NCBI GenBank assembly: GCA_002448475.1 | Contig: DJYI01000049.1 | Coordinates: forward strand, 5,475-69,474 | Source: Verrucomicrobia bacterium UBA6982 | GTDB taxonomy: Bacteria; Verrucomicrobiota; Kiritimatiellia; RFP12; UBA3636 | Direction of reading: 5' to 3' | DNA length: 64,000 nt | Shown: piece after piece, positions 1 to 64,000 of the stretch | Position numbering within the stretch: position 1 is the stretch's first letter | Layout of the letters: each line of letters opens with the position of its first letter | Translations under genes and position numbers: made by a program | The notes under the pieces: generated by a model | The model's input: only the letters and a program-made list of their open reading frames with translations | Told to the model about the DNA's origin: nothing | Database searches by the model: none

Positions 1-224
1 GCATCCGTTTCGACGACTCCGAAGTCGATTTTTCCAAGGACACCGTCGCCCTGTATCGATATGACGGCTCGATGTGGCGGCGCGTTGGCAAGGCCACAAG
101 CGGCATCCACGTCGAAACCAACGAGCTTCAGCCGCGCTACGATTCCGAGTCCGACAACTGGAACATCGGCTGGCTCGCCGTCGTCCGCAAGCGCATCAAT
201 CCCTTTGTGCTGGTTGTCCGGTAA
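1..224 (+). CDS. 3' end of an upstream gene truncated by the window edge. The encoded C-terminus is ...NWNIGWLAVVRKRINPFVLVVR*.
   Basis: Open frame from the window edge to TAA at about 222-224, with GC3-biased codons. It ends in the same hydrophobic-x4-5 plus Arg C-terminal motif seen on four other secreted proteins in this window. Confidence 0.45.
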   Translation, partial: IRFDDSEVDFSKDTVALYRYDGSMWRRVGKATSGIHVETNELQPRYDSESDNWNIGWLAVVRKRINPFVLVVR

Positions 225-232
225 ATGAAGCG

Positions 233-2659
233 ATGAACATGCCCCGTTTGCATTCCCTTTGCGCCTCTCTCTGCGTCCTTTGCGCCGGTTCCGCCGCCGG
301 CGGCATCAAATGCGTCGCGCACCGCGGCGACTATCCCGACGCGCCGGAACATTCGATGGCCGCTTACCGCAACGCGGTGGAGCGCGGCAGCGAGGTGCTG
401 AAGCTCGACGTTCATCCGTCCAGGGACGGCGTGATCGTCCTTTCCCACGACCCTACCTTCAAGCGCACGATGGGCTGGGACGTCCGGATCCGCGATGTCA
501 CATGGGACGAAATCCGGCGGCACACCTATCTCCTGGGCGGGCAACCCACGCAGGAGCGCGCCATATCGCTCCCGGAGGCGCTTGAAGTCGTGAAGTCGAT
601 CCCGGAGTTTTGGATTGACTTCAAGTCCTTTGATCCGGACTTTGCCGAACGGGTGCTCGCGACCTTCGCGCAGTTTGGAATCGGCCAGGACCGCCTCATG
701 GTGGCGACCTACAATGGCGACGCCCTGCAATACTTTCGCAAGGCACACCCATCGATCCGCCGCATCGTCCACATCGACTTTTGCGAACAGGACGGCAAAT
801 GGTCCCTTTCCTTTGAGAGGCACTTGGGAATCCTGTGCCGAAAAGCCGCCGACGGCGAGCCGTATTCGCCGGAAGTGGCCGAACACATTCTCGAATGCGC
901 CCGGACGCTCGACCTCTGGGGCGTGAATCTAGGCGCCGTGCCGCAGGTCGTCACGCCGGGACTCGTTGCGCGGCTGCACGGCGAAGGGCTGGCCGTCTCG
1001 CTCGCGCTCGTCCACGATGCCGCGACGGCGCGCGTTTTCGCCAATCACGGCGGGGACTTCGTCGTGACGCGCGACCGCCGCGTTGTAGCGCCGATCATAT
1101 GCGCTGGACAAAGAAAGGAACTTTGCTGGCAATGCGGGCCCAACGCCCGCATCGAGGGGAATCTGCTCATTGCCGAAGTTCCGCCAGGCGAGGAGAAGAC
1201 CGGCGGTCTCGCCACGGCCGAGATCGACCTTTCGGCGTGGGATGGCAAGCCCGTCGGGGCGGAGATCGTCGCGAGCGGCGAGCGCATCGCGAAGCCGCTC
1301 CACTGGTACACCGGCCTCAAGTTCCAGTTCGAATACGAGGATTCGCTCTCCGGCGAGTGGAGCTACCCGAACACGCCCGGACGCCTCGGCGACTTCCCGG
1401 AGCAGACGATTCGCGTCTCCGACCTCGCCTCCGGCGTGTCGCGCACGAAGGCGCGCATGATGATCGGCCTCCAGGAGACGAGCGGCCGCGCCGTCTTCGA
1501 CCTCTCCACCCTCCGCATAGGCGACCCCGTGCCTCTCTGGCCCATCACGAACCAGAACCACCGGTGCGCGTACACTGGAAGTCTTAACGCGGAGGCGCAG
1601 AGACGCGGAGAAACGCAGAGTGACAATCTTGCAATCCTGTCTACTCAATCTTCGGGCGAAAACGCCTCTGCGCCTCTGTGTCTCTGCGTTAAAAAATTGC
1701 GCGGCGTCATGTCCCCGTCGCGGAAGGAGCCGCCGTTCATGACGGAGGCCGACTTCGACACGCTTCAGTCGTGGGGCGTCACCCTGATCCGCTACCAGAT
1801 GTCGAGCAACGACGTGCGGCCCGACGGCGAAGACGCCGTCGCGTGGTTCGACCGCTGGCTGGCACCCAAGCTCGACCACTTCGATTCGTTCCTCCTTCCC
1901 GAAGCGGTGAAACGCGGCATGAAGGTCGTCCTCGACCTCCACGAGCCCCCTGGCAGCAGGGACGAGTCAAACGAAATGCGGATGTTCCACGACGAGCGCC
2001 TGGCCACACATTTCGTCGAAACGTGGCGCCGCATCGCCGAGCGCTTCAAGGGGCGCGAGGGAATCTACGGCTACGACCTCGTCAACGAGCCGATGCAGAT
2101 CTCGGAGGCGGCGCCGGACTGCGATTTCTGGACGGTCCAGAAACGCGCCGCCGAGGCCATCCGCGAAATTGACCCGGACATTCCGATCCTCGTGGAATGC
2201 AACTCCCAGGACGACCCGGCGGCGTTTGCGTCCTTCTCGCCGCTGGACCTGACGAACATCATTTACGAAGTCCACATGTACAAGCCGCTCGCCTACACGC
2301 ACCAGGGCGTCATGTGGAAGCAGGGCGAACTGCGCACGTATCCCGACGAATCGAAAGGCTGGAACAAGGACTACCTGCGGGCGTGCCTCAAGCCGGTGCG
2401 CGACTTCCAGCTGCGGCACGGCGCGAAGATCTACGCGGGCGAGTTCAGCGCCGTCGCATGGGCCCCGGGGGCGGACCAATACCTGCGCGACTGCATCGAC
2501 CTCTTCGAGGAATACGGCTGGGACTGGACCTACCACGCCTTCCGCGAATCCGGCGTCTGGAACGTCGAATGGGAGGGACCGGACCGCGACTCCCTCGGCC
2601 CCGCGAAAGGCGACACCCCGCGCAAGAAGGCGCTGCTCGACGGCTTGCGGCGGGAGTGA
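233..2659 (+). CDS. Secreted fusion protein: N-terminal glycerophosphodiester phosphodiesterase (GDPD) domain, a beta-sandwich (CBM-like) middle domain, and a C-terminal GH5 (cellulase-family) glycoside hydrolase.
   Basis: Signal peptide MNMPRLHSLCASLCVLCAGSAAG. GDPD motif HRGDYPD...ENS-type (VAHRGDYPDAPEHSMAAYRNAVERG). GH5 acid/base motif GYDLVNEP and nucleophile motif YAGEFSA. The C-terminal two thirds are paralogous to CDS 8058..9761. The ORF track begins at 74 (GTG), but the signal peptide starts at Met 233/239. Confidence 0.8.
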   Translation: MNMPRLHSLCASLCVLCAGSAAGGIKCVAHRGDYPDAPEHSMAAYRNAVERGSEVLKLDVHPSRDGVIVLSHDPTFKRTMGWDVRIRDVTWDEIRRHTYLLGGQPTQERAISLPEALEVVKSIPEFWIDFKSFDPDFAERVLATFAQFGIGQDRLMVATYNGDALQYFRKAHPSIRRIVHIDFCEQDGKWSLSFERHLGILCRKAADGEPYSPEVAEHILECARTLDLWGVNLGAVPQVVTPGLVARLHGEGLAVSLALVHDAATARVFANHGGDFVVTRDRRVVAPIICAGQRKELCWQCGPNARIEGNLLIAEVPPGEEKTGGLATAEIDLSAWDGKPVGAEIVASGERIAKPLHWYTGLKFQFEYEDSLSGEWSYPNTPGRLGDFPEQTIRVSDLASGVSRTKARMMIGLQETSGRAVFDLSTLRIGDPVPLWPITNQNHRCAYTGSLNAEAQRRGETQSDNLAILSTQSSGENASAPLCLCVKKLRGVMSPSRKEPPFMTEADFDTLQSWGVTLIRYQMSSNDVRPDGEDAVAWFDRWLAPKLDHFDSFLLPEAVKRGMKVVLDLHEPPGSRDESNEMRMFHDERLATHFVETWRRIAERFKGREGIYGYDLVNEPMQISEAAPDCDFWTVQKRAAEAIREIDPDIPILVECNSQDDPAAFASFSPLDLTNIIYEVHMYKPLAYTHQGVMWKQGELRTYPDESKGWNKDYLRACLKPVRDFQLRHGAKIYAGEFSAVAWAPGADQYLRDCIDLFEEYGWDWTYHAFRESGVWNVEWEGPDRDSLGPAKGDTPRKKALLDGLRRE
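1584..1696. repeat. GC-rich palindromic (hairpin) element of about 113 bp inserted in frame in the linker of the GDPD-GH5 gene.
   Basis: Inverted repeats TTAACGCGGAGGCGCAGAGACGCGGAGAAACGCAGAG ... CTCTGCGCCTCTGTGTCTCTGCGTTAAAAAA. It encodes a roughly 40-aa segment (TGSLNAEAQRRGETQSDNLAILSTQSSGENASAPLCLCVK) that is absent from the paralog. Confidence 0.7.
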
Positions 2660-2769
2660 TGTTCGAGAATCCGAATGCAGTCGAATGCCGTCGATAGCGG
2701 TCGATGGCAATCGATTGCAGCCGGTAGCAGTCGATTGGGCTCATTGCCAGTTTTCCTTCCAACACCGTC

Positions 2770-5472
2770 ATGTCATGCATCCCCGTCGGCCTCGTCGCCG
2801 AATTCCTTGAAAATCCGATATGCCTTGAAACCCCGACGCCGCGCCTGTCGTGGCGTCTTGACGATTCGCGCACCGGCGCGAGGCAGACTGCATATCGCAT
2901 CGTCGCCGCGTCGTCCGCCGCCAGACTCGAAGCGGAGCATTGCGACATCTGGGACTCGGGCAAGGTTCGGAGCGAAAACACGCTGGACATCGTGTGGGGT
3001 GCAGGGCCGCTGCGTTCGCGCGCTTCCGTCTTCTGGCGCGTAATGGTCTGGGACAAGGACGGCAAGCCTTCGCCGTGGAGCGCCATCGCGCATTTCGAGA
3101 TCGGGCCGTTTGCGCCGGGCGACATCGCGGCATCGTGGATTGGCTCCGCGCGGCCCCGCACGAAGTCCGACATGCCCGTGCCGATGTTCCGCAAGGCGTT
3201 TTGCCTGCCCGCCGCGCCGGTCCGTGCGCGGCTCTACGCCACGGCCTTCGGAGATCTCGCAATGTCCGTCAACGGCCGCCCCTCCGGCGATGACCTCTTC
3301 GTGCCCGGATGGACCGACTACGGCAAGCGCGTCCCACTCGTCGCATGGGACGTGACGCCGCATTTGCGCGCGGGCGAAAACGTCCTTGGCGCGATGCTCG
3401 CAGACGGCTGGTTCGCCGGGACGATGGTCTGGCCGGACCACCGCAACCATTACGGGAGGCACACCGCCTTCATGGCGCAGCTGGAGGTCGAGTTCGCCGA
3501 CGGAACGCGGCAGGTCGTCGTCTCGGATGCCTCCTGGCACTGCACGGAGCGCGGCCCCATCCGCGCTTCGGACCACTACAACGGCGAAACCTACGACGCG
3601 AGGCTTGAAATGCCCGGATGGGACGCGCCTGGCTTCGCCGCGCGCGGCTGGCGTCGCGCCGCCGTCATCGAGGACCGCCCCAACGCGGCGCTCTGCGGCC
3701 GCATCGCCGGCCCGGTGCGCCGGCAGGAGGTCCTTGCGGCCCGGCGCCGCACCGAGCCGCAGCCGGGGCGCTATGTCTTTGACTTCGGACAGAATATGGT
3801 CGGCGTGCCGCGCATAGCCCTGAGCGGCAGCCCCGGAGCGAAAATCACGATCCGCTACGCCGAGATGCTCAATCCCGACGGCACGCTCTACACCGCCAAC
3901 TACCGCACGGCCAAATCGACGGACGTTTACATCTGCGGCTTGGCAGCCACAAAGAACACAAAGAGGCACAAAGGTTTTGCGGACTCCGTGTCCTCTGTGC
4001 CTGGAAATGAAACCTACGAGCCGCGCTTCACCTACCACGGCTTTCGTTATATCGAGCTTTCCGGCGATTTTTCCGCGCCGCCGGAATGCGGCGACGTCGT
4101 AGGCGTCGTTATCCATTCCGACATGGCGCAGACCGGCGCATTCGAATGTTCCGACCCTCTCGCCAACCGGCTCTTCTCCAACATCAACTGGGGGCAGCGC
4201 GGCAACTACTTCGAAGTGCCGACCGACTGCCCGCAGCGCGACGAACGTCTCGGCTGGCTCGGCGACGCGCAGGTCTTTATCCGCACCGCCGCCTACAATC
4301 GCGACATCGCGGCCTTCATGGAAAAGTGGATGCGCGACATCTCCGACGCGCAGCACGCCGACGGCGCCTTCACGGACATCGCGCCGGATGTCTTTCCCTT
4401 CGAGAACCACGGGCACTGCGGCTACGCCGACGCCGGCGTGGTCGTCCCGTGGACGATGTACCAGTTCTACGGCGATCTCGAAATCCTCCGGCGGCACTTC
4501 GACGCCATGGCGCGCTGGGTCGGCTGGTGGGAGCGCATCGCCGGGCCGGGGCTCGTCATCCCCTACAGGGGCGAAGGCAGCTGGCACTACGGCGACTGGC
4601 TCGCGGTCGATTGCCCCGTGGACGAAGACGGCCATCCGATCCGGGAAGGCGCCCCGACCCCGACCGACCTCCTCGCGACCGCGTATTTCGCGCGTTCCGC
4701 CGGCATCGTGGCCGACGCGGCGCGCGCCCTCGGGCGCAAGGCCGACGCGCGGCGGTTCGACGCGCTCCGCCGCCGCGTGGCAGCCGCCTACCGCCGGCAG
4801 TTCGTGACGCCCGGCGGACGTGTCGCGGGCGACACGCAGACCGGGTATCTCGTCACGCTCGGATTCGGGCTCGTGGACGACAGACAAACCGTGGCCCGCA
4901 TGGTGGACAGGCTTGCGTTCCTCGTCGAGTCGCGCGACTGCTCGCTCACGACGGGATTCCTCGGGACGCCGCTCGTCTGTCCCGTGCTGACGCGATTCGG
5001 CCGCGCCGATCTGGCCTACAGGATCTTCCAGCGCCGCAAGTATCCGTCATGGTATTTCCAGATACTCGACGGCGACGCCACGACGATGTGGGAGCGCTGG
5101 AACAGCTATTCCTCCAAGTCGGGCTTCGGCGACGCGAACATGAATTCCTTCAACCACTACGCCTACGGCGCGATAGGGGAATGGATGTTCGAAACGCTCG
5201 CCGGCATCTCTCCCATGGAGCCGGGCTTCCGTAAAATACGGTTCTCGCCCATCCCGGGAGGGGATGTGACCTGGGCAAGGGCATCGATCGCAACCAGACA
5301 CGGAACGGCGTCGATCCATTGGCGCAAACAGAAGGGCGGCCGCATCGCCGTCGATCTCGTCGTTCCGCCGTGCACAACCGCCGTGCTGGAACTGCCCGGC
5401 GCCGCGCCGCGCGAACTACAGGCGGGGCACCACCACATGACCGTCCAGGGCCTTCCGGGAAACTTCGCATAG
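2770..5472 (+). CDS. alpha-L-rhamnosidase, GH78, cytoplasmic (no signal peptide).
   Basis: N-terminal PRLSWRL motif and the GH78 catalytic-region signature EVPTDCPQRDERLGWLGDAQVF. Length 900 aa. Confidence 0.85.
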   Translation: MSCIPVGLVAEFLENPICLETPTPRLSWRLDDSRTGARQTAYRIVAASSAARLEAEHCDIWDSGKVRSENTLDIVWGAGPLRSRASVFWRVMVWDKDGKPSPWSAIAHFEIGPFAPGDIAASWIGSARPRTKSDMPVPMFRKAFCLPAAPVRARLYATAFGDLAMSVNGRPSGDDLFVPGWTDYGKRVPLVAWDVTPHLRAGENVLGAMLADGWFAGTMVWPDHRNHYGRHTAFMAQLEVEFADGTRQVVVSDASWHCTERGPIRASDHYNGETYDARLEMPGWDAPGFAARGWRRAAVIEDRPNAALCGRIAGPVRRQEVLAARRRTEPQPGRYVFDFGQNMVGVPRIALSGSPGAKITIRYAEMLNPDGTLYTANYRTAKSTDVYICGLAATKNTKRHKGFADSVSSVPGNETYEPRFTYHGFRYIELSGDFSAPPECGDVVGVVIHSDMAQTGAFECSDPLANRLFSNINWGQRGNYFEVPTDCPQRDERLGWLGDAQVFIRTAAYNRDIAAFMEKWMRDISDAQHADGAFTDIAPDVFPFENHGHCGYADAGVVVPWTMYQFYGDLEILRRHFDAMARWVGWWERIAGPGLVIPYRGEGSWHYGDWLAVDCPVDEDGHPIREGAPTPTDLLATAYFARSAGIVADAARALGRKADARRFDALRRRVAAAYRRQFVTPGGRVAGDTQTGYLVTLGFGLVDDRQTVARMVDRLAFLVESRDCSLTTGFLGTPLVCPVLTRFGRADLAYRIFQRRKYPSWYFQILDGDATTMWERWNSYSSKSGFGDANMNSFNHYAYGAIGEWMFETLAGISPMEPGFRKIRFSPIPGGDVTWARASIATRHGTASIHWRKQKGGRIAVDLVVPPCTTAVLELPGAAPRELQAGHHHMTVQGLPGNFA
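3946..4003. repeat. Short palindromic element of the CACAAAG-repeat family, inserted in frame in the rhamnosidase gene.
   Basis: GCCACAAAGAACACAAAGAGGCACAAAGG....CCGTGTCCTCTGTGCCTGG. Its 5' arm matches the intergenic element at 63825..63945. It encodes ...AATKNTKRHKGFADSVSSVPG.... Confidence 0.5.
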
Positions 5473-5547
5473 GCCACTTCACATTGGCCAAACAATACAG
5501 CGTGCTATTTTTTTCCAACGAATCGAGAGCAATCGGGTATTCTCCAG

Positions 5548-6606
5548 TTGAGGGCGCTGCACGCCCGTCCCCGAATGATCTCGATCGTCGAAGAACTCCG
5601 CACGAACCGCGAAAGCGGCGCAAAACGGCTTGAAGCCGAATACAAGGCCGGTCTCATGACTCTGGCCCGGCGCTTCCACGCCGACGAAGGCGACGCCGAG
5701 GAACTCGTCAACCGCACGCTGGCCGAAGTCATCGCGGGCATCGACGCCTATCTGGAGCAATCCGCCTTTTTCGGCTGGATGTGCAAGATCCTCGAAAACC
5801 AATACTCCAAGGACGTGCGTCGCAAGTCGAACAGGACAATTGTCGAGGCACCCGAAGCATTGGACGCGGCGGACGACGCGGATGCGGCCAACCGGATTTT
5901 CCGCGAAGTCGATGCGGCGATTCTCCGCGACGCCATCGCCACGCTTCCCGACGACATGAAGGACGCGCTCATGCTCCGCTATTTCATGGACATGCCCGTC
6001 GGGCGCGTGGCGAAAATCCTGTCGGTCCCGGAGGGCACCGTGAAGTGGCGCCTGCATTGCGCCCGGCTCACGCTCTCCGCCAAGCTCGGCGCCGCCGCGA
6101 AGAAGCCGGGCGGCAGGTCCGTCCTCCTCGCGCTGGCGCTCTGCGGCTTCGCGGCACTTGGCGCGGCGGTGTGGAACCTCGGGTGGGGCGAGCCGTCCCG
6201 GCGAGCCGACGCCCCCGCCTGGGCCTACGGCGAGGGGACGGGCGGGACCGGCGGGACGGGCGGGACCGGCGGGACGGGCGGGACCGGCCTTCAACCTTTC
6301 AACTTTTCATCCGAACAATCAACTGAACAACCCCAACAGGAAACCTCCTCTATGACCATACGCACACGTTCCGCGGCGCTGGGCGCCGCCTCCGCGCTGG
6401 CGCTTGCCAGTGCGCCTTCCGCCGCCTCCGGCGACGAATACCAGTTCATCGTCTCCGGCGATCCGGCCGCCGCCGCGACGGCGGGCGTCGTCGAGGCGGA
6501 ATCGACGGCCGGCCCGCTGGACGTCCGCCACCATGCCGTCGCCGAATCGCGCGCGATGGCCCTTTCGTCGATCAAAAACGGCAGTTTCGTCATTGTCGTC
6601 AGGTAG
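5548..6606 (+). CDS. ECF-type sigma-70 factor (regions 2 and 4) whose ORF continues, with no stop codon, through a TM segment, a GTGG tandem repeat and an intergenic-type octamer array into a small secreted-protein coding segment.
   Basis: Sigma region 4 helix-turn-helix LMLRYFMDMPVGRVAKILSVPEGTVKWRLHCAR. It is followed by the TM-like segment SVLLALALCGFAALGAAVW, then EGTGGTGGTGGTGGTGGTG, then LQPFNF (from the CTTTCAAC array), then MTIRTRS.... Confidence 0.6.
   Translation: MRALHARPRMISIVEELRTNRESGAKRLEAEYKAGLMTLARRFHADEGDAEELVNRTLAEVIAGIDAYLEQSAFFGWMCKILENQYSKDVRRKSNRTIVEAPEALDAADDADAANRIFREVDAAILRDAIATLPDDMKDALMLRYFMDMPVGRVAKILSVPEGTVKWRLHCARLTLSAKLGAAAKKPGGRSVLLALALCGFAALGAAVWNLGWGEPSRRADAPAWAYGEGTGGTGGTGGTGGTGGTGLQPFNFSSEQSTEQPQQETSSMTIRTRSAALGAASALALASAPSAASGDEYQFIVSGDPAAAATAGVVEAESTAGPLDVRHHAVAESRAMALSSIKNGSFVIVVR
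6232..6290. repeat. Tandem repeat of an 18-bp unit (GGGACGGGCGGGACCGGC), about 3 copies, encoding (GTGG)n.
   Basis: Direct reading of the sequence 6232-6290. Confidence 0.8.
6291..6320. repeat. CTTTCAAC octamer array (CCTTCAACCTTTCAACTTTTCA).
   Basis: The same motif array is found at 9781-9803, 9893-9920 and, reverse-complemented, at 63740-63773. Confidence 0.7.
6352..6606 (+). CDS. Possible separate small secreted protein (85 aa) with a signal peptide and a C-terminal ...NGSFVIVVR.
   Basis: ATG at 6352 is followed by the signal-peptide-like MTIRTRSAALGAASALALASAPSAASG. It is in the same frame as the sigma ORF with no intervening stop. The C-terminal motif is shared with four other secreted proteins. 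Confidence 0.4.
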   Translation: MTIRTRSAALGAASALALASAPSAASGDEYQFIVSGDPAAAATAGVVEAESTAGPLDVRHHAVAESRAMALSSIKNGSFVIVVR

Positions 6607-6638
6607 CAAACTCGCCCAAAAACAAAGGAGAACACACC

Positions 6639-8009
6639 ATGAACCTCGCAAAACGTCTTTCGCTTCTCGCCTGCCTGTCCGCCGCGTCGGCCGCCACGGC
6701 CGTTGACGTGACCAACGTCAAGATGACCCAGAACACCGTCAACTGCAAGGTGACCATCACCTACGAACTCTCGGGACCGGCCGTCGTCACGCTCGACATC
6801 CTCACGAACGCCATTCCGAATGCTACGACCGGGTGGACATCCATTGGCGGCCAATACATCTCCAGCGCAACGGGCGCCGTATGGCGCAAGGTGACGGACG
6901 CCGACGCCGCGAACGGCGTCTGCACGATCACATGGAAGCCGGCCGATTCGTGGCTCGACGAGAGCGGCGAAGGCTTCAAGGTGGGCGACGGCTGCGCCAA
7001 GGCCGTCGTCTCGGCCTGGCCGCTCGACAATCCGCCCGACTACATGGTGGTGGACCTCTCCGCCTCAGCGCAGCCGAACACGCAACGCTACTACCCGGCC
7101 GTCGATTTCCTCCCCGGCGGGTTGCTCGACAACGGCGACTACCGCGAATCCTCGCTCGTGATGCGCAAGGTCCCCGCCGCCGGCGTCGAGTGGACGATGG
7201 GCAGCGTCGCCGAGCTTGGCCGCATCACTGCCAAAGAGGCGACGCACAAGGTGCGACTTGACGCCAACTACTACCTCGGCGTATTTCCCGTGACGCAGTC
7301 GCAGTGGGCACTCGTCCAGCCGAGCCGCCCGAATCCGTCATGCTTCCAATACGAGGCCGACAAAAAGTGGCGCCCCGTCGAATATGTCTGCTACAATGAG
7401 CTACGCCTCAGCAATTCAGAAACAAGCGGAGCGGCGACCTACTACTGGCCGAACCCTCCGCACGCCAACTCCTTCATTGGTCGTCTGCGCACGAAGACCG
7501 GCATCGCGTTCGACCTGCCGTCTGAGGCGCAGTGGGAGTTCGCCTGCCGCGCAGGGAACGGAGAGGGCAAGTGGGGCGACGGTTCGGACTACCTGTCCAA
7601 CACGACCGACGCCAACCTTGCGGCCCTGGCCTGCTACGGGCGCGCAGACATCCAGAACCAGGTGTCCGAGGGCAACACGACCTGGTCCGCCGCCGACGGC
7701 GGCACGATGCCGGTTGGCACCCACGCCCCGAACGCATGGGGCTTCTACGACATGAACGGCAATGTATTCGAGCCGTGCAACGACTGGTTCGAGAACAATC
7801 CGTCCGCGCATGGGGGAGCCGTGAACGTGGATCCCGCCAATCCCGCGAAAGACCTCACCGGCAACGCTGGCACATATCGTGTCTGGCGTGGAGGCTCGTA
7901 TCGCCACTCCGCCGCATCGTGCCGTAGCGCCTTTCGCACAGAGGGAATTTCCAACGGCCGCTACAACATCGCAGGCGTCCGCGTAGCGTGCCCCGCAAGC
8001 GCGGAATAA
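6639..8009 (+). CDS. Secreted protein with a C-terminal formylglycine-generating-enzyme (FGE/SUMF1)-like domain.
   Basis: Signal peptide. Motifs HKVRLDANYYLGVFPVTQSQW, WEFACRAG, YDMNGNVFEPCNDW and RVWRGGSYRHSAASCRSAFR are typical of the FGE-sulfatase domain family. A good RBS (AAAGGAG) lies upstream. Confidence 0.8.
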   Translation: MNLAKRLSLLACLSAASAATAVDVTNVKMTQNTVNCKVTITYELSGPAVVTLDILTNAIPNATTGWTSIGGQYISSATGAVWRKVTDADAANGVCTITWKPADSWLDESGEGFKVGDGCAKAVVSAWPLDNPPDYMVVDLSASAQPNTQRYYPAVDFLPGGLLDNGDYRESSLVMRKVPAAGVEWTMGSVAELGRITAKEATHKVRLDANYYLGVFPVTQSQWALVQPSRPNPSCFQYEADKKWRPVEYVCYNELRLSNSETSGAATYYWPNPPHANSFIGRLRTKTGIAFDLPSEAQWEFACRAGNGEGKWGDGSDYLSNTTDANLAALACYGRADIQNQVSEGNTTWSAADGGTMPVGTHAPNAWGFYDMNGNVFEPCNDWFENNPSAHGGAVNVDPANPAKDLTGNAGTYRVWRGGSYRHSAASCRSAFRTEGISNGRYNIAGVRVACPASAE

Positions 8010-8057
8010 GGCTGAAAGGCTTTCGAAGCCCCTGCGGCGATCATCCGAACCCAAGAC

Positions 8058-9761
8058 ATGAAAACAATATTCCTTCTCGCCGCCGGCTTCTCCCTGGCGG
8101 CGGGCGCCCCGGCGTGCGCCGCCGGGCAGGATACCCGCCTCGCCGAACACGGCGGCCGCGTCTGGCGGCTCTCGCCGGGCTGCCGCATCGACGGCGACCA
8201 GCTCACGGTCTCGATCCCGGAGGGCCTTTACCCGCAGACCCAGTGGGCGCGGACGGACATCGACCTCTCGCCGTGGGAGGGGCGCGGCTTCGAGGCGCAC
8301 GTCCGGGTCCGCGGCGAGGACATCGCCACGCCGACGCAGCCGTGGCTCGGCTTCAAGTTCATGCTCAGCTGGCGCGACCGGTTCACGGGCGCCATGCGCT
8401 ATCCCGGCGCCGGCGCGCCGCTCGGCGCGTTTCCGTGGCAGGACGTCTCGTTTCGCCAAATGGGCTGGTTCCGCGGTGCGGATGGCCCCGGCACACTCCA
8501 TCTCGGGCTTCAGGGAACATCCGGCACCGTCGTCTTCGACCTCTCGTCGCTCCGCATCGGCGATCTCGCGCCGATCTGGCCCGTCACGAACCAGAACCAC
8601 CGGTGCGAGTATTTCGCACCGAAGGGAATGTTCACAAATCTCAAGTGTTCACAAATCGACAATGCCACAAATAACAATTGCGGCGCGCCCGGCGGTCGCG
8701 CCCTACCGGTAGGGGCCGACCGCCGGGCGGCCCGCAATTTTGATTCGCCATTTATGAACAATGATGAACAATTGTCATTTGTGAACAATGCCGCCAAGCG
8801 GCTCGCTCCCCTAAGGGGCGTGATGTCGCCAAGCGGCCGCGACATGAACGAGGACGACTTCGCGACGCTCGCCTCGTGGGGCGCGACGCTTCTGCGCTAC
8901 CAGATGGTGCGCGACTGGCACGGCGTGGGAACCAACGCCGACCTCGAAGACTACGACCGCTGGCTGGACGGCAAGCTCGACCATGTCGAGGGCGTCGTGC
9001 TGCCGCTCGCCCGGAAATACGGGCTGAAGGTCGCCATCGACCTGCACGTCACGCCCGGGGGACGCGACGCCTCGCACGAAATGAACATGTTCCACGACGC
9101 GACATTCGCCGGCCATTTCGTCGAATGCTGGCGACGCATCGCGCGGCGCTTCAAGGGCAACGGCGACGCGATCTACGGCTACGACCTCTGCAACGAGCCG
9201 CAGCAGCAGCGCGCGGCGCCGCCGGGAATGGACGGCTGGAACCTCCAGCGCCGCGCCGCCGAGGCGATCCGGGAAATCGACCCGGAAACGCCGATCATCG
9301 TGGAATGCAACGCCAACGACGCGCCGGACGGCTACCGCAACCTCTCGCCGCTCACCCTGACGAACGTCATCTACGAAGTCCACATGTATGGGCCCGGCGA
9401 CTTCACGCACCAGGGGATCCAGGGGATGTCGATGGCGCGCTGCCGCTGGCCGGACGCGTCGCGCGGATGGGATGCTGGCTTCCTGCGCTCCGCGCTCGCG
9501 CCAGTGCGCCAGTTCCAGCTGCGCCACGGCGCGAAAATCTACGTTGGCGAGTTCAGCGCCGTCGCGTGGGCGGAGGGCGCGGACATCTGGCTCCGCGACA
9601 TCATTTCCGTTTTCGGGGAATACGGCTGGGACTGGACCTACCACGCCTTTCGCGAATGGCGCGGATGGAGCGTCGAGCACGAAGGCCCGGACATCGACCA
9701 CATGGCGCCGTCCGCCGACAACCCGCGCAAGCGCGCCCTTCTGGAGGGCCTGCGGCGCTGA
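8058..9761 (+). CDS. Secreted CBM-like plus GH5 glycoside hydrolase, paralog of the C-terminal part of 233..2659.
   Basis: Signal peptide MKTIFLLAAGFSLAAGAPA. GH5 motifs GYDLCNEP and VGEFSAV. Alignable to ORF1 across the beta-sandwich and the TIM barrel. Confidence 0.8.
   Translation: MKTIFLLAAGFSLAAGAPACAAGQDTRLAEHGGRVWRLSPGCRIDGDQLTVSIPEGLYPQTQWARTDIDLSPWEGRGFEAHVRVRGEDIATPTQPWLGFKFMLSWRDRFTGAMRYPGAGAPLGAFPWQDVSFRQMGWFRGADGPGTLHLGLQGTSGTVVFDLSSLRIGDLAPIWPVTNQNHRCEYFAPKGMFTNLKCSQIDNATNNNCGAPGGRALPVGADRRAARNFDSPFMNNDEQLSFVNNAAKRLAPLRGVMSPSGRDMNEDDFATLASWGATLLRYQMVRDWHGVGTNADLEDYDRWLDGKLDHVEGVVLPLARKYGLKVAIDLHVTPGGRDASHEMNMFHDATFAGHFVECWRRIARRFKGNGDAIYGYDLCNEPQQQRAAPPGMDGWNLQRRAAEAIREIDPETPIIVECNANDAPDGYRNLSPLTLTNVIYEVHMYGPGDFTHQGIQGMSMARCRWPDASRGWDAGFLRSALAPVRQFQLRHGAKIYVGEFSAVAWAEGADIWLRDIISVFGEYGWDWTYHAFREWRGWSVEHEGPDIDHMAPSADNPRKRALLEGLRR
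8626..8790. mobile_element. MITE-like element (TGTTCACAAAT-TIR family, about 165 bp) inserted in frame in the GH5 paralog linker.
   Basis: 5' end ATGTTCACAAATCTCAAGTGTTCACAAATCGACAATG. 3' end ATGAACAATGATGAACAATTGTCATTTGTGAACAAT (inverted). GC-rich palindromic core GCGCGCCCGGCGGTCGCGCCCTACCGGTAGGGGCCGACCGCCGGGCGGCCCGC. The ends are similar to the TIRs of the composite element at 10876..11380. It encodes 61 extra aa at the same linker position where ORF1 carries a different element. Confidence 0.7.
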
Positions 9762-9780
9762 CGTAGAGGCCTGCGCCCCA

Positions 9781-9920
9781 TGCGCCGACAACCTTTCAAC
9801 CGTTCAACCGGATTTATTGGGACAGACCCCGTAGATTCAAAAATGTTGCCAGTGTGAGACTGTTGCCAATTGCCAATCCCAATTCCAATTGGCCTTTCAA
9901 CTTTTCAACCTTTCAACTGT
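9781..9920. repeat. Intergenic region, relatively AT-rich, bounded by CTTTCAAC octamer arrays (CAACCTTTCAACCGTTCAACC at the 5' end; CCTTTCAACTTTTCAACCTTTCAACTG at the 3' end). Internally it has CCAATTG repeats.
   Basis: Direct reading. The 27-mer at 9893-9919 is identical to the reverse complement of 63740-63773. Confidence 0.7.
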
Positions 9921-9923
9921 TTA

Positions 9924-10733
9924 ATGTTTTCCATCGACCACGACCTGCATTGCCACACGCACCTCTCCGGTTGCTCCAACGACCCGGAGCAGACGCCGGA
10001 AAATCTCCTCGCGTTCGCCACGGCGCATGGCTACGCCGCGATGGCCTTCACCGACCACTTCTGGGACGCGCCGGCCGTTCCGGGGTCGGAAGGCACCTAC
10101 CTCGACGGCTGCGGTCTGGAACACGTGTCGGCCGATCTGCCCCTGCCCGACGGCGGTCCGGTGCGTCTTGTCTTCGGCTGCGAGACGGAACTTTCGTCTG
10201 CGAGGGTTCTCGGCCTTGCTCCGGAACATTGCGACCGCTTCGGATTCATCGTCATTCCCCCCAACCATTTCCACATGACGGGATTCGTCCGCCCGGCGGA
10301 GTGCGCGACGGCGGAACGGCGCGCCGAACTTCTGGTCTCTCGCCTGGAAACCGTGCTTGGCATGTCTCTGCCCTGGGAGAAAGTCGGGATCGCGCACCTC
10401 AACTGCGGACTCATGTTCGCCGACGGCGACCTCGGGGCGGTGCTTCGCGCCGTTCCGGAGGACCGCTTCCGCGACGCCATGCGCGGCTTTGCCGAACGTG
10501 GCGCCGGGATCGAACTCAACATGGCGAGCTTTGACGCGAACCGCCGGCGCGGCGTCTCGCCGGAAGACGCCCTGCGCCTCTTCCGCTTCGCCCGGGACGA
10601 AGGCTGCCGCTTCTATCTGGCAAGCGACGCCCACCACCCGGCCGGACTCGAACTCGTCCCCGGCATCGCGTCAGAGATCGTGGACGCGCTTGATCTTGAC
10701 GCCCGCCACGTTTACAGGCTGCCCGAGCCCTGA
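9924..10733 (+). CDS. PHP-domain (polymerase/histidinol-phosphatase family) metal-dependent phosphoesterase.
   Basis: N-terminal MFSIDHDLHCHTHLSGCS...AFTDHF is the PHP-domain His motif. The ORF track starts at 9870 within the repeat; the Met at 9924 is the likely start. Confidence 0.7.
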   Translation: MFSIDHDLHCHTHLSGCSNDPEQTPENLLAFATAHGYAAMAFTDHFWDAPAVPGSEGTYLDGCGLEHVSADLPLPDGGPVRLVFGCETELSSARVLGLAPEHCDRFGFIVIPPNHFHMTGFVRPAECATAERRAELLVSRLETVLGMSLPWEKVGIAHLNCGLMFADGDLGAVLRAVPEDRFRDAMRGFAERGAGIELNMASFDANRRRGVSPEDALRLFRFARDEGCRFYLASDAHHPAGLELVPGIASEIVDALDLDARHVYRLPEP

Positions 10734-10768
10734 TATCCGATTGTGTCGCGCGCTTCCGCTCGTCGTCG

Positions 10769-10875
10769 CTACAGCCCGACGACGTGAATCGTCTTGCCGC
10801 CAAAAGCCACGTCGCGGGTGAAAAGCCGCTCGTCCCAGGACTTGCCGGAGTCGTCGTCGAAGACCGGCATCCAGC
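10769..10875 (-). pseudogene. 3' fragment (last ~35 codons) of a second copy of the AAA-ATPase/PD-(D/E)XK gene (paralog of 18658..20232).
   Basis: About 105 bp are roughly 90% identical to 18658-18765, including the stop codon. Homology ends abruptly at the left TIR of the inserted element. Confidence 0.7.
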
Positions 10876-11380
10876 TCGAAGAATTGTTCACAATTGACAA
10901 TTGAGACAAATGTTCACAAATGGGAAATGACAAATTCATCTTCTGTCCTGTTCGTTAAGATTTCGCCGGGCCGTTGTCACGCTTGCGTAGAAAATCTTTA
11001 TCAATTCTTCGGTTTCCTGCAATACGTGCGACACGAGATTTTGATCGGCATAATTCCTCATCGCGATGATACGAAGCCACATTCTGGTTTCAATGAGTTC
11101 CTTGAGCGCGATATTTGTCTTGTGGGCGAAATCTTTGCGCGATTCCGGAACGCACGCCTCGGCATAATTGGCTGCAACCGACGTGGCTGCTCGAAACAAT
11201 TGGTCCTGGAGGTGCGCTTTCCCGATTTTGGAAACCATGGATTCGCAAACATCGATGGCCGCTGCTGCAAAAGCCGCTACCCGGAATTCAATTTCGGAAG
11301 ACGTTAGCATGGCAAATTGCGTTTTGTTATTTGTGAACAATTGTTTCAATTGAAAATTGTGAACACTCTAGCAGAGCGCG
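10876..11380. mobile_element. AT-rich (about 45-48% GC) ~0.5-kb element with ~50-bp imperfect terminal inverted repeats of the TGTTCACAA family. It carries a four-helix-bundle gene and replaces the middle of an AAA-ATPase gene copy.
   Basis: Left TIR ATTGTTCACAATTGACAATTGAGACAAATGTTCACAAAT. Reverse complement of the right TIR AGTGTTCACAATTTTCAATTGAAACAATTGTTCACAAAT. Low GC compared with the flanks. Flanked by the N- and C-terminal fragments of the ATPase paralog. Confidence 0.7.
10936..11310 (-). CDS. Four-helix-bundle protein of the 23S rRNA intervening-sequence / DGR Avd-like family (PF05635/TIGR02436-like).
   Basis: Motifs LQDQLFRAATSVAANYAEACVPESRKDFAHKTNIALKELIETRMWL match the family consensus (L..Q..RAA.S...NIAEG ... 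S.K.F..........E....L). Length about 124 aa from ATG 11310; the ORF track's TTG at 11349 lies inside the TIR. Confidence 0.75.
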   Translation of the reverse strand: MLTSSEIEFRVAAFAAAAIDVCESMVSKIGKAHLQDQLFRAATSVAANYAEACVPESRKDFAHKTNIALKELIETRMWLRIIAMRNYADQNLVSHVLQETEELIKIFYASVTTARRNLNEQDRR

Positions 11381-11577
11381 ACTGCGTCGCCCTTGGCGTT
11401 GATTTCGCGGACGAGCGCCTTGACGGTTGTCGTCTTGCCCGTCTGTCGCGGCGCGTGGATGACGAAATACGTCTCCTGCTCGACAAGGCGCCGAATTTCC
11501 GGCATCCGGTCGAGAGCGGGCAGCATGTAATGCTTGGCGGGAAAGCAGGGGCCCGCGACGTTGAAGAACTTTTCCAT
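11378..11577 (-). pseudogene. 5' fragment (first ~66 codons) of the second AAA-ATPase/PD-(D/E)XK gene copy, ending at the element junction.
   Basis: Encodes MEKFFNVAGPCFPAKHYMLPALDRMPEIRRLVEQETYFVIHAPRQTGKTTTVKALVREINAKGDAVALC*, near-identical to the N-terminus of 18658..20232. The upstream region also shares the TGGTAGCAT -10 element. Confidence 0.7.
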
Positions 11578-11743
11578 TTGAACATCCGTGTCGCCGACAC
11601 GGAGAATGCTACCATAATGCCACCCCCGGGACAACAGGCCGCACGCGGGCGCGCTGTTGGCGAAGGCCGCAGCGGTTGGCGGCGGCCGTCGAAGTCGTTG
11701 CCGGAGGCGTTGCGGACGCGGGCGCCGAGGTCGCTGAAGGGTG

Positions 11744-11932
11744 TCAGAGGCATCCGAGAAGGATGCCGGAAATGCCGAGGACGAAACCCGCCGCCTGCCT
11801 CGCATCAAGGCGCTCCCGAAGAACGAGCGCACCGTAGGGGAAGTATCCGGCGATGCAGGCGGCGACGAAGACGCGCCCGTCAAGCCAGCATGTGAGCGTT
11901 CCGTGCAAATCCTCGGCGTCGAGTTCTTTCAT
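11744..11932 (-). CDS. Small (62 aa) membrane protein with two hydrophobic segments, translationally coupled (ATGA overlap) to the upstream GH gene.
   Basis: Strong GC3 bias. The start ATG overlaps the stop of 11929..13710 by 2 nt. No recognisable family. Confidence 0.4.
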   Translation of the reverse strand: MKELDAEDLHGTLTCWLDGRVFVAACIAGYFPYGALVLRERLDARQAAGFVLGISGILLGCL

Positions 11933-13710
11933 TTTCCGACTGGCGATGCGGCGGCGCGGCGCGGATACATGTCGGCGGCGGTTTCGCGGCAGGCGCCAAC
12001 GAGTTCTGCATGCGGCACGTCGCAGACGCTGGTGAGGCCGCAGGCGAAGTTTTCGCCGTCGAAACGGCCGCTCGCCGGCTGGTCGTGGTACTGGAACCAG
12101 TGGCAGCCGACGTAGCGAGGATGGTCAAGACACGCGCCGGCGTATTCGCGGAACAGGCGCGCCTGTTCCGCCGCGTTGAAGGCGGAGACAAGCCCGCCGT
12201 TGAGGTTGCCGCCCCCCTTGTGGCCGAAGTGGAACTCGCCAATGAGGATCGGCTTGTCGTCGGCGCCGGCGGGAAGGTCGTGGGACGGCAGAAAGTCGTA
12301 GTGGTTGTTGCTCACCACATCGCAGTGGCGCGAGGCGGCGATCCACACGGCGGGAATTTCACCGAAGTCGTTGTGGAGGCGCGATCCGAGGTAGAGGTGG
12401 TTCGGAAGCGACTTTTTCAGCACGGCGCGAACGGCAGCGTAGTACTTCTCCGCCACCTCCCCGGCCTTCTCGCCGCATCCGTCCCAGCCGAGTTCGTTGT
12501 CGACGAAGACTCCGACGCACCACGGATCGTCCCTCATCCTGGCCGCCCAATGTTCGGCCTGGGCCGCCAGGTCGGCGGCAAACTGCGGCGAATCCACGTC
12601 AGGCACGGCGCGCCCGTGAGCCTTGCTTCCGTCCCACGCGGGCGAGACGGTTCGCGACGAGAAGTCGATGCAGAGGCAATAGGGGGTGCGGCGCAGGGCG
12701 TAGATGAATTCGTTGTTCCAGTTGCCGATGGTGTTGAGCCCCCATGCGCGGAAGCGCCGCTGCGTGGTCTCGGCGTAGCGCGCCCGCCAGTCCTCGCCGT
12801 ACTTGCGGACGATATTTTCCCGGACGACCCAGAAATCGGAGCTGTCGGCGCGATTCTCGAAGTAGTTCTCGCGTCCGGCAACCTTCGTCGATAGCCCCGG
12901 ATATACGCTGCACACGCCGAGCGACCAGAAGAGGTGGCCTTCGGGATCGACGAACCACCACTTGCCACCGACCTTCTCGGTGCGGAAATAGCCGGTGGCG
13001 GCGAGCTGCGGACCGCCCGCCCAGCCGCCGAAGCGGTCGGCGTCGGGGATCGGACCGCCGGCGTGGGCGTCGAGCCACGCTTCCTCCCGGGCGCGAGCGA
13101 CGGCGAAATCGGCGTCTGAGTGGATCTTGCCCGGCCAGTCGTCGTGCCTGAACTGGCCGTAGCGGTCGATGAACGGGAAGAACGAAGCAGCGGGGAGGAC
13201 GATTGGCTTGCGGGCCGGAAGGGCGGTCTCAATGCCCAAGATGGCAAGGGGAGGGTCAATAGGGGGTGTCCCCCACACCTCGATTCTCCCCACTTTCCCG
13301 AAATCGGGCAGCTCCTTCAGCGCCGGGGGCTTCCCCAGCATTCCAGTGAGCGTCACGGGTTCGTCGGTGGCGTATGGGGTGTCGTTGAGCGGGATGGCGA
13401 TTGTGCGGACGGCGTGTGGCGGGATGCGTGAGCCGCGCTGCGCGGCTCTGGGCGCGGCTTCGAGCGACATCCCCTCGTCGAAGACGGCGACGCTGACGCG
13501 CCTGGGTTGGTCGCTCTCGTTGCGCACGGCGACCCGCACCTCGCCAACGCCGGAGAAATCCCAGGTCTCCGCGCCGACGGGCGTCAGCATGATTCCCGCC
13601 CGTTTGGACGCCTCGAAGCCACGCGCGGCAAACGGCAGCGATTCCGCCGCCGCATTCAGCACGGCGGCAGACAAGGCAGCGGCAAGGATGTTCAAGTTCG
13701 CGAAACGCAT
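11929..13710 (-). CDS. Secreted clan GH-A (beta/alpha)8 glycoside hydrolase, family uncertain (GH50/agarase-like or related); paralog of 21251..23344.
   Basis: Signal peptide. NEL acid/base-like motif (VFVDNELGW) and nucleophile-like motif ILIGEFHFG. Shared block WWFVDPEGHLF and C-terminal HWFQYHDQP..GR.DGENF. The family assignment is inference from the motif pattern only. Confidence 0.65.
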   Translation of the reverse strand: MRFANLNILAAALSAAVLNAAAESLPFAARGFEASKRAGIMLTPVGAETWDFSGVGEVRVAVRNESDQPRRVSVAVFDEGMSLEAAPRAAQRGSRIPPHAVRTIAIPLNDTPYATDEPVTLTGMLGKPPALKELPDFGKVGRIEVWGTPPIDPPLAILGIETALPARKPIVLPAASFFPFIDRYGQFRHDDWPGKIHSDADFAVARAREEAWLDAHAGGPIPDADRFGGWAGGPQLAATGYFRTEKVGGKWWFVDPEGHLFWSLGVCSVYPGLSTKVAGRENYFENRADSSDFWVVRENIVRKYGEDWRARYAETTQRRFRAWGLNTIGNWNNEFIYALRRTPYCLCIDFSSRTVSPAWDGSKAHGRAVPDVDSPQFAADLAAQAEHWAARMRDDPWCVGVFVDNELGWDGCGEKAGEVAEKYYAAVRAVLKKSLPNHLYLGSRLHNDFGEIPAVWIAASRHCDVVSNNHYDFLPSHDLPAGADDKPILIGEFHFGHKGGGNLNGGLVSAFNAAEQARLFREYAGACLDHPRYVGCHWFQYHDQPASGRFDGENFACGLTSVCDVPHAELVGACRETAADMYPRRAAASPVGK

Positions 13711-13721
13711 CAGGCTTTATT

Positions 13722-15071
13722 CTATTGTCCCTGCGCGACGTCATCAAGTTCCAGTAGCGTCGCTGCGGAGGAACCCATGCAGTTGAGCCAGTCGTAAAGC
13801 GGCGAACTGAGCGCCTCGTGTGTCCAGAATGTCGGGATGCGCCCTTCCGGCGTCTGGACGCGGGTGATGGTGTCGCCGAGCGCCCGCGCCTTGGCCAGCA
13901 GCTCCGGCTCGCCGGTTGCCCGCCAAAGCGCCAGGTAGGCGCGGATCATCTTCGCCGCCGATGCGTCGATCGGCACGAAGCAACTGTATTGCTCAAGCAC
14001 CGACGGGGTATCCCACAGCGGGTGGTTGGCCGGCGTCTCCCAGCAGACGAAGCGCTTTTCACAGAAACGCAGGATGCGGCGGCACTGCTCAAGGCGAGCG
14101 GAATCGCCTGGGAAACGACGCAGAATCTCAAACATCACCTCGACGGCGTTGTGCTTTGTCGGGTTGGCGTAGGGCGGGCGCGGCTGGATGTCCTCAAACT
14201 GCCCATCCCAGTTCCAGTCGGTGAGCGGATGCGCCTCCAGCCACGCGAAGCAGCCGTCGGCCGCCTCGGCCCAGCGCTTTTCCCCGGTCGCGTCGGCGAG
14301 GGCGTTGAAGAGGGCGAGCGGGCGCGTCGGGACAAGCGTGTTCTCGCCGATGGGCTCGCCGGTTGCGAGCCGCATCTTGAGTGACCAGCTGCCGTCTGGG
14401 CGGCGGGTTTTGAGGTAGGTCTCGCCGATGCCGCGCGCGGCGTCGAGGAAGCGGCGGTCGCCTGTCTCGCGGAAGAATGCGACGAACGCCGTGCCCACGT
14501 CGGCCGGGTAGAGGAGCATGACCTCGCCCCGGTACTTGACGGCGCCCTCCGGCTCGTTGCCGATCATCGACGGACGGTTTTCGCCGCCATCGTTCGGGTC
14601 GCGACGCAGCGGCGTCCGGCCGTAGGTCGGCGGCCACCACGCGAGCGGGGCGTCCTTCGGCTCCAGCTGCGTGAGGAGGTATTCGGCGGACGCCGCGGCG
14701 AAGCGCATCGCCTCGTCGCGCCGGGCCGGCTCGCGCCGCGCCCATTCCAGCATCCAATTGATGTGCGCCGCGTGGGTTTTGGAGACGTAGGCGTTGTGCT
14801 GGTAGGTCTGCTCCGGTTCGCCCTTTTCGACAAGCGTCCGCATGGCGGGGAGCGAGACCATGTAGGCGAACGCCTTCAGTGCGGCCTCGCGGTAAGGGCG
14901 CGCCGCCGGGGGATAGGCACCCGCCTTGAATGCCGCCGCCGTCTCCGGGCGCGGCGGGCAGAGCCTGTCCACGTCCGCCTCGGAGAGTTCAGCCGCCACG
15001 CAGGGACGCGGCAAGGACATTGAGGCTGCGGCCAGCGCCGCGCCCACGAGAAGGTTGCATCCGGGATTCAT
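13722..15071 (-). CDS. Secreted hypothetical protein, possibly an alpha/alpha-toroid glycoside hydrolase/lyase-like protein.
   Basis: Signal peptide MNPGCNLLVGAALAAASMS (the start was trimmed from the ORF-track 15227 to Met 15071). 450 aa, no confident family motif. Confidence 0.45.
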   Translation of the reverse strand: MNPGCNLLVGAALAAASMSLPRPCVAAELSEADVDRLCPPRPETAAAFKAGAYPPAARPYREAALKAFAYMVSLPAMRTLVEKGEPEQTYQHNAYVSKTHAAHINWMLEWARREPARRDEAMRFAAASAEYLLTQLEPKDAPLAWWPPTYGRTPLRRDPNDGGENRPSMIGNEPEGAVKYRGEVMLLYPADVGTAFVAFFRETGDRRFLDAARGIGETYLKTRRPDGSWSLKMRLATGEPIGENTLVPTRPLALFNALADATGEKRWAEAADGCFAWLEAHPLTDWNWDGQFEDIQPRPPYANPTKHNAVEVMFEILRRFPGDSARLEQCRRILRFCEKRFVCWETPANHPLWDTPSVLEQYSCFVPIDASAAKMIRAYLALWRATGEPELLAKARALGDTITRVQTPEGRIPTFWTHEALSSPLYDWLNCMGSSAATLLELDDVAQGQ

Positions 15072-15085
15072 GTCCGTAGATCCGA

Positions 15086-17005
15086 TCACCGGATGACCAT
15101 GGTGAAGGCCAGCCCCCCGGCGCATTCCAGGGCTCCCATGTCCACGCCGCTGTATTTCACGCGCTTGTTGCCGAGGATGTCTGTCTCGTTCTGTTGCCCG
15201 TCGAGCAATAAGCCACTGTCGCGGCAAGGCGAACCCGGCTTGATAGCAAACGCCGACGGGGAAAATCCAACAATTACCGTAGGATGATCAGTAACCGTCA
15301 CGCCCTCGAACTTCGGGTCCTTGTCCTCGCCGCTGATGCAGCCTGTCTGGTTTTCAACCGTCCCGATGCGCCAGAAAGAGTTGACTGCGGAGGGGATGTA
15401 TTCCACGCTCCCGGCAATGCAGTTCGTCATATAGGTGCGGGAAACCTGTGCCGAGCTGTTGTCGTTGCCCCAGACCGTGCAGTTGACGGCAACCGCTTCA
15501 GCTTCCCCGGCATCCGCGCCGATGCCGCTCGCCGCGAGCGGGTTAATCAACTCGTTGCGGTTCCCGTACACAAGCGTTCCGTAGTGGGAACCCTTGCAGA
15601 TCGCGTAATACATTGCCGCACGATTTCCGACGGCGATGCAGTTGCGGGTGTTGGCGTTGTATGTCGCGCCACCCTCGGCGGCGTATGCGTAGTTGTTCGT
15701 CATCACGCAGTTCTCCAGATATCCGCTGAACGCGGCGCCGCCGTATTTGGCGCTGTTCCCGGCGAAAACGCAGTTCGTCGCAAGAGATCCGAATGCGCCG
15801 CCGCCAAAGACACGGTAGTCTTCGCCGCTGGCGGCGTTGTTCAGGATCTCGCATCCCGTCAGGCTGCTGCACGCCGCGCCAGCGCCGCCGTTGTAGCTGG
15901 TGTTGCCCTCGATGACCGAATCGACGACCTCGCAATCCATCACGCCGCCGCCCGCGCCGACGCTATAGTCGTGACCGTAGTTCTCAAACACGAACGCTGT
16001 CGGTCGCGTGGATGCATTGCCCCTGACGTCGCAGTTGGAGACGACACACTGGTAGGCGCCGCCACCCAGCCCGCCTCCTTCGGGGTCGGTGTAGGCGGCC
16101 GTGTTTCCGACGAGTGTGCAATCAAAGAGCTGGCAGTAATCGCGAGTGCCGTAGATTGGCGCCGCGCCCGCCCCGCCGCCGTATGTTGAGCGGTTCCAGC
16201 CAATCAGGCAGTTGTATGCCTTGGTCACGCACACCGGCAGGTCAAGGGTGCCATTCTGCCTGCCGCCGGCGATGCCGCCGCCGCAGAAGCCCGCATAGTT
16301 GTTGGTGACCACGCAATCGTGGAGAACGGCGTGGAAGACTCCGCCGCCCGACCCCTCGACTTTCAAATACCATTCCGGGTCGTCATAGCCCGGAGTCCCC
16401 ATGTTGTGGCGAACCTCGTTGTTGCGAATCACGCAGTCGAGCCACAGGCCGCCGAAGTTCGCCCCCGTGTAGAGCGCCGAGCAATTCTCCACCACGCAGT
16501 TGGAGGCTGTGAACGCAGCTTCGGGATTGCCGATGAAACCGCCATCCATGCAGAAGCCCGCGCCCTGGTAGTCCGTGTAGCCGCCGGAAACAGTCAGGTC
16601 GCGGATGACGTGCCCTCCTACGGATGGTAAGCAGTAAAAGATGCGCATCCCGTCCGTTGCGGGAGACCCGACAAGTCGCACGTCCTCAGGGTTGCCGCTT
16701 TCGCCAACGAACGTCACGCCGCTGACCTGCGGAACGAGGTAGACACCTGAACCATAAGAGGGATAGGGGCTCTTGCTCTTGTCGAGGTTGTATGTTCCGA
16801 CGGCAAGATGGATGGTGTCGCCACTGGCGACCTGGCCGTTGTAGAGGACATTCATGACGTCGCCCCGATCCGAGGGTGATGTGCCGTTGCCGGTGCCGCC
16901 GGGGGCGACATACCAGTCGGAGGCGGTGGCAGTGAGCGTGAACGACGCGGTGGTGACGGCCAGCGACGCGAGCCGCGTCGATAGTGGATGACGATTCGAG
17001 TTCAT
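15086..17005 (-). CDS. Secreted right-handed parallel beta-helix repeat protein (pectate-lyase-superfamily-like), C-terminus ...GGLAFTMVIR*.
   Basis: Signal peptide MNSNRHPLSTRLASLAVTTASFTLTATA. More than 10 repeats of the type C..NN..(x)GGA (NCVFAGNSAKYGGAAF, ENCVMTNNYAYAAEGGATY, and so on). Confidence 0.7.
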   Translation of the reverse strand: MNSNRHPLSTRLASLAVTTASFTLTATASDWYVAPGGTGNGTSPSDRGDVMNVLYNGQVASGDTIHLAVGTYNLDKSKSPYPSYGSGVYLVPQVSGVTFVGESGNPEDVRLVGSPATDGMRIFYCLPSVGGHVIRDLTVSGGYTDYQGAGFCMDGGFIGNPEAAFTASNCVVENCSALYTGANFGGLWLDCVIRNNEVRHNMGTPGYDDPEWYLKVEGSGGGVFHAVLHDCVVTNNYAGFCGGGIAGGRQNGTLDLPVCVTKAYNCLIGWNRSTYGGGAGAAPIYGTRDYCQLFDCTLVGNTAAYTDPEGGGLGGGAYQCVVSNCDVRGNASTRPTAFVFENYGHDYSVGAGGGVMDCEVVDSVIEGNTSYNGGAGAACSSLTGCEILNNAASGEDYRVFGGGAFGSLATNCVFAGNSAKYGGAAFSGYLENCVMTNNYAYAAEGGATYNANTRNCIAVGNRAAMYYAICKGSHYGTLVYGNRNELINPLAASGIGADAGEAEAVAVNCTVWGNDNSSAQVSRTYMTNCIAGSVEYIPSAVNSFWRIGTVENQTGCISGEDKDPKFEGVTVTDHPTVIVGFSPSAFAIKPGSPCRDSGLLLDGQQNETDILGNKRVKYSGVDMGALECAGGLAFTMVIR

Positions 17006-17181
17006 GGTGTTTTGCCTTCTGTTCGCACCGGAGCCGGAATGGCCCCACACCTGCGTGACGGGGGCAATGATAGCACTCCGCAACGGTAGAAGTGTTCATT
17101 TCGGGAAAAATAGTTTTGAGGTGGTGATTCGGTGTTGCGACGCGGGCGACCGTCAAATACAATGGAGGCGTTCCGGCGCTG

Positions 17182-17352
17182 ATGTCGCTTTACATGGAGA
17201 AATACAAGGACGCCAACGAATACGCGGCTCTGCGCAGCATGACGTATTTCGAAGACGCCGAGAAGCAGCCTCTTCCCAACATGCTCATGCCGTTCGACTG
17301 GGAGGAGGCGAAGGCCACGATTCGCGAGGCCGTCCGGGCGTATGCCCGATAG
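17182..17352 (+). CDS. Unannotated small ORF (56 aa): MSLYMEKYKDANEYAALRSMTYFEDAEKQPLPNMLMPFDWEEAKATIREAVRAYAR.
   Basis: Not in the ORF track (below 60 aa). Strong GC3 codon bias, GGAGG 8-12 nt upstream of ATG, located in a divergent intergenic region. Confidence 0.4.
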   Translation: MSLYMEKYKDANEYAALRSMTYFEDAEKQPLPNMLMPFDWEEAKATIREAVRAYAR

Positions 17353-17371
17353 GGGCGCCCGAGTTCCCCCC

Positions 17372-18577
17372 CTATGTGTGAGAATTCTCCTTCCTCCACT
17401 CCCGCAGGGACTTTCCCATGCGAGCGCGGAAGACGCGCCGGAGTTCCACGCCGGAGCCGAAGCCGCAGAAGTCGGCGATGGCCCCGATGGCCGTGTCGGT
17501 GCCGGAGAGAAGCGCGAAGACCTTCTCCAGGCGGACGTACTGGATTTCGTCGAGGACGGAATGCCCCGTCGCCTCGCGGAAGCGCAGGTTGAAGAGTCGG
17601 CGCGAGCAGCGGAAGCGCCTGGCAAGCGTCATGGCCGTGAGGCCGTCGCACGCCTCGCGCCGGATCATCTCGACCGCCTCCAGGACGAACTTCTCGCGCC
17701 GCCCCGCGCCGCCGGTGGAGCGTCGACGCACGGCGAGGAGCGGGGCGATGAAAAAGGTTTTTGGATCACACGGAGCCACAGAGACACGGAGATTTGCATT
17801 TCGGCTCCGTGTCTCCGTGTCTCTGTGTGAGGTCTTGTTCCCGATCATCCTCGCCGCGACATATCCGGCGCGCTCATGGTCGAGCTGGATGCTTGAAATG
17901 GCCGGTTCGGACGTCTCGCAGACCGTGAGGTCGTTGTCGACACCAAGCAGCGTCAGTTCACGCGGGATGTCGCGCCGGGAAGCCTTCGCGGCGGCCACGA
18001 CTTCGGTGGCAATGCGGTCGTTGACGGCGAAGATGGCGGTCTTTTGCGGCAGTTCCTCCACGAATCGGGCAAGACGTTCCATCCTCTTGATCTCCGGCTC
18101 TTCGCGGAACGGGAACGTGTGGCACGACATTCCGGCTTCCCCGCAAAGTGCGGAGAAGGCGTCGATCCGCTTTCCAGCCCATTCGACATCCCAGCAAGCG
18201 CCGACCACCGCATACGCGGCGGGGCGCCCGGCGGAGAGTTCTTGGAAGGCAGCGCGCGCGACGGCCTCGTTGTCGGCCGAGACGCGGACGATCCGGCCTC
18301 CGTAGAGCGACGGTGCGGCGTGGAGATAGACGACCGGAACGCGCCCGAACAGGCGCGGCGGGAGATGCGAGTTGCCGTCCGAGCACTCGACCACGCAGCC
18401 CGCGACGGGGCGGTGCGCCCCGAGCAGCGGGGCGATGTCCTCCGGGCGCGATTCCTGCCACGGCACGGATCGAACCTCCCATCCCAGCGCTCCGGCGTAG
18501 CGCCGGATGCCGGCGAGCGTTATCGCCTGGATGCGGTCGCCTTTGGCGGTGTTGAGGTATAGGATGGTCGAAGGCAT
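17372..18577 (-). CDS. XylR-like transcriptional regulator: periplasmic-binding-protein-fold sugar-sensing N-domain plus C-terminal AraC-family helix-turn-helix.
   Basis: C-terminal AraC signature ...LTAMTLARRFRCSRRLFNLRFREATGHSVLDEIQYVRLEKV...FCGFGS..LRRVFRARMGKS. Paralog of 27021..28220. The start was trimmed to MPSTILYLN (18577). Confidence 0.75.
   Translation of the reverse strand: MPSTILYLNTAKGDRIQAITLAGIRRYAGALGWEVRSVPWQESRPEDIAPLLGAHRPVAGCVVECSDGNSHLPPRLFGRVPVVYLHAAPSLYGGRIVRVSADNEAVARAAFQELSAGRPAAYAVVGACWDVEWAGKRIDAFSALCGEAGMSCHTFPFREEPEIKRMERLARFVEELPQKTAIFAVNDRIATEVVAAAKASRRDIPRELTLLGVDNDLTVCETSEPAISSIQLDHERAGYVAARMIGNKTSHRDTETRSRNANLRVSVAPCDPKTFFIAPLLAVRRRSTGGAGRREKFVLEAVEMIRREACDGLTAMTLARRFRCSRRLFNLRFREATGHSVLDEIQYVRLEKVFALLSGTDTAIGAIADFCGFGSGVELRRVFRARMGKSLREWRKENSHT
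17766..17830. repeat. 65-bp perfect-stem palindromic element inserted in frame in the XylR-like gene (interdomain region).
   Basis: CACACGGAGCCACAGAGACACGGAG atttgcattt CGGCTCCGTGTCTCCGTGTCTCTGTGTG. It shares the CAGAGAC(G/A)CGGAG motif with the element at 1584..1696. It encodes ...SHRDTETRSRNANLRVSVAP.... Confidence 0.7.
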
Positions 18578-18657
18578 CGTCACATCGCATGGCGAATGAC
18601 TGGCGGAAGAGTCATCTTGGGTAGTCCTGGCCGCAAAACCGACGGAGTCCGCCGTCG

Positions 18658-20232
18658 CTACAGCCCGACGACGTGGATGGTCTTGCCGCCGAACGCCACG
18701 TCGCGGTTGAAGAGCTTTTCGTCCCAGGACTTGCCGGAGTCGTCGTCGAAGACCGGCATCCAGCCTTCGGCGAGACCGAGGGAACCGAGGTAGTCGGCGA
18801 GCTGCGCGTAGGACTTCTCCCCGGCGAAGTTCTTCGAGGTCTTGACCTCGATCGCGTAGCGCTTGCCCCGATACTCCACGCAGAGGTCGAGGCGGCGGGA
18901 CCCCAGCGCCATTTCGCGCAGGATGTGCCCGTCGCCGTTCGTGACGCGCTGCAGGAACGCCATGAGGACGAGGTGCGGCAGCGCCTCCTGGTAGTCGTGA
19001 GGGTTGCGGAGGACGCCGCTGTTTTCGCGCCAGAACGCCTGGAACGCCGCCATGAGTCCGGGCATGTCGAGACCGTCGGGCAACGCCCAAGGCGTCTGCG
19101 GAACGGACTTCACCATGTCGTCCTGCGTATCGCGGGTGAGATAGCGCCCGATGATTTCCGCATACATCCGGTTGGACGGGACGAGTTCGCGCAAGTCGTT
19201 TTCCCGCATGAGGCCAAGGTCGATGACGAACCGGTAGTCCTCGCTGTCACGGGATACCGGGCTGGCGCCGCCGAAGATGACGGGTTCGACCACACGCCGG
19301 ACGCGCGGCTCGCGGAGGCGCTCCATGAGGCTGTCCACGTGCGTGTCGCGGCGTCGAATGATCGTCTCCTTGGCCGTTTCCACGTCGGCCGCGGTAATCG
19401 GGGCCGCGTAGTCGAAGGAGTGGATTTCCTCGACGCACTCGCGGGCGATGGCATTGACGAGCCAAGGTTGGCCGCGCGTGAACTCCCAGACCCGATCGAG
19501 CGCTTCCTTTTCGAAGACCTGCCCCGTCGCCACGGTGTGCTGCGCGTAGAGGGCGGCGATCTCAGCCTCCGTGAAGTTGCGAAGCATCAGGTCCTTGGTG
19601 ATGATGTTGAAGGGGCTGATCTGGCCGCGCGACTCCCCGTCGGGGCGAATCTGGGCCTTGTAGTCGCGCACGTCCAGCATCCCGATCAGGGCGATGGAGG
19701 CTGGGAACGGAACAGAATCGCGGTTTACGTATCCGTCGCGAAGCTGGCGCAGGAAGGAGATCAGCACATTTCCCGCGAGGCAGTCCGCCTCGTCAAAGAA
19801 CACCACGAGCGGCTTCCTTACGCGGCGGCAAAGCGAGGTCAAAACCTCCCTGACGGCGAGGGACTCGGCGGCATACGTCGGGCCGGATTCCTCGACGCGC
19901 GGCAGTTCGCCGGATTCGGGAAAGTATTCCGGGAGCGTGTTCCGGGCCGCGAAAAGGAGCAGCCCGCGGATGGCGTCGGCGGAGCGGGCCGAATCCGTGG
20001 CGTTCTGGAGCGTTTCCAGCGTGCAGTAGAGCGCAACCCTTTCCCCCTTGGCGTTGATTTCGCGGACGAGCGCCTTGACGGTTGTCGTCTTGCCCGTCTG
20101 CCGCGGTGCGTGGATGACGAAATACGTCTCCTGCTCGACAAGGCGCCGAATTTCCGGCATCCGGTCGAGAGCGGGCAGCATGTAATGCTTGGCGGGGAAG
20201 CAGGGGCCCGCAACGTTGAAGTATTTTTCCAT
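18658..20232 (-). CDS. AAA-ATPase (PF09820-like) with a C-terminal PD-(D/E)XK nuclease-like domain (PDDEXK_9-like).
   Basis: Walker A HAPRQTGKTTTV. C-terminal RLDLCVEYRGKRYAIEVKTS (D...E.K). 524 aa. Confidence 0.8.
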   Translation of the reverse strand: MEKYFNVAGPCFPAKHYMLPALDRMPEIRRLVEQETYFVIHAPRQTGKTTTVKALVREINAKGERVALYCTLETLQNATDSARSADAIRGLLLFAARNTLPEYFPESGELPRVEESGPTYAAESLAVREVLTSLCRRVRKPLVVFFDEADCLAGNVLISFLRQLRDGYVNRDSVPFPASIALIGMLDVRDYKAQIRPDGESRGQISPFNIITKDLMLRNFTEAEIAALYAQHTVATGQVFEKEALDRVWEFTRGQPWLVNAIARECVEEIHSFDYAAPITAADVETAKETIIRRRDTHVDSLMERLREPRVRRVVEPVIFGGASPVSRDSEDYRFVIDLGLMRENDLRELVPSNRMYAEIIGRYLTRDTQDDMVKSVPQTPWALPDGLDMPGLMAAFQAFWRENSGVLRNPHDYQEALPHLVLMAFLQRVTNGDGHILREMALGSRRLDLCVEYRGKRYAIEVKTSKNFAGEKSYAQLADYLGSLGLAEGWMPVFDDDSGKSWDEKLFNRDVAFGGKTIHVVGL

Positions 20233-20259
20233 GTTGGCCTCCGTGTCGTGACGCCGCCA

Positions 20260-20288
20260 ATGCTACCACAACGTCGGCCGAGTGGCAA
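20260..20288 (-). promoter_or_regulatory. Putative sigma70 promoter for the AAA-ATPase gene: -35 TTGCCA, 17-bp spacer, extended -10 TGGTAGCAT.
   Basis: Read on the minus strand. The same TGGTAGCAT/TGGTAGAAT element is found upstream of the fragmented ATPase copy (about 11606) and of the ABC operon (63619). Confidence 0.4.
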
Positions 20289-20327
20289 AGCCGCCCGGGC
20301 GAATTTGCCGGAATCAGCGATTCGGCG

Positions 20328-21260
20328 TCAATGATCCGGCCGCAGAATCCAAGGGTCGCCGATCTGCGCGTCGTTCACGAAATCGCGACGAAGGATTTCG
20401 ATGCGGCCGGGAAACACATCGACGAGCAGTCCCTGCGCGAACGGAACGCCGCCCTCCCAGCCCAGCACGGCGGCGCGAGAGGCCGCAGTTTTCTCCGGCT
20501 CTCCCGGCCAGAAGCCGTAGCTCAGCGAGGCCGTCGCGATGGATGTGAACGCGCCGCGCCAGACGGCGTCCGCGCCTGTGATCGGGATGTGCGAATGGCC
20601 TGAAAAGGCGACGGCGTTCGGGAATCGGGACAGGATGCGCGTGGAAGTCCCGTCGTCGCATCCCGGCGCACCGGGCCCGTAAACCGTGTCCCTGGGGTGG
20701 GGGTGCTGGACGTAGAAGAAGGGCCTGTCCGACGGGAGGGTGGCGGCGTTTTCGGCAAACCACGCTTCGAGGCCGTCGGGACTCCGCCACGCGCTGTGGC
20801 CGCCAATGAAGTCGAATCCCTTCACGCGCTTGCGCCAGATCGGCGCGAACGGTTCGCCGAAGCACCGCTCCCATGCCTTGTCAAAGCCGACGTTCCGGAT
20901 GCGCAGCGGTTCCGCCTCCTCGCGCGAAACGCCGTGGAAGTCGAAGGCCGCGTCCATCCACTTGTCGCGGTAGTCGAGGCCGTCGTAGTCGTGGTTGCCG
21001 TAGATGAAAAGCTTTTCGACGTGACGGCCGTCCGGGGCGCGGTCGCCGGGGAACACGTCGCGCCAGGTGGCGGCGGCGTTCTCAAGCTGCGGCAATAGGC
21101 CGTGGTCGGTGAGATCGCCGGCGATCAGGACGGCGTCGACTCTCTGGTCACGATACCAGAGAAGCGCCTTCCTGAACGTGGACGCGGACGCGAGGTCGGT
21201 CAGGTGCAGGTCGCTGATGGCGGCAAAACGAAGAAGAGGGGAAGTTTCGTTCATTTGCAT
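20328..21260 (-). CDS. Calcineurin-like metallophosphoesterase.
   Basis: Motifs ISDLHL, AGDLTDHG, GNHD and GHSH. Confidence 0.75.
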   Translation of the reverse strand: MQMNETSPLLRFAAISDLHLTDLASASTFRKALLWYRDQRVDAVLIAGDLTDHGLLPQLENAAATWRDVFPGDRAPDGRHVEKLFIYGNHDYDGLDYRDKWMDAAFDFHGVSREEAEPLRIRNVGFDKAWERCFGEPFAPIWRKRVKGFDFIGGHSAWRSPDGLEAWFAENAATLPSDRPFFYVQHPHPRDTVYGPGAPGCDDGTSTRILSRFPNAVAFSGHSHIPITGADAVWRGAFTSIATASLSYGFWPGEPEKTAASRAAVLGWEGGVPFAQGLLVDVFPGRIEILRRDFVNDAQIGDPWILRPDH

Positions 21261-23344
21261 TCAAAGCGGCGCCGATACATCGTGGCGGCGACGTCGCGCG
21301 CCGCCTGCACGAGTTCGGGATACGGGGAATCGGCCACGGAAACGAATCCAACCTGGTAGTTTTCGCCGTCGGGGCGCCCGGTAAGCGCCTGGTCCATCCA
21401 CTGGAACCAGTGGGTCCCGACGTATCGCGGGTGGTCGAGGCATGCGCCGACGTAGGCGCGATAGCAGTCCGCGCGTTCGTCCTGGTCGCGCGTGGCGACG
21501 AGTCCGGTGTGGAACATCCCGCGATCCAGCGCGCCGAAGTGGAATTCGCCGCTGAGCATGGGCCTGTCCTCGGCGGCGGGCGGCAGGTCGCGCATTGGGG
21601 GGAAACCGTAGGCGTTGACGCTCACCACGTCGGCGTAGCGGGAGCACTCCTCGTAAACCACGGCGCGCCCCCAGGCGATGCGGCAGCCGAGGTAGAGGCG
21701 GTGGGGCGCGACGGACTTGATGGCGTCGCGCACGGTGCGGAAGTACTGCGCCACGACGGCGCGGTGGATGGCGGCGAGATCCGCGCCGGATCGCGTCTCG
21801 TCCGGCACGTCGGTGGCGGCGAGGAAGGCGTCCCACGAGGCGTAGCCCGTTCCCCACGCCGCGTTCAGCGCCTCGACGGCGCCGTATTTTTCCTCCAGCA
21901 GGCCGCGCGTGGCGACCTTGGCCGGCTGCGCCGCCGGCGAGCGCAGCACGGCGCGGCCGATTTCGAAGTCGTCGCTTCCCCAGCTCAGTTCGTTGTCGAC
22001 GAACCAGCCGACGCACCACGGATCATCGCCGGACGTCGCGGCCACTTCGGCGACTCCTGCGTGGCAGCTTTCGGCGAACGCCGGCGCAAAGGGATCGCGC
22101 AGCTTGCCCCACCAGCCGGTCGAGCCCTCGATCGCGGGACCTCGCGTGTTGAACTTGGCCGTGTAGGGCGTCCGGCGCATTTCGCGGATGGAAAGGTCGC
22201 TCCAGCACGCGATCGTATTGAGGCCCCAGGCGCGCATCCGCGCGTGCGCCCGCTCCGCGCACTGCGTCTTCCAGTCCGGGCCGTATTTGCGCCGGGCGTT
22301 CGCCTTTGCGAAATCGAAGAGGGCGAACGGGACGTGCGCGGAGTCCCTGTAGAATCCGTGCGCGGCTGGCCGGTCCTGGACGGACCAGAATTCGCCGAAG
22401 TCCGGATCGTCCTTCGGCGGCAGATGGGAAAAATAGTTTTCGCGAAAACTATAACCCGTCGCCGCGCCAGTGGCGACGGCATTCACGCCATGCGAAAAGA
22501 AGAGATGTCCTTCGGGATCGACGAACCACCACTTGCCATTGACCTTCTCCGTGCGAAAGAAGCCCGTCGCCGCGAGCTGGGGTCCTCCGGCCCAGCCGCC
22601 ATACTGGTCAAGGTCCCGCGCCGGGCCCTCCGCGTTCGCCGCCAGCCACGCATCCTCGGCTTCGCGCGCGGCGGCGAGATCGGCGTCGCCGTGGACTTTC
22701 CCCGGCCAGTCGTCGTGGGCGAACTGGCCGTAGCGGTCGACGAAAGGCAGGAACGTCGCGGCGGGAAGGATCTTCTGCTCCGCGCCGTCGTCCGATACGG
22801 CGACGCCGCGAACGGCGAAGCCGCCCGGATTGCCATCCTGCTTGAGGAAGATGTGGAAGGAGCAAACGCGGCGCAAGTCGAACGTGCTGCCCTGGCCTGG
22901 CGCCTTCGGGAAGCCGCGCATTCCGACAAGTTCCAGCGGGGCGTCGAGCGCCCACGGCATATTCTTGAGATCGACGCGCAATTCGCCGGCGGCATGCGGC
23001 GCGAGGTTGACGCTACCGCCGGGGGTCTGGCCCTGCACGGTCTCGCCCTTGACGCTGAGCTGCACCTTTTCGGCGCGGTCGGTGATGTTGCTCACCGAAA
23101 CGACAACGCTCCCGTAGGAGGAAAGGTCGCGTTCGCCGGCGAGAAAGTCCATGCGGACTCCGGGAAACGCGGCTTCCACGCCAGTGCGCACCTCGGCCGC
23201 GCCATCCGCCGACATCACAAGGGCCGAATCGGGCTGCGCGCGCAATTCCGTTTCGCCGGACGGCCACAGGACGACACCATCCGCCGCCGCCGCCGACAAC
23301 GCGGCGGCGGCGAGCGTGGTCGCTGCTGGCATGGCAAGGTTCAT
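21251..23344 (-). CDS. Secreted clan GH-A glycoside hydrolase, paralog of 11929..13710, with an extra N-terminal beta-sandwich.
   Basis: Signal peptide. WWFVDPEGHLFFSHGVN, VDNELSWG, LSGEFHFG, and HWFQWMDQ..GRPDGENYQ. Confidence 0.65.
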   Translation of the reverse strand: MNLAMPAATTLAAAALSAAAADGVVLWPSGETELRAQPDSALVMSADGAAEVRTGVEAAFPGVRMDFLAGERDLSSYGSVVVSVSNITDRAEKVQLSVKGETVQGQTPGGSVNLAPHAAGELRVDLKNMPWALDAPLELVGMRGFPKAPGQGSTFDLRRVCSFHIFLKQDGNPGGFAVRGVAVSDDGAEQKILPAATFLPFVDRYGQFAHDDWPGKVHGDADLAAAREAEDAWLAANAEGPARDLDQYGGWAGGPQLAATGFFRTEKVNGKWWFVDPEGHLFFSHGVNAVATGAATGYSFRENYFSHLPPKDDPDFGEFWSVQDRPAAHGFYRDSAHVPFALFDFAKANARRKYGPDWKTQCAERAHARMRAWGLNTIACWSDLSIREMRRTPYTAKFNTRGPAIEGSTGWWGKLRDPFAPAFAESCHAGVAEVAATSGDDPWCVGWFVDNELSWGSDDFEIGRAVLRSPAAQPAKVATRGLLEEKYGAVEALNAAWGTGYASWDAFLAATDVPDETRSGADLAAIHRAVVAQYFRTVRDAIKSVAPHRLYLGCRIAWGRAVVYEECSRYADVVSVNAYGFPPMRDLPPAAEDRPMLSGEFHFGALDRGMFHTGLVATRDQDERADCYRAYVGACLDHPRYVGTHWFQWMDQALTGRPDGENYQVGFVSVADSPYPELVQAARDVAATMYRRRFECK

Positions 23345-23371
23345 CTGGACCCGATTCTAGCGCACGACCAT

Positions 23372-26008
23372 CTAGCGCACAACCATCACAAACGGGGGCG
23401 AGACGAGTTCATCGGTTTCCGGGCCCACGGCGCTGAATGCCGCATAGCCGCCGGAAGCCGATTTCGGGAGATGCGCCTTTTTGTCAATGGAGTCCCAAAG
23501 CGCAACGAGGCCGTTCTTGAGGCGGACTGGCTGGAAACGGCGGACAGGCTCGCCGTCCTGCCTGAGTTTGAGCCAATAGAGACGCGATTTTGCGAACGAT
23601 GCGGCCGTGCCGTTCTGGTTGTTTGCGAAGAGGTATAGATTCTTTCCGGTGTTGATGTCGTCGGCAAGCGACCGGGATGAAACGACCGTCGAGGTCTTCG
23701 CCTCGTCGTCGATGATCGTGATGACTTGCGATCCTGCCGAAAACGAAACGCGCGCGTGGTTGGTCGCGTTGCAATACAGGCGATAGACGTCCGCGTAGCC
23801 CGCGCCCCACTGCGATGCGGGCGTGGCGGGATCGCTCAGGCTGGGACGCCAATACGAGTCGGCGTAGCCGAAGGCGAGCGTGTCCAGGGCACCGTGATAC
23901 CACATGTAGAACCGGGAATTGGCGTCGCTGCCGAGCGATCCGAGGAAGCACTCCTCGCCGCCGCCGTTCGGGCGCAGGTTCGTCTCGATGAATTCGGCGG
24001 TCGTCCCAGCCTTGCCAATGACGCCCGTATCGACATACTGCGTCCCGTCAGTTTCGACATATTCGAGAAAGGCATCGACGGAAGAGCGGGCCGATTCTTC
24101 CGTCACCTCTCCCGTGTTGCCTTCGGCGGGAATGGCGGGAATCGGGTAGAAAATGCGCTGCGAGACGGTATCGTAGAGCGCGGCCTGGCCGTCCTTCACG
24201 CACGGCTTGAAATCGCGCACCGGCGTCTCGCCGCCTTGGTAGATCGCGAGCCCGTAGCAACGCGCGGCGGAACGGTAGATCGGCTTGCCGTTCTTCGTGT
24301 CGTTGCAGGCGAAGAGGTAGAGGTTGCCTTTGCCGGAGGCTTCGCCGGACCAGGTCTGGGGTGTCGTCGTGGGCGAACCGCCCTCCGGCGTCAGCGTGAC
24401 GGACTGCGCCCCTGCGGCGAACGACACGTCGAAGGAGTATTTCGTTCCAGCTTCATACGCAGAGCCGAAGGACTTGGTGTTGTTGCCATATCCGATCCAC
24501 GGCTTCTGCGCGGTCTGGTCGATCATGTAAAAGCGGTTGGCGTCAGAACCGCTGTTGTAGCATCCGCAGGCGAGATAGGAATGGTGGTTTTCGTCGAGAT
24601 ACTGGTTCTCTTCGTCCGACGTGCGCATCTGCGTCCACGCCATCTCGCCCGTCGCGCGCGTCGGAGAGCTGGCGTCCACCTGCGTGTCGAGGTGCGTGAA
24701 GCCGTCGGACTCGATGTAATCCACGAACACGACATCGTCCGGGGAGGCCGCGACCGAGTTGTCGAACTTGAGCGGATCGCCTTCCGGATAGAAGATGGTC
24801 TTCGAGACGTCGTCGTAGAGCGCTGCCTGGCCGTATTTGAGGCACGGGCGGAAGTCGCGGACCATCACGCCGTCCTGGAAGAGCTTGAGCCAATAAACGC
24901 GCGCCTTGCCCCAATACTGCTTGGCGAGCGCACTGCCGCTCTGGTTGCAGCAGAAGAGATACAGGCTGCGACCGGTGTCGATGGAGGTCGTGCCAGTTCC
25001 CGCGTAGCTTCCCACGACGCTTCCCTCGGGACCTCCTTCGCGAACCGTGATCGCCTGGTTTCCGACGGCGAACGACGCATCGACATGGTATCGCTCGCCG
25101 GGCGTGAAGGTGCCGAACGTTCCATACGAGCCATAGCCCCAGAGCCATTTGTCGCCCGTGTTGCGGTGGACGAGGTAGAAGCGCTTGTTCGTTCCGTCGC
25201 GTGAATCCAGCAGCGCCTGGTCGGAGCTCGTTCCGATCCAGGCCATTTCCATCTGCGCGGCGGTCCCGGAGCGACCGGTCACCTTTGTGTCGATGTAGGA
25301 ATTGCCCTCAGACTCCACGTAGTCGATGAAGGCGTCGGGGACGTCGCAATTGGTGTCGTAGGTCAGGTCCGTGCCGGAAGCGGAGTAGTAGATTTTGTCG
25401 TTCTGGGAGTCGTAGAGACCGGCGCGACCGCCGTGGACGCAGGGGCGGAAGTCGCGGACGAGCGCTCCGTCCTGCCAGATCTTGAGACCATAGCAGCGCG
25501 TCTTGGAGAAGCCCGCCGCCGTTCCGTTCTGGTTGTTGGCGAAGACGTAGAGGTTCAGCCCGGTATCGAGCGCGGTGTAGTCCTTTGAAAACACCTTCGT
25601 GCCGTCGATGATGACCGTATTCGTCGAATAGTTGTTCGCGTCTGCGGCGGAGAAGTCCGTCGCGTAGGTGTAAACGCGCTTTTTCTCAAACAGCAGATCC
25701 TGCCCGTTGTTGACCTTGTCGCCCTTTCCTTGCGCCGTGAACATGTTGCCGGACGTCGAACTGCACCAGCAGGCGTAGAAGCGGGTGTCGCTCGACCAGT
25801 ATCCGGAGGCGAGGAATGCGGAGTCGGCGAGGTTCATCCACTCGACCTTGCATTCGGCCTTGGTTCCGTGGCGTCCGACGACGCCGGTGTCGATCCATTG
25901 CGAACCGGTCGATTCGACGTAGCGGACGAACTTGTCCGGCGTTCCCGCCGAAGTTGTCAAAATCGCGGCGGAAGCCACGAAGACGGACAAGAGAAGATTG
26001 CGATTCAT
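23372..26008 (-). CDS. Large secreted protein built from about 5 tandem ~150-aa beta-sandwich (ConA/LamG-like?) repeats, C-terminus ...PPFVMVVR*.
   Basis: Signal peptide MNRNLLLSVFVASAAILTTSAG. Repeat hallmark (F)IDYVES.G..YIDTGV.G.....(A)LYD.....IFYP occurs five times. Confidence 0.6.
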   Translation of the reverse strand: MNRNLLLSVFVASAAILTTSAGTPDKFVRYVESTGSQWIDTGVVGRHGTKAECKVEWMNLADSAFLASGYWSSDTRFYACWCSSTSGNMFTAQGKGDKVNNGQDLLFEKKRVYTYATDFSAADANNYSTNTVIIDGTKVFSKDYTALDTGLNLYVFANNQNGTAAGFSKTRCYGLKIWQDGALVRDFRPCVHGGRAGLYDSQNDKIYYSASGTDLTYDTNCDVPDAFIDYVESEGNSYIDTKVTGRSGTAAQMEMAWIGTSSDQALLDSRDGTNKRFYLVHRNTGDKWLWGYGSYGTFGTFTPGERYHVDASFAVGNQAITVREGGPEGSVVGSYAGTGTTSIDTGRSLYLFCCNQSGSALAKQYWGKARVYWLKLFQDGVMVRDFRPCLKYGQAALYDDVSKTIFYPEGDPLKFDNSVAASPDDVVFVDYIESDGFTHLDTQVDASSPTRATGEMAWTQMRTSDEENQYLDENHHSYLACGCYNSGSDANRFYMIDQTAQKPWIGYGNNTKSFGSAYEAGTKYSFDVSFAAGAQSVTLTPEGGSPTTTPQTWSGEASGKGNLYLFACNDTKNGKPIYRSAARCYGLAIYQGGETPVRDFKPCVKDGQAALYDTVSQRIFYPIPAIPAEGNTGEVTEESARSSVDAFLEYVETDGTQYVDTGVIGKAGTTAEFIETNLRPNGGGEECFLGSLGSDANSRFYMWYHGALDTLAFGYADSYWRPSLSDPATPASQWGAGYADVYRLYCNATNHARVSFSAGSQVITIIDDEAKTSTVVSSRSLADDINTGKNLYLFANNQNGTAASFAKSRLYWLKLRQDGEPVRRFQPVRLKNGLVALWDSIDKKAHLPKSASGGYAAFSAVGPETDELVSPPFVMVVR

Positions 26009-26207
26009 CGTTTTGTTCCCTGTTGTTGACCATGTCGCCCGGCATCCGCCCCGTCCGGGGCGAACTGCGCGGCAACGGGAACGATGATAACGCATCTCCT
26101 TGCAAAAAGCGTTGATTTTGGAGCAAAACTTATTTCGACGAAAAACATTCCACTTCGACGGCCCGACGCGCTCGCCAACAAACCCGACGCCGAACGTTTC
26201 AATTCCA

Positions 26208-26236
26208 TTGACATCAAATCGGCTGTGATGTAGAAT
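26208..26236 (+). promoter_or_regulatory. Canonical sigma70 promoter: TTGACA, 17-bp spacer, TAGAAT, 7 nt upstream of the vapB ATG (near-leaderless).
   Basis: Direct reading: cattgacatcaaatcggctgtgatgtagaatttgtggcATG. Confidence 0.6.
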
Positions 26237-26243
26237 TTGTGGC

Positions 26244-26498
26244 ATGATACGCACGCAAATCCAACTCCCAGACGCCCTCTACGCCCATACCCGGCGCTTC
26301 GCCGCAATCCGCGAAATCAGCATGGCGGAACTTTGCCGCAACTCGCTGGAACTCTTTCTGGCGATCCATCCCCTCGCCGAAGACGGGCCGCCGAGTCGGC
26401 GCTGGGAGCCACCGGTCTGCCGATCCACGGGACTCAAGGCCGATCCGTTCTCCGCCGAGGACTGGCGCGAGCGCATCTATGCCGCCGACCAGGAATGA
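26244..26498 (+). CDS. vapB: Antitoxin of a type II TA pair (ribbon-helix-helix/VapB-like), 84 aa.
   Basis: Small ORF immediately upstream of and adjacent to the PIN gene. N-terminal MIRTQIQLPDALYA has beta-strand-then-helix character. Confidence 0.55.
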   Translation: MIRTQIQLPDALYAHTRRFAAIREISMAELCRNSLELFLAIHPLAEDGPPSRRWEPPVCRSTGLKADPFSAEDWRERIYAADQE

Positions 26499-26511
26499 GG
26501 GGGCGTTCGCC

Positions 26512-26949
26512 ATGGTCTCCTGCGACACCAACATTCTGTTCGCCGCATCCAACCCGGACGATCCGAACCACGCCGCCGCCGCCGCGTTCGTTTCCAAGCA
26601 TGCCGAAGACCAGCGTTTCGTGATTGCCGAGCAGGTGCTGGTCGAATTGTACTGCCTGCTTCGGAACCCAGTCGTGCAGACTCGGCCGCTCACTGCGCCC
26701 GAGGCCGTGTCCGTCGTCTCCGCGTATCGAAGCAACCCCGCATGGGCGGTCGTGGACATCCCCTCCGGCCCGGACGCGATGAACGCCGTCTGGAGCCGGG
26801 CCGCCGCTCCCGGTTTCGCCCGCCGCCGAATACACGACATGCGTCTGGCCGAGACGCTTCGGCACTGGGGGGTGGACGAATTCCACACCCGGAACGTCCG
26901 CGATTTCGTAGACGCCGGCTTTCGCGTCCTCTCGAATCCTCTGGACTGA
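26512..26949 (+). CDS. vapC: PIN-domain toxin (VapC family).
   Basis: MVSCDTNILF (first acidic D), IAEQVLVEL, and RRIHDMRLAETLRHWGVDEFHTRNVRDF. An AGGGGG RBS lies 8 nt upstream of ATG 26512. Confidence 0.75.
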   Translation: MVSCDTNILFAASNPDDPNHAAAAAFVSKHAEDQRFVIAEQVLVELYCLLRNPVVQTRPLTAPEAVSVVSAYRSNPAWAVVDIPSGPDAMNAVWSRAAAPGFARRRIHDMRLAETLRHWGVDEFHTRNVRDFVDAGFRVLSNPLD

Positions 26950-27020
26950 ACGGTCGCTGGCCGTTCGTGAAGCGCCGCTCGGGCGAACCGTGCGAACGCA
27001 TGAAAGTTCGCCCTGTCGCG

Positions 27021-28220
27021 CTATCCGAGATGGTTCTTGCGCCACTGGCGCATCGACATGCCCGTGCGAGCCCGAAAGGCGATGCGCAGCTCGACCTGCG
27101 AGCCGAAGCCGCAGAAGTCGGCGATGGCACCGATGGGCGGCTGAGGTCTGGCAAGCAGGTCCTTCACCGCCTGGAGGCGCACATGCATGATCTCGTCCAT
27201 CACCGAGTGGCCCATTGCCTCGCGGAACCGGCGTTCGAAATGCTTGCGGGAGCCGGGAATCCGCGCGGCGAGACCTGCCGCCGTGATCCCTCCGCAGGCC
27301 TCCTTCCGGATGATCTCGACGGCCTTGAGGACATGCGGGTCGCGGCGACCGCGGCCAAGCGTGGACTCGCGCCGCAGGATGCACAGCGGACCGAAGCGCG
27401 CCGAGAGGTCGTCCGTCGCGGCATCCTTGCAACCGCCAGAAGCCCCCGCGTCCACGAGTCGGGCCAGGAGGCGGGCTGCCAAATAGCCCGCAAGCTCGAA
27501 GTCAAGCTGTGCGGACGACACGCCCGCGATGGCCGTTTCGCCGTCGGAGTCGCCCCATCCGTCGACGCCGACAAGCGTCAGATCGCGCGGAAGGGAGCGC
27601 CCGGCGGCGCGGGCGGCGAAGGCGACGTCCTGCGCCGAGAAGTCGTTCGCGGCGAAGACGGCGCAGCCTCTTGGCAGGGTCGCGACCCATTCCGCGAGAC
27701 GGCGGCGGCGGCGCACCAGGTCGTCGGTGACGTGGCCCGGCCTCACGCGGATCGCGGTAAAAAGGTGGCACGCGGCGCCAGCGCCGTCGCAGAGTTCCCG
27801 AAACGCATCGATGCGCTCCGCGCTCCACAGCTGCATTCCGTGGCTCGGGACCGCGGCATAGCATGGCGGAAGCCCCGCCGCGAGTTCGCGGAAAGCGGTC
27901 TTCGCGACGGCGGCGTTGTCGCACGCGACACATGCCGCGCCGCCCAGGGAACGCGGCTCGGGCGGATCCAGCCACACGGCGGGGACGCAGCCGAAAAGGG
28001 CCGGTCTGGGAAATCGCCGCACAGAGGAGCTCTCCACGATGCAGCCGACGGGACGGCGGTCCTTCAGAAGCCTGCGAACGTTTTCCGGCCGCGACTCCGA
28101 GGATTTCAGCGCCGCGACTTCCCAGCCGCGCATCCTCGCAAAGCGGAGGATGCCGGCCAGCTTGCGCCGCCGCGTGTTGTTCTCCCCGCTGCCGTTCAGA
28201 AACAGGACCGTTCCAGCCAT
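27021..28220 (-). CDS. XylR-like regulator (PBP-fold sensor plus AraC helix-turn-helix), paralog of 17372..18577.
   Basis: C-terminal ...ITAAGLAARIPGSRKHFERRFREAMGHSVMDEIMHVRLQAVKDLL...FCGFGSQVELRIAFRARTGMS. Confidence 0.75.
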   Translation of the reverse strand: MAGTVLFLNGSGENNTRRRKLAGILRFARMRGWEVAALKSSESRPENVRRLLKDRRPVGCIVESSSVRRFPRPALFGCVPAVWLDPPEPRSLGGAACVACDNAAVAKTAFRELAAGLPPCYAAVPSHGMQLWSAERIDAFRELCDGAGAACHLFTAIRVRPGHVTDDLVRRRRRLAEWVATLPRGCAVFAANDFSAQDVAFAARAAGRSLPRDLTLVGVDGWGDSDGETAIAGVSSAQLDFELAGYLAARLLARLVDAGASGGCKDAATDDLSARFGPLCILRRESTLGRGRRDPHVLKAVEIIRKEACGGITAAGLAARIPGSRKHFERRFREAMGHSVMDEIMHVRLQAVKDLLARPQPPIGAIADFCGFGSQVELRIAFRARTGMSMRQWRKNHLG

Positions 28221-28255
28221 TGTCTTTCCCCCGCGATGGCGAGCGTCGGTGCCGT

Positions 28256-30412
28256 CTATCGAATGCGCTTCACGGGGAAGCGCTCACCGGAAAGGGCGCG
28301 GCGGACGTATGCGCCCCAGAATGGTGTCGGCGTGTAGTCCCAATCGAGCAGAAGACGCGGCGTGGAACCGGTGTGCATGCACCAGCCGGTCCAGTGAAGC
28401 CTGTGCTTTTGGATGAAGCCCAGCAGATCCGGGCAGAAGGTGTTCGGGTCCTCCTGGTCGGAGTGCTTGATGAAGTCCATCTTCTTCTCGTCGCCGCCGC
28501 ATTCGCCAACGAATACCGGATGCTTCTCCGCTATTGGCAGGACACGCGCCCAGCCCGGATGCCAGTTGTAGGTGTGCCACGAGTAGATGATCCCGTCGCC
28601 GTCGGGGTCGTCCATCGCCCAGCCCTGGTCCCAGCCTGTGAGGTCGTTGGTCCAGAACACGCCTGAGACTATGGCCGGATTGCGCGCGCCGGTCGAGCGC
28701 GCCGCCGCGAGAAGCCCCTTGAGGCCGACGCTTTCAAAGCCCGCGTTCGCCTTTTTCTCGGCATCGGTCAGGAAGGCCGATTCGTCATGCTGCCCCGCTT
28801 CGCCGACCCAGCCGCCGTTCACCAGCACGTCCCAGCCGATGCCGTGCGGCTCGTTGAAGAGTTCGAAAAGGACGGCAGGGTGGTTCCTGAAATGCGCGGC
28901 GGCGTCCTTCCAGAACTCCGCGTGCTCTGGCTTAGGCGCCCTGAACCTGTGCAGGTCGAGCACGACGTATGCGCCCCTGTTCGCGGCAAGCGTCACGATC
29001 CTGTCAATCAGCGCCCGGTATTCTTTTCCGCCGTCATTCTGGTAGCCGGTCTTACCAAACCAGAAGTCGTCCTTTACCGGAACGCGAATGCAGTTTGCGC
29101 CCCAATCCTCGATAGCGACGAGTGTCGATTTCTCGGCCTGCCTGTCGTGCGCGACGCTCTCGGTCCCCGAGAGGCTCACCCCCTGGAGCCAGACTTCATT
29201 TCCGGCGTCGTCAAGCAGCTTCGGGCCTTCGACATGCAGCGGACGCGGGAACTTGGCTGGATTTGGCTCCTCCGGCGGCACGTAGCGCGCGGCCTCCTGA
29301 CGTGCGCGCATCTCGGCGGCCTGGCGCGGGCCTTCGGCGTCCGTCGGGGCCAGAACGAGGTTTTCAATTTCGTAATGCCCGGCCTTCACTTGGAAGAGGC
29401 TTGGCATCACCGCAATCGCCGTCGCGCCTTCCGGCACGAGGAATTCGAGCTTTCGTTCAAACCATTCGGGCCTGTCCTTCTGCGAGTAGGCGGGCTGCGG
29501 ATGCCGGACGCCGCTCATTTTCTTGCCGTCCGGGCCGAGAAATTCTGCAATGACCCGCGCGTCAAACCACGGTTTCTCGCCCTTGACGAGTCCGGTGATC
29601 TTCTCGCGCCACGAGAGGCGCAGCGCTTCCGTGCCTTCGGGGATGTAGGCCACAAGGTATTTGCAGAGCATTTTGCCTGGCTCGGTCTGTTCGAGGACGA
29701 TCGTGCCATCTCCGGGGAGGAGGCTGCCGGTCTTTTCAAGACGGGCCGCGCACTTGGCGCGGCGCTTCGCGAGTTCGGCCTTCGCCTTGGCGGCCGCTTC
29801 TGCCGCGCGTTTCTCCGCAGCCGCACGCAAATCGGCCGGGTCGGTTGGTTCAAGTGAAATGTCGTCGATGTCGAGCGTCCCGGCCGTTACATTGAGGAGC
29901 GACGGCATGAACTTCAGAATCCGGGCCTCGGGCGGCACAAGGAAATCCTTCGCTCCCTGCTCCCAGCCGTCGGTGTCCTTGCCGCGGTTCGGCGCTCCAG
30001 GCGCCCCGCCCACCTTTCTGCGCGCGCCGTCCATGAACTCCATCATGATCCGCGCGTCGAACCAGGGCTTGTCGCCCTTCCTGAGGCCCGTGACGCGCCA
30101 GCGCCACGCGAGGCGCAGAGCCTCGACGCTTTCGGGAATCGCGATTTCGCGGTAGATCATCGCCGTGCCGCCGTCCGAGTGGATGCGCGCGAAGCGGTTG
30201 CCGTCCTCGGTCTCGTATGTTATGCCCTTGCCCGGATTTGGCGCCGGCCAGCCGTCGGGCGCCGTCGCAGCGCCATCGAATCCGGGGTTCTCGATCAAGT
30301 TGCCACTGGAAGCGGAGAGGGCCAGGAGGACGAACAATCCGATGGTGAAGCCTCGGACACGGAACCGGCTGCGCGACCGGACCGGGGAAAGGGCGTTGAA
30401 AATCCGTTTCAT
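28256..30412 (-). CDS. Secreted GH5 glycoside hydrolase with two N-terminal CBM-like beta-sandwich repeats and a coiled-coil linker.
   Basis: Signal/TM MKRIFNALSPVRSRSRFRVRGFTIGLFVLLALSA. Duplicated ~150-aa domain (..ALRL.WR..(V/I)TGL.KG(D/E)KPWFDAR..). GH5 motifs LFELFNEPHG and FVGECGG. The start was trimmed to 30412. Confidence 0.8.
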   Translation of the reverse strand: MKRIFNALSPVRSRSRFRVRGFTIGLFVLLALSASSGNLIENPGFDGAATAPDGWPAPNPGKGITYETEDGNRFARIHSDGGTAMIYREIAIPESVEALRLAWRWRVTGLRKGDKPWFDARIMMEFMDGARRKVGGAPGAPNRGKDTDGWEQGAKDFLVPPEARILKFMPSLLNVTAGTLDIDDISLEPTDPADLRAAAEKRAAEAAAKAKAELAKRRAKCAARLEKTGSLLPGDGTIVLEQTEPGKMLCKYLVAYIPEGTEALRLSWREKITGLVKGEKPWFDARVIAEFLGPDGKKMSGVRHPQPAYSQKDRPEWFERKLEFLVPEGATAIAVMPSLFQVKAGHYEIENLVLAPTDAEGPRQAAEMRARQEAARYVPPEEPNPAKFPRPLHVEGPKLLDDAGNEVWLQGVSLSGTESVAHDRQAEKSTLVAIEDWGANCIRVPVKDDFWFGKTGYQNDGGKEYRALIDRIVTLAANRGAYVVLDLHRFRAPKPEHAEFWKDAAAHFRNHPAVLFELFNEPHGIGWDVLVNGGWVGEAGQHDESAFLTDAEKKANAGFESVGLKGLLAAARSTGARNPAIVSGVFWTNDLTGWDQGWAMDDPDGDGIIYSWHTYNWHPGWARVLPIAEKHPVFVGECGGDEKKMDFIKHSDQEDPNTFCPDLLGFIQKHRLHWTGWCMHTGSTPRLLLDWDYTPTPFWGAYVRRALSGERFPVKRIR

Positions 30413-30465
30413 GGTTGGGGGTTCCGAAGATTGCGCGTCGCGAAGTCTGTTTTGCGCGCCGGGCT

Positions 30466-31449
30466 TCAGCCAAGAGGCGCGCAGAGCGAGAGCAGTTCCC
30501 CGACGTCGGCGGTGGCGAGGCATTCGACCGTGTCGGCGGCGCCGTAGTAGATCTTCACCTCGCCGGAGTCTTCGAGGATCATGCCGCCGGGGAAGATCAC
30601 GTTGCCGCGAAAGCCCGAGGTCTCGTAGCGCTCGACGGGCGGTAGGATCGGCTCGCGCGAGAGGCCGATGACCTTCGACGGGTCGTCGAGGTCGAGCAGC
30701 ATAAGTCCCGCGCAGTATTCCTTGTGCCAGCTGCCTTCCCACGAGGCAAGTTCGCGATCGACGACGCGCACGGCGTGGAACGTGGCAAGCCAGCCCTTCG
30801 TGGTGCGGATCGGCGGCGCGGCCGGGCCGATCTTCGTGGTGGCGTAGGGCACGCTTTCGGCGCCGATGACGAGCCGGGATTCGCCCCAGAAGCGAAGGTC
30901 GGGCGACTCTGAGAGCCAGATGTCGAACGCCTCGGTTTTCCCGTAGCGGGAATAGACCGGCATCGGACGCTCGAGCCGAACGTAGCGCCCGCCGATTTTC
31001 TCCGGAAAGACAGCCATGTTGCGGTCGTCCGGAACGGAGAGCGACCGGATTTCAAAGTGCTCGAAGTCCTCCGTGGTCGCCACGCCGCCGCGCAGGCCAT
31101 GCCGGGTGTCCATCGCGAAGCAGAGCACGACGCGACCCTCGACCACGGTAAGGCGCGGATCATAGACGCGCAGTATCTCGTCGTCGTGCAATTCAAGGAC
31201 TGGCTTGGGCCCGACTGTCCAGCGCACGCCGTCCCGGCTGCGGGCGATGCCGAGGTTTGTTGACAAACCGGGGAACGGAAGCCCCCTGGAGGCCGCTTCA
31301 CGCCACTGCGACTCCGTCGATCCGTAGTCGTTGCGGAAGAGCATCACGTATTCTCCCTGCCACTTGCAAACGCCGGCGTTGAAAACCAGCGATGCGTCGA
31401 AGGGGACGTCCTTCGCGGAGAGGACGGGGTTGAGGGGGGAGCGGACCAT
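30466..31449 (-). CDS. GH130 family glycoside phosphorylase/hydrolase (beta-mannoside phosphorylase-like).
   Basis: Five-bladed beta-propeller family hallmarks including KIYYGAADTV near the C-terminus. 327 aa, no signal peptide. Confidence 0.75.
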   Translation of the reverse strand: MVRSPLNPVLSAKDVPFDASLVFNAGVCKWQGEYVMLFRNDYGSTESQWREAASRGLPFPGLSTNLGIARSRDGVRWTVGPKPVLELHDDEILRVYDPRLTVVEGRVVLCFAMDTRHGLRGGVATTEDFEHFEIRSLSVPDDRNMAVFPEKIGGRYVRLERPMPVYSRYGKTEAFDIWLSESPDLRFWGESRLVIGAESVPYATTKIGPAAPPIRTTKGWLATFHAVRVVDRELASWEGSWHKEYCAGLMLLDLDDPSKVIGLSREPILPPVERYETSGFRGNVIFPGGMILEDSGEVKIYYGAADTVECLATADVGELLSLCAPLG

Positions 31450-31507
31450 GGGAGGGGAGAGGTAAGAGGTGAGAGGTGAGAGGGAAGAGGTGAGAGGGAA
31501 GCCGCCT

Positions 31508-33661
31508 CTACCGGAACACGATCACTGTGGAGGAGTCCGGCTTGACAACCCAGAGCTCGGTGTTGTTGACGCGCTTTTCCAGGCGAATCCTGCTGGACGT
31601 GGCGGTGAAGGTCGCGGCAATCGGCGAATCCGAACGGAGAATGCAGGCGGAAGTACCGTCGCGGAGTTCCCCGGAGACGACCACGCCCGCGGAGCCCGTC
31701 ACCTCGCCGTTCACTGTGAGGCACGGCACGGCGCCGTCGGTAACCGCCACCGCCAGCGATGAGCCTTCCGCGAAGGTGATGTTGCCGGTGATCAAGCCGG
31801 CGCCGCCCAGCGCCGCCCCGGCGGCGACGGATGGCGATGTGCCGGTGACATCGCCATCAAGCAGAAGAGTCCCTTTCTCGACGGCAAGGGTGCCGTTGAG
31901 CGTGATCGAGCCACCGATGCGCTGCGTTCCTTCGCCGATCTTCCGAAATGCCAGCGTGCCGCCGGTGCGGTTGATGTTACCTTCGAAATCGGCGTCGGAA
32001 TCGTTGTCGCCGACGACGATGGAAGAGTTAAAGCTGTTGTTGAGGGTGATCGTTCCGCGGCCGCGGAGTCCGTTCATCGTGAACGCCGGGGCATTGCCGA
32101 TACGGAGGTTTCCGTCCACGACGGTGTCGCCCGTGCGATTGCCGGAAGGCAGGAACGAGTCGCTCTGGAGCCAGACGTTCCCGACAATGGTCACATCACC
32201 GGTGAAGGTTCCCGTCGAATAGACCGAGAGGCTGCCTTGGCCGGGGTAGGTGGCCGGGACCTGCGGAGTACCCAACGGAATGGATCCGAACGTGATGCCG
32301 GACGATCCGGCAACCGATCCGTGCAGTTCGGAATACTTTCCCGGGCGATTCGTGAAGTAGCCCCGGCGCCCGCCGAAGTCGAGGTTCGCGCGAAGACAGA
32401 CGCGCTGGTTGCTGTCGAGCATGACCGCTCCGGACGTGACGACGAGCGTTCCGTTCGTGGCGACGACTTCCTGCGCGACGGTCGCGTAGCCGGTCGCGAG
32501 GCTGTTCACGACCGTCCGCTGCCCGGTGAACTCGACTTTCGAGACCCCGGACGCGATGTAGACGTTTTCGCCTTCGGTTTCGAGTTCGCCCTCGAACGCT
32601 TCGGAAATGGTTCGGCGCTCCGTGTCGGCCGACAGCGCGCGGAAGCCGTTTGCCGCATCGTAGACGGCAAACCCGGTTTCGGCGATGCGGGCCCACGGGA
32701 CGATCGCGCAGGAGGTCGTGCCGGCGCTGCCGCCGACCGTTTCGACGCCATCTTCGACGAGCAGCCGAACCGCGTTGGCCGCTTCGGCGCTGCCCAGAAG
32801 GGTGTAGTTGTTGGCCGAGATGTCCAGAAGCGTGTCGTGCACCCTGTCGAAAGTTCCGACGCGAACGGTCAACGGCTTGCTCGAACTCCGGAACGAAAAC
32901 ACCGGATACCCTCCTTGGTAGTCGCCCGGAGCGGTTTTCGGCGACGATGCGAGCTGGACCGTGCCGAAGGAATCCTCCGCGCCGCTGCCGTTTTTCCGGG
33001 CGTAGAACTGGACGGTTCCCGCCTCCAGCCGGAGCGTGGACGCGATGCGGCGCCCGGCGTCCGAACCGCTTTCTTCGCCGATGCGGAGAATCGGCATGGC
33101 CGTGTTGCCGGCGGACTTGCGCAGCGTGATCGTCCCCGTTCCGGCGAGGGCTGACGCGCCATAAAAACCGAAGGGATTGGCCGTTCCCTCCAGCATGAGG
33201 TCTCCGTTGGAGAGGGTGTTGTAGAAGGACACGGGAAAGGTCGAGGAGAGTGTGCGCGTCCCGCCGCCCAGATCGATGTCCAGGTGCTGCCCGGCAGTCG
33301 CCGAGCCGAACACCAGGTTTCCTTTGGTCGCCGGCGGAGCCCAGGCCATGTCGGATGCGAACGTGGCCGTACGGTCCGTTCCGTAGCCGCGAAGGATGAA
33401 CGTCACCTCTCCGGGATGAGCGAACGAAAGTCCGTTCTCGCCAAAGGTCCAGTCTCGATCAAAGGTTAGGTTCAACGTGACCTTGGACGTCAGATTGTCT
33501 CCAAAGAGGCCGGAGACGATGCCGTCCTGCCAGTTTTCGATATCGGTGAAGGAGTAGGTTCCCGCTGTCGTCTGAAGCCAGCCGGTGTCGGCGTGTACGG
33601 GGCAGAGTCCTGCCGACAGAAGGGCGAGCGAGGTGAGGGTGAGGAGGGCGTGTGGTTTCAT
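31508..33661 (-). CDS. Secreted beta-helical protein with autotransporter-associated beta-strand-type repeats, C-terminus ...DSSTVIVFR*.
   Basis: Signal peptide MKPHALLTLTSLALLSAGLCPVHA. Repeats such as GGTLAFRKIGEGTQRIGGSITLNGTLAVEKGTLLLDGDVTG. No PEP-CTERM tail. Confidence 0.65.
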   Translation of the reverse strand: MKPHALLTLTSLALLSAGLCPVHADTGWLQTTAGTYSFTDIENWQDGIVSGLFGDNLTSKVTLNLTFDRDWTFGENGLSFAHPGEVTFILRGYGTDRTATFASDMAWAPPATKGNLVFGSATAGQHLDIDLGGGTRTLSSTFPVSFYNTLSNGDLMLEGTANPFGFYGASALAGTGTITLRKSAGNTAMPILRIGEESGSDAGRRIASTLRLEAGTVQFYARKNGSGAEDSFGTVQLASSPKTAPGDYQGGYPVFSFRSSSKPLTVRVGTFDRVHDTLLDISANNYTLLGSAEAANAVRLLVEDGVETVGGSAGTTSCAIVPWARIAETGFAVYDAANGFRALSADTERRTISEAFEGELETEGENVYIASGVSKVEFTGQRTVVNSLATGYATVAQEVVATNGTLVVTSGAVMLDSNQRVCLRANLDFGGRRGYFTNRPGKYSELHGSVAGSSGITFGSIPLGTPQVPATYPGQGSLSVYSTGTFTGDVTIVGNVWLQSDSFLPSGNRTGDTVVDGNLRIGNAPAFTMNGLRGRGTITLNNSFNSSIVVGDNDSDADFEGNINRTGGTLAFRKIGEGTQRIGGSITLNGTLAVEKGTLLLDGDVTGTSPSVAAGAALGGAGLITGNITFAEGSSLAVAVTDGAVPCLTVNGEVTGSAGVVVSGELRDGTSACILRSDSPIAATFTATSSRIRLEKRVNNTELWVVKPDSSTVIVFR

Positions 33662-33716
33662 GGTGTTTGCGTGTTTGTTTTGGTGAATGTCGGTTGCTGT
33701 CGATTGCGATGGATGG

Positions 33717-34862
33717 CTACCGATCGCAATGGAGTTCGCGTGAAAAAACGGCAAGGGCGGCCGGGCGGCGGCGCCGCGGGGACGCGATGGAGGCGCGCTC
33801 GACGAGCGCGACGGGGACGGCGATGTGCAGGTCGTCTCCGTCCGGGTGGTCGGAGGTCTTCCCCGTCGCCTTCCCGAGTTCGGCGGCGAGGGCGGCGAGG
33901 GCGCGGCGGCCCATTTCGGAAAAGTCCTGCCGGACGGTCGTGAGGGCCGGCGAGGACCATTCGGCGATGGGGTCGTCGTCGAAGCCCGTGACGCTCACGT
34001 CGCGCGGGACGGCGAGCCCGGCGTCGGAGAAGGCGCGGATCGCGTGGAGCGCCACGGCGTCGCAACTGCACGCGAGCGCCGTCGGGCGCGGACGCATGCG
34101 GAGCATCTCCGCGATGCGCTCGCGGATGACCGGCTCCCAGTTGGCGAAGCGCTGGCCGGGGATGTTGAAGACAACGGGCGGCGGCACGAGCGCGGCGGCG
34201 CAGGCGTCGGCCACGCCCTGCGCGCGCTCCGCCGTCGTGTCCGCCGCGAGGTCCCCCAGGAACGCGAGGCGGCGGTGCCCGGCGGCGAGCAGCGCCTCGG
34301 CCGCGAGCCGCCCGCCCGCGCGGTTGTCCGACGAAACGGACGCGCCCGGCAGGTCGGCGAGAGTCTGATCTACGACTACGAACGGGAATTCTGCCTCTGC
34401 CAGCGCCTTGAGCGCGCTGTCGAACGCGGAATCGTGCTGGGACATGACAATCGCACCTGCGGCACCGGAGGTTGGCAACTCAAGAATCGCCGTGACGACG
34501 ACGTCCAGGTCGCCGCGACCGTCGAAGACCGAAACATCCAAACCTTCCGCAGCCGCGCCTTCCTGCACCGCGTGCGCCACGCGCACTGCTGGCGCCCAGA
34601 GCAGGTTGCCGGCAATGAAGCGCACCGTGCGCGCCGTCCCCCTTTCGTCGCGGACGAACACGCCGCGCCCGGCACGACGTTCGACGAGACCTTCGTTCAG
34701 GAGTGACTGCACCGCCCGACGGGCTGTCATGCGCGAGACGCCGTTCTCCTCCGCGAACTTCACCTCGGTGCCAAGCCATGAGCCAGGCGGCAGGTGCTGT
34801 TCCTCTATGAGCCCGCGGAGTCGGGCGGCCAGTCTGGCGTATGGTGGAAGATGCTTTCTCAT
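33717..34862 (-). CDS. AraR-like regulator: N-terminal GntR-family winged helix-turn-helix plus C-terminal LacI/PBP-type sugar-binding domain.
   Basis: N-terminal ...KFAEENGVSRMTARRAVQSLLNEGLVERRAGRGVFV (GntR helix-turn-helix). C-terminal PBP type-1 fold blocks. Divergent from the GRE operon. Confidence 0.7.
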   Translation of the reverse strand: MRKHLPPYARLAARLRGLIEEQHLPPGSWLGTEVKFAEENGVSRMTARRAVQSLLNEGLVERRAGRGVFVRDERGTARTVRFIAGNLLWAPAVRVAHAVQEGAAAEGLDVSVFDGRGDLDVVVTAILELPTSGAAGAIVMSQHDSAFDSALKALAEAEFPFVVVDQTLADLPGASVSSDNRAGGRLAAEALLAAGHRRLAFLGDLAADTTAERAQGVADACAAALVPPPVVFNIPGQRFANWEPVIRERIAEMLRMRPRPTALACSCDAVALHAIRAFSDAGLAVPRDVSVTGFDDDPIAEWSSPALTTVRQDFSEMGRRALAALAAELGKATGKTSDHPDGDDLHIAVPVALVERASIASPRRRRPAALAVFSRELHCDR

Positions 34863-35216
34863 TTAAAGCGGCCCTTAGGACCTTTGATCACGGACTCGTC
34901 GCAGAAGTCAGCGCCGGCTTCCGTGAATCGTCGCGGTGTCGCGTGACGGGAGGCAGAATAAGCATCCCCCCGAGTAAAGTCAACAAAAATTTATACATGT
35001 ATCAGTTCTCGCCCGCAAAAACATGCAGGCGAAAGCGTCGCGAACGGCGAGAGAGGCCGTTCCAGATCAAACGGCTTCGCGTGGCGGAGCCACTGCAAGT
35101 CCAGTGCGCCTTCGCAAAAATCGCGTTTTTATTTTTCGCACAAGTCACGATGCGGAGCGCGGGGAGTCGGATAATCTTCCGCGTTTGAAATTCCGGAATC
35201 CGAAATTCGCGACGAC

Positions 35217-37508
35217 ATGGCAACCGACGAATCGAACTATCCAGCGCGCATGGCGCGCCTCACCGCGCGCAAGATCGAACAGACGAAGGCGAAACTCGCC
35301 GCGCTCGGCACGCGCGACGAGGACGACTACGGGCTCGTCCTGCCCCCGGCGTCGTTCAAGGTCGAGCTTCCGGCACGCGACGCGACGGGCCAATGGTCCG
35401 GCCCGCGCGCCTGGGCCGCGAACTTCCGCTGGCTCATGGAGAACCACCCGTGCTACATCGACCCAGACGACGCCATCGCCGGGCGCTGGATGTTCATGCT
35501 TTCCCGAATGCGCCTCGGATACCAGCTTTCGCGCTCCAACTTCGCCTTCGACTACTCGCATCTGGAGCCGGAGCAGAAAAAATACGACATCACGCCGGGC
35601 ATCGGCAAGGACGCCCATTTCGCCCCGGACTACCAGATCGGCCTCGACCTCGGCTGGGGCGGGCTGCTCGCGAAGGTGCGAGCTTCGCGGCGAACGATCG
35701 CCGCCAAGCCAGTGTTCACAAATGACAATCGTTCGCAAGTCTCAAATGGCACAAATGTCAATATTGAACCCAAAATCGCCGGCAGTTCGTCCGTCCTGAC
35801 GCAAGGGCGAGCGCAAAGCGCCGCGCTTGCGGATTCCGCCTACGCGCTTGAACTCCTCGACTCCGAAGAGCAGGCGATCCTCGGCGTGCAGACCTGGATC
35901 CGGCATCTAGCCGCGGCGGCGGACGATCGCGCGATGTCGGAGGACGACCCCGCGCGCCGCGCCAACCTTGAAGAGACGGCACGCACGTGCTACGCGATCG
36001 TGGACGCCCCGCCCCGCACCTTCCGCGAGGCGGTGCAGTGGATCGCGGTCTTCAACATGGCCTCGCGCACCTACAACCGCGACGGCGCCGGCGGGCAGCT
36101 CGACGAGCTGCTGCGCCCCTACTACGAGCGCGACAAGGCCGCGGGACTTCTCACCGACGAAGACGCGGAGTTTCTCGTCTTCTGCCTCCTGCTCAACGAC
36201 CCGCACTACTACCAGATCGGCGGACCGGACGCGGATGGCCGCGACCAAACGTCGCCTCTCTCATACCTCATCCTCGAAGCGGCCGGCAAGCTCAAGGCGT
36301 CGTGCAACCTCACGATCCGCGTCTGGGACGGCATGGACCGCCGTCTTTTCCGGCGCGGCGTGGAGATACTTCTCGCCAACCGGCAGGGCTGTCCGCGCTT
36401 TTCCGGCGACAAGGCGCTCGTCGAGGGCTTCATGCGCAGCGGCTACTCCGCCGAGCTCGCGCGCCGCCGCATCGCCGTCGGCTGCAACTGGATGAGCCTT
36501 CCCGGGCTCGAATACACGCTCAACGACGTCGTGAAGATCAACGTCGCCAAGGTCTTCGAGGTCGCGTTCGCCGAGACGGAGCGTCCGGAGGATCTCGAGA
36601 AAAACTACGTCCGGCACTTCCGCGCCGCAGTGGACGTCACCGCGCGCGGCATCGACTTCCATCTCGCGCACCAGTATCTTAACGAGCCTGAGCTGATGCT
36701 CAACCTCCTCTCGCACGGCCCGATCGAAAAGGGCATGGACGTTTCGCACGGCGGAGCGACCTACTACAACATGGCGATCGACGGCGCGGGGCTGGCCGTG
36801 GTGGCGGACAGCTTCGGCGCGATCGAGGAGCGGGTCGTGAAGGAGAAGGCGCTTTCGTTCGCCGCGCTCAAGGCCGCCGTCGCCGCCAACTTCGAAGGCG
36901 AGGAGGGGGCACGCATCCGGGCGCTCGTCCAGGGCGCGGGCCGATACGGAGCGGGCGGCACCGCCGCAGACCGCTGGGCGGTGCGCCTTACGGAAATCCT
37001 CCGCGCCGAAGTCGCCGGCCGCACGACCCCGAACGGCTTCAAGCTCATCCCGGGCTGGTTCTCGTGGGCGGACACCATCCGCTTCGGCAAAGCCGTTGGC
37101 GCCACGCCGAACGGCCGCCTCGCCGGGGAGCCGATTTCGCACGGCGCCAACCCGCTGCCGGGCTTCCGCAAGGACGGCGCGCTCACGGCCATGGCCGCCG
37201 CCATCGCCTCCGTGCAACCGGGCTACGGCAACACCGCGCCATGGCAGCTGGAAGTGGACATCGGGCTGGCAAACGACCCGGACGCGGCCGAGAAGGTCAT
37301 GGCGCTCATCGAGGGGCACTTCGCGCTCGGAGGGACGCTCGTCAACATCAACGTCGTCGACGCGAAGAAAATCCTCGAAGCGCACAGGGATCCGTCCAAG
37401 CACCCGGACCTCGTCGTGCGCGTGACGGGCTTCACGGCCTACTTCAACTCCCTGTCGCCCGCGTTCCGGCAGCTCGTCGTGGACAGGCTCATCCGGGAAG
37501 CCGTTTGA
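35217..37508 (+). CDS. Glycyl radical enzyme of the PFL2/glycerol-dehydratase (DhaB1) family; the substrate is unknown.
   Basis: C-terminal glycyl radical motif VVRVTGFTAYFNSL. Catalytic-loop Cys block IAVGCNWMSLPG. Alignable to DhaB1 blocks (IRVWDG...; FGKAVGATPNGRLAGEPISHGANP). 763 aa. Confidence 0.85.
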   Translation: MATDESNYPARMARLTARKIEQTKAKLAALGTRDEDDYGLVLPPASFKVELPARDATGQWSGPRAWAANFRWLMENHPCYIDPDDAIAGRWMFMLSRMRLGYQLSRSNFAFDYSHLEPEQKKYDITPGIGKDAHFAPDYQIGLDLGWGGLLAKVRASRRTIAAKPVFTNDNRSQVSNGTNVNIEPKIAGSSSVLTQGRAQSAALADSAYALELLDSEEQAILGVQTWIRHLAAAADDRAMSEDDPARRANLEETARTCYAIVDAPPRTFREAVQWIAVFNMASRTYNRDGAGGQLDELLRPYYERDKAAGLLTDEDAEFLVFCLLLNDPHYYQIGGPDADGRDQTSPLSYLILEAAGKLKASCNLTIRVWDGMDRRLFRRGVEILLANRQGCPRFSGDKALVEGFMRSGYSAELARRRIAVGCNWMSLPGLEYTLNDVVKINVAKVFEVAFAETERPEDLEKNYVRHFRAAVDVTARGIDFHLAHQYLNEPELMLNLLSHGPIEKGMDVSHGGATYYNMAIDGAGLAVVADSFGAIEERVVKEKALSFAALKAAVAANFEGEEGARIRALVQGAGRYGAGGTAADRWAVRLTEILRAEVAGRTTPNGFKLIPGWFSWADTIRFGKAVGATPNGRLAGEPISHGANPLPGFRKDGALTAMAAAIASVQPGYGNTAPWQLEVDIGLANDPDAAEKVMALIEGHFALGGTLVNINVVDAKKILEAHRDPSKHPDLVVRVTGFTAYFNSLSPAFRQLVVDRLIREAV
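35712..35770. repeat. Solo TGTTCACAAAT-family element remnant inserted in frame in the GRE gene.
   Basis: GTGTTCACAAATGACAATCGTTCGCAAGTCTCAAATGGCACAAATGTCAATATTGAAC. It matches the TIR motif of the elements at 8626 and 10876 and encodes ...PVFTNDNRSQVSNGTNVNIEP.... Confidence 0.55.
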
Positions 37509-37532
37509 CCGTTTGACCGTTTGACCGTTTTG
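37501..37532. repeat. Tandem octamer CCGTTTGA, about 3.5 copies, in the GRE-activase spacer.
   Basis: ccgtttgaccgtttgaccgtttgaccgttttgaatg. The array overlaps the GRE stop codon. Confidence 0.7.
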
Positions 37533-38318
37533 AATGTTCGGGCAAGGAACGTGGATAATCCACAGGGAATAAGAGGCGTCGTCTTCGACATCAAGCGGGG
37601 AGTCGCGAAAGACGGACCAGGACTGCGCACGAGCGTGTTTCTGAAGGGGTGCCCGCTGCGCTGCCGCTGGTGCCACAACCCGGAATCCCAGGAATTCGAG
37701 CCGGAGCGCGCCGTCACGACCGGGGAACTCTGCGGAATGGAAACCACGGTCGAAACGGTCATGGAAGAAGTCCGCAGAGACAAGGTCTTCTACGCGGCGT
37801 CCGGTGGCGGGCTCACCATCACCGGCGGCGAACCGCTCGCGCAGCCTGCCTTTACCACCGCACTCGCGGCGGCGGCGCTCGCCGAAGGCATCGGCGTCGC
37901 AATCGACACGAGCGGCTTCGCGCCATGGAGCGTGTTCGAGGCGGTGCTGGCCGCCGCAGACGCAGTAGCCCGGACTGAGCAGGATTCTCCCCATGCGGCA
38001 GACGGCACCGTTCGCAGCAAACTTCTTTTCCTTTACGACCTCAAATGCATGGATGGTGCAAGGCATAAGGTACTCACGGGCGTTGATAATGCACGAATTC
38101 TCGACAATCTCCGTCGTCTCGATGCCGCTGGCGCTCGCATCTGGATCCGCTGCCCCGTCGTGCCTGGACTCAACGACTCGGACACAGACCTCGCGGCAAT
38201 TCGGGCGTTCGTCGCCCAGCTTCGCCACGTCGAGCGAATCGACTGGCTCCCATATCACCCCCTTGGAGTGGAAAAATACGCCAAGTTCGGAAAACCTGTG
38301 CCGCCAGGCCTCCCCTGA
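37521..38318 (+). CDS. Glycyl-radical enzyme activating enzyme (radical SAM).
   Basis: CPLRCRWCHNPES contains the CxxxCxxC radical-SAM cluster motif. 265 aa, immediately downstream of the GRE. Confidence 0.85.
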   Translation: MTVLNVRARNVDNPQGIRGVVFDIKRGVAKDGPGLRTSVFLKGCPLRCRWCHNPESQEFEPERAVTTGELCGMETTVETVMEEVRRDKVFYAASGGGLTITGGEPLAQPAFTTALAAAALAEGIGVAIDTSGFAPWSVFEAVLAAADAVARTEQDSPHAADGTVRSKLLFLYDLKCMDGARHKVLTGVDNARILDNLRRLDAAGARIWIRCPVVPGLNDSDTDLAAIRAFVAQLRHVERIDWLPYHPLGVEKYAKFGKPVPPGLP

Positions 38319-38402
38319 CAGCCATTGTGGCAAGCCGGAGCGGAAGCGGGCCGGTTGGCATTTGTCCTGAAAGGGGCGCTTAACAGTTCCTTCGACGTGC
38401 CC

Positions 38403-39182
38403 TTACTTTTCGGCGTAGCGCACGGGGGAAACCGAGCGGCAGCGCCTGGAGTCTGGATCAATGTCGAAAATTGCGCCGCAGAGAGCTGCCGGCCCCTTTG
38501 CTATCTCGTATTTCTGAGGCATGCCGGTGATGAACTTCCTTTCGACGGCGGCGATCTCCCGGCCAATCACGGAATCCACGGGCCCCGTCATTCCGAGGTC
38601 AGTCAGATAGCCGGTTCCACCGGGCAGCACAGTCGCGTCGGCGGTCTGGACATGGGTGTGAGTGCCGAACACCGCCGAGACGCGTCCGTCAAGGTGCCTC
38701 CCGAGGCAAATCTTTTCGCTTGTTGCCTCCGCGTGGATGTCCACGACAATCGGCACGTCCCGAGGAACGGGGCCGGAAAGAAGGGCGTCAAGCGCCGCGA
38801 ACGGATCGTCCACCGGATTCATGAACACGCGCCCGAGAGCGCAGGCCACGACTAGGCGCCCAACCGGGGTCTGGACGAGAGTCCAGGCGCGTCCCGGGCA
38901 TGAGGACGGATAGTTGGCCGGGCGGACGACACGCCTGTCGGAGGAAATCCACGCCGCAGTTTCCTTCTGGTCCCACGTGTGATCGCCGAGCGTGATGGCG
39001 TCGGCGCCAGCGGCGTAGAGTTCCTCGGCAATCGCGGCAGTGCATCCGCGTCCGCCTGCGGCGTTCTCTGCGTTGACAACCACGGCATTGACTTCGCCGC
39101 TGGTTCGCAGTCCTGCGACGACTGATTTGAAGACACGCCGCCCGGGTTCCCCGACAACGTCTCCGACGCAGAGGACTTTCAT
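38403..39182 (-). CDS. YmdB-like metallophosphoesterase (TIGR00282 family).
   Basis: MKVLCVGDVVGEPGR....VVNAENAAGGRG...ITLGDHTWD resembles the YmdB N-terminus. The start was trimmed to 39182. Confidence 0.8.
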   Translation of the reverse strand: MKVLCVGDVVGEPGRRVFKSVVAGLRTSGEVNAVVVNAENAAGGRGCTAAIAEELYAAGADAITLGDHTWDQKETAAWISSDRRVVRPANYPSSCPGRAWTLVQTPVGRLVVACALGRVFMNPVDDPFAALDALLSGPVPRDVPIVVDIHAEATSEKICLGRHLDGRVSAVFGTHTHVQTADATVLPGGTGYLTDLGMTGPVDSVIGREIAAVERKFITGMPQKYEIAKGPAALCGAIFDIDPDSRRCRSVSPVRYAEK

Positions 39183-40461
39183 TTGCGCTTGCCGCGGTAG
39201 ATGACGTCGTTGCGGCCTGGCCCCGTGGAGAAAAACGTGATCGGGACGCCGAGCATCTTTTCGATCCAGAGCACGTAGCGTTGTGCCGCCTCGGGGATGG
39301 CGTCCCAGTCGCGCGCGCCGCGTATGTCGCACTTCCAGCCTGGGAACTTTTCAACAATCGGCTTGGCATCCTCAAGCCAGGGCGTGGGCGGGAACGAATC
39401 GACGCGCTTTCCGTTGATTTCGTAGGCCACGCAGACCGGAACCTCGTCCAGATATCCGAGGGCGTCAACGAGCGTGAGCGCGATCTCCGTCGCTCCCTGC
39501 ATCTCGCATCCGTAGCGCGTTGCCACGAGGTCGAACCATCCGACGCGCCGGGGACGCCCCGTCGTGGCGCCGTATTCGCCCTTGTCGCCGCCGCGGCGGC
39601 GAAGCTCCTCGGCCTCGTCGCCGAATATCTCCGAAACGAACGGACCTGCGCCCACGGCGCTGGAATACGCCTTCACGACTGTCACGACGTCCGTGATCGC
39701 GTAAGGCGGGATGCCGGCGCCGATGGAGGCGTATCCGGCAAGCGGCGACGAGCTCGTCACCATCGGGTAGATTCCGTGGTCGGGATCCTTGAGAGTGCCG
39801 AGCTGCCCCTCAAGCAGGATGTTTTTCCCTTCCCGGATGGCGTCGTGGAGCAGCTTGTTCGTGTCCGTTGCGTAGGGGCGGACGATCTCCGCCAGTTCCG
39901 CCAGTTCCGCCTCCACGGCGGCCGGATCGAGCGGCGGCCTGCCGTAAACGCCGACGAGCAGCGGGTTTTTCCGGTCGCAGAAGAGCTTTATGCGGTCCTT
40001 CATGCGCGGCAGGTGGAAGAGCTCGCACACCTGAAAGCCGATCTTCGAGAACTTGTCCGCGTAGAAGGGGGCTATGCCGCTTCTGGTCGAGCCGAACGAC
40101 GCCTTGCCCAGTCGAATCTCCTCAAGCGCGTCAAGTTCCTTGTGAACGTCGAGGAGAACCTGCGCCCTGTATGAAACGGCGATGCGCGGATCGATTCCGG
40201 CGGAGTGAAGATCGTCCAGCTCCTTTTTGAACGCGCGCACGTTGAGCGCGACTCCCGGCCCGATGACGTTGAGAGTTCTCGGATTGAAGCACCCGGAAGG
40301 GAGCAGATGCAGGGCGAAGCGCCCCTTGTCGTTTATGATGGTGTGACCCGCGTTTGCGCCGCCCTGAAACCGGACGACCACGTCCGCGTCGCGGGCCAGC
40401 AGGTCCGTCATTTTGCCCTTGCCTTCGTCGCCCCAGTTGGCGCCAACGATCGCCGTTGCCA
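39179..40461 (-). CDS. purA: Adenylosuccinate synthetase.
   Basis: GANWGDEGKGK P-loop, GGANAGHT, TTGRPRR, and so on. 427 aa. The ORF-track N-terminal extension to 42007 is spurious antisense. Confidence 0.9.
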
Positions 40462-40542
40462 TTTTAGTGAAACCTCCACGAAAGGAACGGCCGGGCATTC
40501 TGCCACAATCCCCGTCCAAAAGCAAAAAACCGACTTGTTGAT

Positions 40543-40571
40543 TCCGGGTCCGTTTTCGCGTAGAATCCGGG
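40543..40571 (+). promoter_or_regulatory. Putative sigma70 promoter (TTGATT, 17-bp spacer, TAGAAT) for the proteolipid-exosortase-EpsI operon.
   Basis: gacTTGTTGATTccgggtccgttttcgcgTAGAATcc. About 60 nt further downstream an RBS AGGAAG lies ahead of ATG 40634. Confidence 0.5.
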
Positions 40572-40633
40572 GCCGTCGGGTCCACAGCGGCCCGCTTAAC
40601 CGCAGTTTCGCAACAAACAGGAAGAGACAAGAA

Positions 40634-41107
40634 ATGCAATACGACACCGCTCTGTGCGTCGCAAGCGCGATCGCAGTCGTCGGCATCAGCGCCGTGGGTT
40701 CGGCAATCGGCATCGGCAAGGCGGCATGCGCCACAATCGGAGCATGGAAGAAGTGCTACGCCCAGAACAAGCCCGCGCCATACACGCTCTTCACGTTCGT
40801 CGGCGCGCCGCTCACGCAGACTCTTTACGGCATGATCCTCATGTCGATGCTGCTCAATGTGGCTTCGAAGCCGATCCCCGGAGCCGGAGTCGCCTCTCTC
40901 GTTCTGGCTCTTCTTGCCGGTTCGGGCATCTGCGCCTCGGCGATTTTCCAGGGCCAGGCCGCCGCCGCCGGTGCCGACGCCCAGGCCGAAACGGGCAAGG
41001 GCTTTACGAACTACCTCGCCGCGATCGGCGTCATCGAAACCGTCGCGATCTTCGTGATGGTGTTCGCCATCTTCGGCATTCTCCGCCTCGGCGCCGCCGC
41101 GGCGTAG
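40634..41107 (+). CDS. V-type/A-type ATPase proteolipid (K/c subunit)-like four-TM protein, an orphan with no other V-ATPase genes nearby.
   Basis: 157 aa, duplicated hairpin. Resembles NtpK: PLTQTLYGMILM (compare LPGTQGLYGFVIA) and ICASAIFQGQAAAAGADAQAETGKGF....IGVIETVAIF with a Glu in TM4 at the ion-binding position. Confidence 0.6.
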   Translation: MQYDTALCVASAIAVVGISAVGSAIGIGKAACATIGAWKKCYAQNKPAPYTLFTFVGAPLTQTLYGMILMSMLLNVASKPIPGAGVASLVLALLAGSGICASAIFQGQAAAAGADAQAETGKGFTNYLAAIGVIETVAIFVMVFAIFGILRLGAAAA

Positions 41108-41113
41108 TGATCC

Positions 41114-42061
41114 ATGTCCGGCGCCGCCTCCTTCCGGCTCCGCGCCGGCAATCCCGAAACCGTCGCGCGCAGGTGTCTTTTCCTGCTCGCGACGGTCGCG
41201 GCCTACTGCCTCTTTTCGTTCTACGGCAACGATTCGGCCAAGGAGGGCGTGTCGGTGTTCTCTTGGGTCGCCATGCACTGGCGGCTCGACGCCCATGACT
41301 TCGGCGCCATTCCCTGGACGATGCTGGCGGTGGGCGCCCTTGTGACGTGGCGCGAGCGCGGGGCCCTCGCTGCCGCTCCCGTTTCGCCCTCGTGGCGGGG
41401 CGTGGCGATGGTCGCCATCGGGCTTCTTCTGCATGTGGCCGGCTATAGGTCGCAACTGGCCAGGCTGTCGCTTGCGGCGTGCGTCGCCGTGTTCTGGGGT
41501 ATTCCGTGGGCGATATGGGGCGGCGAGGTGGCGCGGCTGCTGCGCTTTCCCGCCGCGTATGCGCTGCTTTGCCTGTGCGGCTCGATTCTTGTCGATCTCA
41601 CGATGCCGCTGCGCCTGCTTTCCAGCGCCCTGGCCGCGTTTCTCCTCAAGGGGATAGGCATAGCCGCCTCGTGCGACGGCACTGTCGTCTATTCTGCGGC
41701 CGGCGGCGGATTCCAGTTCGACGTCGCGGACGCATGCTCCGGTCTTCGCTCGCTCATTACCATGACCGCCCTTGCGGCGCCGTATGCGTATTTCACGATG
41801 GGGACGACCGGCAAGAGGCTCCTTCTCTTCGCCCTTTCCGTTCCGCTCGCGATGGTTGCCAACGCCCTCCGCATCTTCACCCTCGGCGTAGTAGCGGAGT
41901 GGATCGGGATGCGTCTGGCGATGCAACTTTACCACGATCTTTCCGGATACATCGTTTTCTTCCTGTCGATCATGCTGCTTATGGCGGCCGGAACGGCAAT
42001 CAACCAAGACTGGGGGGCCAGGCTATGCTCGCTCAAGCAAAGAAGGCGCTACCGGGTCTGA
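41114..42061 (+). CDS. Exosortase (EpsH/Xrt family transpeptidase).
   Basis: Polytopic membrane protein with the catalytic-region motifs DVADACSGLRSL (Cys-Ser-Gly) and ANALRI (Asn...Arg). Confidence 0.8.
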   Translation: MSGAASFRLRAGNPETVARRCLFLLATVAAYCLFSFYGNDSAKEGVSVFSWVAMHWRLDAHDFGAIPWTMLAVGALVTWRERGALAAAPVSPSWRGVAMVAIGLLLHVAGYRSQLARLSLAACVAVFWGIPWAIWGGEVARLLRFPAAYALLCLCGSILVDLTMPLRLLSSALAAFLLKGIGIAASCDGTVVYSAAGGGFQFDVADACSGLRSLITMTALAAPYAYFTMGTTGKRLLLFALSVPLAMVANALRIFTLGVVAEWIGMRLAMQLYHDLSGYIVFFLSIMLLMAAGTAINQDWGARLCSLKQRRRYRV

Positions 42062-42945
42062 CGGCGCTGGCGCTTGTCCTTGCCACCATTGCGGCCCTGT
42101 CCGGCGACAGGGTGATATATGGCGACCCAACCGGTCCCGTGCCGCTCGAAATGCCCGCGACGCTTGGGCCGTGGAGCGGCGAGAAGGTCCGTTTTTGCCA
42201 GAGCGACCAGTGCGCGGCCTCGTTTCTGGTTTCGACGCTCCCCCCCGACGCCGCCGAATGCCCGATGTGCGGCGCTCCTCTCGGCGACATTTCCGTGGGT
42301 GAAATGTCCCTTCTGCCGGAGAACACGCCGATTTTCCGCAGCGCCTACCGCCGCGCCGGGCATCCGGACGTAATGGCCACGTTCGTGTTTTCTGGCATGG
42401 AGCGCCGTTCAATCCACAAGCCCCAGCGCTGTCTTGTCGCCCAGGGTAACCGCATTACCGACGAATACACTCTCCACGTGCCGAACGACGTTTCCGACCC
42501 CGACTCGCGCATGTCGGTGCGCGTGCTGGAAATCTCGCACCCGGTGCGCGGCGCCGACGGCAAGGTGACCGGGCAGAACGCGAGCGTTTACGTTTACTGG
42601 CTTTTCAATCCGGAGCGGGAGACGGTCCATCACTGGGTGCGGCTCGGATGGATGCTTTTCGACAACGCCTTCCGCTCCTACCGTCCGCGCTGGGGATACG
42701 CCTCGATCACGATTCCCCGCGATCCAGAGTCTCCCGACGCCTGGAGGGCGGAACTGGAGGACTTCCTTCCCCGCCTGTATCCGACCGTCACGGCGCTTCG
42801 CCGCGATCTTGATTCGCGGCGCGACCGGGTGTTCAGGCTCTCAGGCCATTCCTGGGACTCCAACGTTTACGAAGGCGACAACGCGGCTCTGACGCGCCAC
42901 ATCAGGCCCGGTCCCGCCAAGCCGGCCCCCAAAAAAGAGAAATGA
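42025..42945 (+). CDS. Exosortase-associated EpsI-like protein with an N-terminal TM anchor and a Cys4 zinc-ribbon insertion.
   Basis: Overlaps the exosortase 3' end. TM segment LPGLTALALVLATIAAL. CQSDQC...CPMCG. The position and size fit EpsI-family partners of exosortases; similarity is weak, so this is inference. Confidence 0.5.
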   Translation: MLAQAKKALPGLTALALVLATIAALSGDRVIYGDPTGPVPLEMPATLGPWSGEKVRFCQSDQCAASFLVSTLPPDAAECPMCGAPLGDISVGEMSLLPENTPIFRSAYRRAGHPDVMATFVFSGMERRSIHKPQRCLVAQGNRITDEYTLHVPNDVSDPDSRMSVRVLEISHPVRGADGKVTGQNASVYVYWLFNPERETVHHWVRLGWMLFDNAFRSYRPRWGYASITIPRDPESPDAWRAELEDFLPRLYPTVTALRRDLDSRRDRVFRLSGHSWDSNVYEGDNAALTRHIRPGPAKPAPKKEK

Positions 42946-42978
42946 CGTTCCGGGCCGCCATGGCCGGGAACGTCATTT
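42940..42978. terminator. Bidirectional intrinsic terminator hairpin between convergent genes.
   Basis: AAATGACGTTCCGGGCC-gccat-GGCCGGGAACGTCATTT (16/17 bp stem), with an A-tract upstream for the reverse direction. Confidence 0.5.
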
Positions 42979-43002
42979 GCGGGCGGATTTGCTGGTCCGC
43001 CG

Positions 43003-43956
43003 CTATTTTGCTGATGGCTCCGCAGCCTTTTTGAGGTCGCGGATTGCGGCGAACATCACGCTTGGATAGTCGGAGGAGAATCCGTCGCATCCGAGATCGA
43101 AGAGGTCGAAATACGTCTGCTCCCGCTCGCCGCCCTCGAAGGGGATGGAGCAGACAGGGATGCCATGCTCGTGAAACTCCTTCACGAGAGATTCGACGTA
43201 GGATGCGCGCGGAACGAATTTCTCGGCAGCGTCCGGGTTGCAATACGTGTGAAGCGAGACGGCTGAAATTCCCGCGAAGCCGCCGGCTCTGACTTCCGAC
43301 ATGATTTTCTCGAAATGCGACTCGAATCGCGCAATGTCCGCCTCGTTGTGGTCAGGGGCGGGCACCGGCCAGGTGCCGATCCACAGCAGCGTCTTTCCGC
43401 CTGGGAGGATTCTGGTCCATTCAACGGCCTTGGAATAGTCCTGCCCGGTGTAGTAAACCTGGTCCTGGACTCCGGCCTCCACCGCCTTTCGCGCGATCTC
43501 CGCGGGGCCGATGCCCTTTTCGTCAACCATGCACAGCCAGGTGGGGTGGCCCTTCATCGCGCCAAACACCTCGTCGATGGTCGGAATGCGGTGGTGAGAA
43601 AATTCCGGCGAGAGATATGAGCCGACGTCGATGTCCTTGATGCTGTCCCAGTCCAGCTGCGTGGAGACGTCCATCGAGGCGAGTTCCTCGGATATGCCGC
43701 GCGCAGTGCGGCGCAGAGTGGCGTCGTGCAGCATGATTCCCACCCCGTCGCGGGTGCGTCGGCAGTCGCATTCGAGAGCGGAGCCGTTGCGCCAGCACCA
43801 GAGAAAAGTCTCCAGCGTGTTGTCGGGACGCTCGAACTTCCCGCCGCCGCGGTGGACGTGGGAGATATGCATGAGGGATACGCGCTCGGCGGGAACCGGC
43901 GCATGGACAAGCCCGCCCTGCGAGGAGGACGGCTTCGTGGATTCTGTGTTGTTCAT
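43003..43956 (-). CDS. Glycerophosphodiester phosphodiesterase (GDPD) family protein.
   Basis: HISHVHRGGGKF..ENTLETF...LECD.R.TRDGV.IMLHD. Confidence 0.8.
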   Translation of the reverse strand: MNNTESTKPSSSQGGLVHAPVPAERVSLMHISHVHRGGGKFERPDNTLETFLWCWRNGSALECDCRRTRDGVGIMLHDATLRRTARGISEELASMDVSTQLDWDSIKDIDVGSYLSPEFSHHRIPTIDEVFGAMKGHPTWLCMVDEKGIGPAEIARKAVEAGVQDQVYYTGQDYSKAVEWTRILPGGKTLLWIGTWPVPAPDHNEADIARFESHFEKIMSEVRAGGFAGISAVSLHTYCNPDAAEKFVPRASYVESLVKEFHEHGIPVCSIPFEGGEREQTYFDLFDLGCDGFSSDYPSVMFAAIRDLKKAAEPSAK

Positions 43957-43960
43957 TTGC

Positions 43961-45355
43961 TCAGACGACCTTGCCCGGATTCAGAATTCCTTTGGGGTCG
44001 AATACGGATTTGATGCCGCGCATCACGGCGCGCAGCGTCGGAGGCAGGGATTCGGCCAGATACGGCCTCTTCGCGCAGCCGATGCCGTGTTCGCCGCTGA
44101 CCTGACCGCGCAGCTGGCGAGCCTTGGCGTAGAGGTCCTCGAACACGGCGGAGAGGGTTTTCCTCCACTGCTCGTCGCCCAACGAGTCGCGAAGCACGTA
44201 GATGTGGATGTTGCCGTCGCCGGCGTGGCCGAAGGACTGAATGCGCACGCCGTGCTTTTCCTGAAGCCGGTGCGAGTAGAGGACGAATTCGGCAAAGTTG
44301 GAGCGCGGGACGACGACGTCGCACTCGTCCATTTCCGTCGTGGACGCCTTGATGGCCTCCAGAAAAGCCCCGCGAGCGGACCAGATTGACTCGTTGCGTT
44401 CCTGCGTGTCCGAGATGAACACGTCAAGCGCCCCGGCGCCGAGGCACGTCTTGGCCGCAGTCTCCCAGGCCAGATCGACTTCCTGCCTGCTTGCGCCGTC
44501 AAAGGTCAGCAGCAGATACGCGTCCGCCGAGTTGTCGGGGAATTTTCTGGCCTGGAAGCGTTCCGCCGCCAGTATGACTTCGCGCTCCATGAACTCCACG
44601 GCGGTCGGGACGGACGACGCCTTGATGACATCCGGTATCGCCCTGATGGCCGCTTCGACGCCGGGGAAGGGGACAAGCAGCGATATTTTCGCCTTGGGCA
44701 TCGGGACGAGCCTCAGAATCGCCTTGGCTATCACGCACAACGTGCCCTCGGAGCCGACGACCAGATCCTTCAGCGCGTAGCCGGAGGAGTTCTTGACGAC
44801 CTTGCCGCCGAGCTGCACGACGTCCCCGTTCGGCATGACGACTTCAAGCCCGCGCACGTAGTCGCGCGTGACGCCGTATTTCACGGCGCGCATGCCGCCC
44901 GCGTTCGTGGAGATGTTTCCGCCGATGGTCGCCGTCTTTTCGCCCGGATCCGGCGGGTAGAAGAGGCCGTGCTCCTCGACGTATTTCGCCACGTCCATGA
45001 GCAGGACGCCCGGTTCGAGCGTCAGCGTCATGTTGCGCTCGTCAAGTTCCAGAATGTTCGTCATCATGCTCGTGTCGAGCAGAATGCCGCCTTCAAGAGG
45101 AACAGCGCCGCCGACGAGACCAGTGCCGCCGCCGCGCACGGTGACGGGGATGTTGCGCTCGAACGCGTAGCGCATGACGGCCGAGATTTCGGCGGTGGAG
45201 AGCGGGCACACTCGCGCGTCGGGCCGGCTGTATGCGCCGCCAAGTTCGTCGTGGCAGAAGTCTTCCCCTATTTCGTCGCGAGGGGTGACGCGCGCCTCGC
45301 CGCAGATGGCGCGGAGCGCCTCGAGATCTGATTCCCGCATTTTTTCGAAGTTCAT
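43961..45355 (-). CDS. FAD-linked oxidase (GlcD / D-lactate dehydrogenase family).
   Basis: FAD-binding PCMH domain [26 protein letters not shown]. 464 aa from Met 45355. Confidence 0.8.
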
Positions 45356-46548
45356 TTCGCAGCCTCCTTCTTTGCCTTGATTTTCGCCACGAGTTCGGGG
45401 ACGATCGTGTAGAGGTCGCCGACAAGGCCGACATGCGCGACCTTGAAGATCGGTGCCTTGGGATCGGTGTTGATCGCTACGATGGTCTCCGATCCGCCCA
45501 TTCCGGCCACGAACTGGATCGCGCCGGAGACGCCGCAGGTTATCATGAGCTTGGGCTTCACGGTGCGGCCGGAGAGTCCGATCTGGAACTTTGAGTCGAT
45601 CCATCCGGCCTCGACGACCGCGCGCGTGGCTGCCACGCGCCCGCCGAGTTGCGCCGCGAGCGACTCAAGAAGCGCGATGTCGCCTGGATTTCTGACGCCG
45701 CGCCCGCACACGACCAGAACCTCTGCCTCTTCGATTCCCTTTTCGGCGGCCTTGGGACGGCACTCAAGGATTTCGATTCTGGAGGCAAGCTTTTCCGGAG
45801 GGAGCTCGTGGCGGACGATCTTTCCGCGCGTGGCGGATTTGAACGGGATCGAAAACACCTTGTAGCGGACGGTCGCGAACTGCGGGCGGTGGCGCGGCGT
45901 GTTGATGTGCGCCATGATGTTGCCGCCGTAGGCGGGCCGTATCTGGTCAAGGTCGGTCGAAGGCGACATTCCAAGCACCGTGCAGTCGGCGGTAAGCCCC
46001 GTGCGGAAGCGCGCGGCCACGCGCGGCGCGAGGGAGCGGCCGTTGGCCGTGCCGCCGACAAGCACGGACGAGGGGCGGACGGACCGGATGAAGTCCTCCA
46101 GCGCGTTCGCGTATGGCTCGATGCGGAAAAACTCCAGCGCCGGGTCTTCGTAAACGTGGACTTCGTCGGCGCCGTAGCCAAGGAGTGTCCGGGCGGCCTC
46201 GGCCGTGTGAGCGCCCATGGCGACGGCCAGCACCGGGTGTCCGATGGCGGCCGCCAGTTCGCGCGCCTTTCCGAGCAGTTCCAGGGCGACAGGGTGGACT
46301 TTGCCTTCCGGCGAAAGTTCCGCGACAACAGCGATGCCACGCCAGGCCGACTTGTCAACGCCGGGCGCGGAGTCGTCAACGAATTCAAACGCGCCGCCGC
46401 CGCCGCGCACGCAGGCCCGGCACATCCTGCATCCGGCGCCGATGGCGAGTCCGCCGCCGGGTTCCTCTTCGATCGCGCCGAACGGGCAGAGGGCCTTCGC
46501 CGCCGCCGTGTCGGCGATTTTGTCCATGTGTATTCTGATGTGGCTCAT
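45352..46548 (-). CDS. etfA: Electron transfer flavoprotein alpha subunit with an N-terminal ferredoxin-like [4Fe-4S] domain (FixB/LctC-like).
   Basis: N-terminal Cys cluster CPFGAI...CRMCRACV, then Etf alpha domains. Confidence 0.85.
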
Positions 46549-47342
46549 CGCAGAAACTTCCTTTCTTCAAGCAGGTCCGCAAGCGCGGCGGCCTTCTTCT
46601 TGTCGTCGCCGCCAAGCGCGATGCGTTCGACGCGCAGTTCGGGCGGGAAAATCCTCTTGACCTGCGTGGGGGATCCGTTGAGTCCGTAGTGGCGCGGATC
46701 CTTGTCCGGCATGTCGGCGAGCGCAAGCCAGAGAATTTCGCGTCCCTCCGTGGCGCAGCGAAGCTTGTAGGACGGCAGTCGCGGCTCGAAAATTCCCTTT
46801 TCGACGGTCATGAGGAAGGGGAATGGAATGCGCTGGGCCACTTCGCAGTCCGGAAGATCCACCGTGAGGTCGATGTGGTCGGCAGCGACGTCGTCCACGG
46901 ACTTGACGTTTGTGACGTGCGGTATGCCAAGCCACTCCGCGAGCTCCGCTCCGACCTGCGCGGTGTCGCCGTCCGTTGTCTGCTTGCCGCAGACGACGAG
47001 GTCGTATGGCCCTGTCTTGCGCGCCCCCTGCGAGAGAGTGTAGGAGGTGGCAAGCACGTCGGCGCCGCCGAATGCGCGGTCGGAGAGAATCGCTCCCTTG
47101 TCGGCGCCCATCATGAACGCCTCCCGGACAACCTGTTCGCACTGGGGCGGACCCATGGTCAGGACGGTCACTTCGGAGTCTGGTCCGGCGGCCGCCTTCA
47201 CGCGCATCGCCGTTTCAAGGGCGTAGAGGTCGAACGGATTCATTTTGGCGGCTACGCCGTCGCGCCTCAATGTGCCGGTTTTTTCGTCGATCTCGACTTG
47301 GGTCGTGCCCGGCACCTGTTTTATGCAAACAAGAATTCTCAT
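46545..47342 (-). CDS. etfB: Electron transfer flavoprotein beta subunit (FixA/LctB-like).
   Basis: MRILVCIKQVPGTTQVEIDEKTGTLRRDGVAAKMNPFDLYALETA. The start was trimmed to 47342. Confidence 0.85.
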   Translation of the reverse strand: MRILVCIKQVPGTTQVEIDEKTGTLRRDGVAAKMNPFDLYALETAMRVKAAAGPDSEVTVLTMGPPQCEQVVREAFMMGADKGAILSDRAFGGADVLATSYTLSQGARKTGPYDLVVCGKQTTDGDTAQVGAELAEWLGIPHVTNVKSVDDVAADHIDLTVDLPDCEVAQRIPFPFLMTVEKGIFEPRLPSYKLRCATEGREILWLALADMPDKDPRHYGLNGSPTQVKRIFPPELRVERIALGGDDKKKAAALADLLEERKFLR

Positions 47343-49474
47343 TGATTTACGTGTTTGGTTGAAGCTGTGGTTGCCGTTGAAGCTGTGGTTGCCGTGTTCG
47401 CGTCTTCCGCCTCCGCCGCGGCGGCCAGAAGCGCCAGTTCTGCGGCCTTGAATTGTGCCGGTGCGTCTCTTTGCGGGTTGCCGGAGGCGACGGCGGCGAA
47501 GATGTCGGCAAGGTTGTCGCATGCGTCGCCCCATGCCGCGCCGCGTCCCGCGGCTGCAACTCTGACGCGGCGCTCAAGAGCGGCGGCGACGGGGCGGGCC
47601 CAGTCGGCGTTTTCCGGCAGGAAGATCGCTTCCGGCGGCAGGAAGCTGGCGCCTTGTCCAGTTTCGGAGAGCGCGTCGGCGCCCCGTGGCGAGCCGGAGG
47701 GCGGCAAGGTCGAAGCGGACGGAGCCGCCGCGCCCTGCGGCACGCCGTCGCGCCCCGGCACGAGGCGGAGCGAGGCGAGCAGCGCCTCGGCTCCGGCCGC
47801 GGAGGTCGATCCGGGCGTGAGGACCTTTCCGGCGCGCTCCTTCATGAATTTGGCGAAGGCGTCCGCCCCGCGCTCTTCCGATTCCACGCCAATGCCGTGC
47901 AGGAGAAAGAGCGATGGCGACCACGGAACTCCGGACGCAAGCGCGCCGCCGATCGCCGCGAATCGGGCCTGGCGATCGGGGCGGGAGAGCCAGAAGGCGA
48001 CAAGCTGGGCCGCGATTGCGGGATCCGAACATGCGGCTGGAGAGTCGGCGGCAATTAGTTCGGCAAGAGGCGGAAGCGACCCGACTGCGGCCTTGGCCGC
48101 CACTTCGTCGTAGTCGCTTTGCCGCAGCGCGGTGTCGGTCAGTCTTGCAAGTCCGAGCGCGAACCATCGCGGGAAGGGGCGTGGCCGCGCGGCGGCCGCG
48201 GACGGGACTCCGGCCGCGATGGCGTCGCGCGCGGCGGCCAGGACTCTAAGTCGCAGCAGTCCGTCGGCGATTTCCACCCCGAGCGCGTGCGAGTCGAGCT
48301 CGGACACCGGTCCGGAGACCGAAACAATCAGCGACGTGTGCGGAGGTTCGCCGACGACGCGCGGCAAAAGGCTCGAACGAAGGCTGGCGGGAGCGTCAGG
48401 GGCGTCGGAGCGAACCAAGATGCGGTAGTCGTCGGTTCTGAATGAATTTGGACCCGGAACGGGTCCGGATGTTCCGAAGAGTTCCTTTTCCAGCGCCGTG
48501 CGAAAATCTTCAACGAATCCCAGAATCACCGACCTGTCGGCGTAGGTGAACGCCTCGCCGGAAACGGCGACGGAACCGTCGGACGACGCCGTTCGCGACG
48601 CCTCCGCCCTGCGAAGCGCCTCCAGAGGACTCGCCGGGCGGGACGGGGTGGGGGAGGGGGCGGCCACGGCTGGAGGCGCAAGCAGCAGCGCCAGGGCGGC
48701 GAGAACGCCCGCCTTTGCTCCAGCCTTCATGGCCGCTGCCGCGCCGTTTCGCGCGGTGCCGCTCCTTGCGGCGCCTGAATTCGTCGCCGCGCCGGGACTC
48801 GCGGATCCGCTGGCGGGGCGGCGCGGAACAGCGCGGAGCGCGCGGATTCCGCCCATCGTGAAGGCGCAGATCTCGCGCACGAAATGCTCCGCCTCCGCCT
48901 CCGTCGGGGCGTCGTTGCGGAAAATGGCGCGGCGAACCGCTCGGTTGAGCGCGAGCGCCGTGAACTGGGAATTGATCGCGAAAACGCAGCAACCGATCTG
49001 CCACGCGGTGGCGTCAGGTCCGAGCATTCGGCGCAGCCTCGCCGCCAGCTCCGTGCGGCGGGGGGCGAGATGCTCGGCGAGAACCTCCTCGGAAACGGGG
49101 GAGGGGTCCACGGCCTCGTTTGCCATGAGTCGGCGCAGGAAGCCGCCGGTGCCTGTGTCGAACACGCTCCGGACGCAGGCGCGCACGTATTCGTAGAGCC
49201 ATTCGCGGTCGGCGTCCGCGGAGAGGGGGCCGGAAATGGCCGCGTCCTCGGCCACGGCATGCTCGAGGGCATGGTCCCAGACCGCTTTGTAAAGCCCCTC
49301 CTTGCCGCCAAAGTGGTAGTTGACGGCGGCGATGTTGGCGTTGGCCGCGGCGCAGATCTCCTGAATGCGCGTGTTCCGATAGCCGCGTTCGGCGAAGATC
49401 CTGCAGGCCTCGTTCAAAAGCCGTTCGCGCGTGTTGCCGGACGGCGGCTTTCTGGCCTGATGCTTCCTCTCCAT
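47339..49474 (-). CDS. TetR-family helix-turn-helix N-domain, then a TM segment, then a large extracytoplasmic domain (membrane-anchored regulator?). The C-terminus carries a (TATTAS)n repeat.
   Basis: TetR helix-turn-helix RERLLNEACRIFAERGYRNTRIQEICAAANANIAAVNYHFGGKEGLY. There is no stop before the signal/TM-like MKAGAKAGVLAALALLLAPPAVAAP. It could instead be two genes fused by an error. Confidence 0.5.
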   Translation of the reverse strand: MERKHQARKPPSGNTRERLLNEACRIFAERGYRNTRIQEICAAANANIAAVNYHFGGKEGLYKAVWDHALEHAVAEDAAISGPLSADADREWLYEYVRACVRSVFDTGTGGFLRRLMANEAVDPSPVSEEVLAEHLAPRRTELAARLRRMLGPDATAWQIGCCVFAINSQFTALALNRAVRRAIFRNDAPTEAEAEHFVREICAFTMGGIRALRAVPRRPASGSASPGAATNSGAARSGTARNGAAAAMKAGAKAGVLAALALLLAPPAVAAPSPTPSRPASPLEALRRAEASRTASSDGSVAVSGEAFTYADRSVILGFVEDFRTALEKELFGTSGPVPGPNSFRTDDYRILVRSDAPDAPASLRSSLLPRVVGEPPHTSLIVSVSGPVSELDSHALGVEIADGLLRLRVLAAARDAIAAGVPSAAAARPRPFPRWFALGLARLTDTALRQSDYDEVAAKAAVGSLPPLAELIAADSPAACSDPAIAAQLVAFWLSRPDRQARFAAIGGALASGVPWSPSLFLLHGIGVESEERGADAFAKFMKERAGKVLTPGSTSAAGAEALLASLRLVPGRDGVPQGAAAPSASTLPPSGSPRGADALSETGQGASFLPPEAIFLPENADWARPVAAALERRVRVAAAGRGAAWGDACDNLADIFAAVASGNPQRDAPAQFKAAELALLAAAAEAEDANTATTASTATTASTKHVNQ
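47360..47398. repeat. 19-bp direct repeat x2 (GTTGAAGCTGTGGTTGCCG) at the 3' end of the TetR-like gene's coding region.
   Basis: Direct reading. Confidence 0.7.
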
Positions 49475-49500
49475 CGAACGCCTCGTTCCTGCCAGGGACG

Positions 49501-49974
49501 TCAGTCCCCGCAAAGGACGGCCCATAGCGACTTGCCCTCGGTGATCGGCGAACAATATAGGCCGAGAAGGAACGCCGCGCACATGAAAGCGCCTATGCCT
49601 AGAACCGCGAAACGGAGAGACGAGATGGATTTTTCAAGTTGTCCGGCGTTCCAGTCTCGCATGATCAGCTTTACCCCACCCCAGGCCAGCCAGATCGTGA
49701 GGGCGGCGATGACCATTGTGAACGCGACGATCGAGACGAGAAGGTTCGTCGAGTCCGGCCCGCCGTATGTCAGCAGCGAGTCCATTGGCGACATGGCCTG
49801 CCAGCAGATCCACGTGACGCGGGCCACAAGCGCCACGATGAAAAGCATCGCCGGGCGCCACAGGGGCATGAATATCCTGTCGAGCCGATAGAGGGTCTGC
49901 TCGAGCCCGACTGCGGCGAGAAAACCGACGAATGGCGGGACGGAGGCTTTCAGAATGGCGAAAAAAGTGATCAT
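49501..49974 (-). CDS. Small integral membrane protein (about 157 aa, 4 TM), unknown function.
   Basis: Hydrophobic segments. The start was trimmed to MITFFAILK. ATGA overlap with the upstream fucU-like gene. Confidence 0.5.
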   Translation of the reverse strand: MITFFAILKASVPPFVGFLAAVGLEQTLYRLDRIFMPLWRPAMLFIVALVARVTWICWQAMSPMDSLLTYGGPDSTNLLVSIVAFTMVIAALTIWLAWGGVKLIMRDWNAGQLEKSISSLRFAVLGIGAFMCAAFLLGLYCSPITEGKSLWAVLCGD

Positions 49975-50408
49975 GACGGCGTCACTCCCTTTCTCAAGAT
50001 CAAATTGCCGTATTTTCGGGTCTCCCCGGTCTGGATGATCAAAAATGCCCTTTTCGCGCGTTCGTAGAAGGCGAAGCGCTCCATGCGCTCCATCTTCGCC
50101 CATGCGTATCCCGCCTTGTCCGCCGCGGCGCGATAGGACTCCTCGACGTCCGGATCGAGCGCATCGCCCGGAACGGCCTCCATTGTCACCATCGGGGCCC
50201 CGCCGTAGGAGTCGAGCTCGAAAAGCGGCAGAATCGCGTCGAGAAGCCGGGCGACGGAAATCCCGTCGGCGCGCAGGACAACGGCGCCGCGGCCAAAGGT
50301 CTCGGCCGGAAAATGCGCGTCCGCGAGGACTAGTTCGTCGCCATGCCCCATGCGCGAAAGCGCGGATAGCATGTCGGGCGAGACGAGTGGCGAGATTCCC
50401 TTCAGCAT
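49971..50408 (-). CDS. RbsD/FucU-family sugar mutarotase (L-fucose mutarotase / D-ribose pyranase family).
   Basis: MLKGISPLVSPDMLSALSRMGHGDELVLADAHFP matches the family N-terminal signature. Confidence 0.75.
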   Translation of the reverse strand: MLKGISPLVSPDMLSALSRMGHGDELVLADAHFPAETFGRGAVVLRADGISVARLLDAILPLFELDSYGGAPMVTMEAVPGDALDPDVEESYRAAADKAGYAWAKMERMERFAFYERAKRAFLIIQTGETRKYGNLILRKGVTPS

Positions 50409-50409
50409 T

Positions 50410-51258
50410 TCAGTTTTTCACCTTTCCGAGAAAATCGCGAGTTCGCGCGTTCTTGGGGGATCCGAACAGCTCCGTCGGGGTGCCTTCCTCCAGAATGTTT
50501 CCGCCTTCGAGGAAGAGGATGCGGTCGGCCACGTCGCGGGCGAAGTTCATCTCATGGGTCACCACCACCATCGTCATGTGGTTGGCGGCGAGCTCCTTCA
50601 TCACGGCGAGGACCTCCCCGACCATTTCCGGGTCGAGAGCCGACGTGGGTTCGTCGAAGAGCATCACGCGCGGCTCCATGGCCAGCGCCCTTGCGATCGC
50701 GATGCGCTGCATCTGCCCGCCGGAGAGCTGCTGCGGGTAGGCGTTCGCCTTGTCTGGCAGGCCGACGCGGTCCAGCAATTCCATCGCCTTGCGCCTGGCG
50801 GCGTCGGCGGAAACGCGGCGCACCATGCGCGGCGCCATCGTCACGTTGTCGATCACCGTCATGTGCGGAAACAGGTTGAAGCGCTGGAACACCATCCCCA
50901 TGTCGGAGCGGTAGCGGTTTAGGTTGCGCTCGCGCTCGCGGTGGGAGAGGTTCGCGTCCGTTCCGTCACGGCGAAGGGATCCCCCGGAGACTATTTCCTC
51001 CCCGCCGAACCAAATGCGGCCGGATGTCGGGACTTCAAGGAGATTGAGGCAGCGCAGGAACGTTGACTTGCCGCCGCCGGACGGGCCGATGACCACGACC
51101 ACTTCGCCCTTGCGGATCGTCGTCGTAATTCCACGGAGCACGTGAAGGGATCCGAAGCTCTTGTGCAGATTCTCGACCTCTAGAAGCGGCCGGCCCGGGG
51201 CGACGACGGGGCGGTCAGAAAGGAACGGGTCGGATTTTGCCTGTGCGGGTGTCGTCAT
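50410..51258 (-). CDS. Polar amino-acid ABC transporter ATP-binding protein.
   Basis: Walker [10 protein letters not shown], signature [15 protein letters not shown], Walker [11 protein letters not shown]. Confidence 0.85.
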
Positions 51259-51267
51259 GGCTGTCTC

Positions 51268-52005
51268 CTATTTCCCGCCCGTGCGCCGGAGGTGGCGCTC
51301 CAGCCTTGCGAGAAGCTTTGAGAATATCATCACCATGACCAGATATATGGCGGCCACGGCGAGGAATGGGATGTATGCCTGATACGTCTGGGAGCGAATG
51401 ATCGAGCCGCCGCGAGCGAGGTCGTCCAGCCCGATGAAGGATGCAATCGACGTGTCCTTGAGCATCACGATGAACTCGTTGCCAAGCGCAGGCAGGATGT
51501 TGCGAATCGCCTGGGGAAGCACGACGCGGCACATTCCCTGCGTGTAGGAAAGTCCCAGGGAGCGGGCGGCTTCCATCTGCCCGTCGTCAATGGACGTGAT
51601 TCCCGCGCGAATGATTTCCGCAACGTATGCGCCGGAGTTGAAGCCGAAGGCCAGAATCGCGACGAGAACCTTGTCGTTGAGGTTTGAGAATACGATGAAG
51701 TAGGCGATGAGCAATTGCACGGTCATTGGCGTCCCTCTAATGACCGTGATGTAAATTTTCGCAATGGCGTTCAGGAATCCGAATCGCCCATGCTTGTCGT
51801 GCGTCGAGCGCACGACCGCCACCAGAAAGCCGAGAATGGCGCCTAGAACAACGGCGCAGAGCGCGACTTCAAGCGTCCGCCACAGACCGTTGGTGATGTA
51901 TTGCCAGCGGTCGTTCTTGACGAAGCAGATGTAGAAGTTCTCCGACTGCGCGCTCCACCATGATGACAGGGAGGCGAGGGAGGCTGCGAATGTCAGCGGA
52001 TGCAT
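51268..52005 (-). CDS. Polar amino-acid ABC transporter permease (His/Glu/Gln/Arg/opine family).
   Basis: EAARSLGLS....LP.A.....P....EF..LLKDTSL-type EAA loop block. Confidence 0.85.
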   Translation of the reverse strand: MHPLTFAASLASLSSWWSAQSENFYICFVKNDRWQYITNGLWRTLEVALCAVVLGAILGFLVAVVRSTHDKHGRFGFLNAIAKIYITVIRGTPMTVQLLIAYFIVFSNLNDKVLVAILAFGFNSGAYVAEIIRAGITSIDDGQMEAARSLGLSYTQGMCRVVLPQAIRNILPALGNEFIVMLKDTSIASFIGLDDLARGGSIIRSQTYQAYIPFLAVAAIYLVMVMIFSKLLARLERHLRRTGGK

Positions 52006-52077
52006 GTGGGACGTGGTGGTGGAAACTGGCGCGGCGCGCCGTCGGCGAAAAAGCCGCCGGCGCGCCGCCGCGCAAGG

Positions 52078-52917
52078 CTATTTCGCGCAGGGGCAGGCGG
52101 ATTTGTCGCAGGCCGCGTTCGGGCACGACTCGCCGCAGGCGCAGGCGCCGGAACCGGCGGCGAGGGCGTCGGCCTTGGCCTTGAATTCCTCGAAAATCGC
52201 AGCCAGGCGGCCGGAAGCCTTCATCTCTCCGATCACCTTGTTGATCGTGGCGAGCAGTTCCGGCTGGCCCTTCTTGATCGCGATGGCGTAGCACTCGGAC
52301 GTGAGGAACCGGGGCTCGGAGGTGATGGCGTAGTCGGCGTCACCCTTGACGAGGTTCTCCGCCGGATCGACGTCGGCGATGACGAGATCGATCTTGCCGG
52401 CCTTCAGGGCCGCGAACGCGCTCGCCGGGGAGTCGAAGCGGTCCGGCTCCTGGCCAAGCTGCTCGACGCAGTAGTCGGCGGAGGTCGTTCCGTTCTGGAC
52501 TCCGATGCGCTTGCCCTTCGCGTCCGCGGCGCCTTTGACAGGGGCGGACTTGGCGGAGATGACGACTATCCCGGTCTCCACGTATGGATCGGAGAAATCG
52601 ACCATCTTCTTGCGGTCTTCGTTGACCGTGATGCCGGCGGCGGCGAGCTCGGCCTTGTTGGCGATGAGGGAGGGGAGAACGGAGTCGAATTCAACGTCCT
52701 CAACCGCAAGCTCCTTGCCCAGTTCGGCGGCAATCGCCTTGCATATCTCCACGTCGATGCCGACGACTTCGGAGCCCTGGCGGAACTCGTATGGGGGGAA
52801 GGTGGCTTCTGTGATCATGCGGATTTTGCCCGAATCGGAGGCTTTGCCGCAACCGGAGAGAAGGGCAGCTGTAGCCAAAGAGGCCAGAGCCGCGCTTGAA
52901 AGGAACTTGCTTTTCAT
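52078..52917 (-). CDS. Lipoprotein, family-3 solute-binding protein for the ABC transporter, with a Cys-rich C-terminal tail.
   Basis: Lipobox LLSGC. SBP_bac_3-like core. Tail AAGSGACACGESCPNAACDKSACPCAK. The start was trimmed to 52917. Confidence 0.75.
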   Translation of the reverse strand: MKSKFLSSAALASLATAALLSGCGKASDSGKIRMITEATFPPYEFRQGSEVVGIDVEICKAIAAELGKELAVEDVEFDSVLPSLIANKAELAAAGITVNEDRKKMVDFSDPYVETGIVVISAKSAPVKGAADAKGKRIGVQNGTTSADYCVEQLGQEPDRFDSPASAFAALKAGKIDLVIADVDPAENLVKGDADYAITSEPRFLTSECYAIAIKKGQPELLATINKVIGEMKASGRLAAIFEEFKAKADALAAGSGACACGESCPNAACDKSACPCAK

Positions 52918-53043
52918 GGCGTTTTGGAATGTTGGTTGGAACGCAAACGCGCGTTCGCCGTCGATTCTAGGGTATTTCCCCTTGAGGCGCAACAAAGAAA
53001 TTGTGGTTGCCAAAGCAGGGCGCTTGTGGCAGAATCAACGCCC

Positions 53044-53556
53044 GTGAAATGCGAAATCTGCCATTTGAACGACGCGACACGCGCCATCAACCGCAAGGTT
53101 GACGGCGAGATGCGCGAGCTGTTTGTCTGCGATTCCTGCGCGGCGACCGCCGCCTCACCCGCTTCCGGCGGTCCTGGCCCCTCGCTTCCGCGCTCCATCA
53201 CCGACATCCTTTTCTCCGTCGGTCTGCGCCTGCCCGGCGCACATGGGGTGGAGGACGCCACGTGTCCGGTCTGCGGCATGGATCGCGGCGAGGTTCGCGC
53301 GACGCACCGTCTCGGCTGCCCGCGTTGCTACTCCGTTTTCGGGGCCGACATCAGGACTTTTCTTTCCGAGCAGGTTCCCGCCGAGCCGCGTTCGCGCGAG
53401 GATCCGGGGCTGGCGATGCACAAGCGCGAACTGCGGCAGCTGCGCGCCGAGCTTGGGCGCGCGGTCGCGGAGGAGCGCTACGAGGACGCCGCCGCAATCT
53501 CCGCGCGCATCGCGATGGCGCGCCGCGCGGCGGGCATTGAAAAGGCCGGGGACTAG
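53044..53556 (+). CDS. McsA-like protein (zinc-finger CxxC pairs plus C-terminal UVR domain).
   Basis: CEICHL...CDSC and CPVCG...CPRCY. UVR-like LRQLRAELGRAVAEERYEDAAAISARIA. GTG start assumed at 53044. Confidence 0.55.
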   Translation: MKCEICHLNDATRAINRKVDGEMRELFVCDSCAATAASPASGGPGPSLPRSITDILFSVGLRLPGAHGVEDATCPVCGMDRGEVRATHRLGCPRCYSVFGADIRTFLSEQVPAEPRSREDPGLAMHKRELRQLRAELGRAVAEERYEDAAAISARIAMARRAAGIEKAGD

Positions 53557-53560
53557 CGTC

Positions 53561-54700
53561 ATGGAAGGGCCACGCACCCGGAACGGGGCGCCGCGCCGTT
53601 CCCGCGACTGGCGGGGCGATTTGCCGTTCCGGACTGTTTTGCTGCACCGCGCTGTCGGGCTGTATCGCAATCTGGCCGACACGATTTTCCCTCCGCGCTC
53701 GTCTCCGGAGGGCGACGCGGTCGTTCGCCAGCGCGTCGTGGAGGCCGTTCGCAAGTCTTCCGGTCTTTCCGCTCCGCGCCATCTTGAGAATCCCGATTCC
53801 TTTTTGGTGGAGAGCGCCCCTCTGCGCTTCGTCGAGCGCGTCCTTGACCCGTTTCCGCTTCCTCCTCGCGACGGCGGCGGCGCTTCGGAACAAGGTGCCG
53901 GGGACGGCGGCGCAACAAGGCGCCCATCCGTCATGGTTCTCAAGCGCGGACAGGTTCTGGCGCTTGTGGGCGGCGAGGATCATTTGACGCTGTTCTGCCG
54001 CACGGACGGTCCGTTCTCCGCCCAGTTCAAGACGCTTTCCTCTCTGGCGGATTCCATCGGCAAGGTGTCTCCGTTCGCCCGTTCGGACGAATACGGGTGG
54101 CTCGCCTCAGATCCCGACCACGCCGGCGCCGGAATGGTTCTTTCCTGCGACGTGTGTCTGATGGGCCTTTGCGTTTCCCGGACTCTCGACCAGTCGCTAC
54201 GCGCGCTTGATCGCCTTGGCTTTGACGTCTATCCGATATATGGCCCGTTCCCGGCCGAGGACAATCCGCTCGATGCCCCGGGGTGCCTCTATCGCGTCGC
54301 GTCTGTTCGCAACGCCGGTTCGGCGCGCGACATTGTCGGGCGCATGGACGCCGTGTGCCGCGAACTGGCGCGTCAGGAGCAAAACGCCCGTCTCACGCTC
54401 CTGCGCCGCCACTCGCCGGATCTTTTCGACTTCGTCCGGCGCGCCATCGCCTCCGGCGCATGGTGTTCATCCCTGCAGCTGAGCGAGGCGCTGGAAATCG
54501 CGCAGGTCGTCTTTTTCGCCGCCGATCTCGGCCTTGTCCGGATTTCCGCCAAGGACGCGTCCGACCTGGCGCGCACTCCGTTCGCGCTGACCGACGAAGC
54601 GGTTTCGCGCGATTTGCCGGCGGGCTACGAGGCGCGCCATGCCCGCGCTGCGCTTGCGGCCCCGCTTTTCCGGCGGATTCTCAAGCAGTTTCAAGCCTAG
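53561..54700 (+). CDS. McsB-like ATP:guanido phosphotransferase (protein arginine kinase) homolog with a non-canonical active-site loop.
   Basis: Blocks LLHRAVGLYRNLADTIFPP, GGEDHLTLFC and YGWLASDPDHAGAGM correspond to McsB RIRLARN..FP, EEDHIRIQ and GYLTSCPTNVGTGL, but the Cys-Pro-Thr-Asn core is replaced by Asp-Pro-Asp-His. Confidence 0.55.
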   Translation: MEGPRTRNGAPRRSRDWRGDLPFRTVLLHRAVGLYRNLADTIFPPRSSPEGDAVVRQRVVEAVRKSSGLSAPRHLENPDSFLVESAPLRFVERVLDPFPLPPRDGGGASEQGAGDGGATRRPSVMVLKRGQVLALVGGEDHLTLFCRTDGPFSAQFKTLSSLADSIGKVSPFARSDEYGWLASDPDHAGAGMVLSCDVCLMGLCVSRTLDQSLRALDRLGFDVYPIYGPFPAEDNPLDAPGCLYRVASVRNAGSARDIVGRMDAVCRELARQEQNARLTLLRRHSPDLFDFVRRAIASGAWCSSLQLSEALEIAQVVFFAADLGLVRISAKDASDLARTPFALTDEAVSRDLPAGYEARHARAALAAPLFRRILKQFQA

Positions 54701-54772
54701 CATGTTGTTTTCACGTTGGAGACCGCCACGCGGTTGCCAGCAAAAACGAGTCAGAAGGAGCAGAAAAACGCA

Positions 54773-56221
54773 ATGAAGAACGAGGGGCCACTTTCCGCCG
54801 CCTACTACGGGCGCTGGAATGCCGAAGAGCAGGCGCGCATCGACGCCGACATTGAGAAATACCGCAAGGCGGACGCCTCGATTCCCGTTGGGGCGCCTGC
54901 CGGCGCAGAGGTGAAGGTCGAGCAGGTTTCTCACGCTTTCCGTTTCGGCGCGCATCTCTTCAACTTCAACCAGCTCGGCTCGCACGAGGCCAACGAGCGC
55001 CACAAGGCGTGCTGGAACTCCACGTTCGCCGACGGCGCGCTCTTCAATTCCGGCACCATCGCCTTCTACTGGCGTCCGTTCGAGCCGGTCGAGGGCAGGA
55101 TGCGCTTTGACGAGGGGCCGGAGGACACCGAGGCATGGTGGAACGCCTGCCGCGAGCCGAAGCTCCAGCGCTTCTGGCGCCGCCCGCCAAGCGAGCCGGT
55201 CGTCCGCTTCTGCGAGGAGAAGGGAGTCTGGAAGCACGGTCATCCCATAGTCTGGTCAAACACCCAGTGGCACTACCCGGACTGGCTCATGGCGAAGCTG
55301 CCGCACGCCATCCTCGCCGAGATGCTGACCGACGACCGCAGCGGAGTCTCGATCCTGAAGCAGCCCATGGAGACGGTTCTGAAACGTCTGCCGCCGGACT
55401 TCCCGGCGGTGGTCGAATCGACGCTGCGCCGCCGCATCGACGCTCTCGCCGCGCGCTATGGCGAGCGCATGAACAGCTGGGACGTCTGCAACGAAAGCGC
55501 GGTGGACTGGCGAGTTGGATGCCTTGGGCGCGGCGCCGTTCTCTCTCGCAGCTGCCGCAAGTCGTGGATGCCCGGCGACTACTGCCACTGGGCCTTCCGC
55601 GAGTGCATGCGGGCGTTCCCGGCAAAGACCGTGCTTTCGATCAACGACTACGAACTCCAGGAGTCGTACGCGGAGCAGACGCGCGACCAGCTCGCGCGCG
55701 GCGACAAGATCGACATGCAGGGCATGCAGATGCACCTGTTCAATCCCGACGACGTCAACCGCATCGCGGAGGGTTCCGAACTTCGCTCCCCGACGCAGGT
55801 GCGCTCGCAGATCGCCGCCGCGCACGCCCGCGATGGCCTTCCCATCCACCTCTCCGAGATCACAGTCTCGTCGCCCGGCGGCGACGAGCGCGGGGAAGTC
55901 ATCCAGGCCGAAGTCACGCGCAATCTGTATCGTCTGTGGTTCTCGCTTCCGGACATGACTGCCATCACCTGGTGGAACATCGTTGACGACTGCGGCGCTC
56001 CAGGCGAGCCTTCGGTCTCCGGCATCTTCAATCGTGACATGACGCCGAAGAAGGCGTATTTCGCGCTGGATGAACTGATCAACTCCGAGTGGCGCACCCG
56101 CGCCACCGTGAAGGCCGACGCCTCCGGCACCGTGTCCTTCCGCGGCTTCAAGGGGCGCTATCGCCTGTCCTGGCGCGATGCGTCGGGCGAGGCGCGCTCT
56201 GTCGAAGCTCAGGTTCGCTGA
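54773..56221 (+). CDS. GH10 endo-beta-1,4-xylanase family protein, cytoplasmic.
   Basis: SWDVCNE (acid/base) and IHLSEITV (nucleophile, ITE). An AAGGAG RBS lies 8 nt upstream of ATG 54773. Confidence 0.8.
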   Translation: MKNEGPLSAAYYGRWNAEEQARIDADIEKYRKADASIPVGAPAGAEVKVEQVSHAFRFGAHLFNFNQLGSHEANERHKACWNSTFADGALFNSGTIAFYWRPFEPVEGRMRFDEGPEDTEAWWNACREPKLQRFWRRPPSEPVVRFCEEKGVWKHGHPIVWSNTQWHYPDWLMAKLPHAILAEMLTDDRSGVSILKQPMETVLKRLPPDFPAVVESTLRRRIDALAARYGERMNSWDVCNESAVDWRVGCLGRGAVLSRSCRKSWMPGDYCHWAFRECMRAFPAKTVLSINDYELQESYAEQTRDQLARGDKIDMQGMQMHLFNPDDVNRIAEGSELRSPTQVRSQIAAAHARDGLPIHLSEITVSSPGGDERGEVIQAEVTRNLYRLWFSLPDMTAITWWNIVDDCGAPGEPSVSGIFNRDMTPKKAYFALDELINSEWRTRATVKADASGTVSFRGFKGRYRLSWRDASGEARSVEAQVR

Positions 56222-56314
56222 CGCATCGCGACTACCGCCGATTGTTGACTGGGCGGCGCCACGGCGGCCGTCTGGACGCTCCGTCTCGATTGGTATCCGC
56301 AACAGAACAATTCA

Positions 56315-59074
56315 ATGGACAATCCGATGAAGACCAATCCGACTTTTCCTTTTTTTCTGTCCGCCGCGCTTTGCATGCTGCCATGCGCCGCCACCGCCAC
56401 CGAGGCGACGCTGGCCCCGGTCTGGGGGACTTCGCTTTCCATCTCCGACCCGATCGACACGTTCTTCCGGGTCGGAGCATACACTGAAGGGTGGAAGTTT
56501 CGCGGCGCCGCCGGAGGGGCGCGCGTAGGCGGCGACTCTTCCGGTCAAAGGATATTCTCGATAGACATGGGCGGCAGCGGGGGCGCCAACGTCGCCGCCG
56601 GGGCGCTTCGCTTTGACGGTTCCGCGACCTTCTCGGAAACCTCCGACGGCGGAGTTCGCGCAGAATGGAAGATCGTCCCCGATCGAGACGGTTTCGTCCA
56701 GGAGGCCATGGCCGAGGCTCGCATTCCCATCGGAAAGGTCGCGGGCGGATTCATCGTTGACGGCCGCCATGTTCCGATTCCCGAGACGACACCGGAAAAG
56801 CCGCACTTGTTCCGCGGACTGGTTTCGCGCGTGGAGGCACTGGGGCAGGACGGATCCCCGTGGCTGCGCATTGACCTGCCGGAATCGGCCGGAATTCTGA
56901 TCCAGGACAACCGGTGCTGGGGCAGTTCCGTCGTTGCCACTTTGCGGCTGTTTTTCGTCATTGGGAAGGTCGAGGCCGGGCGCGAGTATCGCCTTTCCGC
57001 CGAATTTCGCGCTCCTGGCGGCTCCATAGGCCTCGCGCAGGACAATCAGGTTGTCATTTCGGCCGGAGCGGAGTGGATTCCGTTCCGTCCGGCACCTCGC
57101 GGGGAGGACTGGATAGAGCCTGGATCCGCGCTGGATTTCTCGCAGTCGATCCGTCGCCACGCTCCGGCGGGCGCTTTCGGCCGCGTCGTCGCGGTTGGCG
57201 ACCATTTTGAGCTTGAGGGCCGTCCAGGCGAGGAATTCCGCCTCTGCGGCGTCAATCTCGTGCATGGCGCCAACGCGCCATCTGTCGAGTCCGCCGACCG
57301 TTTCGCTGCGAATCTTGCGCGGATGGGCTTCAATTCCGTGCGAATACACCACCACGAGCGCCCGCTTCTTGCCAAGGGCGACGGAGCCGCGCTTGCGCTC
57401 GATCCCGACGCGCAGGACCGCTTCGACGCCCTTTGCGCCGCCTGCATTCGCCACGGTCTCTACATCACGACGGATCTTTACGTCTCCCGCGCACCGATAT
57501 CCTGGCGCTCCGTTGGCGTGGACCGCGACGGCGCGATGAACAAGGACGAGTTCAAGATGCTCGCGCTTTTCCATGAAGGAGCGTATTCAAACCTCGTCGC
57601 ATGGACGCGCCAGTTCCTCGGCCACGTGAATCCATACACCGGACGGAGCCTTGCCGAAGAACCCGCGCTTGCCACGCTCGCCCTTGTGAACGAGGGCAAT
57701 CTCGGAAACTACGGCCGCAATGCGCTGCTAGCCATCCCGGGAGTGGAGGATGCCTGGCGCGAGTGGCGCGCCGCGCGCGGCCTGGAGCCGGCGTCGCTAG
57801 ACGCGCTTCCGGCCGATCTGTATCAGGGGGCTGGCGAATCAAAGGCGCTGTCGGACGAATTCGCGTTGTTTCTTGCCGACAGGGAGACGCTTGTCTTTCG
57901 GCGTCTGACCGAACTTCTGCGCGGCGAACTCGGCTGCCACGCGCTGGTTTCCTCCCTTTCGTCGTGGTATAACCCGGCGTCGTATTGTCTGCCGCGCGCG
58001 GAATTCGACTACGACGACGACCACGGCTATGTCGATCACCCGTATTTCCTTGGAAAGTCTTGGGGGCTGCCTTCGTCGCACCCAGGCGCCAATCCGCTTC
58101 TTGGCGGCGATGGGGTGCCCGGTTTCGCCTGGCGTCGCCTTTTCGGCAAGCCGTTCTGCGTGACGGAGTGGAACTGGGCCGCGCCGGGGGAATACCGCAT
58201 GGCATACGGTCTGGTGATGGGCGCGCTCGCGGCGCGGCAGGGCTGGTCCGGACTGTGGCGCTTCGCCTGGAGCCACGACCGGGACGGTGTGGAGGCGCCG
58301 GGGAGCGTCCGGATGCGCTATTTCGACCTGCACGCCGATCCTGCGCTATGCGCTTCGGAGCGCGCGACCCTCAGCCTCTTCCTGCGCGGAGACCTGACCC
58401 CGTTGCCGACAGAAAACGAGGCGCCGATAGTGTTCGACGAAGCTTCGCTTCGCGCGGGCAGGGACGCGGCCCGCCGCCTTGCGCCGCCCAAGGCATCTCC
58501 GTCCGGATGGGAAACTCGCGTCGGAGTGCGCCTGGCGACTGCGGAAACGGCGAAGACGCCGGGCGCGAGTGCGCGGCTTTCGGAGTCTTCGCTCCCAGAC
58601 CGGGCCGAGCCCGACTCCGCGCGCGGCGCTTTCGTCGTCGATTCGCCACGCACGGCCGGAGGTTTCGCGCTGGAGGGCAAGATTGCGACTTCGGCGCTGA
58701 CTTTCACGCTCGACGGAACTCCCGCCGCCGTGTGGGCGACGTCCGTTGACGGTCTTCCGCTTCGAGACAGCTCTCGAATCCTTGTTTCCCATGTCACCGA
58801 CGCGAAGAACACCGGCGCAAGATTCGACGATGCCGCGTGCCGCGTCTGGCTCGAATACGGAACCACTCCCGCTCTCGTGCGGCGAGGCGAGGCGAAGATC
58901 GAGATGTCCATCGCACCCGGTGGAAGAGCCGAAGTCTGGCGGCTCTCTGCGTCAGGCCGTCGCTTGGCGACCATCCCTTCTGAATTCGATGCGGAATCGG
59001 GACTTCTGCGCTTCACGGCCCGGACAGATTTCGACCCGGACAGCGCCACTTTGTGCTACGAGGTGGCCAGATAG
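56315..59074 (+). CDS. Large secreted clan GH-A (TIM-barrel) glycoside hydrolase, family uncertain.
   Basis: Signal peptide MKTNPTFPFFLSAALCMLPCAATA. LALVNEGNLG (acid/base-like) and FCVTEWNW (nucleophile-like). Confidence 0.55.
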   Translation: MDNPMKTNPTFPFFLSAALCMLPCAATATEATLAPVWGTSLSISDPIDTFFRVGAYTEGWKFRGAAGGARVGGDSSGQRIFSIDMGGSGGANVAAGALRFDGSATFSETSDGGVRAEWKIVPDRDGFVQEAMAEARIPIGKVAGGFIVDGRHVPIPETTPEKPHLFRGLVSRVEALGQDGSPWLRIDLPESAGILIQDNRCWGSSVVATLRLFFVIGKVEAGREYRLSAEFRAPGGSIGLAQDNQVVISAGAEWIPFRPAPRGEDWIEPGSALDFSQSIRRHAPAGAFGRVVAVGDHFELEGRPGEEFRLCGVNLVHGANAPSVESADRFAANLARMGFNSVRIHHHERPLLAKGDGAALALDPDAQDRFDALCAACIRHGLYITTDLYVSRAPISWRSVGVDRDGAMNKDEFKMLALFHEGAYSNLVAWTRQFLGHVNPYTGRSLAEEPALATLALVNEGNLGNYGRNALLAIPGVEDAWREWRAARGLEPASLDALPADLYQGAGESKALSDEFALFLADRETLVFRRLTELLRGELGCHALVSSLSSWYNPASYCLPRAEFDYDDDHGYVDHPYFLGKSWGLPSSHPGANPLLGGDGVPGFAWRRLFGKPFCVTEWNWAAPGEYRMAYGLVMGALAARQGWSGLWRFAWSHDRDGVEAPGSVRMRYFDLHADPALCASERATLSLFLRGDLTPLPTENEAPIVFDEASLRAGRDAARRLAPPKASPSGWETRVGVRLATAETAKTPGASARLSESSLPDRAEPDSARGAFVVDSPRTAGGFALEGKIATSALTFTLDGTPAAVWATSVDGLPLRDSSRILVSHVTDAKNTGARFDDAACRVWLEYGTTPALVRRGEAKIEMSIAPGGRAEVWRLSASGRRLATIPSEFDAESGLLRFTARTDFDPDSATLCYEVAR

Positions 59075-59088
59075 GGAGGCGGCTCAAT

Positions 59089-59126
59089 AGGCGCGGGGAG
59101 GCTGGCGCTTTGCGCCCGCCTCCCCG
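59089..59126. terminator. Strong GC hairpin between convergent genes, probably a terminator.
   Basis: GCGGGGAGGC-tggcgctttgcgccc-GCCTCCCCGC (10-bp stem). Confidence 0.45.
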
Positions 59127-59157
59127 CTCTGTTGAAAACGGCTGTGCCGCTTTGCCG

Positions 59158-60195
59158 CTATGATTCCGCGACGGGTGGGGTAGTCTGTTCTGACTGGCTC
59201 GGCTTCGTAGCGGGAGCTTCCGGCTCCGTTGCGGGTTCCGTCTCAGCAGCGGGAGTTTCCGGTTCCGTTGCAGGGGCTAGCTCAGCAGCGGGAGGTTCCG
59301 GTTCCGTTGCAGGGGCTGGCTCAGCAGCTGGAGTTTCCGGCTCCGTTGCGGGGGCTGGTTCGGCAGCGGGAGTTTCCGGTTCCGTTGCAGGGGCTGGTTC
59401 GGCAGCTGGAGTTTCCGGTTCCGTTGCAGGGGCTGGTTCGGCAGCGGGAGTTTCTGGCTCCGTTGTGGTTTCCGGCTTTGGAATGAGTCGTTCGGCGGAA
59501 TACGATGGCACGACGAAAATCCACGGCTCGCCTTCAATCCGCAGATACCGGCCGGAACCATCCGGCAGGGGGTTCCCGACGGTGACAAGACGATTGGTGT
59601 CCGAACCGATTGTGACTCGCGCAACGGCGCCAGTCGCGAATCCGGTGGCATCCTCCGACGTGGTTGGGTCTGCCACAGAGGAGAATGAAATCCACGGCGA
59701 ATCCACGATCTTGGTTTCGCACCAGCGCTTCGGGTCGCCGTCGAAGGCTTCGAGCGCGTCGGCCACGAGAACGGTTTCGCCGTTGAACTCGGCGTAGCGG
59801 CCGAAGTCCCATCTCGGATGTCGCTCTCCGAGTGTGACTGAGGCGAGGGTTTTTCCCTCGGCGTCCTTGAGCGCAACCGGAGTCTGGTTGGCAATTTTGC
59901 GTCCCTTGGCCGTCTGCCCGACTTTGATGTCGAGCAGACGGCGGAGGTTTTCGAGGATTTTGGATCTGTCGGCCGGATAGCCGTGCATTGATTCCACGAC
60001 CCATCCGCCGTCGCCGGCGGCGATGGCAAGCGTTCCGGCCTCGATCCGCGAAACATCGGCGATCGAGACGTCCGGAAGGATTTTTCGCCCGTTCAGCTTC
60101 GGGGCTGAGTGCCTGGACTGTCCGTTGAGGAAGAAGGCCGCTGCGGAAACAACCGCTGCGACGGCGGCGAGAGTGGCGAGATTTTTAGCGTTCAT
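59158..60195 (-). CDS. DUF4340-like protein of the GldG-type ABC operon with a C-terminal tandem (PATEPETPAAEPA)n repeat.
   Basis: N-terminal TM segment. Located downstream of the ABC-2/GldG fusion as in gliding-motility-type ABC operons. About 6 repeat copies. Confidence 0.55.
   Translation of the reverse strand: MNAKNLATLAAVAAVVSAAAFFLNGQSRHSAPKLNGRKILPDVSIADVSRIEAGTLAIAAGDGGWVVESMHGYPADRSKILENLRRLLDIKVGQTAKGRKIANQTPVALKDAEGKTLASVTLGERHPRWDFGRYAEFNGETVLVADALEAFDGDPKRWCETKIVDSPWISFSSVADPTTSEDATGFATGAVARVTIGSDTNRLVTVGNPLPDGSGRYLRIEGEPWIFVVPSYSAERLIPKPETTTEPETPAAEPAPATEPETPAAEPAPATEPETPAAEPAPATEPETPAAEPAPATEPEPPAAELAPATEPETPAAETEPATEPEAPATKPSQSEQTTPPVAES
59222..59462. repeat. 39-bp coding tandem repeat, about 6 copies (GGAGTTTCCGGTTCCGTTGCAGGGGCTGGTTCGGCAGCG).
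   Basis: Direct reading. Confidence 0.8.
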
Positions 60196-60230
60196 TTGCT
60201 GTCTCCGTCAAAATCGTTTCGCATCATGTT

Positions 60231-62816
60231 TCAGGAGCGTCTGCGGCGTATGCCTCTGATAATGCCGAACAGCGCCACGAGAGCCGGGACAAGCGCGATG
60301 TTCAGGCATTTCACGCGGAGCCCGAGCGCGTCGATGTCGGCCGTCAGTTCCTTGCGGACGTTTTTGAGCTGGCGGCGGGTGTCCGCCTGAGTTTGACGGA
60401 ACTTCGCGATCTCGCTTTGCTGTTCGGGCGAGAGAAGCCGGCGCTCGGATCCGCTCTTCTGCCGTTCGAGTTCCGAAAGGCGGCGTTGCGTATCCTCAAG
60501 CGCCGCGCGCAGCTCCTCCTCCTTGCTTTGCCAGCGCGCAAGGGCGCGCGTCTCAAGCGCATCGACCTTCTCGAACGGCCTGTCGGAAGCGCCGCGAGTG
60601 CGGATGCCGATCAGCTCCTCGCGTCCTGCGAACTGCTCGATCATGTTTGAAAAGAGCGAGAGATTGTCGTTCAGCGGCTGAAGCATCGCGCCGAATGGCG
60701 TCTGGAGGACGCGCACGCAGAAGTCGTCCGAGACGAAGTCGGAGTCGCCGACGAGCAGAACGGATCCGCTTCCCGAAGAGAGCGCGCCTTCGACGGCGTT
60801 CGTGCCGTCCGGGCCCGACGGAAACGCCGTCGGGAACGAACCGGAAAGACGGGCCGCCACGACGCGCGAGGTTCCGTCCGGCTTCATCGCGCCGCGAAGC
60901 GCCGACATTCCGCCGAGAGCCGCCATGCGATCGATGTCGCAGGAATGGTCCGTCGAGGTCGAGGCCACCGGTTCGAAGACAAGTCCTGGCGCCTTGCTCT
61001 CGAACGAGAACGAACCGGCGAATGGCAGAAGCAGCCGCGAGAGGCCGGTAACGAGGACGTCATCCTTTTTGAGATTGTCAGCGCCGAGCGTCAGAAAGGC
61101 GGGGTTTTCGTCAACGCCGCCCATGCCGTCGTTGAGGGCCGTTGACGCGGCGAGGTCGCAGACGACGGACGACAGCTCGAAGCGGACGCCCCATGCGTCG
61201 AAGAGCGCGCCCAGGGTCGAGGGGCCGTCGCCGCCGCCCGGGCCGCCGAACTGGTTCGCGCCCGACGCGACGAAATCGGCGACGCTGAGCGGATCGACGC
61301 AGGCGATAAGGCGCCCGCCGCGCAGAACGAACTGGTCGATGGCGTAGAGCGTCTTTGCGGAGAGATCCTTGGCGTGGAGGACGACAAGCGTCTTCACCTC
61401 CGGATCGATCGACTCGGCGTCAGTCGCCACCGGGCGCACGTCGTAGTCCTTCGCAAGCTCCGCGAACGCCGCCCAACCGCGCGGGGCGCGCCGCCTCCGC
61501 ATCGCGGTCATCGGATCTTCGTCGGCGCCAAGAACCCCCTTGAGCGACGTCATCACGCCCACGACGGGGCGCTCCGGCCACGCGACGCGGGTCACGAGGC
61601 GCGTGATGTCGTATTCGAGCGTCGATTCAGTCCGGCGGGAAATGACGCCAAGCGTCTCCTCCCTGTCGCCGCTGACGGCGACGAGCCCGAAATACACGGG
61701 GGAGCCAAACGGCGTGACGGTCTGCGGCTCCACGCCGTAGCGCTGCGCCCATTCCTCCGCGTCGGAATCCGGTTCGGGATCGTAGATTTCCAATTCAAGG
61801 CGACCGCCGGCCGCGCGTTCGTATTCGCGAAGGAGATTGCGGACCTGGCGTGCGTATGACTTCATGTCCGACGGCATTTCCGGGGAGCGCGAACTCACGT
61901 AGAACTTGAGAGCCACGTCGGTGTCGAGCTTGCCCAGCACTGCGCGCGAGCCGTCTGAAAGCGTGTAGAGTCGGCCCTGCGTGAGATCCGCCCGCAACGG
62001 AACGGCGGACAGGAGGGCGACCGCCGAGACGGCGATCACGCCGACGCAGGCGAGGGCCGCGACGCCGCCGGCGGCGCCGCGACGCCCGTCAACGACCGTC
62101 TTGGCCGCGAAGACGAAGAATGCCATCGCTGCGATGTAGAAACCGACATCGGAGGCATCGACAACCCCGCGCCCAAGCGCCTCGAAGTGCGACAGCAGCG
62201 AACACGCCGCGACGGCGTCAACGAGGCCGATCGGCACGCCCAGCCGCGCAAGCGCTCCGCTTACGGGTTCAAATCCGGCGACGAGCATGAGGAAGAGCAG
62301 GGCGAAGGCTATGACAAAGCCGACCACGCCGGACTTCGACAGCGTCGAGGCGAAGAGGCCCACGGCCGCTGCAGCGCCGAGCAGCAGCAGCGAGCCGGCG
62401 TAGCCGCACGCGACGGCGCCCCAGTCCGGGGAGCCGAGGTAGCCGACAGTCGCCGCCACGGGGAACGTCAGTGCAAGCGCGATGGCGAGAAATGCCCAGG
62501 CCGCAAGAAACTTTCCGGCAAGCGCTTCAAGGGCCGTGATGGGAAATGTCAGGAGCTGCTCGATCGTGCCGCTTCGGCGCTCGTCGGCCCAGAGTCCCAT
62601 CGTCGCGGACGGCACCAGCAGCAGGCAGACCCATGGAATCCAGAAGAAGAACGACGAAAGGTCGGCTTGGCGGCGCTCGTAGAGCATCGCCACGCAAAAG
62701 GTCAGGAATCCGGTCAGCACCAGAAAGGCGGTTAGAAACACGTATGCCACCGGAGAATCGAAATATGAGCGGAATTCGCGCCGGAACACGGCGCGCGTTC
62801 TGTCGAACGCCTTCAT
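60231..62816 (-). CDS. ABC-2 type permease fused to a GldG-like auxiliary domain.
   Basis: Six N-terminal TM segments (the ABC-2 permease) are followed by a large periplasmic domain and a C-terminal TM segment, typical of GldF/GldG fusions. Confidence 0.7.
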   Translation of the reverse strand: MKAFDRTRAVFRREFRSYFDSPVAYVFLTAFLVLTGFLTFCVAMLYERRQADLSSFFFWIPWVCLLLVPSATMGLWADERRSGTIEQLLTFPITALEALAGKFLAAWAFLAIALALTFPVAATVGYLGSPDWGAVACGYAGSLLLLGAAAAVGLFASTLSKSGVVGFVIAFALLFLMLVAGFEPVSGALARLGVPIGLVDAVAACSLLSHFEALGRGVVDASDVGFYIAAMAFFVFAAKTVVDGRRGAAGGVAALACVGVIAVSAVALLSAVPLRADLTQGRLYTLSDGSRAVLGKLDTDVALKFYVSSRSPEMPSDMKSYARQVRNLLREYERAAGGRLELEIYDPEPDSDAEEWAQRYGVEPQTVTPFGSPVYFGLVAVSGDREETLGVISRRTESTLEYDITRLVTRVAWPERPVVGVMTSLKGVLGADEDPMTAMRRRRAPRGWAAFAELAKDYDVRPVATDAESIDPEVKTLVVLHAKDLSAKTLYAIDQFVLRGGRLIACVDPLSVADFVASGANQFGGPGGGDGPSTLGALFDAWGVRFELSSVVCDLAASTALNDGMGGVDENPAFLTLGADNLKKDDVLVTGLSRLLLPFAGSFSFESKAPGLVFEPVASTSTDHSCDIDRMAALGGMSALRGAMKPDGTSRVVAARLSGSFPTAFPSGPDGTNAVEGALSSGSGSVLLVGDSDFVSDDFCVRVLQTPFGAMLQPLNDNLSLFSNMIEQFAGREELIGIRTRGASDRPFEKVDALETRALARWQSKEEELRAALEDTQRRLSELERQKSGSERRLLSPEQQSEIAKFRQTQADTRRQLKNVRKELTADIDALGLRVKCLNIALVPALVALFGIIRGIRRRRS

Positions 62817-63539
62817 CTACTTTTCCTCCTTCATCGTAAGTTTGCGGAACACGACGTCGAGCCTGCCCGACGGATCCATCGCGCGCAGCTGCGCCGGCGT
62901 TCCGTCGGCGCGGATTTCGCCGTCGGCGATGACTATCGCGCGAGTGCAGACGGCGTCAACCTCTTCGAGAATGTGCGTCGAGACGACGATCGTCTTTTCC
63001 GCTGCCATTTCGCGGATCATCTCGCGGACCGTGAATTTCTGGTTGGGGTCAAGCCCGTCCGTGGGTTCGTCCATCACGAGAACCGGCGGGTCGTGCAGGA
63101 TCGCCTGCGCGAAGCATGTGCGCTGGCGGTAGCCCTTCGACAGCGTTTCGATCGTCTTGCGCGCGACTGATCCCAGCCTCGCCTTTTCAATTGCCGCGGC
63201 GACGCGGTCGCCGGCCTCGCTCCCCTTGTAGCCGCGGATTTCGGCCACGAAGCGGAGATAGTCCGCCACGGTCATCGCGCGGTAGCTCGGAGCGGATTCT
63301 GGCAGGTATCCGATGTTCTTTTTCGCCTCAACCGGTTCCCTTGCCACATCGTGGCCGCACACGACGGCGGTCCCGTCAGTCGGTGGAAGGAATCCGGTGA
63401 TCATTCGCATTGTAGTCGATTTCCCGGCCCCGTTCGGACCGAGAAAGCCCAGCACTTCGCCCTTGCCGGCGCTGAAGGATATCCCCTTCACGGCCTCGAA
63501 GGAGCCGAAGCGCTTTTTCAGGTTCTTTACTTCCAGCAT
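62817..63539 (-). CDS. ABC transporter ATP-binding protein (GldA-like).
   Basis: Walker A GPNGAGKST, signature LSKGYRQR, Walker B VLVMDEPTDGLD. The start was trimmed to MLEVKNL. Confidence 0.85.
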   Translation of the reverse strand: MLEVKNLKKRFGSFEAVKGISFSAGKGEVLGFLGPNGAGKSTTMRMITGFLPPTDGTAVVCGHDVAREPVEAKKNIGYLPESAPSYRAMTVADYLRFVAEIRGYKGSEAGDRVAAAIEKARLGSVARKTIETLSKGYRQRTCFAQAILHDPPVLVMDEPTDGLDPNQKFTVREMIREMAAEKTIVVSTHILEEVDAVCTRAIVIADGEIRADGTPAQLRAMDPSGRLDVVFRKLTMKEEK

Positions 63540-63618
63540 TGTTGTTCCTCTCTTTTCCACCTCTAAGCGGTGGCGGACGGAGCCGGTGAAATGCCTCCCC
63601 GGCAACCCGTGCCCACGG

Positions 63619-63647
63619 ATTCTACCACAATGTCATGATTGTGTCGC
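63619..63647 (-). promoter_or_regulatory. Putative promoter of the ABC operon: -35 GCGACA, 17-bp spacer, extended -10 TGGTAGAAT.
   Basis: Reverse complement of 63619-63647: tGCGACAcaatcatgacattgTGGTAGAAT. Confidence 0.4.
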
Positions 63648-63739
63648 ATTCCCGTGTTTGCCTCCCCGCATGGGTGTGACCAAACTTTGTCAGAACGCAA
63701 AGGACGCAATCGCGCGGGCCGATGTGTCCGGGGCTTTGC

Positions 63740-63773
63740 CCAGTTGAAAGGTTGAAAAGTTGAAAGGTTGATA
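63740..63773. repeat. CTTTCAAC octamer array on the minus strand, identical to 9893-9919.
   Basis: Reverse complement: CCTTTCAACTTTTCAACCTTTCAACTG. Confidence 0.7.
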
Positions 63774-63824
63774 AGTCTGATGCCGAATATCTGTGGATGG
63801 GATGTCGAATGGTCAAGTTGTTTT

Positions 63825-63945
63825 AGCCACAAAGAACGCAAAGAACACAAAGTTTCTGGAAAATGGCGGCTTGTGGCATAGCCGCCACGGCGGCGTCCGA
63901 TGCCACGGCCACCATTTTCCTAGCGCTCTTTGCGTTCCGCTGCAT
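63825..63945. repeat. Intergenic nested-palindrome element of the CACAAAG-repeat family.
   Basis: GCCACAAAGAACGCAAAGAACACAAAG ... GGAAAATGG[CGGC..GTGGCAT..ATGCCAC..]CCATTTTCC ... CTCTTTGCGTTCCGC. The 5' arm matches the rhamnosidase insert at 3946. Confidence 0.6.
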
Positions 63946-64000
63946 GGACAGTTTCTGGTCGCGCCCGGCAACATTTTCCAACTTGGCTTTCTTCCCGCGT

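Follow-up and report, generated by a model that had tools for sequence, protein, structure and literature searches.

The only fused, membrane-anchored ECF sigma factor for which proteolytic activation has been characterised experimentally is, according to a review (PMC8999054), IutY of Pseudomonas putida (ECF243), a sigma/anti-sigma hybrid whose sigma domain is freed by Prc and RseP proteolysis. For the actinobacterial groups ECF52, ECF53 and ECF48, which carry C-terminal extensions (e.g., SCO4117), activation is also predicted to be proteolytic (PMC8999054; see also PMC5826349). ECF sigma factors with a fused extension that anchors them to the membrane are otherwise known mostly from bioinformatics. 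A search of the literature on Kiritimatiellae combined with ECF sigma or anti-sigma factors returned no papers.

Here we describe an open reading frame from the window, i.e., the whole stretch of 64,000 nucleotides that was analysed. As in the IutY/ECF243 type, its product is a single polypeptide with an N-terminal sigma core and a transmembrane (TM) helix in the extension, but the FecR-type or ZAS anti-sigma domain that lies between sigma4 and the TM helix in that type is absent.

The long reading frame and its sigma domains

The frame is open from TTG 5548 to the stop codon at 6604-6606 (352 codons), in agreement with the claim of the sequence-only reading that 352 aa can be read through a sigma factor, a hydrophobic segment, repeats and a segment with a signal peptide. 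The true start is probably ATG 5575, which gives a product of 343 rather than 352 aa, because every homologue in an alignment of 27 full-length sequences begins with M-[DTS]-I-V-E-E. The same single ORF was found in more than 30 homologue clusters from rumen Kiritimatiellae (34-77% identity, 99-100% query coverage), all sequences compared being metagenome assemblies from uncultured bacteria. In a sigma-anchored census of species-representative genomes, the sigma part was fused in frame to a downstream protein bearing an export signal in all 15 scorable copies. No sigma paralogues were found by tblastn within the 64-kb window.

Three explanations had been offered for the long frame, namely a genuine sigma/anti-sigma-like fusion, a frameshift or sequencing error that deleted a stop codon, and phase-variable coupling through the tandem repeat; a long ORF conserved as a single protein in related genomes was to count against the last two. 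Such conservation is what the comparison with related genomes revealed, and it supports the first explanation. On the evidence of this comparison, the long frame is a genuine, conserved single gene for a membrane-tethered ECF sigma factor. Table 1 lists its parts together with the flanking features.

Table 1. Positions of the features in and around the long reading frame (numbering of the window)
Feature	Position	Strand	Remarks
Promoter-like element for the sigma gene (putative)	5513..5543	+	T-rich tract; -35-like TTCCAAC at 5513-5519; -10-like GGTATTCT at 5536-5543
Small GC hairpin in the 5' leader	5552..5566	+	GGGCG-N5-CGCCC, from folding; its 5' arm carries the sole SD-like GAGGG before ATG 5575
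Complete ORF, 343 aa plus stop	5575..6606	+	27 full-length homologues; identical protein in independent assemblies
Order of parts within the ORF	5575..6606	+	sigma, TM helix, linker, embedded start with signal peptide, small module
Sigma-70 region 2 (ECF type)	5641..5829	+	PF04542; TIGR02937 above cutoff
Sigma-70 region 4.2	5920..6075	+	PF08281, 39 bits vs. cutoff of 25.7
TM helix SVLLALALCGFAALGAAVWNL	6118..6180	+	about 10 residues past the end of sigma4; KK..R on the N-side
Hypervariable acidic/polar low-complexity linker	6181..6351	+	sequence and length vary across homologues; predicted periplasmic
Perfect tandem repeat, 9 bp x6 = 18 bp x3	6235..6288	+	TRF; encodes (GTG)n
TTCAAC octamer array, TTCAACCT x2.5	6289..6309	+	TRF; array units 6290-6309; translated LQPFNFS
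Shine-Dalgarno-like AGGAAAC	6338..6344	+	7 nt before the internal ATG; encodes conserved Q-[GEK]-E
Internal start and signal peptide	6352..6432	+	n-region MTIRTRS; Ala/Leu h-region AALGAASALALA; c-region SAPSAAS-G, ending A-A-S-G
Small exported module, about 57 aa	6433..6603	+	DEYQFIVSGD ... LDVRHHAVAES ... FVIVVR; family alignment A4; tag FVIVVR at 6586-6603
Conserved partner gene, secreted FGE-sulfatase-fold protein, 456 aa	6639..8009	+	PF03781, 5e-26
GH5 glycoside hydrolase	8058..9761	+	PF00150

Pfam placed Sigma70_r2 at aa 32-94 and Sigma70_r4_2 at aa 125-176; PF04542, PF08281 and PF04545 all exceeded their cutoffs, and the sigma70-ECF model TIGR02937 scored 67.1 bits (cutoff of 42.9). With sigma2 and sigma4 present and sigma1.1 and sigma3 absent, the protein has the domain content of an ECF (group 4) sigma-70 factor, while no subfamily or equivalog model in the Pfam/NCBIfam search reached its cutoff. 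The AF2 model of the full protein (343 aa) was confident for sigma2 only, with a pLDDT of 81-91 over the first 80 residues (nt 5575-5814), which cover most of region 2, and a pLDDT below 50 in the C-terminal half.

The spacer between sigma4 and the TM helix comprises about 10 residues (GAAAKKPGGR). It contains no anti-sigma domain, since we found neither a FecR nor a zf-HC2 match nor an HxxxCxxC motif between sigma4 and the helix. The TM helix has a mean Kyte-Doolittle value of 2.16 over 19 aa (range in the homologues, 2.0-2.9), is kept in every homologue and was modelled by AF2 as one continuous helix. An N-in, C-out orientation is predicted, because of the positive-inside rule and the composition of the linker.

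Upstream of the sigma gene, the promoter-like element is suggested by a layout that is shared by the paralogous sigma genes of loci L009-L024, with (C/G)(C/A)AAC, about 18 nt, and then GGTATTAT or GGTATTCT. Stand-alone small ORFs have GGTACAAT or GGTATAAT. The sigma promoter looks housekeeping-like and autoregulation is therefore not indicated. A scan of positions 5300-8100, linker included, for consensus sigma-70 promoters and terminators found none. Hairpins comparable to that of the 5' leader are present in L009, L012, L014 and L024; because the hairpin is no more stable than shuffled sequence (z about 0), we consider it a lead only. Rfam (E <= 0.1) gave nothing but a spurious miRNA match over positions 4500-11500.

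The embedded start, the linker and the tandem repeat

The octamer array had been said to lie elsewhere in intergenic DNA. This is indeed the case at 9894-9918 and at 63743-63771 (minus strand), and the 19-mer TCAACCTTTCAACTTTTCA at 6291-6309 has an exact match in the latter, minus-strand copy. We counted 22 arrays in 186 kb (the window and related loci), all except one of which (21/22) were followed within 400 nt, and mostly within 6-50 nt, by the start of an ORF on the same strand. Other fusions also carry arrays ahead of the internal start. Judged by where it occurs, the TTCAAC array is a generic G-poor 5'-leader element of this organism. Its arrays contain no stop codon in any frame. With a folding energy of only -2.8 kcal/mol over 78 nt, the leader is unstructured; the sigma start folds at -17.2. 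We also considered that the arrays might be -35 boxes of ECF promoters. This was dropped, because the 6-50 nt that usually separate them from start codons (those of cytoplasmic housekeeping genes included) leave no space for a -10 box and a leader.

The array and the segment downstream of it had been likened to an intergenic region followed by a gene start. The resemblance is real; within the ORF lies a complete and conserved translation initiation region, which consists of the G-poor array, a Shine-Dalgarno (SD) sequence, an ATG and a signal peptide. The segment had also been described as 85 aa long, with a signal peptide and the ending FVIVVR; its signal-peptide-like start and its ending stand, but the length has to be corrected, as ATG 6352 opens 84 aa. 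In 17 of 18 loci, the internal start is preceded at a distance of 5-16 nt by an SD-like tetramer (background, 11.5%). The internal Met is found in 27 of 27 homologues and a GTG takes its place in L020, so that a start codon is present in 28 of 28. A conserved internal start codon preceded by an SD at functional spacing is what characterises a nested gene. The peptide that follows has the positive n-region, the hydrophobic h-region of 10-15 aa and the small residues at -3/-1 that are typical of Sec signal peptides, and its h-region (Kyte-Doolittle 0.8-1.7 over 19 aa) remains under the TM range. Stand-alone homologues start at exactly this residue, with classical signal peptides (MKKLLIIG..LVSLA). 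L018, which is a member of the clade, has neither the internal Met nor the signal peptide, which means that a nested start can be dispensed with. We also envisaged a polyprotein cut by signal peptidase and rejected it on grounds of topology, as an internal signal peptide that follows an N-in TM helix faces the wrong way.

We conclude that a free secreted module is probably also made from the embedded start. The reading that we favour, with moderate confidence, is that of a one-polypeptide transmembrane signaller of the sigma/anti-sigma type, which would probably also give a free copy of the sensor module.

Of the alternatives, the one that survives best, though we judge it unlikely, is that the locus produces only the tethered fusion of sigma factor and module, and that the internal Met, SD and signal peptide have been kept for some other reason. 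The AxA-containing, signal-peptide-like segment might then be a regulated site-1 cleavage site for signal peptidase, which reportedly can act as site-1 protease on the anti-sigma factors RsiV and RsiP; or else the internal start and signal peptide might be a slowly decaying relic of the gene capture behind the fusion. The fact that L018 does without both elements is in keeping with such a fusion-only locus, as is the clear selection on the linker as a translated, exported segment (see below). Against it, a protease site needs neither a start codon nor an SD nor an array, and yet the start codon (ATG or GTG) is kept throughout, the SD is retained at the correct spacing within an otherwise hypervariable linker, and a leader array of the sort that precedes real genes is conserved as well. 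Furthermore, free-standing genes begin at the same residue and, as is well established, a signal peptide on the periplasmic side is wrongly oriented for canonical cleavage by signal peptidase.

Analysis of the linker bears on another possibility, which we find improbable: that a membrane-anchored sigma factor and a small secreted protein are encoded by two independent genes that merely lack a stop codon between them, read-through being rare or irrelevant. The junction does have all the features of an intergenic region and a gene start, the small protein is free-standing in other genomes, and the arrays, being stop-free, would not interrupt a frame. However, reading the linkers of 17 loci in the sigma frame (frame 0) gave not a single stop in 1040 codons, whereas the counts of the other two frames (10 and 12) lead one to expect 10-12. 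In frame 0 alone, K and R were depleted (K+R 3.4%, D+E 14.6%), whereas K+R amounted to 21-26% in the other frames. The linker is, by these measures, clearly translated and exported in the sigma frame, and under selection as such. The frame is moreover continuous at all 15 sigma-anchored loci and in six or more anti-sigma clusters, across about 15 unrelated linkers of differing length, for which the probability by chance is roughly (1/3)^14. Finally, in the absence of a stop codon, any ribosome that starts at 5575 must produce the fusion.

The linker also comprises the tandem repeat, which had been correctly described as 18 bp x3. The label '(GTGG)n' given to it was less apt: it fits the peptide, (GTG)n, and the DNA unit is 9 bp long. 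It had been proposed that this repeat serves as a phase-variation switch that joins or separates the two halves of the ORF, which now appears very improbable. The repeat is perfect, its copy number differs in L001 and assembly breaks are frequent in the linker, all of which might suggest slippage. But phase-variable (contingency) genes have a repeat unit that is not a multiple of three or that is located in a promoter, and a change in copy number cannot shift the frame here, since a unit of 9 or 18 bp is a multiple of three. Indeed, L001, whose small module (P0121) is 98% identical to that of the window, has fewer units and is still in frame with the internal ATG; fewer GTG units are also seen for P0001 in the alignment. 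In addition, most homologues are fused without any such repeat.

A sequencing or assembly error that would have deleted the stop codon of the sigma gene in this window is already effectively refuted and retains next to no probability: in related assemblies (L001-L003), linkers rich in repeats do give rise to gaps and contig ends, but the identical 343-aa protein is encoded by at least five contigs from independent assemblies and samples, dozens of diverged homologues share the architecture, and those with as little as 34% identity stay in frame across very different linkers.

Some gene calls in related assemblies looked like separate genes but proved to be artefacts. In L003, a 263-aa sigma gene overlaps an 83-aa gene, the change of frame being due to a scaffold gap of 10 N in the linker. 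The stand-alone small genes in L001 and L002 were called as such only because both contigs start inside the linker. Short sigma homologues of 188-283 aa (P0060, P0102, P0111, P0113, P0068, P0105 and others), which could pass for sigma factors with their own stop codon, are frameshifted, chimeric or contig-end forms of fusions.

The small module, its relatives and its partner gene

Several features of the locus had escaped the sequence-only reading. The small module also serves as the sensor end in classical anti-sigma factors and goes together with a downstream gene of the FGE-sulfatase fold; fusion to diverse secreted proteins extends to the whole sigma clade; and FVIVVR is a general C-terminal tag.

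An exhaustive profile search with the module yielded 66 matches, which were mostly free proteins of 75-115 aa, together with at least six zinc-finger anti-sigma fusions and the sigma fusions. P0152, P0159, P0160, P0175, P0178 and P0181 each contain an HxxxCxxC motif, a TM helix, a linker, an internal Met, a signal peptide and the module. The gene order is sigma, anti-sigma, FGE in L094 and L095; in L094, the sigma factor is a protein of its own of 184 aa with 33% identity to that of the window; its gene is followed by that of a zinc-finger anti-sigma factor with the module and then by the FGE-fold gene. In other loci, the module thus makes up the extracytoplasmic C-terminal end of classical (class I, zf-HC2) zinc-finger anti-sigma factors, which carry it as YQFI(I/V)SGD...[hydrophobic]5-R and whose genes come after that of a separate sigma factor; it exists elsewhere also as a free-standing small secreted protein. 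The window ORF has no N-terminal HxxxCxxC anti-sigma domain, the sigma factor itself being in that place. Neither Pfam nor NCBIfam yielded a family for the small module or for the C-terminal tag, and AF2 modelling of the small protein (27 sequences) gave no confident fold or secondary structure (pLDDT about 53).

An FGE-fold homologue directly follows the module in every locus for which downstream sequence is available, whether the module is free, fused to an anti-sigma factor or fused to a sigma factor, and none is present after sigma fusions that have other cargos. Between loci, the FGE-fold proteins share 46-86% identity. The glycoside hydrolase gene further downstream probably forms part of the same operon, the gaps being 32 and 48 nt, and variable glycoside hydrolases are found after the module/FGE pair in related loci. 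As the locus sits among glycoside hydrolase genes, it would probably regulate a polysaccharide-utilisation response.

Within its clade, which is from rumen Kiritimatiellae, no member is smaller than the window gene. In this clade, the same cassette of sigma factor, TM helix and linker is joined in frame to diverse large secreted proteins with the same C-terminal tag.

Proposed mechanism and comparison with known systems

In the mechanism that we propose, the sigma domain would be cytoplasmic and everything that follows the TM helix periplasmic, the weakly hydrophobic internal signal peptide being translocated instead of serving as a stop-transfer sequence. Translation from the weak, hairpin-flanked start at 5575 would give small amounts of the long form, i.e., the tethered sigma-module protein, and translation from the unstructured internal start at 6352 would give an abundant short form, the free secreted module. 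It is through the tether that the sigma factor would be kept inactive. Proteolysis of the disordered linker, followed by intramembrane cleavage and release of the sigma factor, would be governed by the state of the tethered module, probably its interaction with the FGE-fold partner, for which the free module would compete. Such a release scheme parallels that of IutY and the classical regulated intramembrane proteolysis of anti-sigma factors.

More tentatively, and with odds that we place below even, the scheme may extend to the whole clade. The sigma-TM-linker cassette may capture genes for secreted or surface proteins by in-frame read-through, leaving their ribosome-binding site, start codon and signal peptide intact, so that each locus would provide abundant free cargo and a rare sigma-tethered 'sentinel' copy, with a C-terminal [hydrophobic]5-R/K sorting tag and a TTCAAC-array leader able to replace the SD. 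If so, a single polypeptide would report the export, assembly, partner binding or ligand state of the cargo directly to transcription, as a one-component trans-envelope signalling system, and the sorting tag and the SD-replacing leader would be two further undescribed elements.

The presence of one cassette on many different surface proteins illustrates how sensor domains get recruited, and the conserved nested start and signal peptide would send the module encoded by one ORF to two fates, secreted and sigma-tethered. The hosts are abundant, uncultured rumen bacteria that degrade fibre and glycans, and the loci are found among glycoside hydrolases; these loci may therefore be polysaccharide-utilisation regulators of these bacteria. 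For annotation, such ORFs should not be split or marked as frameshifted, and the nested small genes are currently missed by gene callers.

Among known systems, IutY and the window protein both combine in one chain an ECF sigma factor at the N-terminus, one TM helix and a C-terminal part in the periplasm. They differ in that IutY has a FecR-type anti-sigma domain, a FecR periplasmic domain and a TonB-dependent receptor as partner, whereas here the TM helix comes straight after sigma4 without an anti-sigma domain, and the periplasmic part consists of a disordered linker and a 57-aa module, the latter having an FGE-fold protein as its partner. A further difference is that a translation start and a signal peptide are nested in the ORF, and proteolytic activation would apply here by analogy with IutY. 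This minimal design raises the question of whether tethering alone can silence a sigma factor.

With ECF52, ECF53 and ECF48, the protein shares an ECF core, a TM segment and a long extracytoplasmic low-complexity region (proline-rich in those groups) that ends in a sensor domain. In those factors, however, sigma factor and TM segment are separated by a zinc-finger anti-sigma domain, and a carbohydrate-binding domain is present as well; they belong to another phylum and another sigma clade, and no nested start or signal peptide has been described for them. The sigma/zf-HC2 anti-sigma pairs represented by L094 have the same sensor module. Their homology and collinearity with the C-terminal half of the window ORF extend from the TM helix through the acidic linker, the embedded SD, the Met, the signal peptide and the module to the FGE-fold gene downstream. 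They differ by having a separate 184-aa sigma factor and an anti-sigma factor with a cytoplasmic HxxxCxxC domain, whereas the window protein has no anti-sigma domain and its sigma factor is joined to the TM helix. The free small protein, the anti-sigma fusion and the direct sigma fusion form, in this order, a clear evolutionary series.

RsgI-type anti-sigma-I factors of cellulolytic clostridia sense polysaccharides, and RsiV senses lysozyme. Like the protein proposed here, RsgI and RsiV/RsiP span the membrane, sense an extracellular ligand with their extracytoplasmic domain and free a sigma factor when cleaved, but they are separate anti-sigma proteins of monoderm bacteria and are cut at the end of the TM helix instead of at an additional internal signal peptide. 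Known examples of in-frame nested genes, with a long isoform and a short one that begins at an internal start, are CheA (CheA-L/CheA-S), IF2 (alpha/beta) and ClpB. As in these cases, a conserved internal SD and a start in the same frame would yield a second product with a sequence identical to the long one's C-terminal part. Both isoforms, however, share one compartment there, whereas here the short form would be secreted and the long form would be a membrane-tethered transcription factor.

Layout of the sigma ORF and its homologues

The sequence-only reading had described an ECF sigma frame that stays open through a TM segment, a tandem repeat and an octamer array into a signal-peptide-bearing segment. 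Frame, Pfam and repeat checks showed this observation to be correct, except for three details. All aligned homologues open with M-[DTS]-I-V-E-E, and the true start is therefore ATG 5575, giving a protein of 343 aa; the small segment contains 84 rather than 85 aa; and the length of the repeat unit is divisible by three. The protein matched the general ECF superfamily model TIGR02937 (67 bits, cutoff 42.9), while the NCBIfam models assigned no curated ECF subfamily. The TM helix lies about 10 residues past region 4, with KK..R on its N-side. A scan found no terminator or consensus promoter inside the ORF.

Features of the sigma ORF, its surroundings and related loci
Feature	Position	Strand	Basis
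Open frame, 352 codons	TTG 5548 to stop 6604-6606	+	reading-frame inspection
Sigma70_r2	aa 32-94	+	Pfam
Sigma70_r4_2	aa 125-176	+	Pfam
Hydrophobic (TM) helix	6118-6180	+	Kyte-Doolittle 2.16 over 19 aa
Perfect 9-bp x6 (18-bp x3) repeat, in low-complexity linker	6235-6288	+	tandem repeat detection
TTCAAC octamer array, in low-complexity linker	6289-6309	+	tandem repeat detection
AGGAAAC	7 nt before ATG 6352	+	sequence inspection
84-aa segment: typical signal peptide, C-terminus FVIVVR	from ATG 6352	+	sequence inspection
GH78 rhamnosidase gene, upstream neighbour	2770-5472		
Further TTCAAC octamer/9-mer arrays	9793-9810, 9894-9918 (+), 63743-63771 (-)		
TTCAAC arrays in related loci	L013 2052-2073, L016 610-679, L015 6-43, L012 1431-1445 (-)		
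Tagged C-termini	3-224 (+), 23372-26254 (-), 31508-33754 (-), 6586-6603 (+)		
'23S rRNA intervening sequence protein'-type four-helix-bundle gene	10936-11349	-	

A frameshift or sequencing error that had removed a stop codon, one of the readings first proposed, is contradicted by the homologues and by the recurrence of the identical 343-aa protein in independent assemblies and samples, where at least five contigs encode it. A search of 5.8 billion proteins yielded more than 30 clusters with 99-100% query coverage and 34-77% identity, all from Kiritimatiellae of ruminant guts and some annotated by NCBI as single sigma-70 family proteins. The suggested comparison of orthologous loci thus showed the long ORF kept as a single protein. 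In the alignment of 27 homologues, a conserved sigma domain and TM helix are followed by a linker that is hypervariable in sequence and length, and then by a conserved C-terminal segment. Phase-variable coupling through the repeat had also been proposed, but a unit of 9 bp, a multiple of three, cannot shift the frame; in locus L001, whose small module (the ~57-aa exported C-terminal part) is 98% identical to the window's, fewer units are present and the internal ATG is still in frame.

Some loci had to be discarded as examples of separate genes: L003 has ten Ns in its linker, and the L001 and L002 contigs both start inside the linker. Short homologues taken for unfused sigma factors were frameshifted, chimeric or contig-end fragments. 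In the alignment of full-length homologues, one protein (P0001) was a mosaic when compared with the window protein and with P0003, P0005 and P0006: its sigma domain was that of one lineage, while its TM helix, linker and module were nearly identical to the window's. Such a pattern points to a recombination event, or to an assembly chimera, with its breakpoint at the conserved KLGAAAKKPGG boundary.

The sigma-TM-linker cassette, its cargos and its surroundings

An alignment restricted to the sigma-plus-TM part served as query against a genome set in which each GTDB species has a single representative. Close relatives (at least 52% identity) were found only in rumen Kiritimatiellae MAGs, with several copies per genome (loci L009-L024). 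The sigma ORF ran on for 345-1181 aa in 15/15 loci with enough sequence, a count that includes the second copy in L021. The order was sigma, TM helix, linker, usually Met plus signal peptide, and then a secreted protein (the cargo). The cargos were mutually unrelated and included leucine-rich-repeat, LamG-like and long beta-helix-like proteins; the small module of the window ORF was found in L020. The clade is thus built on one sigma-TM-linker cassette, and the window gene is its smallest member.

Linker DNA from 17 loci (about 15 unrelated linker sequences) was compared in all three reading frames. The sigma frame (1040 codons) had no stop, 3.4% K+R and 14.6% D+E, as compared with 10 stops, 20.9% and 2.3% in the +1 frame and 12 stops, 26.3% and 5.8% in the +2 frame; S, T, G, A, P, Q or N accounted for 66% of the residues in the sigma frame. 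This composition, and the fact that the frame is kept in every locus, are the signature of a translated, disordered segment poor in positive charges. The positive-inside rule predicts few such charges for a segment that lies periplasmic to an N-in TM helix, and the composition fits a periplasmic location of the linker. The h-regions of the internal signal peptides had lower Kyte-Doolittle values (0.8-1.7 over 19 aa) than the TM helix (2.0-2.9), and in the long protein the internal signal peptide would probably pass the translocon with no stop-transfer.

Nearly all census cargos, those of the fused ORFs in L009-L024, ended with five hydrophobic residues and R or K (TLVLIK, FTLVIR, FVIVLR, TVMVFR, FVVVVR). 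This tag closes 4 of the 597 window ORFs of at least 60 aa (e.g. PFVLVVR, PPFVMVVR, STVIVFR). No Pfam or NCBIfam model matched it, and it looks like an undescribed sorting or anchoring signal.

The sigma gene is located between the GH78 rhamnosidase gene and the gene for a secreted FGE-sulfatase-fold protein, followed by a GH5 and a PHP-domain gene; the neighbourhood also holds additional GH5 and GH42 genes as well as an AraC-type regulator. Regulation of glycan utilisation by the sigma locus is plausible. The promoter-like element of the sigma gene (TTCCAAC, 16 nt, GGTATTCT) resembles boxes before unrelated stand-alone genes, so that autoregulation is not indicated.

Other elements were noted in the window. 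Degenerate GTCGAT/CAATCG arrays (period ~10 nt) precede the GH78 gene and a tagged secreted protein gene (2672-2737 (+) and 33688-33730 (-)); the hexamer also adjoins the -10-like box of several sigma promoters (window 5529-5534) and occurs inside the linkers of L013, L016 and L022, encoding ..TDCYRPPATEN... In a 345-aa protein adjoining ABC-transporter genes, the C-terminal part contains PATEPETPAAEPA units encoded by a 39-bp x6.6 tandem repeat (59209-59465, within ORF 59158-60195 (-)). The four-helix-bundle gene, in a low-GC island downstream of the operon, is syntenic in L003 (7537-7911).

The embedded start and the module outside the fusion

The internal start codon was ATG in 27/27 aligned homologues and GTG in L020. 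A GGAG/AGGA motif, which reads as Q-[GEK]-E in the protein, was present 5-16 nt 5' of it in 17/18 loci, as compared with 11.5% of random windows from the same ORFs, and TTCAAC arrays lie directly 5' of this motif in many fusion loci. The octamer is stop-free in every frame. The linker array (6289-6309) also occurs in true intergenic DNA (9894-9918 and 63743-63771 (-)) and has an exact 19-mer in common with the minus-strand copy. Among the 22 TTCAAC arrays in 186 kb (window plus related loci), 21 had a same-strand ORF start within 400 nt downstream, mostly at 6-50 nt. Cytoplasmic products are among those encoded, such as a TrpA-like protein and the PHP-domain protein at 9924. The array is thus a generic G-poor leader element. 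The arrays are unstructured, some abut an ATG with no Shine-Dalgarno sequence (L013; the gene at 9924, at 6 nt), and they may act as an SD-independent translation enhancer. A perfect CCGTTTGA x3.8 octamer array, unlike the TTCAAC octamer, was found at 37501-37530, where a glycyl-radical enzyme gene (35217-37508) meets the next ORF (37521-38318).

The computed folding energy of the internal-start leader was -2.8 kcal/mol over 78 nt (almost unstructured), versus -17.2 kcal/mol over 63 nt for the sigma-start leader, in which the sole SD-like GAGGG lies in a small hairpin. Neither value differed from that of shuffled sequence, and the difference is therefore one of composition. The GC hairpin sequestering this GAGGG (GGGCG-N5-CGCCC, 5552-5566, between the -10-like box and the sigma start codon), the stability of which is likewise not above that of shuffled sequence, recurs in paralogues (L009 ~3975-3995; upstream of the sigma ATG in L012 and L014).

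Used alone as query, the 84-aa segment matched free-standing proteins of 78-85 aa. Two of these, P0126 and P0127, are truly independent genes that encode classical signal peptides. One is preceded by a PIN toxin-antitoxin pair and then an AT-rich spacer of 270 nt carrying a GGTACAAT box, and the other by a divergently transcribed gene. When 1.84 billion representative proteins were searched exhaustively with a profile, the module had 66 matches, the majority being 75-115-aa proteins made of signal peptide and module. At least six clusters (P0152, P0159, P0160, P0175, P0178, P0181) are classical zinc-finger anti-sigma factors, with the order HxxxCxxC, TM helix, linker, Q-G-E-x-x-Met, signal peptide, module. 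In L094, such an anti-sigma factor is preceded by its own sigma gene, which codes for a 184-aa ECF protein with 33% identity to the window's sigma, and is followed by an FGE-sulfatase-fold protein. A protein of this fold (456-487 aa) directly followed the module, whether free, anti-sigma-fused or sigma-fused, in every architecture with downstream sequence, and variable glycoside hydrolases come after the pair; it was not found after sigma fusions to other cargos. AF2 predicted no stable fold for the module, which may fold only on a partner.

In the representative search, P0177 (175 aa) joined a signal peptide and the N-terminal module half to the C-terminal part of an FGE-sulfatase domain, which either supports a functional link of the neighbouring genes or reflects a deletion.

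A proposed one-polypeptide signaller and its known relatives

The window ORF is homologous, piece by piece, to a sigma gene and, from its anti-sigma factor, to the membrane and periplasmic parts but not to the cytoplasmic domain, which is absent. This agrees with the first of the readings initially proposed, a genuine sigma/anti-sigma-like fusion, and because of this make-up the protein would be a one-polypeptide signaller of the sigma/anti-sigma type. Most likely, the sigma factor would stay tethered at the membrane until proteases cut first the disordered linker and next the TM helix, and the state in which the C-terminal module and its FGE-fold partner find themselves would control this release. 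Since the nested start is conserved, the module would also be made from the same DNA as a free secreted protein, probably outnumbering the tethered form, and both copies could compete for the FGE-fold partner. Ranked second is the possibility that the internal signal peptide is a site-1 cleavage site for signal peptidase, as in the precedent of RsiV and RsiP; however, this leaves the conserved start codon, SD and leader array unexplained, and canonical cleavage would require the opposite orientation.

Among characterised proteins, the one most similar in kind to the proposed tethered signaller, a one-polypeptide sigma with a TM helix, is Pseudomonas putida IutY, whose release depends on Prc and RseP (PMC8999054); actinobacterial ECF52/53 proteins are also similar in kind (PMC8999054). 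Unlike these, the window protein has no anti-sigma domain and thus falls outside both families. Our literature search turned up no publication that connects Kiritimatiellae to ECF sigma or anti-sigma factors. C-terminal extensions, some of them multi-TM, are described in the ECF classification paper, but the passages picked out by a term search contain no architecture like that of the window ORF. As a kind of system, membrane-tethered ECF sigma factors fused to an extracytoplasmic extension are already known. What is new is the direct fusion of sigma4 to a TM helix, the reuse of one cassette on many secreted proteins with a common C-terminal tag, and a nested conserved translation start and signal peptide common to a set of anti-sigma factors.

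Follow-up and report, generated by a model that had tools for sequence, protein, structure and literature searches.

An in-frame palindromic miniature element in a GH5 linker, very probably from a family whose full-length members carry a single PF05635 gene

The window, that is the whole 64-kb stretch of DNA analysed here, harbors a gene for a secreted GH5 protein, a 485-bp element inserted in an AAA-ATPase-like gene, and a gene for a glycyl radical enzyme (GRE), which are linked by a common set of short AT-rich repeats. The features concerned are the following.

8058 to 9761, forward strand: secreted two-domain GH5 protein of 567 aa (N-terminal beta-sandwich at residues 27-168, linker, PF00150 TIM barrel at residues 253-527).
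8627 to 8789, no strand assigned: very probable miniature palindromic (MITE-like) element, in frame in the GH5 linker, recognized by its iterons, palindrome and fold.
8627 to 8679, forward strand: left AT-rich arm of the GH5 insert, with TGTTCACAAAT at 8629 and 8646 and CACAAAT at 8666.
8680 to 8735, no strand assigned: GC-rich palindromic core at the apex of the GH5 insert (GCGGCGCGCCCGGCGGTCGCGCCCTACCGGTAGGGGCCGACCGCCGGGCGGCCCGC), a separable repeat that recurs in L045 and L002.
8736 to 8789, reverse strand: right AT-rich arm of the GH5 insert, with inverted TGTTCACAAAT iterons at 8750 (one mismatch) and 8777.
9844 to 9900, forward strand: solo arm with TGTTGCCA iterons, from a second family of PF05635 elements, in the intergenic spacer that separates GH5 from PHP.
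10769 to 10873, reverse strand: C-terminal 34 codons of the AAA-ATPase-like gene interrupted by the PF05635 element.
10883 to 11367, no strand assigned: full-length family element of 485 bp, with compound inverted repeats (TGTTCACAATT..TGTTCACAAAT at each end) and a single gene between them.
10936 to 11310, reverse strand: PF05635/TIGR02436 four-helix-bundle gene (23S rRNA intervening-sequence protein, S23p), 124 aa from the ATG at 11310.
35217 to 37508, forward strand: PFL-like GRE (PF02901 and PF01228), host gene of the remnant below.
35711 to 35772, forward strand: one-armed remnant in the GRE gene (peptide ..PVFTNDNRSQVSNGTNVNIEP..), recognized by arm alignment.

The segment at 8627-8789 is an imperfect palindrome of ~160 bp, in which AT-rich arms carrying TGTTCACAAAT iterons enclose a GC-rich palindrome at the apex. 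The symmetry extends over 8624-8792 and is centred on ACCGGT at ~8707, with inverted-repeat arms at 8624-8651/8765-8792 and a GC core at 8670-8710/8705-8745. The corresponding RNA is predicted to fold into one long hairpin of -81.9 kcal/mol, compared with -50.4 +/- 3.9 for shuffled sequences (z = -8.0). With at most one mismatch, TGTTCACAAAT has 9 matches in the window against 0.30 expected, a number reached by none of 100 shuffles, and all of them are confined to 8629-8787, 10885-11365 and 35713. The insert was also found in an independent public MAG contig (L120, CAMOSH010000013.1) and is therefore no assembly artefact.

In the GH5 protein the insert corresponds to residues ~191-244 of the interdomain linker. 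The earlier note had described a miniature TIR element inserted there without breaking the frame, adding some 60 residues, and related to the larger element that it placed at 10876. These points hold: the reading frame is open throughout, with exactly 159 bp (53 codons) more than in the closest ortholog DNA (L001) and an excess of ~60 residues over short-linker orthologs that lack the insert (P0013, P0015, P0017, P0029), and the arms of the GH5 insert, both arms of the 10883-11367 element and the GRE segment at 35711-35772 align to a shared consensus, ATTGTTCACAAATGnCAATTGTTCACAAATCnCAAATGnCAAT. GC3 is 0.85-0.90 in the same frame on both flanks, and GC content falls to 0.53-0.58 over the insert only. 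Both GH5 domains are 94-96% identical to those of orthologs. AlphaFold2 models give residues 190-248 a pLDDT below 50, between two confidently modelled domains, and the insert-coded stretch is thus predicted to be disordered. Judging from conservation of the frame alone, the copy would be transcribed as part of the gene and translated into ~53 additional, disordered residues of the linker; candidate tryptic peptides of the inserts are GMFTNLK, ALPVGADR and NFDSPFMNNDEQLSFVNNAAK.

A joined-flank BLAST search of all fetched DNA found no clean empty site for any copy, and the only sequences that span a junction are two scarred GH5 alleles. L001 retains the left terminal TGTTCACAAATC and L003 retains GTGAACAAT, end scars of 9-12 nt, which suggests that the element was in place before these lineages arose and that they lost most of it afterwards. 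The GH5 insertion would then be older than the split of the window genome from its two closest sampled relatives.

The larger element had been taken for a composite one. It is no composite transposon, since the 485 bp at 10883-11367 contain a sole gene, that of a PF05635 four-helix bundle, whose ORF as listed extends to 11349. The product scores 69 bits with PF05635 and 88 bits with TIGR02436, matches PDB 2RLD with E = 6e-12, and has 495 homologs. Most of these homologs are on contigs shorter than 3 kb. The same 485-bp element is present at the same site in L003. The interrupted gene has its N-terminal 68 codons at 11368-11574 and an intact paralog at 18658-20232. Of 69 PF05635 genes from metagenomes, 50 share at least 5 inverted 8-mers between their 140-nt flanks, compared with none of 40 for flanks taken 300 nt further out.

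A strict two-iteron pattern scan of GTDB species genomes returned at least 116 stretches. Most of the high-GC matches come from rumen Kiritimatiellae-type MAGs, and the rest are isolated low-GC matches from unrelated taxa. Rumen Kiritimatiellae harbor the family in multiple copies, at least 15 in RUG10619, 11 in RUG14821, 9 in CAMOSH and 7 in CAMKJU, dispersed at unrelated loci with dozens of distinct flanks. Typical copies are palindromes of 93-126 bp with the ends TGTTCACAAAT...ATTTGTGAACA. Most copies are intergenic, and the majority of these are flanked by AT..AT, an ambiguous candidate for a target-site duplication that may instead belong to the TIR; in-gene copies lack it on their left side. 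On the practical side, the repeats break metagenome assemblies, and they yield odd low-complexity peptides in predicted proteins (LFTN, CSQI, FVNN, NPVNPV, SASLRLC).

Full-length members measure ~460-490 bp, and the only gene between their TIRs codes for a PF05635 four-helix bundle of 121-137 aa. Miniature copies arise from them by internal deletion at the same site. Thus, a full 457-bp element in L041 and L132 is matched at the same locus in L010 by a 177-bp derivative that keeps the 5' end of the gene, one flank being 90-96% identical and the other ~78%. A second same-site pair of full element and internally deleted derivative was found in L127 and L028, and L029 is a 258-bp derivative retaining both gene ends. 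No transposase was seen between or beside the TIR pairs of the loci examined, a result at the level of loci rather than whole genomes. A distant TIR pair in L057 (840/2260) was considered as a possible bracket for one, and it encloses part of a GH38 gene. The occurrence of full elements and internally deleted derivatives at the same sites indicates that the miniature copies derive from a transposase-less parent. The segment at 8627-8789 is thus very probably a non-autonomous palindromic miniature element from a family whose full members carry one PF05635/TIGR02436 gene.

Of 71 element regions, about 11 are embedded in long ORFs that bear a coding signature to either side of the element, and about one complete copy in five is found in frame in a real gene. 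None of the in-gene copies breaks the frame or introduces a stop, and Pfam places each of them between or outside domains, as in these examples.

L008: between the N- and C-terminal domains of a GT4 protein.
L039: between DUF4838 and Metallophos.
L045: upstream of a rhamnosidase domain.
L050 and L119: in the linkers of two GH5 paralogs.
L057: between the middle and C-terminal domains of a GH38 protein.

In typical copies most frames carry stops (only 22 of 168 are open, where shuffling gives 9.4), so the family is not one built for coding, and the idea that it was designed as such was dropped.

The GC core is a repeat separable from the AT-rich arms. It occurs without them at the same GH5 site in L002, and together with AT arms in another gene in L045. 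As a stand-alone unit it is an imperfect palindrome of 56 bp. Only three copies were seen, each of which lies within a coding sequence and is read in one common frame (..RALP..GAD.RAAR..). It was considered as a common repeat of the window, where it proved to be unique.

The GRE gene offers a second, more degraded case. Its product has 763 aa compared with a baseline of 715 aa in orthologs, which read ..KVRAARRKFADDAYAVEL.. without an insert, and the extra residues are located exactly at the remnant, in keeping with the earlier proposal that a family remnant adds residues to the GRE. The segment, which retains one arm, appears to be a decayed relic of the same insertion process in a surface loop. 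A small GC-rich hairpin follows it at 35800-35835. Hairpins are also found 7-9 nt upstream of both window copies.

The proposal that the inserts are specific to this lineage fares well in one respect, as they are absent from the short-linker GH5 proteins and the 715-aa GREs, and the peptides of the AT-rich arms were not found in unrelated taxa, as ancestral loops would be. It has to be qualified by the scars in L001 and L003. The GH5 linker and the GRE loop are repeatedly occupied, in many orthologs and in two paralogs, by copies of this family or by hairpin repeats of another kind. Other arm families seen in the GH5 and GRE orthologs are GTGACGA, GACACGC, AATCCTGT and GCAAAGAAC, each with few copies in the DNA examined.

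Movement of the family in trans by some enzyme that recognizes the iteron arms has slightly less than an even chance of being the route. That the PF05635 protein itself binds the iterons or the hairpin, thereby promoting insertion or maintenance, is conceivable but on the unlikely side, and it is unlikely that spread occurred mainly by recombination or gene conversion between copies together with hairpin-mediated replication slippage. As to persistence, only in-frame, stop-free insertions at structurally permissive places would escape purifying selection, and the GH5 copy has probably persisted in this manner. Two observations argue against such a selection filter acting alone, namely the occupation of the same few dozen nucleotides in three GH5 paralogs that are 42-52% identical, and that of the same sites in many GH5 and GRE orthologs.

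A true target-site specificity, by which the GH5 linker and the GRE loop would be insertion hot spots and not merely permissive, is conceivable, though less likely than not. In one species three GH5 paralogs each have a family copy at the homologous position, and the similarity among the arms of these copies (0.76-0.80) does not exceed their similarity to the arms of unrelated copies. Similarly, dozens of GRE orthologs hold different repeat-derived inserts at one site, and PF05635 elements that have diverged from each other are found directly beside one and the same GWMPVFDD junction in a family of ATPase genes. Many copies lie at the apex of a larger palindrome, the GC core at the apex of the AT arms forming nested hairpins of this kind, and 23S rRNA intervening sequences (IVSs) recur at the tips of a few helices, of which helix 45 is one (PMC4990558). 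On the other hand, no conserved target motif was identified around the copies, and the flanks of 115 element ends have a lower GC content (0.49 against 0.63) and less structure than do 466 control windows. The same comparison of 115 flanks with 466 controls yielded no enrichment of adjacent hairpins, and insertion beside pre-existing GC hairpins was rejected as a general rule. Ancient insertion followed by homogenization, or a filter for permissive sites under a high insertion flux, might also account for the recurrence.

It is quite improbable that the hairpin has been kept for a role at the RNA level, where RNase III cleavage or attenuation would tune or uncouple expression of the two GH5 halves, with the peptide as a by-product. 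The fold is very stable, and a 60-bp stem in the GH5 mRNA could be cut by RNase III, as are the stems of the parent class in 23S rRNA, where the first heptamer repeat is the point of cleavage (PMC4990558). Moreover, GH5 orthologs have hairpins of similar structure, though unrelated, at this site. However, constant cutting of the mRNA would leave the frame unprotected, while all in-gene copies are in frame and free of stops; the element has been deleted without replacement in close relatives, and most copies are intergenic. Between 8000 and 11600 there is no terminator-like site, and the one promoter-like site, inside the PF05635 gene, is at chance level. The insert was also considered as a known RNA family: no Rfam family scores above threshold, the sole match being a sub-threshold one of a miRNA precursor to the GC hairpin (33.9 bits against 100).

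That the segment is a fast-evolving native linker, palindromic by chance, or part of a decaying GH5 pseudogene that happens to be open is scarcely credible, because, even though linker lengths vary within the GH5 family and long chance ORFs occur in high-GC genomes, the same arms are found at dozens of unrelated loci and around the PF05635 gene, the drop in GC is limited to the element, both domains are well conserved and confidently modelled, and the excess is exactly 53 codons.

As an in-frame miniature element with a PF05635 parent, the GH5 insert invites comparison with several known systems. With REP/BIME-type extragenic palindromes, the GC core shares its GC-rich palindromic nature and its recurrence at other loci (L045, L002). 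It differs from them in that it lies in coding frames, has only three copies and is nested at the apex of another element. The high-copy palindromes of 20-40 bp and the RAYT transposase typical of REP/BIME were not found, and no RAYT/TnpA-REP gene was seen.

In-frame MITEs have been documented in Coxiella, pneumococcus, enterobacteria, and Anabaena (PMC3184786, PMC5896051, PMC10969869). Like Coxiella QMITE1/2, pneumococcal BOX/SPRITE, ERIC/YPAL, the Anabaena MITEs and the Neisseria Correia elements, the family consists of TIR-bounded hairpins that are mostly intergenic, with occasional in-frame fusions. The GH5 insert itself is short (below ~500 bp), bounded by TIRs, folds as a hairpin and has no coding capacity of its own, and the family has the dispersed copies and the internal-deletion origin of MITEs. 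While classical MITEs derive from an IS with a transposase and have target-site duplications, the only parent found here is devoid of a transposase, in the loci examined.

The earlier comparison with the palindromic elements of Rickettsia (RPEs) is apt. RPEs are dispersed multi-copy palindromes of ~100-150 bp, a sizeable part of them in frame in unrelated genes (Ogata et al., 2000, 2002, as reported in PMC10969869 and PMC3184786). Likewise, copies of the present family are palindromic, multi-copy and in frame at structurally tolerant positions, where they add a peptide; they interrupt ORFs without breaking the frame (GH5 and ~10 others), at fold-compatible positions, and the GH5 and GRE inserts are lacking in orthologs from other lineages. 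No protein-coding parent is known for RPEs, which have been read as encoding a conserved peptide, whereas this family has a PF05635 parent and stops in most frames. The frame used varies between its copies, and only about one complete copy in five lies inside a gene, unlike what is found for RPEs. The hosts differ as well, a reduced intracellular genome in one case and a high-GC free-living gut anaerobe in the other. In-frame palindromic insertion is thus not new in itself, as RPE, QMITE, and BOX elements attest, and the present case extends it to a free-living high-GC gut lineage, the rumen Kiritimatiellae, and to the linkers of carbohydrate-active enzymes. The new parts are the PF05635 parent element and the recurrent reuse of sites. 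No description of the family was found in the literature on PF05635, S23p, MITEs or Kiritimatiellae repeats, which is weak evidence as it covers open-access papers only.

The more useful result concerns parentage, since the miniatures come from an element whose sole gene codes for the IVS protein S23p/PF05635. IVSs of 23S rRNA are located at the tip of helix 9, 25 or 45. A location of the PF05635 relatives in rRNA was considered and rejected, as 0 of 40 related loci had any Rfam rRNA match. IVSs with an S23p/PF05635 ORF are known in Leptospira, Coxiella, Xanthomonas, and Brucella (PMC4990558). Like them, the 10883-11367 element has a PF05635 ORF, a length in the range of ~430-490 bp and inverted repeats forming a long stem. 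In both cases the stems consist of short tandem repeats, three or four GACAGAT heptamers in Coxiella (PMC4990558) and the iterons TGTTCACAAAT/CACAAAT here. In contrast with IVSs, the window copies lie in protein genes or spacers and not in rRNA, and the family is scattered in multiple copies, many of them miniature derivatives, a pattern for which no description in IVSs was found in the open-access literature searched.

It is doubtful, though worth stating, that PF05635 genes with clade-specific iteron arms form a widespread class of small transposase-less mobile elements, of which the 23S IVSs would be a special case, with preferred sites and a protein that recognizes its own iterons or hairpin and so promotes insertion or retention. 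Such elements and their miniature derivatives would favor hairpin apices, one position in a family of ATPase genes, and enzyme codons that specify linkers or loops. If true, this would explain the repeated occupation of rRNA helices and of the same protein linkers. Mobility of IVSs was proposed by Ralph and McClelland (1993, as cited in PMC4990558), and both this mobility and the function of the S23p/PF05635 protein are thirty-year-old questions. A dispersed, recently active family is better material for testing them than single copies embedded in rRNA, because it offers intact elements alongside deletion derivatives at shared sites, and its iteron arms vary with the clade of the protein.

The window has a G+C content of 64%, and its best protein matches are in Kiritimatiellae MAGs. 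Within a GH5 gene, G+C falls to 0.53-0.58 across 8624-8792, an imperfectly palindromic segment with ACCGGT at its centre, near 8707. The features of the window that enter the argument are as follows.

8058..9761: GH5 ORF, 567 residues, with a PF00150 match at residues 253-527
Outer ~53 nt on each side of the GH5 element: AT-rich arms, with the 11-mer TGTTCACAAAT at 8629 and 8646 on the left and inverted at 8750 (1 mismatch) and 8777 on the right
8680-8735: GC-rich palindrome, the inner 56 nt (core) of the GH5 element
9844-9900: solo arm from a second family of PF05635 elements, in the spacer between the GH5 and PHP genes, with the AATGTTGCCAATGTGGAAATGTTGCCAAT repeat (AAATGTTGCCAGTGTGAGACTGTTGCCAATTGCCAATCCCAATTCCAATTGG)
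10769-10873 (-) and 11368-11574 (-): remnants of an AAA-ATPase-like gene, with only the last 34 and the first 68 codons left, respectively
18658-20232 (-): intact paralog of the interrupted AAA-ATPase-like gene, 524 aa, 7 kb away
35217..37508: glycyl radical enzyme (GRE) ORF, 763 aa, PF02901 and PF01228

When up to one mismatch is allowed, the window contains 9 matches to the 11-mer where 0.30 would be expected, a count reached in 0 of 100 shuffles, and the matches fall in only three places, namely the GH5 element, both ends of 10885-11365, and 35713. The element is predicted to fold as RNA into a single long hairpin of -81.9 kcal/mol, compared with -50.4 +/- 3.9 for shuffled sequences (z = -8.0). 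The arms, the excess of the 11-mer and the fold therefore confirm the earlier note's observation that a palindromic element with terminal inverted repeats lies in the GH5 gene. An assembly artefact is ruled out as its origin, because a CAMOSH contig (L120, CAMOSH010000013.1) holds the same element in reverse orientation, between flanks of 95-100% identity.

Hundreds of full-length relatives share the two-domain layout of the GH5 protein. In an alignment of 18 orthologs, a long segment between the conserved ..VTNQNHRCEY.. and ..LRGVMSPSGRD.. is private to the window protein, and the AlphaFold2 model (pTM 0.76) has a confident beta-sandwich at residues 27-168, a confident TIM barrel from residue 253, and pLDDT below 50 at residues 190-248, which is exactly the insert. 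The nearest ortholog DNA (L001), whose protein is 96% identical outside the insert, reads ..GGAATGTTCACAAATC-CCGATCTG-CCCCTAAGGGGC.. at the junction, with 8 nt where the window has 167; the excess of 159 bp amounts to 53 stop-free codons, so that the insert keeps the frame, as had been claimed. On either side of the insert, third-position G+C in this frame is 0.85-0.90. The GH5 sites of L001, which retains the left-terminal TGTTCACAAATC, and of the next relative L003 (94%), which retains the right terminus GTGAACAAT, are scarred rather than clean empty sites. On the simplest reading, the element would have been present in the common ancestor of the three genomes, and two of them would later have lost nearly all of it in independent deletions, an expected outcome for a long hairpin. 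Distant short-linker orthologs (P0013, P0015, P0017, P0029 and P0103) have nothing at this position. A separate small hairpin in the GH5 coding sequence (8598-8622, CGGTGCGA-GTATT-TCGCACCG), encoding HRCEYFAP, is kept at orthologous positions in L001, L003, L004 and L006, with a compensatory change (GGTGCGC-N5-GCGCACC); its conservation may merely mirror that of the RCxY peptide.

When one genome from each GTDB species was scanned with the pattern TGTTCACAAWT-N6-15-TGTTCAYMAW, at least 116 stretches matched. Among the matches listed, those of high G+C are mostly in rumen Kiritimatiellae-type MAGs (e.g. RUG10619, RUG14821, RGIG6720, CAMKJU, CAMOSH and RGIG10161), and the others are single low-GC matches in unrelated taxa. 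Copies matching at both ends are palindromes of 93-126 bp that start with TGTTCACAAAT and end with ATTTGTGAACA, usually with AT on either flank. In RUG10619, RUG14821 and CAMKJU, many of the copies occupy the apex of a larger palindrome, CTCAAAAATAACTTGAACAC ... GTGTGCAAGTTATTGTTGAG, and hairpin-in-hairpin nesting is thus common in these genomes; the arrangement represents either a longer variant of the element or nested insertion into another hairpin repeat. Such apex copies were seen at L036, L051, L072, L078, L095, L098, L108 and L110 (RUG10619, RUG14821, CAMKJU and RGIG4394). The GC-rich core of the GH5 element occurs once in the window and recurs elsewhere: with AT arms and ~30 additional nt at the apex, in frame in another gene (L045), and without AT arms at the same linker site of a 77%-identical GH5 ortholog (L002). 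All three copies of the core share one reading frame, ..RALP..GAD.RAAR...

The high-GC loci analysed contain 71 element regions. Approximately 11 of these, including 7 of ~34 complete copies, are placed within long ORFs that show a coding signature to either side of the element. Pfam searches identified the hosts of the in-gene copies as real genes, with every insert between or outside domains.

L008: GT4 gene, between its two GT4 domains
L039: gene with DUF4838/GH67C and metallophosphatase domains, between the two
L045: gene with a rhamnosidase six-hairpin domain, upstream of it
L057: GH38 gene, between the middle domain and the C-terminal domain
L050 and L119: two GH5 paralogs, in the linker of each

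Selection after insertion best explains why these copies are in frame, because most frames of copies in general contain stops (22 of 168 are open, where shuffling gives 9.4); the in-frame state also implies that the host genes are probably translated through the insert. In the GH38 alpha-mannosidase gene (L057, 1253-3718, minus strand), a TGTTCACAAAT half-element is directly followed by a TGTTGCCA miniature, both in frame.

The parent element, at 10883-11367, consists of compound inverted repeats of the same sequence as the GH5 copy around one gene, whose product matches PF05635 '23S rRNA-intervening sequence protein' (69 bits), TIGR02436 'four helix bundle protein' (88 bits) and PDB 2RLD. Its arms align with those of the miniature copies; pieces of the PF05635 gene lie between the arms at L029 (258 bp), L010 (177 bp) and L028 (126 bp); and full-length elements occupy the site of L010 in L041 and L132 (one flank 90-96% identical, the other ~78%) and the site of L028 in L127, with the same junction sequences. 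Aligned arms, gene pieces and same-site full elements tie the miniatures to this parent. The parent itself interrupts the AAA-ATPase-like gene, and many diverged PF05635 elements in metagenome loci (L127-130, L140-146, L154, L157, L173 and L195) adjoin the ..GWMPVFDD.. junction of that ATPase family, which points to a favoured target or to an association of great age.

For the PF05635 protein of the window, the protein collection contains 495 homologs, most of them on contigs below 3 kb in length, as expected because repeats break assemblies, and several PF05635 gene calls begin or end with arm-encoded peptides (LFTN, IVHK, RFVN). Among 69 metagenome PF05635 genes with enough flank, 50 share at least 5 inverted 8-mers between their 140-nt flanks, against 0 of 40 controls taken 300 nt further out. 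The TGTTCAC(A/C)AAT repeat surrounds proteins 59-98% identical to that of the window, TGTCCACAAACTCCAAATG, TGACAAAAACTCCAAGTGAGCAC and ATTGACATTGACC surround others, and AATGTTGCCAATGTGGAAATGTTGCCAAT a clade 47-50% identical. The arm repeat varies by protein clade, a co-variation which shows that arms and protein travel together but which is not enough to establish recognition of the arms by the protein. No rRNA was found at the 40 PF05635 loci examined. Full elements and ~100-bp miniatures of the second family (AAATGTTGCCAGTGTGAGACTGTTGCCAATTGCCAATCCCAATTCCAATTGG) were seen in L182, L187, L199-L206, L055 and L057. Tandem TTCAAC(C/T)TT repeats (CAACCTTTCAACTTTTCAACC..) occupy intergenic spacers at 6290-6330, 9790-9815, 9896-9935 and 63735-63770, as well as CAMOSH loci L096, L119 and L120; those at 9790-9935 bracket the TGTTGCCA arm as direct repeats.

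The same sites are occupied repeatedly. The GH5 linker carries other large in-frame hairpins with ~7-nt tandem-repeat arms, GTGACGA.. in L004 (3560-3650) and L006, and GACACGC.. in L005 (3540-3660), which may or may not belong to additional families of PF05635 elements. Of the species representatives, the CAMOSH MAG is nearest to the window (95-100% identity over the GH5 locus). Two GH5 paralogs in it and the window GH5 share 42-52% mutual identity, each with a TGTTCACAAAT copy at the homologous position. The arms of the three copies are 76-80% identical, no closer than to unrelated copies, and separate insertions are favoured because these arms are far less diverged than the host paralogs. 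Recurrence might reflect true targeting, a filter for permissive sites where insertion is frequent, or gene conversion that homogenized old insertions. One concrete targeting rule, insertion beside GC hairpins, failed when tested.

The GRE orthologs, most commonly 715 aa long, read ..LLEKVRAARRKFADDAYAVELMEAEEQ.. without insert, and the window protein has 48 additional residues at this point. The first ~20 (PVFTNDNRSQVSNGTNVNIEP) derive from 35711-35772, which aligns with one family arm, confirming the proposal that a remnant of the family lengthens this enzyme by ~20 residues; the rest includes a small GC hairpin common to P0127-P0129. Other decayed versions of the arm are found in orthologs P0122, P0126, P0134 and P0168, and dozens of others have unrelated repeat-derived peptides at the same position, e.g. 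AKNAKSAKENPLNPVNPVK..SASLRLCV. The insert site reads as a graveyard of several repeat families. At 63830-63860, CACAAAGAACGCAAAGAACACAAAG belongs to a repeat family seen as an in-frame AKNAKSAKE.. insert in many GRE orthologs (e.g. L126 1975).

The finding is thus real, and its earlier interpretation essentially right. In-frame palindromic repeats are well documented as Rickettsia palindromic elements, about half of whose copies are intragenic, and as Coxiella QMITEs, pneumococcal BOX, enterobacterial ERIC/YPAL and Anabaena MITEs (PMC10969869, PMC3184786, PMC5896051). Searches of the open-access literature turned up no dispersed family of PF05635 elements outside rRNA with miniatures in protein genes; given that scope, the absence is only weak evidence. 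The parent resembles classical 23S rRNA intervening sequences in gene family, size, architecture and short-tandem-repeat stems; those of Coxiella have GACAGAT heptamers, with RNase III cutting at the first repeat, and the paper that describes them also cites the unproven proposal that intervening sequences are mobile elements whose ORF serves mobility (PMC4990558). Parent and miniatures are related in the classical way of an autonomous element and its MITEs, but here the 'autonomous' partner lacks a transposase. The in-frame MITE aspect is a familiar kind of event; what is new and worth following is the transposase-free PF05635 parent, with iteron arms that vary by protein clade, and the recurrent occupation of the same linker and loop sites.

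Follow-up and report, generated by a model that had tools for sequence, protein, structure and literature searches.

The window, a 64,000-nucleotide stretch of DNA from Verrucomicrobia bacterium UBA6982, carries on its minus strand two copies of an ATPase gene, one of which is broken. The intact paralog (18658..20232) encodes a 524-aa AAA-type ATPase with a possible PD-(D/E)XK C-terminal domain, and serves as the reference for what the other copy has lost. What remains of that copy is its first 68 codons (11370..11577, minus strand; BLASTP identity 65/68, 96%), in a reading frame that ends at a TAG created at the edge of the intervening DNA, and its last 37 codons plus stop (10769..10879, minus strand; 32/37, 86%). 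The stretch between them, some 419 codons (1.26 kb), is absent, and the loss adjoins the gene-proximal end of the insert. These measurements bear out an earlier note, made from the sequence alone, which described an insert interrupting a second ATPase copy between about 66 and about 35 remaining codons, with about 1.3 kb of the gene gone; the syntenic locus L055 of a related genome holds an intact ATPase gene. The note's label of AAA-ATPase/PD-(D/E)XK is less secure, as the PD-(D/E)XK hits (SfsA and Cas4) are all sub-threshold and the AAA hits are weak too.

Between the remnants lies a complete element of 490 bp and 45% GC (10880..11369, minus strand), composed of an upstream arm, a four-helix-bundle (4HB) gene and a downstream arm. 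By BLASTN, the match to the paralog breaks off at 11370 and picks up again at 10875, leaving a non-homologous insert of 494 bp with a GC content of 0.449, versus 0.644 for the whole window. The element proper was set by comparing five copies, among which a core length of 481 bp is invariant; positions 10876-10879 are ambiguous. The termini read AGAAT(T)GTTCACAA. The two terminal inverted repeats (TIRs; 10885-10936 and 11314-11365) are 52 nt each and imperfect, being 79% complementary. The gene-proximal, upstream arm (11314..11369, minus strand; inverted repeat I1) is an array of ACAATTG/CACAAAT-type sub-repeats that ends in TGTTCACAA, and the downstream arm (10880..10936, minus strand) is an inverted copy of that array, overlapping the stop codon of the 4HB gene. 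The sub-repeats of the arms are spaced at 7-16 nt. The core motif TGTTCACAA is found eight times in the window, versus 0.23 expected, and none of 100 shuffles reached eight. In the predicted RNA fold the TIRs pair as a terminal stem of about 50 bp around the ORF. A scan around the element gave one internal promoter-like site and no terminators, and an Rfam scan of the whole window gave no match and no rRNA. The AT-rich insert of about 0.5 kb with TIRs that had been proposed is confirmed, and its contrast with GC-rich surroundings holds, at a window value of 64% where about 67% had been given.

The 4HB gene (10936..11310, minus strand) encodes 124 aa plus stop, and is the only ORF in the element with a family match. 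Its assignment to the family found in 23S rRNA intervening sequences (IVS) and as Avd stands: the protein scores well over the cut-offs of both PF05635 (E 3.6e-19; 69.4 bits, cut-off 33.8) and TIGR02436 (88.1 bits, cut-off 24), PF05635 is matched by 22 of 22 aligned homologs, and the AlphaFold2 monomer model has four helices at a pLDDT of 95.5. The best structural matches by Foldseek are, in order, 2RLD (TM 0.78-0.88), 2GSC (0.72-0.84) and then Avd 4DWL. A homopentameric ring is known from the literature for 2GSC and Avd, and Avd, as a pentamer, binds a particular RNA element (bioRxiv 10.1101/2023.10.23.563531). Unlike Avd, the 4HB protein is not markedly basic by charged-residue count, which counts against the reading that we favor below. 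The gene is under strong purifying selection, with a dN/dS of 0.02-0.08 between copies.

Is the element what is left of a diversity-generating retroelement (DGR), that is, an orphan Avd after loss of the reverse transcriptase and the template/variable repeat pair (TR/VR)? The shared four-helix-bundle fold (4DWL and 8UBE, Foldseek TM 0.7-0.8) and the position of PF05635 as the Pfam family closest to Avd (PMC10053308) would suit such a history. By sequence, however, the protein matches the free-standing S23p family (2RLD, E 1e-17), its similarity to Avd being below detection. Precomputed Pfam calls include no reverse transcriptase among the products within about 10 kb, direct repeats of at least 50 nt in positions 1-30000 all come from paralogous genes, with no TR/VR pair among them, and none of 12 annotated plasmid loci with a homolog has an adjacent reverse transcriptase. 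The DGR reading of the 10880..11369 locus is effectively refuted, in agreement with the earlier note, and we regard decay from a DGR as highly improbable.

Selection on the arms and evidence for movement

The upstream arm is identical at 59 of 62 positions to that of locus L005 and at 54 of 62 to that of L006, for which the 4HB gene gives dS values of 0.19 and 0.41. Synonymous sites diverge 3-4 times faster than the arms, which are under purifying selection. On what does this selection act? Among arm-arm mismatches, those that are G:U-compatible on the sense strand number 71 versus 86, with 194 transversions, so that there is no wobble excess; what is selected therefore seems to be the repeat motif and not RNA pairing, and we no longer regard upkeep of an RNA stem as the main constraint on the arms. 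This result goes against our favored reading, in which the arms form a stem.

The cassette is a discrete unit. Blocks of 478, 490, 698 and 701 bp are common to otherwise unrelated flanks, two copies occur in one MAG, and presence or absence of inserts in the cellulase and ATPase genes varies among close relatives. The combination of TIRs and multiple dispersed copies, by which IS and MITE families are recognized, is found here, and together with the single 4HB gene it indicates a discrete, movable unit, an indication that the comparative data strengthen. Judged from these comparisons, the element has probably moved. Between the window and L005, the 4HB dS of 0.19 versus about 0.8 for the flanks led us to reject a single ancestral insertion common to both; between the window and L006, the values for element (0.41) and flanks (0.46-0.59) are similar, and fit a single ancestral insertion. 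No target-site duplication was found for full elements in the flanks compared, and direct repeats of 15-35 bp at L021 and L022, considered as candidates, proved to be tandem duplications of an arm plus the start of the host gene. Nor did we find a clean empty/filled pair for a full element free of an accompanying deletion. There is no recombinase or transposase within the unit.

How did the ATPase gene lose 1.26 kb? Recombination between two copies of the element had been suggested. A second allele, at L005 and L006, has the same 3' junction as the window copy and a different 5' junction, a pattern that one-sided adjacent deletions would explain at least as well as two-copy recombination. The deletion may be a by-product of element activity or of hairpin instability.

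The earlier note also reported miniature derivatives of the TIR family at 8626 and 35712. Relatives of the family are indeed present at both places, but the second is a single arm. The first is a complete, gene-less hairpin of 159 bp (TGTTCACAAAT...ATTTGTGAACA; 8629..8787, no strand assigned). It has the terminal motif of the family, is palindromic and rich in GC at its centre, and has a predicted RNA fold of -84 kcal/mol (z -7.4). It lies in frame within the linker of a cellulase gene (8058..9761), and the closest cellulase ortholog (96% identity) lacks it save for a 16-bp remnant. The second (35713..~35775, plus strand) lies in frame inside a pyruvate formate-lyase gene (35217..37508), at a site where orthologs bear many different repeat-derived inserts. 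These window mini-elements have arm types of their own, in which the sub-repeats are spaced at 26 and 17 nt, and are not simple internal deletions of the 10880..11369 copy.

The element spawns or accompanies many gene-less hairpins. In a scan of 121 metagenome loci, complete hairpins outnumbered gene-carrying copies 35 to one. The gene-less hairpins are 67-175 bp long and nested in one another, and 35 hairpin flanks read (A)T, then TGTTCACAA...TTGTGAACA, then AT, a pattern that may be a duplication of 2 bp or may belong to the palindrome. A conserved module, GCCCGCCGCC...GGGAATGTAAATGAGGATAAC followed by the hairpin and GAAGTTATAGGCAAG, often surrounds the hairpins, and also houses a different hairpin family. 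Longer elements with the same bounding motif (L071 and L079) were set aside as unrelated AT-rich loci with no gene between the arms. Viral contigs gave one match.

Conservation of gene and arms across phyla

In the Planctomycetes-Verrucomicrobia-Chlamydiae (PVC) group, 28 of 41 homolog loci, from Kiritimatiellae, Verrucomicrobia and Lentisphaerae, have inverted arrays of 7-10-nt tandem repeats on either side, arms being counted as significant at z>10; the elements with significant arms are 434-692 bp long. The other 13 of the 41 have no significant arms, a fraction that counts against the reading that we favor. The same bracketing is seen at 10 of the 12 annotated plasmid loci, which come from Cyanobacteria, Bacteroidota, Chloroflexota and Spirochaetota; the 12 loci score 28-66 for inverted repeats, versus a median of 19 and a maximum of 33 for 31 neighbouring control genes. 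Across loci the sub-repeats have a period of 7-10 nt and 3-7 copies per arm, and their sequence changes with lineage, heptamers being clear in relatives. The pairing of gene and arms is kept down to about 35-40% protein identity, across five phyla, where the arm sequence has fully changed. Several protein families may occur in one genome, each with its own arm sequence (L020 and L028; L033 and L046). In these comparisons protein and arms stay together while the repeat sequence shifts between lineages. The recurrent design of gene plus repeats suggests that small selfish elements of this kind form a widespread class that has largely gone undescribed; we found no paper that ties these proteins to flanking repeat arrays.

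The element usually lies inside operons and is oriented like the host genes. The upstream gene is co-oriented at 25 of the 28 PVC loci, and at about ten of them the best upstream ORF ends no more than 60 bp from the element. Nine of the 12 plasmid loci lie between co-directional genes, for example an RND efflux adaptor and permease, or DrmD and an MmeI-like enzyme, and several are in helicase/methylase defence operons.

One might ask whether the 4HB protein has anything to do with movement. The element could belong to a non-autonomous MITE family moved in trans by a transposase encoded elsewhere, with the 4HB gene as a passenger that benefits the host, for example in defence. The great excess of gene-less hairpins would be expected of such a family, as would a 124-aa bundle that has no recognisable catalytic motif where an autonomous member would encode a transposase, and an enrichment of PF05635 in the vicinity of defence genes has been reported (PMC10053308; PMC3936711). 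Yet one would expect a passenger to be lost or exchanged, and the gene-arm pairing persists to about 35-40% identity in five phyla. The separate arm sequences of protein families within one genome are likewise hard to reconcile with a passenger, and no transposase was seen in the neighbourhoods of about 60 loci. We consider the passenger explanation unlikely.

A second possibility is that the array-flanked gene is a regulatory module and not mobile. The 4HB protein would be a TRAP-like ring regulator acting on heptad arrays of its own or neighbouring transcripts, the arrays would have spread by replication slippage and recombination, and disruption of the ATPase gene would be accidental. The helicase/methylase defence-operon settings make a host-side regulatory role possible. 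A 50-kb stretch of the Dolichospermum plasmid pAfl69 has 12 exact heptad arrays, 10 of them made of the cognate heptad and all of these confined to one helicase-4HB-methylase operon, which counts for regulation and against the reading that we favor. In Nostoc, heptamer arrays near start codons affect expression, and a binding partner of unknown identity has been postulated (bioRxiv 10.1101/2022.06.06.494920). The strong purifying selection on the protein, and the lack of evidence for selection on arm-arm pairing, would also suit a regulator. Against this, a sharply bounded block recurs in unrelated contexts, destroys the ATPase gene here, sits within rRNA in other bacteria and has a GC content foreign to its host (45% versus 64%), and the in-frame derivatives in the cellulase and pyruvate formate-lyase genes make regulation implausible. 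Taking both sides together, we think a purely regulatory module quite unlikely.

Relation to rRNA intervening sequences and heptanucleotide repeats

The closest known counterpart of the window element is the 23S IVS with an S23p ORF, as in Leptospira, Coxiella burnetii, Brucella and Xanthomonas. Both are small (about 430-750 nt) with a GC content below that of the host, and in both a TIR stem surrounds a single ORF of the same protein family. The Coxiella IVS further resembles the window element in that its TIR stem contains 3-4 tandem heptamers, GACAGAT, immediately before the S23p ORF; the first of these repeats is the site of RNase III cleavage (PMC4990558). The 23S IVS is co-transcribed with its host gene, and the same is probably true of the window element. 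The differences are also plain. The insert sits in a protein-coding gene for an ATPase and not in rRNA, where helix 9, 25 or 45 would be its place, and its relatives sit in operon spacers; the host gene here was destroyed, where an IVS is tolerated. Purifying selection on the window ORF is strong; the Coxiella S23p, by contrast, is according to its authors probably not expressed and decaying (PMC4990558), a report that counts against the reading that we favor. An IVS as a mobile element, with an ORF that aids its mobility, was proposed by Ralph and McClelland in 1993, as cited in PMC4990558.

We propose that the window element is a free-standing element of the IVS type, a gene bracketed by inverted 7-10-nt arrays whose protein recognises the cognate arrays, and put the probability of this explanation at roughly 55%. 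The element would be transcribed together with its host gene, and the arms would pair to give a long terminal stem like that of the IVS, in which RNase III cleaves inside the repeats; such cleavage may release or stabilise the 4HB mRNA. The 4HB protein, a pentameric ring in solved relatives, would then recognise the cognate repeat array, an arm having about 4-7 units, and act as the element-encoded factor that full elements, and gene-less hairpins of the matching type, need for their propagation or maintenance. To catalyse its movement the element would probably draw on host functions.

What of other repeats? In having defined termini, high copy number and nesting, the gene-less hairpins resemble Correia elements, REP/BIME and the Rickettsia palindromic elements. 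Some Rickettsia palindromic elements lie in frame inside coding genes, and so do some of the hairpins described here. Their putative parent has a gene for a helical-bundle protein and not for a DDE or HUH (RAYT-type) transposase, and its arms differ from MITE TIRs in being arrays of 7-10-nt tandem units instead of unique sequence, with no target-site duplication found. The arms share their unit length, and their intergenic or in-frame placement, with the heptanucleotide repeats known as STRR in cyanobacteria, GGGAATC in Xanthomonas and TAACTGA in Beggiatoaceae; convergent pairs are reportedly frequent among those of Xanthomonas. On a Planktothrix plasmid a 4HB gene is flanked by arrays of AATCCCC, known as STRR1. 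The same unit matches the GGGGAYT repeat of PMC4692102. In the literature on these heptanucleotide repeats we found no link to a protein gene, and the link reported here concerns arrays directly flanking TIGR02436 genes, not genome-wide repeat populations.

A broader proposal, which we offer tentatively and with somewhat less than even confidence, is that TIGR02436 proteins are the missing partners of the short, mostly heptameric tandem arrays scattered through many bacterial genomes, and that protein and inverted arrays together form a pan-bacterial class of small, mobile hairpin elements that have no conventional transposase. Recognition would be specific to each protein lineage and its repeat, with cyanobacterial STRR, the Xanthomonas GGGAATC repeat and the window arrays among the repeats concerned. 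The class would take in, as special cases or derivatives, the 23S IVS and many MITE-like hairpins that lie between genes or in frame within them.

If the reading holds, three puzzles would merge: the origin and possible mobility of rRNA IVS, discussed since about 1990; the role of the free-standing S23p/Avd-like family, which is very large and has solved structures but no known role; and the heptanucleotide tandem repeats, which have served for decades as fingerprinting markers in cyanobacteria. A protein that recognises its flanking arrays would give small elements a new way to persist or spread with no transposase gene. It would also explain why such genes occur within cas, restriction-modification, DISARM and efflux operons, and why essential enzymes, pyruvate formate-lyase for one, contain in-frame peptides that derive from repeats. 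On the practical side, the inserts break assemblies, yield spurious N-terminal extensions in gene calls, and can mislead 'defence island' statistics for PF05635.

The insert and its host gene

When compared as DNA with the intact 524-aa paralog at 18658..20232 (minus strand), the broken ATPase gene is homologous from upstream of its start codon to 11370, where homology breaks off, resuming at 10875 and running through the stop codon. Between these ends lie 494 bp with a GC content of 44.9%, against 64.4% for the window, carrying imperfect inverted termini of 52 nt (10885-10936 and 11314-11365, 79%). The N-terminal remnant covers residues 1-68 of the paralog (65/68 identical) and the C-terminal remnant residues 488-524 (32/37 identical), so that about 419 codons are missing. 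The earlier note's description, an AT-rich insert with terminal inverted repeats (TIRs) inside a second ATPase copy, is thus borne out. Comparison of five copies sets the element's limits at 10880..11369, with ends AGAAT(T)GTTCACAA; all five share a core of exactly 481 bp. The insert contains one credible ORF, 10936..11310 (minus strand), oriented as is the broken ATPase gene. Gene callers run such ORFs upstream into the arm (protein matches P0012 and P0073; 10936..11349 in the window), and the spurious N-terminal peptides, such as MKQLFTNNK and MIVHKWQLSQLFTNHK, are repeat array in translation.

The 124-aa product scores 69.4 bits against PF05635 (cut-off 33.8) and 88.1 bits against TIGR02436 (cut-off 24), and a profile built from 22 homologs matches PDB 2RLD at E 1e-17. 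Its AlphaFold2 model is a four-helix bundle (4HB; pLDDT 95.5), closest to 2RLD and 2GSC (Xcc0516) and then to the Avd proteins of diversity-generating retroelements (DGRs; 4DWL, 8UBE) at TM 0.7-0.8. The label given at first reading, a bundle of the type found in 23S rRNA intervening sequences (IVSs) and in Avd, therefore holds; its sequence places the protein in the free-standing branch of S23p, the IVS protein family, and not with Avd. Is the element then what is left of a DGR? Precomputed Pfam calls (ENA contig ERZ12302817 NODE_400) for all genes within 10 kb either side comprise glycoside hydrolases, a sulfatase-maturing enzyme, an AraC regulator and the ATPase, with no reverse transcriptase among them, nor does one adjoin the 4HB gene in any of 12 annotated plasmid relatives. 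There is no TR/VR pair in 1-30000, where the direct repeats of at least 50 nt all derive from paralogous genes. The check that the earlier note had proposed thus found neither hallmark, and a DGR remnant is effectively excluded.

How did the ATPase gene come to lose its middle? A locus from a related genome, L055, is syntenic with the window (FGE-sulfatase, cellulase and PHP genes in common) and has an intact ATPase C-terminal half (residues 335-524, to the contig end) at the element's place, the homology between the two ending exactly at 10875. The filled allele, as in the window, is also found at two other loci (L004 and L056). At two more, L005 and L006, the element lies within a more diverged ATPase homolog, with a 3' junction matching the window's within a few bases and a 5' junction near residue 358 rather than 68. 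Because only the 3' junction is shared, the gene-distal junction is fixed and DNA loss is always gene-proximal, in two extents, a pattern that one-sided adjacent deletions would yield. Deletion by recombination between two element copies, as suggested at first reading, is a possible route. Between the window and L006 the divergence of the 4HB gene (dS 0.41) is similar to that of the flanks (0.46-0.59), and a single old insertion would do. Against L005, the element differs by a dS of 0.19 and the flanks by about 0.8; at that site its history has therefore been separate from that of its surroundings, through exchange or re-insertion. The intact ATPase of L055 shares 99.5% identity with the other paralog in the window, and that locus may have been hit and then repaired by gene conversion, or may never have been hit. 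In either case, the ATPase locus displays a presence/absence difference between close relatives.

Genes bracketed by inverted short-repeat arrays

The sample from the PVC group consists of 51 homolog-encoding loci (99-39% identity), nearly all from rumen Kiritimatiellae, Verrucomicrobia or Lentisphaerae metagenome-assembled genomes (MAGs); all are metagenome assemblies, in which contigs break at repeats and MAGs are possibly chimeric. A significant inverted repeat (z>10 versus shuffles) surrounds the 4HB gene at 28 of the 41 testable loci, the bracketed units spanning 434-692 bp. The arms are tandem arrays of 3-7 units of 7-10 nt, and the unit varies by protein lineage (TGTTCACAAAT, ATTGTGGA, GAACAATT, AATATCCA, ATGTTGCCA, CAACAGCC, CTAATCA and others); several lineages can occur in one genome, the arms being particular to each (L020 and L028; L033 and L046). 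The linkage of gene and arms persists through deep divergence. Twelve annotated plasmid loci, picked by tblastn for similarity to one query and partly redundant phylogenetically, come from Nostoc, Anabaena, Dolichospermum, Planktothrix, Euhalothece, Gloeocapsa, Pseudanabaena, Bernardetia, Chondrinema, Chlorohelix and Treponema. There the 4HB genes likewise lie between inverted arrays, with units GTCGGAG; AATTCAA; AATCCCC with AATCGTA; AATTCGT with AATTTGG; CAGTGAC (about 14 copies); and GATGAAG. Their inverted-repeat scores are 28-66, as against a median of 19 and a maximum of 33 for 31 neighbouring genes.

The 23S rRNA IVS of Coxiella has a 28-bp TIR stem, an S23p ORF and, directly before the start codon, 3-4 tandem heptamers (GACAGAT) whose copy number is strain-dependent and at the first of which RNase III cuts (PMC4990558). 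The published layout agrees point for point with the window element, and we conclude that both are one type of object, found in different hosts and at different sites.

Selection maintains both gene and arms. Between copies in seven lineage pairs the dN/dS of the 4HB gene is 0.02-0.08, despite the dead host ATPase, and arm divergence, at 5% and 12%, is below the 19% and 41% of synonymous sites in the same comparisons. The elements also occur as discrete blocks in new contexts, the sole similarity between otherwise unrelated flanks: 478 bp (L023/L022, 90%), 490 bp (L021/L022, 80%), 698 bp (L016/L020) and 701 bp (L014/L015, of the same MAG). The limits of the 478-bp and 490-bp blocks coincide with the arms. 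Of the mobile unit bounded by TIRs that the earlier note proposed, this discreteness stands; the element contains no transposase, and there is no convincing target-site duplication. At L022 (3932-5354) the 478-bp element is present in two tandem copies, and after each comes the beginning of a paralogous lipoprotein-like gene (MKPFARI(N/K)LS...). The same gene start has moved with the element at L016 and L020, and the 698-bp block that includes it looks like transduction of flanking sequence.

By a crude GC3-based choice of ORFs, the element is co-oriented with the upstream gene at 25 of 28 PVC loci, and in about 10 of the 28 no more than 60 bp separates it from the end of the best upstream ORF. 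On plasmids it lies between two co-directional genes at 9 of 12 annotated loci, with neighbours that include an RND efflux adaptor and permease, DrmD and an MmeI-like enzyme, a helicase and methylase, DUF1156 and a HEPN protein, and cas1. These operon-internal contexts fit an earlier report of PF05635 genes dispersed among cas loci (PMC3936711) and the family's high defence-island scores (PMC10053308), without requiring a role in defence.

Might the arrays be a regulatory module, and not a mobile element at all? On the Dolichospermum plasmid pAfl69 (L191, 27263-33647) there are ten AATTACG/CGTAATT arrays, the heptad being the unit that flanks the 4HB gene. These make up 10 of the 12 exact heptad arrays in 50 kb, and all lie in a single helicase-4HB-hypothetical-methyltransferase operon, several inside ORFs, with no cognate array outside it. 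Such clustering could reflect local proliferation, cis regulation or phase variation; work on Nostoc, moreover, postulates a heptamer-binding factor (bioRxiv 10.1101/2022.06.06.494920). A purely regulatory module would leave unexplained the destruction of a gene, the foreign GC content and the sharply bounded blocks in new contexts, and we think it improbable, though an element could be both selfish and regulatory.

Hairpins and arms without a gene

The 9-mer TGTTCACAA occurs 8 times in the window versus 0.23 expected. Besides the element itself, it marks a 159-bp hairpin at 8629..8787, made of arms and a GC-rich palindromic centre, with a predicted RNA fold of -84 kcal/mol (z -7.4). The hairpin is inserted in frame within cellulase gene 8058..9761, at the linker that joins domains. 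In the closest ortholog, 96% identical elsewhere, about 49 residues are absent exactly there and GGAATGTTCACAAATC alone remains; a second ortholog retains only GTGAACAAT and a third only the GC-rich centre. A further occurrence of the 9-mer belongs to a single arm at 35713, within the pyruvate formate-lyase gene 35217..37508. Orthologs of baseline length (715 aa) have nothing at this position, and many from Kiritimatiellae (P0242-P0355) have differing in-frame inserts of 6-74 residues at the same point, several being translated short repeats (NPVNPVNPV, HEIHEIHE, SPQSPQS, NAKNAKSAK). This hypervariable site, between KVRASRR and YA.ELLDAEEQAILG, is a hot spot, or the sole tolerated site, for several hairpin families, and is remarkable in so conserved a glycyl-radical enzyme.

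Gene-less hairpins are abundant. Searching JGI metagenomes with the double motif gave at least 121 loci; among those listed, 35 contain complete hairpins, mostly of 67-175 bp, with termini (A)T|TGTTCACAAAT...ATTTGTGAACA|AT, and just one has a 4HB gene. Two arm types, with sub-repeat spacings of 26 or 17 nt, are found, and many hairpins are nested within other repeat arrays. With two arm types of their own spacing, the hairpins are relatives of the window element rather than simple deletion derivatives; the miniature copies noticed earlier in the window are real, as a hairpin and a solitary arm, but are not derived in that simple way. This excess of gene-less copies would be in keeping with a MITE family that is mobilised in trans and carries the 4HB gene as a passenger. 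The pairing of gene with arms across phyla speaks against that account, which we consider unlikely, if slightly less so than pure regulation. Around hairpins of at least two arm families there is a conserved module of about 60 nt, GCCCGCCGCC..CGCGCTGCGCACGGGAATGTAAATGAGGATAAC[hairpin]GAAGTTATAGGCAAG (L061, L070, L076, L097, L122, L150, L154, L156, L163), itself flanked by more repeat arrays.

A possible mechanism, and further arrays

Genes of the TIGR02436 family are numerous. Already known are rRNA IVSs that combine TIRs and heptamers with an ORF for S23p (PMC4990558), and a mobile origin of IVSs was proposed in 1993, as cited there. The literature searched, with few subscription journals, yielded no report of free-standing members bracketed by inverted short-repeat arrays across phyla, of MITE-like derivatives of free-standing TIGR02436 members, or of insertion in protein-coding genes and operons, and no link to the heptanucleotide repeats of Xanthomonas, Nostoc and Beggiatoaceae, which published work treats as unexplained. 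There is a substantial chance that the element opens a broader class.

We suggest that the element is co-transcribed with its host gene, that the arms would fold into a terminal stem, as predicted, and that the transcript may be processed by RNase III, by analogy with IVSs. The 4HB protein may recognise the repeat arrays, since array sequence co-varies with protein lineage, since solved relatives form a pentameric ring, to be set against 4-7 units per arm, and since Avd pentamers bind a defined RNA element (bioRxiv 10.1101/2023.10.23.563531). A test for RNA-pairing selection on the arms was negative (71 sense-compatible versus 86 antisense-compatible mismatches, and 194 transversions), though weakened by register ambiguity within arrays; it argues that the conserved feature is the repeated motif rather than pairing. 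Our conjecture is that insertion takes place into existing hairpins or arrays, which would account for the nesting, for recurrence at particular sites (the formate-lyase loop, the cellulase linker and ATPase residue ~488) and for why helix tips are preferred in rRNA.

Other arrays are found in the window. At 9842-9918, just upstream of the PHP-family gene 9870..10733, there is a solitary arm, AATGTTGCCAGTGTGAGACTGTTGCCAATTGCCAATCCCAATTCCAATTGG, of the type that brackets the 4HB genes of L021-L027, followed by a TTTCAAC(T) x3 array; because this arm belongs to a different family, the source genome has hosted at least two element families. Further intergenic arrays of 7-10-nt units lie at 2672-2737, 3948-3973, 6235-6309, 31452-31501, 37501-37530 and 63743-63852, with units CGATTGCAGT x6.6, GGGACCGGC x6, AGAGGTA x6.3, GTTGAAAG x3.6 and CACAAAGAA x2.8, and CCGTTTGA x3.8 directly at the formate-lyase stop codon. 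Some fold into hairpins, and they look like more members or relics of the same phenomenon. A 39-nt tandem repeat at 59209-59465 (6.6 copies, 89% match), probably within a coding region, is unrelated to the element.
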